Below, in pieces: positions 1 to 24,877 of a stretch of DNA of 24,877 bases. This DNA comes from Candidatus Micrarchaeota archaeon (lineage in GTDB: Archaea > B1Sed10-29 > WALL01 > WAMD01): NCBI GenBank assembly GCA_027077895.1, contig JALWQZ010000023.1, forward strand, positions 1 to 24,877, written 5' to 3'. The translations under genes and the position numbers were made by a program. Numbering within the stretch: position 1 is the stretch's first letter; the number at the start of each line of letters is the position of its first letter. Under the pieces are notes generated by a model. That model made no database searches. It saw only the letters and a program-made list of their open reading frames with translations, and was not told the DNA's origin.

Positions 1-2
1 TT

Positions 3-98
3 ACAAATGAGAATGTCCCAGAATACCCAGGTTACACCCTAATAATCGGGCTGATACTGGCAGCAATCGGTGCTTATTACATATCTAAGAGGTCATAG
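3..98 (+). CDS. 3' end of a partial ORF; C-terminal tail ...NENVPEYPGYTLIIGLILAAIGAYYISKRS* (PGF-CTERM-like: PGY, hydrophobic helix, basic end)
   Basis: Open frame from the window edge to TAG 96-98. The tail has a Pro-Gly-aromatic motif, a ~17-aa hydrophobic helix and a KRS basic end. It overlaps the convergent Dph2 3' end by 22 nt. It is absent from the ORF track because no start lies in the window. Confidence 0.3.
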   Translation, partial: TNENVPEYPGYTLIIGLILAAIGAYYISKRS

Positions 99-1006
99 AA
101 TTCGTCGGGTAGTAGGACTGGCCTCTTGTAATTTTTCCAGTCGTCTATGACTATCCTAGGGCATGCAGTTATCACGTATGCATCAAAGCCTAGGTAGTCC
201 AGGTTATCTGGTGTTATTAGATCCAGAATTATTTGAGTAGAGTCAAAACCCTGTTTTTTAGCCATTTTCACCAATTTTTCAGCAATTTCTGGGAAGTACT
301 GACCTGGTTTTGTACTTAGAACTACCCCAAACGATTTTGCATTCATCGCCTTTGATATGCGCAGGGACCTCTCCTTGAGCAGTTTATCTCCTGTAAGGAC
401 TTGCATTTCCATCGAGAATGGGTCTATTGCATATACTTTTTTTCCTGTTTGATAAGCCACCATCAACGGGTGGAAAACGCCAGAGCCAATGTAGACAAAT
501 GAATCTACTTTGTCTTTTATACTCAATGCAGCCCCAGCATCGCATCCCAGAACCTGCCCAGGATATGTCGTCCTAACTCCCTTTCCGATAAATACTTCTT
601 TTCCATGTTTTTCCAGCATCTCCTTGACTTTGCCCACAAATCCAATGTGCTGGACAGTTGTCGCCAATCCTACCCTTTCCTCGTTTATACCTGATATCCT
701 CTCCTCTACGGCAGTGCTAGGGTCTATGTCATATCTATACTCCCAGTACACCACTGGCTCTAGGTTTAGCATTCTAGAGTGACCTACATGCAGGGTGATT
801 GCATTATCCAGAAATCTCAAATCACATGCGCCAAAGCAAGGGTCAGCAGAGATGATCGGCTCGAACCCGAGAGAATTTAGTTCGTCAGAAATAGCCTTCG
901 CCTTTGGTTTGAGGCCCTCTGGGAGTTGGACTAGGACGCGCCTAGTTCCATACTCCTTGGACTTGTTTTCAAGTTCTTCAATTACTCTTTGCGGTAGCAA
1001 GTTCAA
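77..1006 (-). CDS. dph2: Diphthamide biosynthesis protein Dph2 (2-(3-amino-3-carboxypropyl)histidine synthase)
   Basis: 309 aa with typical archaeal Dph2 layout (VLVQLPEGLK..., conserved Cys-containing segments). TTG start at 1006 overlaps the L10e stop by 29 nt. Confidence 0.8.
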   Translation of the reverse strand: MNLLPQRVIEELENKSKEYGTRRVLVQLPEGLKPKAKAISDELNSLGFEPIISADPCFGACDLRFLDNAITLHVGHSRMLNLEPVVYWEYRYDIDPSTAVEERISGINEERVGLATTVQHIGFVGKVKEMLEKHGKEVFIGKGVRTTYPGQVLGCDAGAALSIKDKVDSFVYIGSGVFHPLMVAYQTGKKVYAIDPFSMEMQVLTGDKLLKERSLRISKAMNAKSFGVVLSTKPGQYFPEIAEKLVKMAKKQGFDSTQIILDLITPDNLDYLGFDAYVITACPRIVIDDWKNYKRPVLLPDEFYDLLDM

Positions 1007-1520
1007 CTACCTCAACCTTGTATCTCAACGGCAGTTTGGGGGTGACAGATTTCATTATCTGTCTGGCTTTCTCTGCTGCTTTGTCTGTCATAACAAATAC
1101 ACTGACAATCGTCTGTCCCTTATCAACCTGGGCTGCCCTACCTATTGGCCTCCCAAAAGCGTGCTTCATACCAGTCTGCAATCTATCCGCACCTGCACCG
1201 CTTAGCAATGCATTTTCCCTCATGACGTGGTGTGGATAAATCCTAATCTTCAACCAATAATTCTCCTTACCAAATGCCTTATCCAATTTCTTGTTTAGGA
1301 ATATTCTTATTGATTCCAATGCATTGTGCCTTATCTGAACTGGCTGCACTGCAACCAACCTGACCTCGTATTTGTACGGTTTCTTCGGATTACCCAAATC
1401 AAATATCCTGATCCTAGGATCTGGAACACCTTTGACCAAAGCCTTGTTGACTCTTCTCTTTGCTGTCCTAGTGTACGGTCTCTCGACCTTTCTATAACAC
1501 CTTGCAGGTCTTAGTCCCAT
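978..1520 (-). CDS. rpl10e: 50S ribosomal protein L10e (uL16)
   Basis: MGLRPARCYR... N-terminus and overall L10e/L16 sequence. The ATG at 1518-1520 is preferred over the track's TTG at 1553 because a GGAGGGA RBS lies 5 nt upstream. Confidence 0.9.
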   Translation of the reverse strand: MGLRPARCYRKVERPYTRTAKRRVNKALVKGVPDPRIRIFDLGNPKKPYKYEVRLVAVQPVQIRHNALESIRIFLNKKLDKAFGKENYWLKIRIYPHHVMRENALLSGAGADRLQTGMKHAFGRPIGRAAQVDKGQTIVSVFVMTDKAAEKARQIMKSVTPKLPLRYKVEVVELATAKSN

Positions 1521-1802
1521 ATCTATCCCTCCGATTAATAATGAAGTCCACAAAAAGGCATAAAGTTATTGGACCCTTCATTTAAAAACCTTTTGTATAA
1601 CACCCATGTTTGCCACTTGGGAAGTGTTGTATATACCCTTGCTACGCGTTTAGGGATGATTCTTATGTCATAGTTAATGACAAGAAAAAAAGAAGAAACC
1701 CTGGGAAGACGAAGGCTATGAAGGCGATGAGGATGGGGGCTACCACGAAGACGGTGAGGATTAATGTATAACCTATTAACCCCTAATCTCTTGCCCCATC
1801 AT

Positions 1803-1812
1803 GCTTAAATTT
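1803..1812 (+). promoter_or_regulatory. TATA-like box (gcTTAAATTt) about 26 nt upstream of the rfcL ATG; leaderless-type promoter
   Basis: A/T-rich box at archaeal -26 spacing relative to the start codon at 1834. The palindrome TTCTGT-n9-ACAGAA (1811-1831) overlaps the start region. Confidence 0.4.
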
Positions 1813-1833
1813 CTGTGCGTCTAAAACAGAAAT

Positions 1834-3036
1834 ATGCAACCATGGGTTATAAAGTATCAGCCGACTAGGCTAGAGGATGTTGCCGGGAACAAGGAGGCTT
1901 TAAAGAGAATAGACCTATGGTTCAAGACATGGAAACCTGGGAAGAAGGCCTTGCTCCTAGTTGGTCCACCAGGGGTTGGTAAGACCACTGCTGCTGTGGC
2001 ACTAGCCAAAGAGCATGGGCTAGACCTTCTTGAAATGAATGCCAGCGATACCAGGAATAAAGCAGGTGTCAGTAGGATAGTTGGTCTTGCCAGCCAGTAC
2101 GGAAGTTTGTTCTCAAGTGGTAGGTTGATATTGATAGACGAAGTTGATGGGATGAATAGGTATGACCGGGGAGGGACAACTGAGTTGGTTAAGATACTGA
2201 AGCAGTCCCAGTATCCCATAATACTAACAGCCAATGATGATTATGCTACACCCGTTAGGGCTATAAAGCAATACGTTGAGGTTGTTAAGTTCAAGAAGGT
2301 AAATTCACTGACTATAAAGTCTGTCCTTAAACGGATTGCATCGGCCGAGGGTATAGACGTTGATGAATCTATCGTTGATAAAATCGCTAAGAACGCGGAT
2401 GGGGACTTAAAATCCGCAATAAATGACCTTCAGGCTGTATCTGAAGGTGAGAAAAAAGTTGGTGAGTCAGCAGGTAACCTGTTGTTTGCTAGAGATCGAC
2501 AGCAAGATGTGTTCCAGGCTTTGAAGATAATATTCAAGACAGAGAGTTTTAAAACAGCCAAATCAGCAGTTATGAACTTGGACCTTGATCCAGACATGCT
2601 GAAGGCGTGGATAGACGAAAACATATCTAATGAATATGAAAACATGGAGGAGGTGGCTGAGGCCTATTACTGGTTATCTAGGGCAGACATATTCTCTGGC
2701 AGGATAATCAGGAGGCAGAACTGGAGTTTGCTCTCTTATGTCCTAGATTTTATGACTGCAGGTGTTGCCTTGTCTAAGAATAAGATGTATCGCAAGTTTA
2801 CTAGATACCAATTCCCACAGTCAATAATGTATCTATCTAGAACTAAAGCCACTCGCCAGATTGAGTATTCCCTTGCTAGGAAGATAGGTGCGAAGATACA
2901 TGCTAGCCAGAACGAGGTCATGACGGAGTACTTGCCGTATATCCGGGAAATGGTAAGACTAGGCAAACTCAATGTATCCAGGTTTTCTGAGTACTTTGAC
3001 CTGTCTGATAGTGAAATTTCGTTGTTGAGGGATTAG
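1834..3036 (+). CDS. rfcL: Replication factor C large subunit
   Basis: Walker A LLLVGPPGVGKTT, ELNASD-type motif (EMNASDTRNK), Walker B ILIDEVDGM, sensor PIILTAND. 400 aa. Confidence 0.85.
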   Translation: MQPWVIKYQPTRLEDVAGNKEALKRIDLWFKTWKPGKKALLLVGPPGVGKTTAAVALAKEHGLDLLEMNASDTRNKAGVSRIVGLASQYGSLFSSGRLILIDEVDGMNRYDRGGTTELVKILKQSQYPIILTANDDYATPVRAIKQYVEVVKFKKVNSLTIKSVLKRIASAEGIDVDESIVDKIAKNADGDLKSAINDLQAVSEGEKKVGESAGNLLFARDRQQDVFQALKIIFKTESFKTAKSAVMNLDLDPDMLKAWIDENISNEYENMEEVAEAYYWLSRADIFSGRIIRRQNWSLLSYVLDFMTAGVALSKNKMYRKFTRYQFPQSIMYLSRTKATRQIEYSLARKIGAKIHASQNEVMTEYLPYIREMVRLGKLNVSRFSEYFDLSDSEISLLRD

Positions 3037-3037
3037 G

Positions 3038-3835
3038 ATGTTGGTGGCTTTTCCGGTTGATGAGAATGATGGATTGGGTTCTAGAATCTCTGACCATTTT
3101 GGGAGAGCCACTGGGTTTCTGCTGTTTGACACAGAATCTGAAAACGTTAAGTATGTGGATGCACCCACTCATGCCTTCGGTTCGTTTCCACAGTTTCTAG
3201 GCGATCTGGGAGTCAACGCCCTGGTTTGCAATAACATTGGGGATAAGGCTAGAGAACTTATAGGTAATCTAGGTATAACTGTGTTCTCCCAGTTTAGTGG
3301 AAAGGTCAGCGATGCTCTTGAGCATTTGATGCCTAAATTCGAGGAGATTGACAAACAGATTAGAGAAGAGGAAGAGCGCAAGAAAGCACAAGCACTTGCT
3401 TTACAACGCTCAATTGAAAGACACTTAACGTACACTATCATTGCACTCGATGGCAGTTTTTTGGTTATTGTTAAACTGGATGAAGAAAATTTTGTCCTAG
3501 TTGATTTGGATGGTGAAGGGTGCAATATGAGTTATGCCTCTTTTTCTGGTGAGGTGGATTCAGACGATAGCAAGGATAAGTACCTTGCACTGAGATTTAG
3601 GTACACGCGTTTTCTAGGTAAGCAGGAGGTCTCGGTTGAATCAAATGAAGGAGTGGTGAAGGTAGGAACATATCTGTTTGAAATTAGAGAGGAAGAGAAG
3701 TGTGAGGTACCAGACAAGGTTATGAATGCCCTTTCAGGATTAGACAAAGATGTGGAATCAACTGGCGTAAAAGACAGATTAAAGGCGATAAACGATTGGC
3801 TCTATGAACTAGTTCATTCAAGAGAGCATGAATAA
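3038..3835 (+). CDS. Two-domain protein: N-terminal NifX/NifB/MTH1175-type (dinitrogenase FeMo-cofactor family, PF02579-like) domain, coiled linker, uncharacterized ~130-aa C-terminal domain
   Basis: Residues 1-100 MLVAFPVDENDGLGSRISDHFGRATGFLLFDTE...GVNALVCNNIGDKARELIGNLGITVF match the NifX-like family signature (xIAxPxDxxxLSxHFGRAxxFxxYD...G...). A KE-rich linker follows, then a domain I cannot assign. Start is 2 nt after the rfcL stop. Confidence 0.65.
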   Translation: MLVAFPVDENDGLGSRISDHFGRATGFLLFDTESENVKYVDAPTHAFGSFPQFLGDLGVNALVCNNIGDKARELIGNLGITVFSQFSGKVSDALEHLMPKFEEIDKQIREEEERKKAQALALQRSIERHLTYTIIALDGSFLVIVKLDEENFVLVDLDGEGCNMSYASFSGEVDSDDSKDKYLALRFRYTRFLGKQEVSVESNEGVVKVGTYLFEIREEEKCEVPDKVMNALSGLDKDVESTGVKDRLKAINDWLYELVHSREHE

Positions 3836-4773
3836 ATCCATCTATCTAAACTCTTGTGAACTCTAATATGCAGTTTGGTTTTAATTTTCCATTTGGCATT
3901 TTCTAGCATATCGTCCATCTCGATTGGCCCGACTATTACTAGGTTACTGGTGTGCTCTCTAAATTTCTTAATTGCTCTAGGATAGAACTCGTTTATCCCT
4001 GACTCCATCATAGAACTCCTACCGTACGGCATATCGGTTACTATTGCATCGTAGCGCCCTCCCCTCCATTCGAAGAAATTGGCGTTCACAACATTTCCAT
4101 CTACACCATAGTACTCTATGTTTCTTTTAGCGCCACTTGCCCACCTCTGATTGAGTTCTACACCTGTAGGTTTTATCCCCATTAGCCCTGCTTCTATCAA
4201 GATCCCACCGACACCACAGAATGGATCTAGTAAGGTTTGGCCTGGCTTTACTCCAGATAGGTTTATTAGGAATCTTGCCAGTTTGGGTTTCAGGCTAGTT
4301 GGATGAAAAACTGGTCTTCTCTGTGGATGCCTTATGGCATAATCCTTTGGGTCGTTTTTCCAAATTCTCCTCCCTATTAATGTCTCATCGTTTATCACAA
4401 TTAGGTCGAATACTATCCTGGGATTATCTAGATTCGGATGCCCATGGATGCTGTTTGCGAATGTCTCCTTTATCTCTTGTGAATCTACTTTGGAATTGAA
4501 TTTCCAAACGACTGGTTTAAACCCATCGTAAACTTCTCTGAACCTGTCTAATCTCCTTATCTGGGAGATGTCTCTAATGCTTCCCCTCCATACTACTCTA
4601 GTCCCTACCTTTGCGTATGCCAGTCGCCGGATGAAATTTTCACCACAATCGTCAGATACAACCACTCTCTCACTAACCTTTTCGAATCCACACTTGTACG
4701 AACTAGCCAACGCTCTGAATTCTTCCTTGCCTAGTTCTCCATCTAGTTCACCACTGAGTACAACCGCAAGCAC
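3814..4773 (-). CDS. THUMP-domain tRNA (guanine-N2)-methyltransferase, Trm11/TrmG10-like
   Basis: SAM-binding motif I LLDPFCGVGGILIEAG. Motif IV is DMPYG, a variant of the DPPY/NPPY amino-methyltransferase motif. N-terminal THUMP-like region. GTG start. The 3' end overlaps the convergent gene by 22 nt. Confidence 0.7.
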   Translation of the reverse strand: MLAVVLSGELDGELGKEEFRALASSYKCGFEKVSERVVVSDDCGENFIRRLAYAKVGTRVVWRGSIRDISQIRRLDRFREVYDGFKPVVWKFNSKVDSQEIKETFANSIHGHPNLDNPRIVFDLIVINDETLIGRRIWKNDPKDYAIRHPQRRPVFHPTSLKPKLARFLINLSGVKPGQTLLDPFCGVGGILIEAGLMGIKPTGVELNQRWASGAKRNIEYYGVDGNVVNANFFEWRGGRYDAIVTDMPYGRSSMMESGINEFYPRAIKKFREHTSNLVIVGPIEMDDMLENAKWKIKTKLHIRVHKSLDRWIYSCSLE

Positions 4774-4796
4774 AAATGTTTTATTAAACTCTTGAC

Positions 4797-4806
4797 CATA
4801 AATATG
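4797..4806 (+). promoter_or_regulatory. TATA box (cATAAATATg) upstream of lon; AGGTGA RBS at 4818-4823
   Basis: ATAAATAT about 26 nt upstream of ATG 4828. The reverse complement of ttattaaa at 4781-4788 may serve the divergent Trm11-like gene. Confidence 0.45.
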
Positions 4807-4827
4807 TAGCGTTTTCTAGGTGATTGC

Positions 4828-6777
4828 ATGGCAACACGTACCAGGAAAAAAACTAAGTCAAAAAAGAAAGTGAGAGGGAAGAATGTGGCATCTAAGGCAG
4901 TTGATAAGGACTATCCTAGTTTAGACCTTGATATCAAAACAACGAAAGATTTGTCCGTGCCACCAAAACTTATCGACCAAATAATAGGGCAAGATTATGC
5001 TGTTGACATTGTTAAAAAGGCAGCAAAGCAGAGGAGGAATGTTTTTCTCCTTGGCGACCCTGGTACCGGGAAGTCCATGCTCGCCCAGGCAATGGCTCAA
5101 CTGTTGCCTGTGACCGAACTAGAAGATATTCTGGTCTATCCAAATCCAATGGACTCGAACACGCCTAAGATACGGGTTGTCCCGGCGGGTGAGGGAAGAA
5201 AGATTGTCGAGAAGGAGAGAACTAAAGAATTGGCGGAGTCTGCCAATTCTAGGTTCATATCTAGTTTGATTCTTCTCTTCTTGTTGATGATTCCATGGTT
5301 CTTTTTGTACATGGGTTGGATGTCAGAGATCATGGCCGCTGCTTCTCTAGTTGTGGCTGGTCTCTTGGGCATGGGGATAATATTATCCACCCAAGTAAAG
5401 GGGACCAACCCAGAGAAGAGTATGGCACCAAAGTTATTGATTGACAATTACGATAAGAAGACGGCACCATTTGTTGATGCTACAGGCGCTAGGGCAGGCG
5501 CATTGCTAGGGGATGTTAAACATGATCCTCTACAGTCTGCTGGGCTAGGTACACCCCCACATGTTAGGGTCGTTCCAGGCATGATTCATAGAGCCCATAA
5601 GGGAGTTCTTTTTATAGATGAAATTGCCACACTTAGCCCAAAGTCTCAGCAGGACTTGTTGACTGCGATGCAAGAAAAGAAGTTCCCGATAACAGGGCAG
5701 AGTGAACTTAGCAGTGGAGCGATGGTTAGAACAGAGCCGGTCCCATGTGATTTTATACTTGTTGCAGCAGGTAATGAGATTGATCTTCAAAAAATGCACC
5801 CAGCATTAAGATCAAGGATTAGAGGATACGGGTATGAGATCTATTTGAACAATACAATGCCAGATACTCCTGAGAATAGAAGGAAGTTAGCAAGGTTTGT
5901 TGCTCAGGAAGTTATCAAGGATGGTAAGATACCCCACTTTACCAAGGAAGCAGTTGAGTTAATAATTCTAGAGGCGAAGAAGAGAGCAGGCAAGAAGAAT
6001 AGGCTAACATTAAAATTGAGGGATTTGGGTGGTCTGGTTAGGGCCGCAGGTGATATTGCAAACTCAAAGGGCCATAGATATGTTCTACCTGAGGATGTTG
6101 AAGATGCTAAGAAATCTGCCAGGACTCTGGAGGAGCAGGTCGCAGACAAGTACCTAGAAGAGAAGAGAGAGTATGAGGTGTTTTATGTTAAAGGAAAGAA
6201 GGTCGGAAGGGTTAATGGCCTGGCAATCTTTGGTAATGGTGGCCTTGTGTTGCCCATAGAAGCCAATATATCCACTAGCCAGTCTAAAGAGGGAAGGATT
6301 ATTGCCACAGGCAAACTGGGTGAAATCGCAAAGGAAGCAGTTTTGAATGTTTCTGCTATAATAAAGAAATACAAGGGGGCGTCGTTAGCAGGGAAGGACA
6401 TACACATTCAGTTCCTGCAAACGTATGAGGGAGTCGAGGGTGATTCTGCATCAGTGAGCGTTGCTACCGCAGTTGTATCTGCATTGGAAGGTATCCCAGT
6501 TAGACAGGATATTGCGATGACAGGCTCTCTAACTATAAGGGGTGAGGTCCTGCCTGTTGGTGGTGTTACGCAGAAGGTTGAAGCAGCCATAGATGCCGGA
6601 ATGAAGGCAGTCATAATCCCAGAGGCGAATAAGGACGATGTGTTCATACCAGGGGAGAAGAGGAACAAGATACAAATATTGACTGCAAAGAATGCCGTTG
6701 ACGTTTTCAAGTATGCCCTAGTTGATTCTAGTAAGAAGAAGCAGTTGATATCAAAACTGGCAAAGGTTATAGATTAA
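4828..6777 (+). CDS. lonB: Archaeal membrane-bound Lon protease (LonB)
   Basis: Walker A GDPGTGKS. Two transmembrane helices inserted in the AAA+ module (SLILLFLLMIPWFFLYMGW...LVVAGLLGMGIILS). C-terminal protease domain with Ser-Lys dyad context GDSASV. 649 aa, no intein. Confidence 0.9.
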   Translation: MATRTRKKTKSKKKVRGKNVASKAVDKDYPSLDLDIKTTKDLSVPPKLIDQIIGQDYAVDIVKKAAKQRRNVFLLGDPGTGKSMLAQAMAQLLPVTELEDILVYPNPMDSNTPKIRVVPAGEGRKIVEKERTKELAESANSRFISSLILLFLLMIPWFFLYMGWMSEIMAAASLVVAGLLGMGIILSTQVKGTNPEKSMAPKLLIDNYDKKTAPFVDATGARAGALLGDVKHDPLQSAGLGTPPHVRVVPGMIHRAHKGVLFIDEIATLSPKSQQDLLTAMQEKKFPITGQSELSSGAMVRTEPVPCDFILVAAGNEIDLQKMHPALRSRIRGYGYEIYLNNTMPDTPENRRKLARFVAQEVIKDGKIPHFTKEAVELIILEAKKRAGKKNRLTLKLRDLGGLVRAAGDIANSKGHRYVLPEDVEDAKKSARTLEEQVADKYLEEKREYEVFYVKGKKVGRVNGLAIFGNGGLVLPIEANISTSQSKEGRIIATGKLGEIAKEAVLNVSAIIKKYKGASLAGKDIHIQFLQTYEGVEGDSASVSVATAVVSALEGIPVRQDIAMTGSLTIRGEVLPVGGVTQKVEAAIDAGMKAVIIPEANKDDVFIPGEKRNKIQILTAKNAVDVFKYALVDSSKKKQLISKLAKVID

Positions 6778-6778
6778 G

Positions 6779-6783
6779 TTTTT
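6779..6783 (+). terminator. Short oligo-T tract just after the lon stop (possible archaeal termination signal)
   Basis: TTTTT begins 2 nt after the TAA. This is ambiguous because the C/D sRNA starts 25 nt downstream and could be processed from a lon read-through transcript. Confidence 0.25.
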
Positions 6784-6807
6784 ATTGGTTATGTAACTAA
6801 AGATAGT

Positions 6808-6863
6808 GGCAATGATGACATCGCCCCAGTCTGATGGGTGATGACCAGAGTAACTACTGAGCC
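6808..6863 (+). ncRNA. C/D box small RNA (2'-O-methylation guide sRNA)
   Basis: Terminal stem GGC (6808-6810) / GCC (6861-6863). C box AATGATGA 6811-6818. 12-nt guide catcgccccagt 6819-6830. D' box CTGA 6831-6834. C' box gTGATGA 6838-6844. 12-nt guide ccagagtaacta 6845-6856. D box CTGA 6857-6860. Box order, the 12-nt spacers and the 4-nt D'-C' spacer are canonical archaeal geometry. Confidence 0.7.
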
Positions 6864-8947
6864 TAGTGCCTCCGCTTTGGCATGTGTATATACATATAGA
6901 ACGCAAGGACTAGGAGGCCAATTGCGATTGCCAATGCTGCTATAAACACCAATGTTAGTGTGTAACTGAAGTTTGAATAAGGCGGGACATTTATTTTTAT
7001 TGACTTCTCATAACTGTTTCCAAGTTCATCAAACCATTTTATAACTATACTGTGGGGTCCAGGGGATAGTTTCTTTTGTATTTTGTTTATTATGTCATAC
7101 TGTACACCATCTATATACAACTCAGTGTTTACTGGATTGTTCTTCTTGTTCAATGATACCAATACGAGTCCTTCCTTGCCAACACTTACATTTGCTGTTA
7201 CGTTTGGTTTTGGAAGTACTGTTATCACAACTGTCCTCTCGTCTTCACTGCCCCCACCTGTTACCTTTACAGACACTGTTTTTAGTCCTGATGTTTTGTA
7301 GTTTATTGGGAATGAGAATTTTTTCCTCTCAAGAACATCAGTTACCACACTCTGTTTTTTTACACCATCAAAGAAGTCTACATTGACAGACACTGCCTTT
7401 TCTGCCCTGTTTGTGACATAGAATGAAACGGTTCCGTTTTCGCCAACCAACACTTGTTTTGGGTATGTTAATTGCGAGATACTTATTTTGTTCCCTAGTG
7501 TTGTGTTTATTGGATATACCCATAGACCTCCCTTTGATGTAGTTATCATTAGATCCGATTCTCCTATGTGATCCGCGTTGAATTTTAGCATAGCATTCAT
7601 GCCAGAATCTGAGGAATACTGGTTGTCGTATGCGCCATAAACATACACGTTTTGGTTTGAATTTATGTATGCATATATCTGGTCTCCGAGTTGTGGTTTT
7701 TTGTTTGATAGAGCGATACTTAAACTGGGGGTATCCACTTTCTTTATCTTTAAGTCTATTGTCTTGACTGGGAGTAAATCGGAGTTTGCTGTCAAACCAC
7801 AGGTATATATGTATGAAGGATTTAGGTTTTCTGTTCTCACAGCCCAGTACACTAATTTGCTTTGGCCTGGTTCTATTATCACAACCTTAGTTGGATTCTG
7901 TATACCCACAACCTTTACCTTCCCTACACATGGAGTTAGTGTGACAGGCACTATTGTGAATCTATCTGTTGTTAGGTTGAGCCCCACAAATGTACCAGAG
8001 TTAAAACCCACTATGTTTGAAGGCCGAATCACGCTGACATTTACAGGTGGGTTTCCCTGGACTAAATTATCTATGTGTATACTCCCTATTCCTGAACTGA
8101 AATACTCCCCACCTGTTCCTTCTGTTTTCCAATCCACCGTTCCCCCTTCTCCGATATACCTTATTCTTGAATCAAATTTCCTTTCCTTTGTCCTGTAGAA
8201 TGGAATATGTGTGGCGTCCATACTCCCTGCTATGTCCCATGTAGGATCAAACGGGACCCATTTCCCTAGATACACCTCTGCCCACATATGCCCTGTTGGT
8301 CCCTGATTACCGTATGCAATTCCACCCACAAACCTAGCGGGGTATCCTAAACTTCTGGCAAGTGTGACAAATAGGGTTGCATACTCTACGCATACACCCT
8401 TTCTGTACTGTATTATTTGATCAGCACTTAGGTATTTTCCAGCATAGGATTCGTCATAGGTAATGTAATCATGCACCCACTGCATCAGTGTTGCTAGTTT
8501 TTGGAAGTCATCTACCTTTCCAGCAGTTATGTTCTTGGCTAGGTTTTTGAAGTAAGCCTCGTTGCTAGGCACTCCCTCACTTGGTTGCGTATACTCTAGA
8601 TATGGGCTTATATCATAAGACTTTGGAATGTTCTTTATTGTTTGGGCTTTAGTGTTAACATGGCAAACAACATCGTAGTGGACTATATGTGGGGGATACT
8701 TGTATTCCAGATGGGCCACGCTCACACCATTGAATTTAACGACGCTGGCGTTGCAGTGGACCGTTTGGAAACTTGTATTTTGGGGTATTGTCAGGTTCAG
8801 ATCAATTTTCTGGACTGGCCCATCAACAGTTAGGACCCCACTCACGTAAATAGTGGATTCCATCTCTGTTACTAGTTGCGATTTTACATCTGAGAGACCT
8901 AGTGGTATTATCAACAGCAGTATTATAACGAAGTAATACGCTTTCAT
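6863..8947 (-). CDS. Transglutaminase-like cysteine-protease-fold surface protein (signal peptide, TGase core, beta-rich repeats, C-terminal TM anchor)
   Basis: N-terminal signal peptide MKAYYFVIILLLIIPLGLS. TGase core GVCVEYATLFVTLARSLGYPARFVGG...GHMWAEVYLGKWVPFDPTW (Cys-His-Asp). About 11 N-x-S/T sequons. C-terminal TLTLVFIAALAIAIGLLVLAFYMYI + HMPKRRH. Confidence 0.75.
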   Translation of the reverse strand: MKAYYFVIILLLIIPLGLSDVKSQLVTEMESTIYVSGVLTVDGPVQKIDLNLTIPQNTSFQTVHCNASVVKFNGVSVAHLEYKYPPHIVHYDVVCHVNTKAQTIKNIPKSYDISPYLEYTQPSEGVPSNEAYFKNLAKNITAGKVDDFQKLATLMQWVHDYITYDESYAGKYLSADQIIQYRKGVCVEYATLFVTLARSLGYPARFVGGIAYGNQGPTGHMWAEVYLGKWVPFDPTWDIAGSMDATHIPFYRTKERKFDSRIRYIGEGGTVDWKTEGTGGEYFSSGIGSIHIDNLVQGNPPVNVSVIRPSNIVGFNSGTFVGLNLTTDRFTIVPVTLTPCVGKVKVVGIQNPTKVVIIEPGQSKLVYWAVRTENLNPSYIYTCGLTANSDLLPVKTIDLKIKKVDTPSLSIALSNKKPQLGDQIYAYINSNQNVYVYGAYDNQYSSDSGMNAMLKFNADHIGESDLMITTSKGGLWVYPINTTLGNKISISQLTYPKQVLVGENGTVSFYVTNRAEKAVSVNVDFFDGVKKQSVVTDVLERKKFSFPINYKTSGLKTVSVKVTGGGSEDERTVVITVLPKPNVTANVSVGKEGLVLVSLNKKNNPVNTELYIDGVQYDIINKIQKKLSPGPHSIVIKWFDELGNSYEKSIKINVPPYSNFSYTLTLVFIAALAIAIGLLVLAFYMYIHMPKRRH

Positions 8948-8985
8948 GCCAATACTAAAATATCCGAGATTAAAAATAGTTTTGG

Positions 8986-10263
8986 TCAGCGGCTTATTTC
9001 AATACCACCGGGTTTTAGCATTGTGATCCTGTTTATGCTTATGTCCTTCTTCTCTTTGCCCATGTGAACTGTGATGATACCCCTCTTTGACTGAATTCCT
9101 ACAACTTCCCCAACTTCTCTATTCTGGTGAGTTACTATCATGCCTCTCTTTATGTGCCTGAGCATGAACTTCCTATACGACCTGTTTATTATTGCGAATC
9201 CGAATAGGGTAATGATTATTGCGACGATTGTGATCATTATTATGTCGATGAATGTGGGCCCCTCAAACAATGTTGATGACCACGCTAGGAAGAATTTTGC
9301 GCTTATGTCTATTATTAGATATGCTGCTATTGCTGTCACCATTGCTTTTCCATATCTCTTTATCTTTATTACCTCGCCCCTATTATACATGTCTACTATC
9401 CTGCCGCTATAAAACAGGAGTACACTTAGCAGGAGCAGGCCTAGTGATCCTATAACAAATGAGATGACCGGAGGTCCTAGACTGGCCTGGCCAACTGCCA
9501 ACAGTTTCTCGTACGTGTCGTTTGCTGAGTCTATCCCTGCCCATACAGATAATGCGAGCACTAAAAGAGTTGAAATGTATAGTGGAAAACTGGCCCTTTC
9601 GAAACTAGTTGTCTTTCTGAATGATGTAATCCAGTGTGCTAGCGCATCCTCTAGCCCGAAGCCCTTGAATATTAGGTATAGTCCTAGGACTCCAAGTGTT
9701 ATGCTTAGCGACAGTTTCTGCATCCCCATGGTGTAGACTATTGCATATAAGACTAGGATTATACCTGGAAGGCCGAATATCAACCTAGCAAAGTGCGGGT
9801 CTTTTAGGACTTCTTTTATTAGGTAGAATGAACTCTCTATTGCCTGGGATTGTTTTATTACCACCCTCTGTATATTTGCGATTTTAGTGATCCCCTGTAT
9901 TACGGGTATCAACTGTTCGTCATCAGCACCATCGCTCACCAGCACGACGTCTTCAAATTTGTATTTGTCCTTTAGGTTTTCTAACTGCCTTGCAACTTCC
10001 CTGTCAGCCTTTATCCCCCTGTCTCTGTGGCCAGTTATGACTGCGATTTCTACATCTTCACCGAGTTCCTTCATCTCTCTGTACGCCTTTATTGCACCAA
10101 ATATTGCATTTGCGTCTGATTCCCCAGGATCAGATATTGCTAGAATTTCAGCGGCCTTTATACATGCCTTTTCTCCAACTATGGGACCCTTTAGGGAAGT
10201 CTTTTTTCCTAGATCATCATCCCTATCCACTGTTATGACCAAAGTTTTAACCTTCCTGACCAT
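8986..10263 (-). CDS. Conserved archaeal membrane protein: cytoplasmic alpha/beta N-domain, polytopic core, small C-terminal beta domain (resembles the DUF373 family as I recall it)
   Basis: N-terminal 150 aa soluble (VKTLVITVDRDDDLGKK...VVLVSDGADDEQLIPVIQGI), then about six hydrophobic helices, then a soluble C-terminus (GMIVTHQNREVGEVVGIQSKRGIITVH). The family assignment is from memory. Confidence 0.45.
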   Translation of the reverse strand: MVRKVKTLVITVDRDDDLGKKTSLKGPIVGEKACIKAAEILAISDPGESDANAIFGAIKAYREMKELGEDVEIAVITGHRDRGIKADREVARQLENLKDKYKFEDVVLVSDGADDEQLIPVIQGITKIANIQRVVIKQSQAIESSFYLIKEVLKDPHFARLIFGLPGIILVLYAIVYTMGMQKLSLSITLGVLGLYLIFKGFGLEDALAHWITSFRKTTSFERASFPLYISTLLVLALSVWAGIDSANDTYEKLLAVGQASLGPPVISFVIGSLGLLLLSVLLFYSGRIVDMYNRGEVIKIKRYGKAMVTAIAAYLIIDISAKFFLAWSSTLFEGPTFIDIIMITIVAIIITLFGFAIINRSYRKFMLRHIKRGMIVTHQNREVGEVVGIQSKRGIITVHMGKEKKDISINRITMLKPGGIEISR

Positions 10264-10276
10264 AATTTAACACTAA

Positions 10277-10304
10277 ATTTATATAGCGCGGCTAAGTTTA
10301 TATA
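10277..10304. promoter_or_regulatory. Divergent promoter region with two TATA-like boxes (aaatttatata; gtttatatat)
   Basis: A/T boxes 18-28 nt upstream of the minus-strand ATG (10263) and the plus-strand stomatin ATG (10328). GGGGG RBS at 10316-10320. Confidence 0.35.
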
Positions 10305-10327
10305 TCTGACTGTAGTAGGGGGTTGTG

Positions 10328-11371
10328 ATGAGGTTTACTAAGAGGCAAGTTAAGAAGCCAGTAGATAGGCGGGACGTCTATATATTTCTTTTTATACTCA
10401 TAATTGGATTTTTCGTTTTGTTAGGTTTGTTTTATTTGACCTTGATAGGCAATCTCGGGTTCTTGATAGGTTTGTTGGTGCTACTCGGTATTCTATATTT
10501 TATCACTCCACCATTTATAGTTGAAGTCAAAGAGTATGAAAGGGCAGTTGTGTTTAGGTTAGGGAGATTCGTTAAAATCCTTGGCCCAGGTCTGCATATT
10601 TTGACACCGTTCACAGATGAGGCAGTTGTAGTTGATATGAGAGTTCAAACAATAGACGTGCCGAAACAAAAGGTGGTCACAAAGGATGAAATTGAGATTA
10701 CAATTGATGCTATCATATACTACAAGGTCGTTGACGTAAAGAAGGCAATCATAGATGTTAGAGATTATAGAGAGGCAGCCGTTAGTGCCACTTATGCTCA
10801 TTTAAGAGATATAATCGGGAAGATGTCACTTAGTGAGGTGCTCTCGAATATAGATAGAATCAACAAACTCGTTTATCATGGTTTAAAGCCGATGGCGGAG
10901 GAGTGGGGGGTCTCTGTTGACAAGGTTGAGATAAAGGAAGTTTACCTTCCAGATGAGGTTATCAATGCAATGCACAGGAAGAAGGCAGCAGAGGAATTGA
11001 AGAAGGCAGCAGAGCAGGAAGCATTGGCTAATGCCATACGTATAGATGCGGTCAGGGAGGCTGCAGGTAAATTGAATGAACCAGCGTTGCAGTACTTGTA
11101 CTTAGAGGCACTCAAGAAGGTGGCTGAGGGTAGGTCTAGCAAGATTTTGTTCCCTGTTGAGTTGAGCAAGATGGCAGAGAGAATTGCTGGTGTCACTGGC
11201 AAGGACTACAAAACGGTTGAGTCAGATTTGAAGAAACAGTTTAGAGAATTTGTCAAGAACGAGGAGATTAACGTAAAGGGCTCAAATAAACATGTTAAGG
11301 AGTATCTAAAAAAGAGGCCAAAGACAAACAGAGTGAAGACAACCCACACCCGCACCAAGGTGTCCAAATGA
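10328..11371 (+). CDS. Stomatin/prohibitin-family (SPFH/band 7) membrane protein
   Basis: N-terminal TM hairpin, then SPFH core EYERAVVFRLGRFVKILGPGLHILTPFTDEAVVVDMRVQTIDVPKQKVVTKDEIEITIDAIIYYKVVD, then a coiled-coil C-terminus. ATG at 10328 is preferred to GTG 10325. Confidence 0.85.
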   Translation: MRFTKRQVKKPVDRRDVYIFLFILIIGFFVLLGLFYLTLIGNLGFLIGLLVLLGILYFITPPFIVEVKEYERAVVFRLGRFVKILGPGLHILTPFTDEAVVVDMRVQTIDVPKQKVVTKDEIEITIDAIIYYKVVDVKKAIIDVRDYREAAVSATYAHLRDIIGKMSLSEVLSNIDRINKLVYHGLKPMAEEWGVSVDKVEIKEVYLPDEVINAMHRKKAAEELKKAAEQEALANAIRIDAVREAAGKLNEPALQYLYLEALKKVAEGRSSKILFPVELSKMAERIAGVTGKDYKTVESDLKKQFREFVKNEEINVKGSNKHVKEYLKKRPKTNRVKTTHTRTKVSK

Positions 11372-11799
11372 TCCCCAACTACCTAATCCCTCTTATTCTT
11401 TCAATAACCCCTGGAGTTGAGGTTAGAGGGGCGGTTTTGTATTCCAGGTTTGCTGGTCTAGGCTTGTTCACTGGGTATATTCTACCAATTCTTGCTAGCA
11501 CCCTGATAATCCCTCTGGTCTATGCTGGCGTTTACTATTTTTTGGATTTATTGATGATATTTTCGCCCGTTAGGAGGATGGTTTTGAAAACGAGGGAAAA
11601 GGTTTCTAGATACACAGAGAAGTACCAGTTCGGGGGCCTGCTGCTGTTTGTGGCGATTCCATTCCCAGGGAGTGGCTTGTACACCGGATCTCTAGGGGCT
11701 GCCATTTTGGGCATAAAAAAGAGGATTGCCGTACCTGCACTTCTAATTGGGAATCTACTAGCCTTCCTCATAATCCTGGGGCTATCCTACCTCCTGTAA
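11368..11799 (+). CDS. Small polytopic membrane protein (possibly COG2426 / small multidrug-export-like family), translationally coupled to stomatin
   Basis: ATGA start/stop overlap with the stomatin gene. Four predicted TM helices. Internal repeat motifs ITPGVEVRGAV... and AIPFPGSGLYTGSLGAA resemble that family. The assignment is tentative. Confidence 0.5.
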   Translation: MIPNYLIPLILSITPGVEVRGAVLYSRFAGLGLFTGYILPILASTLIIPLVYAGVYYFLDLLMIFSPVRRMVLKTREKVSRYTEKYQFGGLLLFVAIPFPGSGLYTGSLGAAILGIKKRIAVPALLIGNLLAFLIILGLSYLL

Positions 11800-11808
11800 G
11801 CCTTATTT

Positions 11809-12615
11809 CTAGATGGACTCTATGAATGCACCTATCACTATGAACAACACACTTAGACCTACCATTATCCCAATGTCTCTCCATATTACCCTGTATTTTG
11901 TGTGTCCTCTCATTATGGCTGCGGACATGACACCCCCGGCAACCCCACCTATCAGGTACCCAGTTATTTCAAATATTCCGTGTGGTAGTAGCCTAACGGT
12001 GCTGACGGGTAGTGCTATGAGATAGGCCAATGAGTTAGAGATTCCCATTGTTCTTGAGAACTGGTTTGAGGTTACCCCTATCAATACCCCTACGATGCTG
12101 GCGTTCCATGTTATCACGTATATGGCCCCTGCACCGTATAAGAAGGAGAACAGAAGGACAAATGCAAGAACTTGCAGATTGTTCATGAGTATGCAAGCGA
12201 AACCGCACGGGCTAGCAATATGCCCCTGCACTGCAATTGTGTGGATTGCCTTCAACTCACTTATTTGTGGGTTAAATATTTTTGTTGCTATCCCGTTTGG
12301 GAGTAGGACGTACGCGAGGGAGATGCCTAGAACGACGCCAATAAATAGTGAACCATAGGCTTCTATTATTTTTCCGTGTCTTTCCATGAACGTTTCCTTT
12401 ATCTTTCTTTCTTCTTCTTCCTCGCTCCATATCATGTGAACTAGGAGGGGTGTTGAACCTATACACATAAGAGCCACGATTAAGTGCCCAACTTCACCCA
12501 TGTTCCCTATTATAACACCTAGCCATGTGGATACAATGCTTAGTGCCAGTCCGAATGCTATCAACCTACTAGGCCTTCTCTCTGCTGTATTTGGGCTGAG
12601 TATGAGGTCAAACAT
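11809..12615 (-). CDS. SpoIIM/DUF95-like integral membrane protein
   Basis: 268 aa, about 6 TM helices, an acidic stretch EEEEER after TM2, and Gly-rich helices LIGGVAGGV. Resembles the stage II sporulation protein M family widespread in archaea. From memory. Confidence 0.45.
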   Translation of the reverse strand: MFDLILSPNTAERRPSRLIAFGLALSIVSTWLGVIIGNMGEVGHLIVALMCIGSTPLLVHMIWSEEEEERKIKETFMERHGKIIEAYGSLFIGVVLGISLAYVLLPNGIATKIFNPQISELKAIHTIAVQGHIASPCGFACILMNNLQVLAFVLLFSFLYGAGAIYVITWNASIVGVLIGVTSNQFSRTMGISNSLAYLIALPVSTVRLLPHGIFEITGYLIGGVAGGVMSAAIMRGHTKYRVIWRDIGIMVGLSVLFIVIGAFIESI

Positions 12616-12639
12616 GCTATTAATAACGTATCCACTACA

Positions 12640-12647
12640 TTTAAATA
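12640..12647. promoter_or_regulatory. Palindromic TATA element TTTAAATA positioned for both divergent genes
   Basis: About 25-30 nt upstream of the minus-strand ATG (12613-12615) and about 44 nt upstream of the csl4 ATG (12688), which has a GGTGGT RBS. Confidence 0.4.
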
Positions 12648-12687
12648 CTATATGCCCCCAAATTCTACTGCTTTTTTTGGTGGTAAT

Positions 12688-13287
12688 ATGGAGCCGGTAG
12701 TACCTGGAGAGTTTGTTGGATATGAGGAAGAGTTTATGCCAGGATTTGGTACTTACTCTGAGAACGGGGATGTTTACTCCTCAAACATTGGAGAACTTGA
12801 AAAGGATGTCAAGAAGAGAGAGGTCAAGGTTAAAGTTAAGACCAGAATCCCAATGTTCTTTAAGAGAGGAATGTCAGTTTATGGGAGAATTGCTCAGATG
12901 ACGGATAACATTGCGGTTGTTGATATTATTCCAATGGTAGTTGGACAGTTTTACTACGTTCCTAGACCAGTTACACACATTCTTCCAATATCTGAAGTCA
13001 AGCGAGGGTATACTACGAGTATGAGGGATGAATTTAGGATTGGAGATATAATAAAGGCAAAGATACTGAGCATGGATCAGCACACGGTCACGCTTACGAC
13101 AAAGGCGATGGATTTAGGTGTCGTTAAAGCGTTTTGTACGCAGTGTAGACACCCGTTGGTTAAAGACAAGAATGCATTGAAGTGCCCAAATTGCGGCAAC
13201 ATTGAGCATAGAAAAGTTTCTGTTGATTATGGGAAGATAGGAGGGATATTGTATGAAACTGAAGGTTCAAGAGGAGAAAGGGAATGA
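12688..13287 (+). CDS. csl4: Exosome complex RNA-binding subunit Csl4
   Basis: N-terminal VVPGEFVGY motif, central S1 domain, C-terminal zinc ribbon CTQC...CPNC. Start at ATG 12688 (RBS GGTGGT) rather than the track's 12652, which lies inside the promoter. Confidence 0.85.
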   Translation: MEPVVPGEFVGYEEEFMPGFGTYSENGDVYSSNIGELEKDVKKREVKVKVKTRIPMFFKRGMSVYGRIAQMTDNIAVVDIIPMVVGQFYYVPRPVTHILPISEVKRGYTTSMRDEFRIGDIIKAKILSMDQHTVTLTTKAMDLGVVKAFCTQCRHPLVKDKNALKCPNCGNIEHRKVSVDYGKIGGILYETEGSRGERE

Positions 13288-13546
13288 GTTGATAATTGAG
13301 ATTGAGGGCGAAGAGCATAGTTTCCCAGCCTTGGTTGCATGGGCCTTGTTGCAGGATCCAAATGTCGAGTTTGCTGTTTATGATAAGGAGCACCCTTTAG
13401 TTGGCAATGCTAAGTTGTACGTTAAGACGAAGAGAGGTTCTCCTTGGAATGCACTGAAGAAGGCAGTTTCAACGATAGAAAATGAATTTGATGAATTGCT
13501 AAAATTGACTGAGGAGAAAAAGACAACCAAGAAGAAAAAGAAGTGA
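13253..13546 (+). CDS. rpoL: DNA-directed RNA polymerase subunit L (Rpo11)
   Basis: MKLKVQEEKGNELIIEIEGEEHSFPALVAWALLQDPNVEFAVYDKEHPL matches the Rpo11/RpoL consensus. Lys-rich tail. Overlaps the csl4 end by 35 nt. Confidence 0.85.
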   Translation: MKLKVQEEKGNELIIEIEGEEHSFPALVAWALLQDPNVEFAVYDKEHPLVGNAKLYVKTKRGSPWNALKKAVSTIENEFDELLKLTEEKKTTKKKKK

Positions 13547-13550
13547 TATT

Positions 13551-14126
13551 GTGATAAAACCCTTGGCTAGGCAGATTGGCTTTGACGATGGTCACTTCTT
13601 GAAGGCCGATAATTATACGCCATTAGTTGGGACTGTTGTTAGGGGCAATGAATTGATTGAAGGCTTTTTGTTTGATAGGGTATCTGTTGATGGTGATGAC
13701 TCTGGTCAAGTTGTTTCTAAACTTATTTCTAATTCAAAGTTTTATGACACATTGAAGGTAGTGTTTTTTAAGGGTGTCACGCTCGGCGGTTTTAACGTGA
13801 TAGACATACGGGATCTCAGTAATGAACTGTCCTTGCCTGTGATTGTTGTCTTGAGGAGACTTCCTGATATGAAAAGTATAGAGGCAGCATTGTTGAAGGT
13901 TGAAAACAGTAAAGGGAAACTTGAGAGGATGAAGCACGCTGGTAGGATATATGAGGTGCCCAGGCCTAAGGGGAAGTTGTACTTCCAAAAGGCAGGTGTT
14001 GGCAAGAGGGAGGCAAAGGAATTAATTGAGATGAGTATAAAAACAGGGAACATTCCAGAGAGTCTTAGGATAAGCCATTTAATTGCCAGTGCGGTTACAC
14101 TAGGTGAAAGTAGGAGGAGGGCGTGA
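13551..14126 (+). CDS. DUF99/UPF0215 family protein (RNase H-like fold, function unknown)
   Basis: IGFDDGHF near the N-terminus matches the family's N-terminal IGIDDG signature as I recall it. Length about 190 aa. GTG start. Confidence 0.6.
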   Translation: MIKPLARQIGFDDGHFLKADNYTPLVGTVVRGNELIEGFLFDRVSVDGDDSGQVVSKLISNSKFYDTLKVVFFKGVTLGGFNVIDIRDLSNELSLPVIVVLRRLPDMKSIEAALLKVENSKGKLERMKHAGRIYEVPRPKGKLYFQKAGVGKREAKELIEMSIKTGNIPESLRISHLIASAVTLGESRRRA

Positions 14127-14914
14127 TGAAACTAAATCTATCCAGATATGACCCAGCAGAGTGGTTAAAAAAGAGGTACAACCTAGAGGGCTGGAAGGCA
14201 GAGTTGGTCGATGTTGCAGTAGGCTTTCTCATTGCTGCGGTTATATACTATGGGATAATGCCACTGTTTTTAGGGGCCTACCCTCCGGCAACAATCGTGG
14301 AGAGTTGCTCAATGGCTGGAACACTGCAGGTTGGGGATGTTGTTTTGTTGAAGGGTATTAGTTTTAACGAAATAAATGCACCTTTAGTTAGGCTCAACAC
14401 CACGAACATCAGTTTTAGGATTGTTCCTAACACCTGGAGAACCGCTCAGGCTAGGGAACTGATATTCAAGGACGGCACCCCTAGGGTTGTCAATATAACT
14501 AGAAATGGGGACATTGTTGTTTACCACTCCCCACTGTCTGGTAAGCAGATTATACATAGAGTTATTGCGAAGGTTGTCACATCTAACGGAGGGCATTTTT
14601 TGATAACTAAGGGGGATGCCAACACAATCCCTGATCAGGCCAAGATAACATGTGCCCAGTGGGTGGTTGAGGGCAAGTACTACCGATGTGTTGAACTTTC
14701 TCCAACTATAAATGAGACGTGCCAGTATCCTAGAGACAAGGGGTGGCCAGGGTGTATATCCAGTCCTGTTCCGATGAATCATGTCGTTGGTAAGGTAATA
14801 TTTGATATACCTCTAATTGGGCAGGTGAAACTCATACTCCTTGATATTGTGACACTTGGGCATGCTTACCCTACAGGGGTTTTCTGCAAGGCACCATTGT
14901 TCCAGATAAAGTAA
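14126..14914 (+). CDS. Archaeal signal peptidase I (S26B/Sec11-like) with a large insertion
   Basis: N-terminal TM helix, then catalytic Ser box ESCSMAGTLQVGD, later ITKGDAN. ATG overlaps the upstream stop (GTGATG). RBS AGGAGGAGG. Confidence 0.75.
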   Translation: MKLNLSRYDPAEWLKKRYNLEGWKAELVDVAVGFLIAAVIYYGIMPLFLGAYPPATIVESCSMAGTLQVGDVVLLKGISFNEINAPLVRLNTTNISFRIVPNTWRTAQARELIFKDGTPRVVNITRNGDIVVYHSPLSGKQIIHRVIAKVVTSNGGHFLITKGDANTIPDQAKITCAQWVVEGKYYRCVELSPTINETCQYPRDKGWPGCISSPVPMNHVVGKVIFDIPLIGQVKLILLDIVTLGHAYPTGVFCKAPLFQIK

Positions 14915-14921
14915 GATAAAG

Positions 14922-14930
14922 TTTTTAAAT
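14922..14930 (+). promoter_or_regulatory. TATA-like box TTTTTAAAT at the head of the superoperon (upstream of rpl15e)
   Basis: Implies a ~65-nt 5' leader containing the GGCG...CGCC inverted repeat (14973-15001) and the GGAGGTG RBS (15005-15011). Confidence 0.35.
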
Positions 14931-15018
14931 GGTCTGTGCCAAAATAGACATGTTCTAGTTACGGCGAATGTTGGCGATGCGAAATGCTATGCCAGAACGC
15001 CGTGTTGGAGGTGTTTGA

Positions 15019-15597
15019 ATGAGTAGTGCATATAAATACATTCAGAAGAGTTTTCAGGAAGCATACAAAAACAGGTCTGATGAGTTGAGGAGTAGGCTTG
15101 TTGAGTGGAGGAGAGACCCTGCAATAGTTAGGGTTGACAGGCCCACGAATATTGCCAGGGCTAGAAACCTGGGGTATAAGGCTAAACAAGGGTTTGTCAT
15201 TATCAGAGTCAGAATAAGGAGAAGTTCTGGAAGACATGAGAGACCGGACCATGTTAGAAAGCCTAGCAAGATGGGAGTTTTGAAGAAGAAGAGAGGAAAG
15301 AGCATACAGTGGATGGCAGAAGAAAGGGCAGCAAGGAAGTTCACTAACCTAGAGGTTTTGAACTCCTATTATGTTGCTGAAGATGGCAGGTACTACTGGT
15401 ATGAAGTTATAATGGTTGACCCGAACCATCCATCTATAAAGAACGACCCGAAGATAAAGTGGGTTGCGAAGGTGAAGGGAAGGGTCTTCAGAGGGTTGAC
15501 GTCTGCTGGCAGGAAGGCTAGAGGACTGAGAAACAAGGGAAGGGGCTCAGAGAAGGTTAGACCCGGTGTGAGGGCAAACCAAAGGAAGGGTAAGTGA
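15019..15597 (+). CDS. rpl15e: 50S ribosomal protein L15e
   Basis: [17 protein letters not shown]..., [12 protein letters not shown], basic C-terminus. Canonical L15e. Confidence 0.9.
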
Positions 15598-15598
15598 A

Positions 15599-16012
15599 AT
15601 GATAACAGGGGTTGATATTGAAGCCTTTTGCTACCCCACAGAGAACATAGAAAAAGTTAAACAGGCGTTCATGACAGTGTCTCCAGTCCCGCCAGAAATC
15701 ACCCACGCCACAACCCACTTTGGTTCAAATGTTTCTGTTCTTAGGGCCAGGTTGAGCAGAAAGTCCGAGATACGTGATTTTTTGCATAGACTAACTAGTT
15801 TGCCTGAAGCGGACAAGGATAAACTTAGGGCAGAGATAAGGTCTAGAGTAGACGATAGGGGAAATTTCTACATACGGTTTGACAAGTTTAGGGCGCTGGA
15901 TGGCGAACTTGATATAACTGACTCAAGTGATGCCATAAAGGTGTCAATCAAGTTTACCACTTACCCGAGATCATTGGATAAGGCAATTGAGGAGATAGAT
16001 GAGTTGATATGA
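15599..16012 (+). CDS. COG1325/DUF54-like predicted RNA-binding protein of the exosome superoperon
   Basis: 137 aa. Its position between rpl15e and the RNase P subunits matches the conserved superoperon. The call rests on context; the N-terminal CYPTENIEKV motif is consistent only from vague recall. Confidence 0.55.
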   Translation: MITGVDIEAFCYPTENIEKVKQAFMTVSPVPPEITHATTHFGSNVSVLRARLSRKSEIRDFLHRLTSLPEADKDKLRAEIRSRVDDRGNFYIRFDKFRALDGELDITDSSDAIKVSIKFTTYPRSLDKAIEEIDELI

Positions 16013-16566
16013 AGTACTATGACATCCTTGTGGATCCCAAGTTTGAGGGGGTCATTGAGAGATTAGGGTATTCCAAACTCGGTGTGGGTATCCAGGTTTT
16101 GGACAGTAACGAGATAGATATGGCTTATGCTAGGGACAAACTGGTTTTTGTTAAATCTTCAAATTCACTGGAGAAGAACAGAAGAATCTTGAAGTCACCG
16201 TGTGATGGAATTGTTGACCCTGTTTTTCCTAGACTACTGGCATTGGATTACCCTGCGATGACGATTGCCAAGGACAACGATTGTTCAATTATTCTGACTT
16301 TGTCTAATCTTGAAAAGTATACTGGAATACAAAGAGCAAATTACCTATCAAGAACTCGCCTTCTGGTAAAAATGGCAACAAAAAAAAGGCTGAGGGTAAT
16401 TCTGACTACTGGCGCATCTAGCGAGTTTCAGTTGAGGACACCAATCCAGTTGATCTCATTTGGCAAGGTTTTGGGCATGACAGATAGTCAGGCAAAGAGG
16501 GCAATTGGGCCTGCGGTTGAGCATATTAGGAGGAGGGTTTATGATACCGCCAACTCTGAAAGTTAA
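16009..16566 (+). CDS. rnp3: RNase P protein subunit Rpp1/p30 (Rnp3)
   Basis: The C-terminal segment LRVILTTGASSEFQLRTPIQLISFGKVLGMTDSQAKRAI aligns with Pyrococcus Rpp30. ATGA overlap with the upstream gene. Confidence 0.7.
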   Translation: MKYYDILVDPKFEGVIERLGYSKLGVGIQVLDSNEIDMAYARDKLVFVKSSNSLEKNRRILKSPCDGIVDPVFPRLLALDYPAMTIAKDNDCSIILTLSNLEKYTGIQRANYLSRTRLLVKMATKKRLRVILTTGASSEFQLRTPIQLISFGKVLGMTDSQAKRAIGPAVEHIRRRVYDTANSES

Positions 16567-16900
16567 TAAGAGGTACATTGCATTTAGGATTATTGCAAAG
16601 CAGGTGTTTACCGAAAAGCAGGTATTACAGGCCATGAGACAGTCTGTTTTATCATTTGCTGGTGAAGATGGATATGCTTGTTCTAATTTTGATGTTGTTT
16701 ATTATGATCAAGAGAACATGGTGGGGGTAGCAAGGGCGACAGATTCAACCCTAGATACGATTATTCTCTCACTGAGTTTAGTAGACAACATACAGGGTAG
16801 GCGTGCTGGAGTTCTGATTACAGGTGTCTCTGGGACTGTCAAGAAGGCAATGCGCAAACTCCTTAAAGAAAATATATTTAAAGGAGATACCACTCAATAA
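16541..16900 (+). CDS. rnp2: RNase P protein subunit Pop5/Rpp14 (Rnp2)
   Basis: MIPPTLKVNKRYIAFRII... (RYIxFxI signature of Pop5). About 119 aa from ATG 16541; the track's TTG 16505 extension is less likely. Overlaps the rnp3 end by 26 nt. Confidence 0.65.
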   Translation: MIPPTLKVNKRYIAFRIIAKQVFTEKQVLQAMRQSVLSFAGEDGYACSNFDVVYYDQENMVGVARATDSTLDTIILSLSLVDNIQGRRAGVLITGVSGTVKKAMRKLLKENIFKGDTTQ

Positions 16901-16915
16901 TACCGAGGTGATTGT

Positions 16916-17647
16916 ATGTATCCTCCTTCTGCGTCGGCTTATGATCGTGCAACGACTGTATTTAGTCCGGATGGAAGGTTGTTCCAAGTAGAGTATGCAA
17001 AGAAGGCAGTTGAAAAGGGGACTACTGCTGTTGGTCTAGTTTTCAATGGTGGCGGATTAATCGCCACTGACAAACTCATAGACTCTAAACTAGTCAACGT
17101 AAAATCTGTTGAGAAGGTATTCAAGATAGATGAGCACATAGGTGCGGTGGCTTCTGGTCTGGTTGCCGATGCTAGGAAGTTGATAGACCACGCCAGGGTT
17201 GAAGCCCAGAGAGAGAGGGTTGTCTACGGGGAGTGCATCCCTGTTGAAACGCTAACTAGGTCCATATGTGACTTGAAACAGTCCTACACACAGTACGGTG
17301 GTGTTAGGCCTTTTGGTGTTTCGCTTATAATCCTAGGTGTTGACAGGACAGGAACTAGGATGTTTGAGACTGATCCTAGTGGTGCGTTTTCGGAGGTTTA
17401 TGCTTCTGCCATCGGGCAAGGCAAATCCACTGTGGATGAAATGTTTGAGAGTAAGTATGACAAAAACCTCAAGTTTGAGGATGCCGTAAAACTGGCTGTC
17501 AAAGCCTTGAGGGAGGCGAATAAGAATAATTCAACATGGGATGGTCTTGAGGTTTATTACATAACCGAGAAGGAGAAGAAGTTTAAGGAATTACCAAAAG
17601 GTGAACTTGAAAAGATTGTTGGAAAAACGAAGAGGCGATCCAAATGA
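16916..17647 (+). CDS. psmA: Proteasome alpha subunit
   Basis: YDRATTVFSPDGRLFQVEYA N-terminal signature. RBS GAGGTGAT. Confidence 0.95.
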   Translation: MYPPSASAYDRATTVFSPDGRLFQVEYAKKAVEKGTTAVGLVFNGGGLIATDKLIDSKLVNVKSVEKVFKIDEHIGAVASGLVADARKLIDHARVEAQRERVVYGECIPVETLTRSICDLKQSYTQYGGVRPFGVSLIILGVDRTGTRMFETDPSGAFSEVYASAIGQGKSTVDEMFESKYDKNLKFEDAVKLAVKALREANKNNSTWDGLEVYYITEKEKKFKELPKGELEKIVGKTKRRSK

Positions 17648-18354
17648 TACCTGTAGATAAGGCAGTTGTAGTTAGGTACGAAAAGGGTGAGGAGAGGTTT
17701 GAGATACTTGTTGACCCCGAGAGAGCATGGGAGATAAAGGAGAAGAAGGATATCACTTTGATAACTAATCTAGATGATATCCTAGCGTCACTAGATGTGT
17801 ATAAGGATGCTAGGAAGGGAGAAAGGGCCAGTGAGTCAGAGGTCCAGAAGCATTTTAACTCAGACGATAAGAAGTATATAATATTCAAGATAATCACAGA
17901 TGGCGAAATGCACTTGACTACTGATCAGAAGAGGAGGATGCAGGAGGAAAAGAAGAGGAAGATAATCAACTTGATAGCAAGTCAGGCAATTGACCCAACA
18001 ACAAACCTACCTCATCCTGTATCCAGAATTGAGAGGGCGATAGAGGAAGCAGGTGTTCACATTGACCCGTTGAAACCTGCAGAAAGGCAGGTAGATGAAA
18101 TCGTAGATAAATTGAGACCGATAATACCAATAAAGATTGCAAAGGCTAGAATTGAAGTGAAGATCCCAGCCCAGTATGCATCTAGGGTGTATGGCTACCT
18201 AAAACAGTTGAAGCCGGTTAAGACTGATTGGCTGAATGATGGCAGTTTATCTGCGGTCATTGAGATACCTGCTGGTATGCAGACAGAAGTTTTTGACAAG
18301 TTAAACTCAATGACACATGGAACAGTGTACTCCAAATTGATTCAAGTGATATGA
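17644..18354 (+). CDS. sdo1: SBDS/Sdo1 ribosome maturation protein
   Basis: FYSNN-domain-like N-terminus (VVVRYEKGEERFEILVDPERAWE) and a three-domain length of 236 aa. ATGA coupling to psmA. Confidence 0.8.
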   Translation: MIPVDKAVVVRYEKGEERFEILVDPERAWEIKEKKDITLITNLDDILASLDVYKDARKGERASESEVQKHFNSDDKKYIIFKIITDGEMHLTTDQKRRMQEEKKRKIINLIASQAIDPTTNLPHPVSRIERAIEEAGVHIDPLKPAERQVDEIVDKLRPIIPIKIAKARIEVKIPAQYASRVYGYLKQLKPVKTDWLNDGSLSAVIEIPAGMQTEVFDKLNSMTHGTVYSKLIQVI

Positions 18355-18367
18355 GTTCACGAAACTA

Positions 18368-18386
18368 TTTTAAATGGTTTAAATCA
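18368..18386 (+). promoter_or_regulatory. Internal promoter (TTTTAAAT / TTTAAATCA boxes) upstream of rrp4, followed by a small hairpin GGGAGtctCTCCC (18411-18423) in the leader
   Basis: The only sizeable gap (95 nt) inside the superoperon. A/T boxes about 60-80 nt upstream of the start. Perfect 5-bp stem/3-nt loop. RBS GAGGTGA at 18446-18452. Confidence 0.35.
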
Positions 18387-18449
18387 TAATCATGATGTAA
18401 TTGGAGATCAGGGAGTCTCTCCCCATCTATTTGTTTAAATTCAAGCGAG

Positions 18450-19085
18450 GTGAATGATTTGAGGGAGATTGTTATACCTGGAGAACCTTTGGGTGAAGCG
18501 AATCAGGATAGACTGCCGTATGGTGTCTTCAGGGAAGGAGACAAGTTGTATTCTGCCCTATACGGGCTTGTAGAGCCGGACAAGGGCATTAGAATAACCC
18601 CGTTGAATGGTAGGTACCTTCCACGAGTAGGCGATGTTGTTATAGGTATTGTTATAATGGCTAGGCATTCTGGGTATGTGGTGGATATAAATTCCCCATA
18701 TGTGGGGCATTTGTCCATTCCTAGGCATTCGAATTTGAAATTCCCAAGACTAAACCCTGGGGATGTTGTAACTGTGAAAATTGCCAGTAAGAATGAAGTT
18801 GGAGATGTTGCCCTAGAGTCCCCTAGGCGGCTCGTGAAGGGGAAGTTAATAGAAATCTTGCCGACTAAGATACCAAGAGTGTTCGGAAAGAGTGGTTCAA
18901 TGCTGGATCTGATAAAGAACACGACAGGAGTGCAAATGATAGTTGGCAGGAATGGAAGGATATGGCTACGTGGTGAGCCTGATGCAATAATAAAGGCAGA
19001 GCGGGCAATTAGGTTCATAGAGGAGAACGCTCACAAGTACGGTGTTACCGATGCTGTTAAGAAAATGTTGGAAGGTGATATCTAA
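18450..19085 (+). CDS. rrp4: Exosome complex subunit Rrp4 (S1 + KH)
   Basis: [10 protein letters not shown] (compare Sulfolobus IVVPGELLAE), S1 then KH (VGRNGRIW). GTG start (or TTG at 18459). Confidence 0.85.
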
Positions 19086-19837
19086 TGGGAGGTCACAATC
19101 CTGGAATAAAATTATTGGATAAAGATGGTAAGAGGATAGATGGTAGGGGTCTTTATGACCTTAGACCTATAAAGATGGAGATAGGAGTTTTGAAGAAGGC
19201 AGATGGTTCTGCTTATCTAGAATGGGGTGGGAATAAGGTTATGGCTGCGGTATATGGCCCCAAACCAGTCATGCCTAGGCACCTAGCGAACCCGTACAAG
19301 GCAGTCCTTATGTATAGATACAACATGGCACCGTTCAGTGTTGATGACAGGAAGAGGCCAGGGCCGGATAGGAGGTCAATAGAGATTTCCAAGATATCCA
19401 GAGATGCGTTGGAGAGAATCGTGATGACAGAGTACTTCCCAAATACCATGATTGAGATATTTGTTGAAATACTGCAAGCAGATGCTGGTACTAGGTGCGC
19501 TGCTCTAACTGCAGCGTCTTTGGCGCTGGCAGATGCAGGGATACCCATGAGAGACCTAGTGGCCGCTTGTGCTGCTGGTAAGATAGACGGAAAGGTTGCC
19601 CTTGATTTGAAGAAGGAAGAGGACAACTATGGAGAGTCGGACATGCCCCTTGCAATATCTCCTAGGACAGGCGACATACTCCTGTTCCAGATGGATGGCC
19701 TTCTAACCAAGGAAGAATATCTAGAATCCCTTCACCTAGCATTGGAGGGAGCCAAAAAGGTTAGTGAGATGCAGAAAAAGGCCTTGAAGGATAAGTACAA
19801 AATTGAAACATTGGGTGGTGAAGATGACAAAGTTTGA
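19085..19837 (+). CDS. rrp41: Exosome complex exonuclease Rrp41 (RNase PH-like)
   Basis: [49 protein letters not shown] coupling to rrp4. Confidence 0.9.
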
Positions 19838-20633
19838 AGATGAAATGCTTTGGAATATAAAGTCAGATTATGTTCACAGACTTGCCCAGCAGGGGCTTAG
19901 GGTAGACGAGAGAGGGCAGTTTGATTACAGACCAATAGAGATAATCCCCGACTATGTAACAAGACCTGCTGGCTCTGCTATGGTTAGAATGGGGAATACT
20001 ACAGTCATTGCAGGGGTTACGATGGATGTAGGTACTCCTTTCCCAGATACGCCTGATGAGGGAATTCTGATAACTAATGCAGAGTTAGTTCCCCTGGCCT
20101 CGCCTAATTTTGAGCCAGGCCCACCTGACGAGGATTCAATAGAGTTTGCTAGGGTTGTTGATAGGGGAATAAGAGAAGGGCAGGTAATTGATTTGAATAA
20201 GTTGTCAATCGAGCCTGGCGAGAAGGCTTGGATGGTGTTTATTGACCTGCATGTATTGGACTACGATGGGAACTTGTTTGATGCAGGTGCACTTGCTGCG
20301 ATGACTGCATTGAACGTTGCAAAGGTGCCAAAGTATGAGGACGAAAAGATTATAAGGGAAGAAGTGTCTATGAATATGCCTATTAAAAGACAGGTAGTCG
20401 AGACCACATTCGCTAAGATAGATGATTTCCTAGTGGTTGACCCAGTACTAGACGAAGAGAAGTCTGCAGACGCTAGGCTTACAATTGCCACCACAGATGA
20501 TGGATACATTTGTGCGTCACAGAAGGGTGGTCCAGGACCAATAAAGGTTGATGAAATAGAGCAAATGATTGATTTGGCATTTGAAAAGGGAGACTACCTG
20601 AGAAAAATTATGAAGGATGCAATAAAGAAGTAA
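19824..20633 (+). CDS. rrp42: Exosome complex subunit Rrp42
   Basis: RNase PH-like inactive subunit ([17 protein letters not shown]..., [15 protein letters not shown]). ATG 19824 with RBS GGTGGTGAAG is preferred to the track's 19803. Confidence 0.9.
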
Positions 20634-20634
20634 G

Positions 20635-20967
20635 GTGATTATTGTGAAAACAAAGAAAGTGCATATCACTGGTAAGTTTGGAGCAAGGTACGGTAAAAAG
20701 GTCAGGGATACCTATAAGCAGGTTATGAAGAAGCAGAAGGAATTGTATGAGTGCCCAAAATGTGGTAAGAAGAAGGTTAAGAGAATAGGTTATGCTTTGT
20801 GGGAATGCCAGGCGTGTGGCTACAAATTCGCAGGTGGCGCGTACGAACCATTTACAAACGTTGGCAAAGTTGCAATTAGGGTTGTTTCTTCTCATACTAG
20901 AGGTGAGGAGGCTATTAAGGAGATTGAGGAGGCCGAATCTGAGGAGAAGTTTGAGGTGGTTGAATGA
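20635..20967 (+). CDS. rpl37ae: 50S ribosomal protein L37ae (eL43) with an acidic C-terminal extension
   Basis: KTKKVHITGKFGARYG and Zn ribbon CPKCG...CQACGYKFAGGAY. GTG start (20635 or 20644). About 20 extra acidic residues (EEAIKEIEEAESEEKFEVVE) compared with typical ~90-aa L37ae. Confidence 0.85.
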   Translation: MIIVKTKKVHITGKFGARYGKKVRDTYKQVMKKQKELYECPKCGKKKVKRIGYALWECQACGYKFAGGAYEPFTNVGKVAIRVVSSHTRGEEAIKEIEEAESEEKFEVVE

Positions 20968-21095
20968 CATACGTCTGCATGAAGTGCGGGAAGGAATTCA
21001 ATGAACTGCCTCCGGACATGACTTGTACATACTGCGGCTATAAAATAATAATGAAGAAGAGCCCCCCCATTGCAAGAAAGGTGAAAGCTGAGTGA
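20964..21095 (+). CDS. rpoP: RNA polymerase subunit P (RpoP/Rpo12, Rpb12/Rpc10 homolog) - 43 aa, not in the supplied ORF track
   Basis: ATG overlaps the rpl37ae stop (ATGA). MTYVCMKCGKEFNELPPDMTCTYCGYKIIMKKSPPIARKVKAE has CxxC...CxxCGYKI, the RpoP zinc-ribbon consensus. The next gene starts 1 nt after its stop. Confidence 0.8.
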   Translation: MTYVCMKCGKEFNELPPDMTCTYCGYKIIMKKSPPIARKVKAE

Positions 21096-21096
21096 G

Positions 21097-21600
21097 ATGA
21101 TTATCACAACATCTAGAAAACCGTCTAGAAGAACTAGGTCCTTAGGTAGAGATCTAGAGTGTGTTCTTGACGGGAAATATGTCACTAGAGGAAAGGCGAG
21201 TATTGATGTCCTTGTTGACCGTGCTATAAATGAGGGGGAGTACAAAGTAATCATCATCTCTGATATACATGGCAATCCAGGAAAGATACAAGTTATAAAC
21301 GCGACTGAAGATTCATGGGTGTGGGATCCGCTTATCCTGAATTTGTCGGGTGTTTCTTTGCAGAGAGAAGTTTTGTCTAAACAGGGTGTAAAGTTGAAAA
21401 AGGTGAGTTTTAACAGTTTATCTGTCTCAAACGAAACAGAGCATGATGTCATTTCATACTTTGGGCTGTCACCTATTTCCGAATCGAGGAATAAGATGAT
21501 TGTGAAAAACAGCGAGATTTCTTTCTATATGGGCTCGAGAGAAGTCGGTCCCAAAATTCTTATAAGGGAGTGGTATTATGCGAACCAGCCTGAGGTTTGA
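21097..21600 (+). CDS. Brix-domain (Imp4-like) ribosome biogenesis protein
   Basis: MIITTSRKPSRRTRSL... matches the archaeal Brix N-terminus. 167 aa. Confidence 0.75.
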   Translation: MIITTSRKPSRRTRSLGRDLECVLDGKYVTRGKASIDVLVDRAINEGEYKVIIISDIHGNPGKIQVINATEDSWVWDPLILNLSGVSLQREVLSKQGVKLKKVSFNSLSVSNETEHDVISYFGLSPISESRNKMIVKNSEISFYMGSREVGPKILIREWYYANQPEV

Positions 21601-21820
21601 GATGGATCCTGACCTGGCTGAGGATGTAGCATTCTCTTTAAATGTCAATAAGAAATTAAATAGGGGTAATATAGAAATAGACAGTAGAGATGGTGAGTTA
21701 GTTTTTGTTATCGACACACCTGATTTAACTGCCATGAGGGCGGCTTTGAATACTCATTTGAGATTGCTTAGTATGATATTAAATACGTGGGAGGTTGTTG
21801 AAAATGGCAAGTCAAGGTGA
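21578..21820 (+). CDS. pcc1: KEOPS complex subunit Pcc1-like
   Basis: 80 aa. SLRFEMDPDLAEDVAFSL...LTAMRAALNTHLRLL resembles the Pcc1 pattern (AxIExxFxsxxxAxxI...RAxxNSxLRLL). Overlaps the Brix end by 23 nt; an alternative start is ATG 21602. Confidence 0.55.
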   Translation: MRTSLRFEMDPDLAEDVAFSLNVNKKLNRGNIEIDSRDGELVFVIDTPDLTAMRAALNTHLRLLSMILNTWEVVENGKSR

Positions 21821-22121
21821 TATAAACCAATACCAATCCTTAGTGCAGCAGTACCAGGTGATATCTGTTGAGAGGCAGAGGGCAGAACTGCAGATAAGAG
21901 AGATTGAGTCGAGTTTGAAGGAATTGGGTAAGGCAGATGGAAAGACGTACTTATCCATCGGTAGAGTTCTTGTTGAAAAGCCAAAGAAGGAGATAGTCGA
22001 CGAATTGGAAAAGCAGAAGAAAGAACTATCAGAGAGGGTAGACACCCTAAAGGTTAAGGAGGAATCCTTGTTGAAAAAGATAAAAGACCTAGAGCAAAAA
22101 CTCTCAAGTGAGTCTAAATGA
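21804..22121 (+). CDS. pfdB: Prefoldin beta subunit
   Basis: Coiled coil - beta hairpin (GKTYLSIGRVLVEK) - coiled coil. ATG 21804 with upstream GGGAGG is preferred to TTG 21795. Confidence 0.8.
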   Translation: MASQGDINQYQSLVQQYQVISVERQRAELQIREIESSLKELGKADGKTYLSIGRVLVEKPKKEIVDELEKQKKELSERVDTLKVKEESLLKKIKDLEQKLSSESK

Positions 22122-23092
22122 AGCGTTTACTTGACTATTTGAGAGAATCGAGCAATGTATTCATTATGTACCACACGTCCCCGGATCCAGATGCGATAGG
22201 TTCTGCTATAGCACTGGCTAGGATCTTGAGGGCTCTAGGTAAGAATGTTGAAGTGTTTAAAGAAAAAAATATGAATGAGCAAGTCAGCGCAGTTGTCGAG
22301 TTATCTGGAGAAACCCTAGTTGAGAAGCCTAGTTTTAACAGTGGTCTGTTGGTGGTTGTAGATACGAGCGCATTATCTATGATAAATAGAGAAACCTTTG
22401 ATTCATTTAAGGGTTATAAGGTTGCGATTGACCACCACTCTATGAGGGATAACTATGATGGATTTGATTATGTCTTTGTGGATGATACTGCAATTGCTAC
22501 TGCTATACTGATAAAGGAACTGGCTGAGAATTTGGGTGTGCATCTAGATGAGACGACTGCAAGGCTGTTGGGAATCGCCATGATTACAGACTCTGCGAAT
22601 TTTATAATAGGTGATGCTAGGTTGTTTAGGGCATTGGCAGACATCCTAGATATAGTTGATTATCAAGAACTCATGGACATTGCGAACATGCCGCTGAGTT
22701 TCTCCGAGAGGGTTGCTAGGTTAAAGGCCACATCAAGATTGAAGTTATATTTTGTGGATAATTACATCATTGCGACCACAAAGTCTTCTGCTTTTGAGGG
22801 TAGTATTGCTAGGGCATTGATAGAACTAGGGGCAGATGTCAGTTTTGTTGCTTCTAATAATAATCCCAGTAGACTGTCTGCGCGAGCCAGCCAGAATCTT
22901 ATACAGAGAGGGTTACACTTGGGTAGGGATGTACTCCCAAAAGTTGCATCAATTTATGATTGTGATGCAGGCGGTCATGCGGGTGCAGCAGGTATGAATG
23001 GGTTTAATCCAGATGAGATAGATAGTGTTTTAGAATCATGTGTTGACCAGGTTACTATTTTTATAAAGTCAATTGAACAGAAGGCAAACTGA
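22118..23092 (+). CDS. DHH/DHHA1-family phosphoesterase (NrnA-like nanoRNase / pAp phosphatase candidate)
   Basis: Motifs HTSPDPDAIGS, VVVDTS, AIDHH, and DHHA1 GGHAGAAG near the C-terminus. ATGA overlap with the pfdB stop. Confidence 0.75.
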   Translation: MKRLLDYLRESSNVFIMYHTSPDPDAIGSAIALARILRALGKNVEVFKEKNMNEQVSAVVELSGETLVEKPSFNSGLLVVVDTSALSMINRETFDSFKGYKVAIDHHSMRDNYDGFDYVFVDDTAIATAILIKELAENLGVHLDETTARLLGIAMITDSANFIIGDARLFRALADILDIVDYQELMDIANMPLSFSERVARLKATSRLKLYFVDNYIIATTKSSAFEGSIARALIELGADVSFVASNNNPSRLSARASQNLIQRGLHLGRDVLPKVASIYDCDAGGHAGAAGMNGFNPDEIDSVLESCVDQVTIFIKSIEQKAN

Positions 23093-23093
23093 T

Positions 23094-23102
23094 TTTAAAT
23101 AG
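23094..23102 (+). promoter_or_regulatory. TATA box TTTTAAATA about 25 nt upstream of ATG 23123 (leaderless promoter for the terminal gene pair)
   Basis: Canonical archaeal TATA sequence and spacing. It lies directly after the DHH gene stop. Confidence 0.45.
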
Positions 23103-23122
23103 CGATTTCATTAATAGATGTG

Positions 23123-23812
23123 ATGGACAAGAATGTTGTGGACCTAGTGGATAGGCTTTTGGATACTATAAAGTATGAGATAAATAGAATGAAGGAGATG
23201 GGGGAAGATACGTCTATGCTAGAGAACCAATTAATGGAGTTTAGACGGGATCAAATTAATTTTATTAACTGGATAATGAATCATGATGATTCATCTGTAA
23301 AACTTTTCTTGAACAGGCTGCTAGAGTTTTCAAAAACGGTTCACAGGTATTATACTAATGTACAGTCTGGCGGTCATATAATGCAGACCGTTCACGAGAA
23401 AGGCGAACACCAGATGGAAGAGGCTAAAAGGGCAACGGACACGGCAGTTAATAAGACAATTGATTTGATAACAAGTGATGATGAAGCGCTAAACTTGGAT
23501 TTTGGTGTTGATTCTAGCTATGAAGACGTTTCACCTGTGCAGATGGATAAGGCTAGGGAAGATAGTGCAAGAATCATGGATACCAGTACACCTGTTGACG
23601 GTGATGTTAGGGACATAGAGGATATGATTAAATCTGAGAGGGAATTGGTCGATACGATGAGGAAATCGGGTAAGGATACCCTAAATCTTGAGTTTTTGAT
23701 TTCCAAGCAGGAATCACTTCTTGTGTCTTTGAAGGAAGCGTTACTAGATGGTGATTATGCTGAGGCTCAGAAATTGAGGGAAGAAATAAAAGAGATAGGG
23801 AGGAGGATATAA
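23123..23812 (+). CDS. Hypothetical acidic alpha-helical protein (229 aa) with a UVR-like C-terminal motif
   Basis: No recognisable catalytic motif. Predicted helical/coiled. The C-terminal ...LKEALLDGDYAEAQKLREEIKEI resembles UVR-domain helices. Own promoter. The stop overlaps the next ATG (TAATG). Confidence 0.45.
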   Translation: MDKNVVDLVDRLLDTIKYEINRMKEMGEDTSMLENQLMEFRRDQINFINWIMNHDDSSVKLFLNRLLEFSKTVHRYYTNVQSGGHIMQTVHEKGEHQMEEAKRATDTAVNKTIDLITSDDEALNLDFGVDSSYEDVSPVQMDKAREDSARIMDTSTPVDGDVRDIEDMIKSERELVDTMRKSGKDTLNLEFLISKQESLLVSLKEALLDGDYAEAQKLREEIKEIGRRI

Positions 23813-24877
23813 TGATAGATGTAGTTAGGTCTACTATATCATCTACTAAGCATGATTTGGATACTACAAATTCTGATTTAGACAAGATGAGATCTAGGAT
23901 TGATAGCATAGAGCAGAGCCTTGCTGAATGGAATATCCCCCAGATGAAGGCAGAGTTGATGAATCTTAAGAGAGATCTGAATGACCTTAAGGCAAAGTTG
24001 ACGACAGGTGAGGGGAAGGCGCTCGTTGATAACTACTCAAAGAAGGTCAATGATTTAATGAGTGCTTTAAACAATCCATCACCAGATTCTAGTCAAATAA
24101 AGGGAATTGTCCTTGAGTTGAAGGATGAACTTAGGGGTTGGAAAAATAGGATAATGTCAATTAGAGAGGACCTAGATTCGGTTGAATCAGAGGTTAATGA
24201 ATTGAGCAATCAAATCTCTGAGGTTGATACGCTCATGCTAGATGTGAATGATCTCTCAACATCTCTGAATAAAGTGTTAGACAAGATGATAGACTTGGAG
24301 AAGAGGTTAGCATCTGTTGAAAAGACTCAGGAGAAGGTTCTGGAATTTGAGAAGGAGTTAATGTCTTCTAGGCCTAGTCCACCCGAGAAGATGCTGGTTA
24401 ACTCTGTAGATGATAAAGACATTAAGGAGATACGAGCAAAACTCTCTGCAATAGGGAAGAGGTTGTCCAACCCACCAAAGCAGTTAGATGAAAATTTGGC
24501 GAGTAAGCAAAAACCCAAGCCTACACCCAGTACGGTCAAACCGCATGATGGTGGAAATTTCCCCATTGTTGAAGAGATAGATGTGGGAGGCACTACAAAG
24601 CAGTTTGCCAAAAATAACTATGACTATGCAAGCGAAATTAACCAATTATTGGATAACATCAAGGCCACTGATCCAAAGAAGTGGAGTTTGTACAAGGATG
24701 ACTTGATAAAGGCTCTTAGCAAGGCATTGGATGATACTAGAAAGATGGTTTCTAGGGCGAAGCCCCAAAACACGAATACACTCACGCTTATGTTGTCAAA
24801 GGCTGAACTTGGAATTGTTTCACTTGGAGCAATATTTGACCTTGGTGACTACTCGAAGATAGAGAACATAGTGAAAA
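23812..24877 (+). CDS. Hypothetical long coiled-coil protein, 5' partial (>355 aa; runs off the window)
   Basis: Open frame from ATG 23812 (RBS GGAGGAGGAT) to the window end, with no stop. Heptad-rich sequence with repeated D/E-x-x-L segments. Missing from the ORF track because it lacks a stop codon. Confidence 0.5.
   Translation, partial: MIDVVRSTISSTKHDLDTTNSDLDKMRSRIDSIEQSLAEWNIPQMKAELMNLKRDLNDLKAKLTTGEGKALVDNYSKKVNDLMSALNNPSPDSSQIKGIVLELKDELRGWKNRIMSIREDLDSVESEVNELSNQISEVDTLMLDVNDLSTSLNKVLDKMIDLEKRLASVEKTQEKVLEFEKELMSSRPSPPEKMLVNSVDDKDIKEIRAKLSAIGKRLSNPPKQLDENLASKQKPKPTPSTVKPHDGGNFPIVEEIDVGGTTKQFAKNNYDYASEINQLLDNIKATDPKKWSLYKDDLIKALSKALDDTRKMVSRAKPQNTNTLTLMLSKAELGIVSLGAIFDLGDYSKIENIVK

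Follow-up and report, generated by a model that had tools for sequence, protein, structure and literature searches.

Our analysis of a 24,877-nucleotide archaeal contig (the window, meaning the whole stretch of DNA that was analysed) makes it very probable that positions 6808-6863 on the + strand are the gene of a 56-nt dual-guide archaeal box C/D sRNA, with guides to 23S rRNA at G2251 and, most likely, U2438. This sRNA is a canonical further member of a very well known family and its reading involves no new mechanism. A previous sequence-only reading had proposed a box C/D guide sRNA at this site, and it was borne out by structural features that are present as described, by syntenic conservation and by Rfam matches that are exclusively C/D. 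The 85-bp convergent gap that it described was also found as such, with the lon ORF ending at 6777 and the convergent stop codon lying at 6863-6865. The features of the locus are as follows.

4828-6777, + strand: archaeal LonB protease gene (Pfam Lon_C and LonB_AAA-LID; homologues), the syntenic anchor upstream
6779-6786, + strand: TATA-like box, TTTTTATT, putative promoter element 21 nt ahead of the sRNA 5' end
6808-6810, + strand: 5' half of the terminal stem, GGC, paired with GCC at 6861-6863; invariant in the four orthologues
6811-6818, + strand: box C, A-AUGAUGA (RUGAUGA consensus at 6812-6818); invariant in the orthologues
6819-6830, + strand: D' guide, 12 nt, CATCGCCCCAGT (RNA CAUCGCCCCAGU), antisense to the 23S P-loop
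6831-6834, + strand: box D', CUGA (sequence, pattern match, orthologue alignment)
6835-6838, + strand: D'-C' spacer UGGG, 4 nt (K-loop); first base U or A among the orthologues
6839-6844, + strand: box C', UGAUGA (GUGAUGA when G6838 is included)
6845-6856, + strand: D guide, 12 nt, CCAGAGTAACTA (RNA CCAGAGUAACUA), most likely antisense to 23S 2435-2446
6857-6860, + strand: box D, CUGA (sequence, pattern match, orthologue alignment)
6861-6863, + strand: 3' half of the terminal stem, GCC, whose C6863 doubles as the final stop-codon base of the convergent gene
6863-8947, - strand: transglutaminase-like protein gene (Pfam Transglut_core), the same neighbour as in L001, L006 and L008

The base-by-base layout of 6808-6863 given in the sequence-only reading proved exact and all four boxes are without a consensus mismatch (C, RUGAUGA; D, CUGA; D', CUGA; C', (G)UGAUGA at 6838-6844). 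The C-D' and C'-D guide spacers both measure 12 nt in the window, where the class range is about 12 (10–13), a 3-bp GGC/GCC stem closes the C/D kink-turn, and the 4-nt D'-C' loop lies within the class range of about 3–9 nt. The sRNA and the stop codon of the convergent gene at 6863-6865 (CTA on the + strand, equivalent to TAG) have C6863, the final sRNA nucleotide, in common, an overlap that had also been described from the sequence. A regular expression for the full architecture matched once in the window and not at all in 300 first-order Markov shuffles of it, while a relaxed pattern gave 0.02 matches per shuffled window. The minimum free energy fold of the naked sRNA was unremarkable (z = -0.6), which is expected because the shape of this protein-scaffolded RNA is set by L7Ae-bound kink-turns.

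Covariance-model searches with Rfam reported no match anywhere in the window at gathering thresholds. In E-value mode, the sole matches in the 24.9-kb window were C/D families at 6808-6863, every one of them on the + strand, which agrees with the earlier claim that only this strand gives a C/D reading. The best model was snoPyro_CD (RF00095), which scored 39 bits where 45 are required for gathering (E = 5e-7 locally and 5e-5 window-wide), and its paired model positions 1-3 and 56-58 correspond to the terminal stem. Further sub-threshold matches at the same position were to sR44, sR1 and SNORD31, where the SNORD31 (RF00089) match scored 27 bits against a gathering score of 40 and aligned the P-loop guide and the boxes alone. 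In the covariance-model check suggested by the sequence-only reading, the E-value-mode matches are thus C/D only and no family reaches its gathering score. A sub-threshold score is no refutation here because the archaeal C/D families of Rfam are built around particular guides, and such a score, with all four boxes aligned over the full length, would be expected of a new guide combination.

Three further lineages (L001/L002, L006/L007 and L008) have the same sRNA at the same place, flanked by lon and the transglutaminase-like gene. Pairwise identity between lineages was 95–98% for the sRNA, in comparison to 76–82% for the last 200 Lon residues, 36–44% for lon third codon positions and 38–70% for the spacer between lon and the sRNA. 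Only three sites of the sRNA varied among the orthologues: the guide base adjoining box D' is U or G, the K-loop starts with U or A, and there is one indel. The indel concerns the 5' end of the D guide, where the three relatives have one G that the window lacks, and the D guide can be written across both forms as CCAG[G]AGUAACUA. The earlier statement that both guides are exactly 12 nt therefore holds for the window but not for the three orthologues, whose D guide is the 13-nt CCAGGAGTAACTA (RNA CCAGGAGUAACUA; L001 7062-7074, L006 7033-7045, L008 2516-2528). As the putative target has a G run at its end, the 5'-terminal CC can stay paired in both forms with no bulge. As the guides are as constrained as the boxes, it can be argued that both of them have conserved targets.

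The position of the sRNA relative to the convergent gene is less uniform, with the ORF ending 10 nt inside the RNA in L006, overlapping it by the stop codon only in the window and L001, and leaving a 51-nt gap in L008. No sRNA copy was found downstream of lon in the relatives L003-L005, L009, L135 and L136, where other genes are located. The 694-aa transglutaminase-core protein (6863-8947, - strand in the window) was present only in lineages that have the sRNA at this locus, and in relatives lacking its gene lon is followed directly by DUF373, serpin or other genes. The sRNA and the transglutaminase-core gene may have been gained or lost together.

Complementarity of the D' and D guides was computed against the rRNA of other organisms in place of the host 23S, where the archaeal reference consisted of the 23S and 16S alignments of seven archaea in the supplement of Dennis et al. 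2015 (PMC4644070). The 12-mer target given earlier for the D' guide is its correct reverse complement (ACUGGGGCGAUG) and could be placed on the 23S P-loop. On the E. coli rRNA operon the best site of this guide was 23S 2247-2258 (ACUGGGGCGGUC), with 11 contiguous pairs at 2247-2257 including one G.U, and the fifth guide base upstream of box D' (N+5) lies opposite G2251 in E. coli numbering. In the same register, 10–11 contiguous pairs were formed with six archaeal 23S fragments reading GCUGGGGCGG(C/U)A, and across the 23S and 16S alignments of these seven archaea the P-loop was the sole site with the complement core CUGGGGCG. On this complementarity, the D' guide very likely targets the P-loop of the host and would direct the formation of Gm2251. 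The guide also forms 10 contiguous pairs with helix 44 of E. coli 16S rRNA at 1483-1494 (ACUGGGGUGAAG; L138, rrsH). This site was rejected as a D' target since its sequence is absent from the seven archaeal 16S rRNAs, and it is unlikely to matter in the host.

Guide-directed methylation at G2520, which is equivalent to E. coli G2251, was previously predicted in three species (Dennis et al. 2015, PMC4644070), where the tables and alignment labels assign the guides to Pca sR36, Tte sR7 and Mka sR13. In yeast, the SNORD31 homologue snR67 is responsible for Gm2619, a universally conserved modification that corresponds to Gm2251 of E. coli (PMC11121408).

The reverse complement of the D guide is UAGUUACUCUGG in the 12-nt form, as given correctly in the sequence-only reading, and UAGUUACUCCUGG in the 13-nt form, and a perfect target would have the motif UAGUUACUC(C)UGG. 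Its core, GGAGUA[A/G]CU, is common to the D guide of Nanoarchaeum equitans sR14 and the D' guide of M. maripaludis sR106 in the same register, and the A/G difference between our guide and these two has its counterpart in U versus C at position 2437 of the rRNA. The published target table lists an sR14 with 23S U2712 as its target (Dennis et al. 2015, PMC4644070). The attribution of this entry to N. equitans is ours, based on the label N14 above the alignment block concerned and on the complementarity of the guide to this block. Column U2712 of the alignment corresponds to U2438 in E. coli, located in AAAAG(U/C)UAC(C/U)CCGGGGAUAACAG (counted along the block, with the E. coli anchors checked). 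The most likely placement of the D target is 23S 2435-2446 (AAGUUAC[U/C]CCGG) with U2438 at N+5, and we lean towards this assignment, which would give Um2438. If it is true, host 23S 2434-2447 can be expected to read AAGUUACUCCGGGG.

The extent of this pairing depends on one rRNA position. The D guide expects U2441, which among the sequences compared is present only in Nanoarchaeum and E. coli, whereas C is found in five of the seven archaeal 23S sequences. With U2441 there are nine contiguous Watson-Crick pairs for the 13-nt guide and eight for the 12-nt guide of the window; with C2441 there are six contiguous pairs, an A.C mismatch and then one to two pairs before a second mismatch. M. maripaludis sR106 on its own rRNA is in the C2441 situation, and its authors gave no predicted target for this sRNA (Dennis et al. 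2015, PMC4644070). The guides of Sac sR128, Iho sR425 and Pca sR16 are complementary to 23S 2437-2443, where our N+5 reading places their target at C2441, three bases beyond U2438. Judged from these complementarities, methylation seems to be concentrated in this stretch of 23S rRNA, which lies beside the peptidyl-transferase centre.

Alternatively, the RNA may be a genuine C/D sRNA in which only the D' guide is functional, while the D guide is an orphan or has another target such as the 427-439 equivalent, a tRNA or another RNA. We consider this possible but distinctly less probable. It draws on the internal A.C mismatch that C2441 introduces in five of the seven archaeal 23S sequences, on the window copy being one guide base shorter than its relatives, and on the U2438 match resting on the rRNA of other organisms and not that of the host; in addition, about 28% of Pyrobaculum guides are without a recognisable target (PMC7994747). 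A second, weaker candidate for the D guide is E. coli 23S 427-439 (UAAAUACUCCUGA), which forms 10 of 13 Watson-Crick pairs with the 13-nt form. However, the archaeal equivalents of 427-439 differ in length and sequence, and no 7-mer of the D target was found elsewhere in the seven archaeal rRNA alignments. The D guide is also conserved like the boxes across lineages whose neutral sites are saturated, and its core and register match those of NeqsR14 and MmasR106, where by our own estimate a match of this kind would be expected by chance about 0.01 times among approximately 1000 listed guides. This conservation and this match argue for a functional D guide, with U2438 as the favoured target.

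Other placements of the D target were also searched. A target beside the P-loop or within helix 81 (where Tte sR7 is directed to U2544) was rejected for the data searched. A scan of metagenome contigs with CTGGGGCGN{0,30}TAGTTACTCCTGG, in which the P-loop is followed by the D target within 30 nt, returned four chance loci, none with rRNA. A search for 23S rRNA of the host clade in genome contigs with TAGTTACTCN{1,4}GGATAAC returned at least 120 stretches, and none of those listed was in the 23S context around GGGAUAACAG. No match was obtained from viral contigs with AGTTACTCCNGGGRATAACAG, and a longer copy of our contig (ENA JOHN19-1 scaffold_1169, 37,355 bp) contained no rRNA. A complementarity scan of all loci of the clade found only the antisense strand of the sRNA itself and G.U-rich chance matches. 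There are no tRNAs in the window as possible guide targets. In L003, Rfam identified a tRNA spanning 134 nt at 10404-10537 on the + strand (61 bits) that was missed by ARAGORN in bacterial mode; it is presumably an intron-containing archaeal tRNA, its intron is without C/D boxes, and it showed no complementarity to the guides.

In characterised archaeal C/D RNPs, the C/D kink-turn and the C'/D' K-loop are bound by L7Ae, Nop5 and fibrillarin then join the scaffold, and fibrillarin places the 2'-O-methyl group on the target nucleotide opposite the fifth guide base that precedes box D' or D. By analogy, L7Ae would bind the GGC/GCC-closed kink-turn and the C'/D' K-loop of the sRNA reported here, followed by Nop5 and fibrillarin; each 12-nt guide would then pair with rRNA and fibrillarin would methylate the nucleotide at N+5. 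The D' guide is predicted to produce Gm2251 in the P-loop, the loop that binds the CCA of the P-site tRNA, and the D guide would most likely pair with the 5' strand of helix 74 to produce Um2438 next to the peptidyl-transferase centre. We infer expression, RNP assembly and the methylations themselves from these known particles. The 24.9-kb window contains no L7Ae, Nop5 or fibrillarin gene. In the relatives L003/L004, whose Lon is 86% identical, a fibrillarin gene (PF01269) was found at the contig edge (11846-11932, - strand). It lies a few kb from lon and adjoins a gene for a TmcA/NAT10-type RNA acetyltransferase (8288-10360), and these neighbours indicate that several rRNA/tRNA modification genes are located close together in this clade.

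The sRNA has the same orientation as lon and begins 30 nt past the stop codon of that gene, and the sequence-only reading had raised the possibility that it is processed from the lon 3' UTR. This position was confirmed, but a conserved TATA-like box favours a promoter of its own. An A/T-rich box was found 20–21 nt before the first G of the sRNA in all four orthologous loci, and this spacing was held although the distance between lon and the sRNA shifts from 30–32 to 56–57 nt and the sequence in between has diverged. The box fits an archaeal promoter centred near -26, and judging from its placement the sRNA is probably transcribed from this TATA-like promoter at 6779-6786. The T-run of the box may also be the oligo-T terminator of lon. 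A review gives the share of archaeal C/D sRNA genes with a TATA-like box as only about 20% and also mentions that many C/D sRNA genes overlap ORF ends (PMC7994747).

If the sRNA were instead cut from the 3' UTR of lon mRNA, it would lack a promoter of its own and its level would be coupled to lon expression. Most archaeal C/D sRNA genes are indeed without their own promoter and are processed from longer transcripts (PMC7994747), and the T-run could be a read-through terminator. In comparison to the shared strand and short distance that this origin would explain, the constant 20–21 nt between box and sRNA in four lineages, held through a changing lon distance and a diverged spacer, makes it rather unlikely, and transcription from the TATA-like promoter remains our preferred reading.

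A regulatory function was also considered, in which a kink-turn in the 3' UTR of lon or of the transglutaminase gene binds L7Ae without any methylation-guide function. L7Ae is reported to bind kink-turns in archaeal mRNAs (PMC5539422), and the element overlaps the end of the convergent ORF. However, a simple kink-turn does not require two full box pairs at guide-length spacing, the guides can pair with known rRNA methylation sites and have the correct N+5 geometry, and the guide sequences are constrained as strongly as the boxes, which leaves a purely regulatory element very improbable. The chance juxtaposition of short motifs in an intergenic spacer is a negligible prospect in spite of boxes of only 4–7 nt, as the reading is effectively refuted already by conservation (95–98% identity against approximately 40% at neutral sites), together with 0 matches in 300 shuffles and a window-wide Rfam E-value of 5e-5.

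The archaeal genes of the window include LonB, the RFC large subunit, L10e, the exosome superoperon and prefoldin. The superoperon (12652-21000, + strand) encodes Csl4/Rrp4-like, RpoL, endonuclease V, L15e, Rpp30 and proteasome alpha proteins as well as SBDS, Rrp4, Rrp41, Rrp42 and L37ae, and Rpp14 was called on the ENA copy L134. A contig labelled Diapherotrites (L136) has its long-range gene order in common with the window from lon to the endonuclease V gene. The closest Lon proteins (77–86% identical) came from metagenome assemblies (NCBI, ENA and Logan), and the nearest named Lon proteins (approximately 61–69%) were labelled Candidatus Diapherotrites or Micrarchaeota, followed by Thermococcales with 62–64%. 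From these similarities we infer an uncultured archaeal host, with Diapherotrites (DPANN) as the label of its nearest named relatives.

Protein methyltransferase genes were also observed around lon. A TIGR01177 / UPF0020-type methyltransferase gene is located divergently upstream of lon in the window (3814-4773, - strand), shows weak similarity to Trm14 and RlmL, and keeps its position in every relative examined, including those without the sRNA. In L135, where the sRNA is absent, the convergent gene after lon (3493-4182, - strand) encodes an RNA 2'-O-methyltransferase of the SpoU class. RlmB makes Gm2251 in E. coli, and the NCBIfam model for RlmB carries that name. The L135 gene was rejected as an RlmB-type Gm2251 enzyme replacing the guide, as it scored 207 bits with TrmJ/YjtD versus 49 bits with RlmB; by these scores it is probably a tRNA C32/U32 methylase that is unrelated to Gm2251.

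Further C/D sRNAs were not found in the window (regular expression with at most one box mismatch; Rfam in E-value mode), in the other loci of the clade (regular expression) or in 68 kb of related loci (Rfam). Published C/D sRNA counts are 26 for Nanoarchaeum, 7 for M. maripaludis and 52–128 for thermophiles (PMC7994747). The low density of C/D genes, obtained here with strict criteria on a small sample, suggests a small repertoire. This can be extended to a more speculative and rather doubtful interpretation, namely that the sRNA is one of a minimal retained set that couples Gm2251 and Um2438 in one particle and that its P-loop guide is a true orthologue of that of SNORD31/snR67. If the P-loop guide were truly orthologous, it would be older than the archaeal-eukaryal split. 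The minimal-set interpretation adds that the dual guide might act as a folding chaperone, joining strands of domain V that lie 187 nt apart at the peptidyl-transferase centre.

Both targets are already among the published archaeal guide-target predictions, and Gm2251 is also established in eukaryotes and bacteria. The interest of the sRNA is mainly due to the lineage of its host and to the combination, in one RNA, of two sites at the peptidyl-transferase centre. It adds a conserved guide-RNA gene to genomes that are known only from metagenomes, where non-coding RNAs are rarely annotated, and it provides two concrete predicted methylation sites at the peptidyl-transferase centre, paired in a single molecule. 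It also suggests that this lineage installs Gm2251 of the P-loop in an RNA-guided manner as in eukaryotes, and not by a stand-alone enzyme as in bacteria.

In comparison to known archaeal box C/D sRNAs (snoPyro_CD, RF00095; Pyrococcus sR44 and sR1), the sRNA is alike in its length of about 56 nt, consensus boxes, 12-nt guides, short terminal stem, 4-nt K-loop spacer and intergenic site abutting an ORF end. It differs from the archaeal box C/D families of Rfam in its guides, for which reason no family reaches its gathering score, and in its host, an uncultured archaeon where theirs are cultivated thermophiles. Among the sRNAs assigned to the P-loop, Pca (Pyrobaculum calidifontis) sR36 has the same G2251-equivalent target with the guide AAGCCGUCCCAGU|CUGA, checked to be in the same register, but its P-loop guide is the D guide whereas here it is the D' guide. 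Thermoproteus tenax (Tte) sR7 and Methanopyrus kandleri (Mka) sR13 share the G2520 assignment (from the tables only), but their partner guides are directed to U2544 in the loop of helix 81 and to G2490, respectively, and not to U2438. Conversely, N. equitans sR14 (D guide AAGGAGUAGCUG|CAGA) and M. maripaludis sR106 (D' guide ACGGAGUAGCUU|CUGA) have the core and register of our D guide, while their other guides are unrelated to the P-loop.

Outside the archaea, bacterial RlmB introduces the same modification, Gm2251, but is a stand-alone SpoU-class protein enzyme that works without a guide RNA. A counterpart of the D' guide is found in eukaryotic SNORD31 (U31), whose consensus D' guide ACCGCCCCAGU|CUGA, also (A)CCGCCCCAGU|CUGA, differs very little from CAUCGCCCCAGU|CUGA and has the same register. 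SNORD31 and snR67 are unlike the sRNA described here in being eukaryotic, in their degenerate C'/D' boxes and in a different second guide (Um2724 for snR67). Based on guide and box comparison, the archaeal sRNA would work like SNORD31 at the P-loop site but is not a member of the SNORD31 family.
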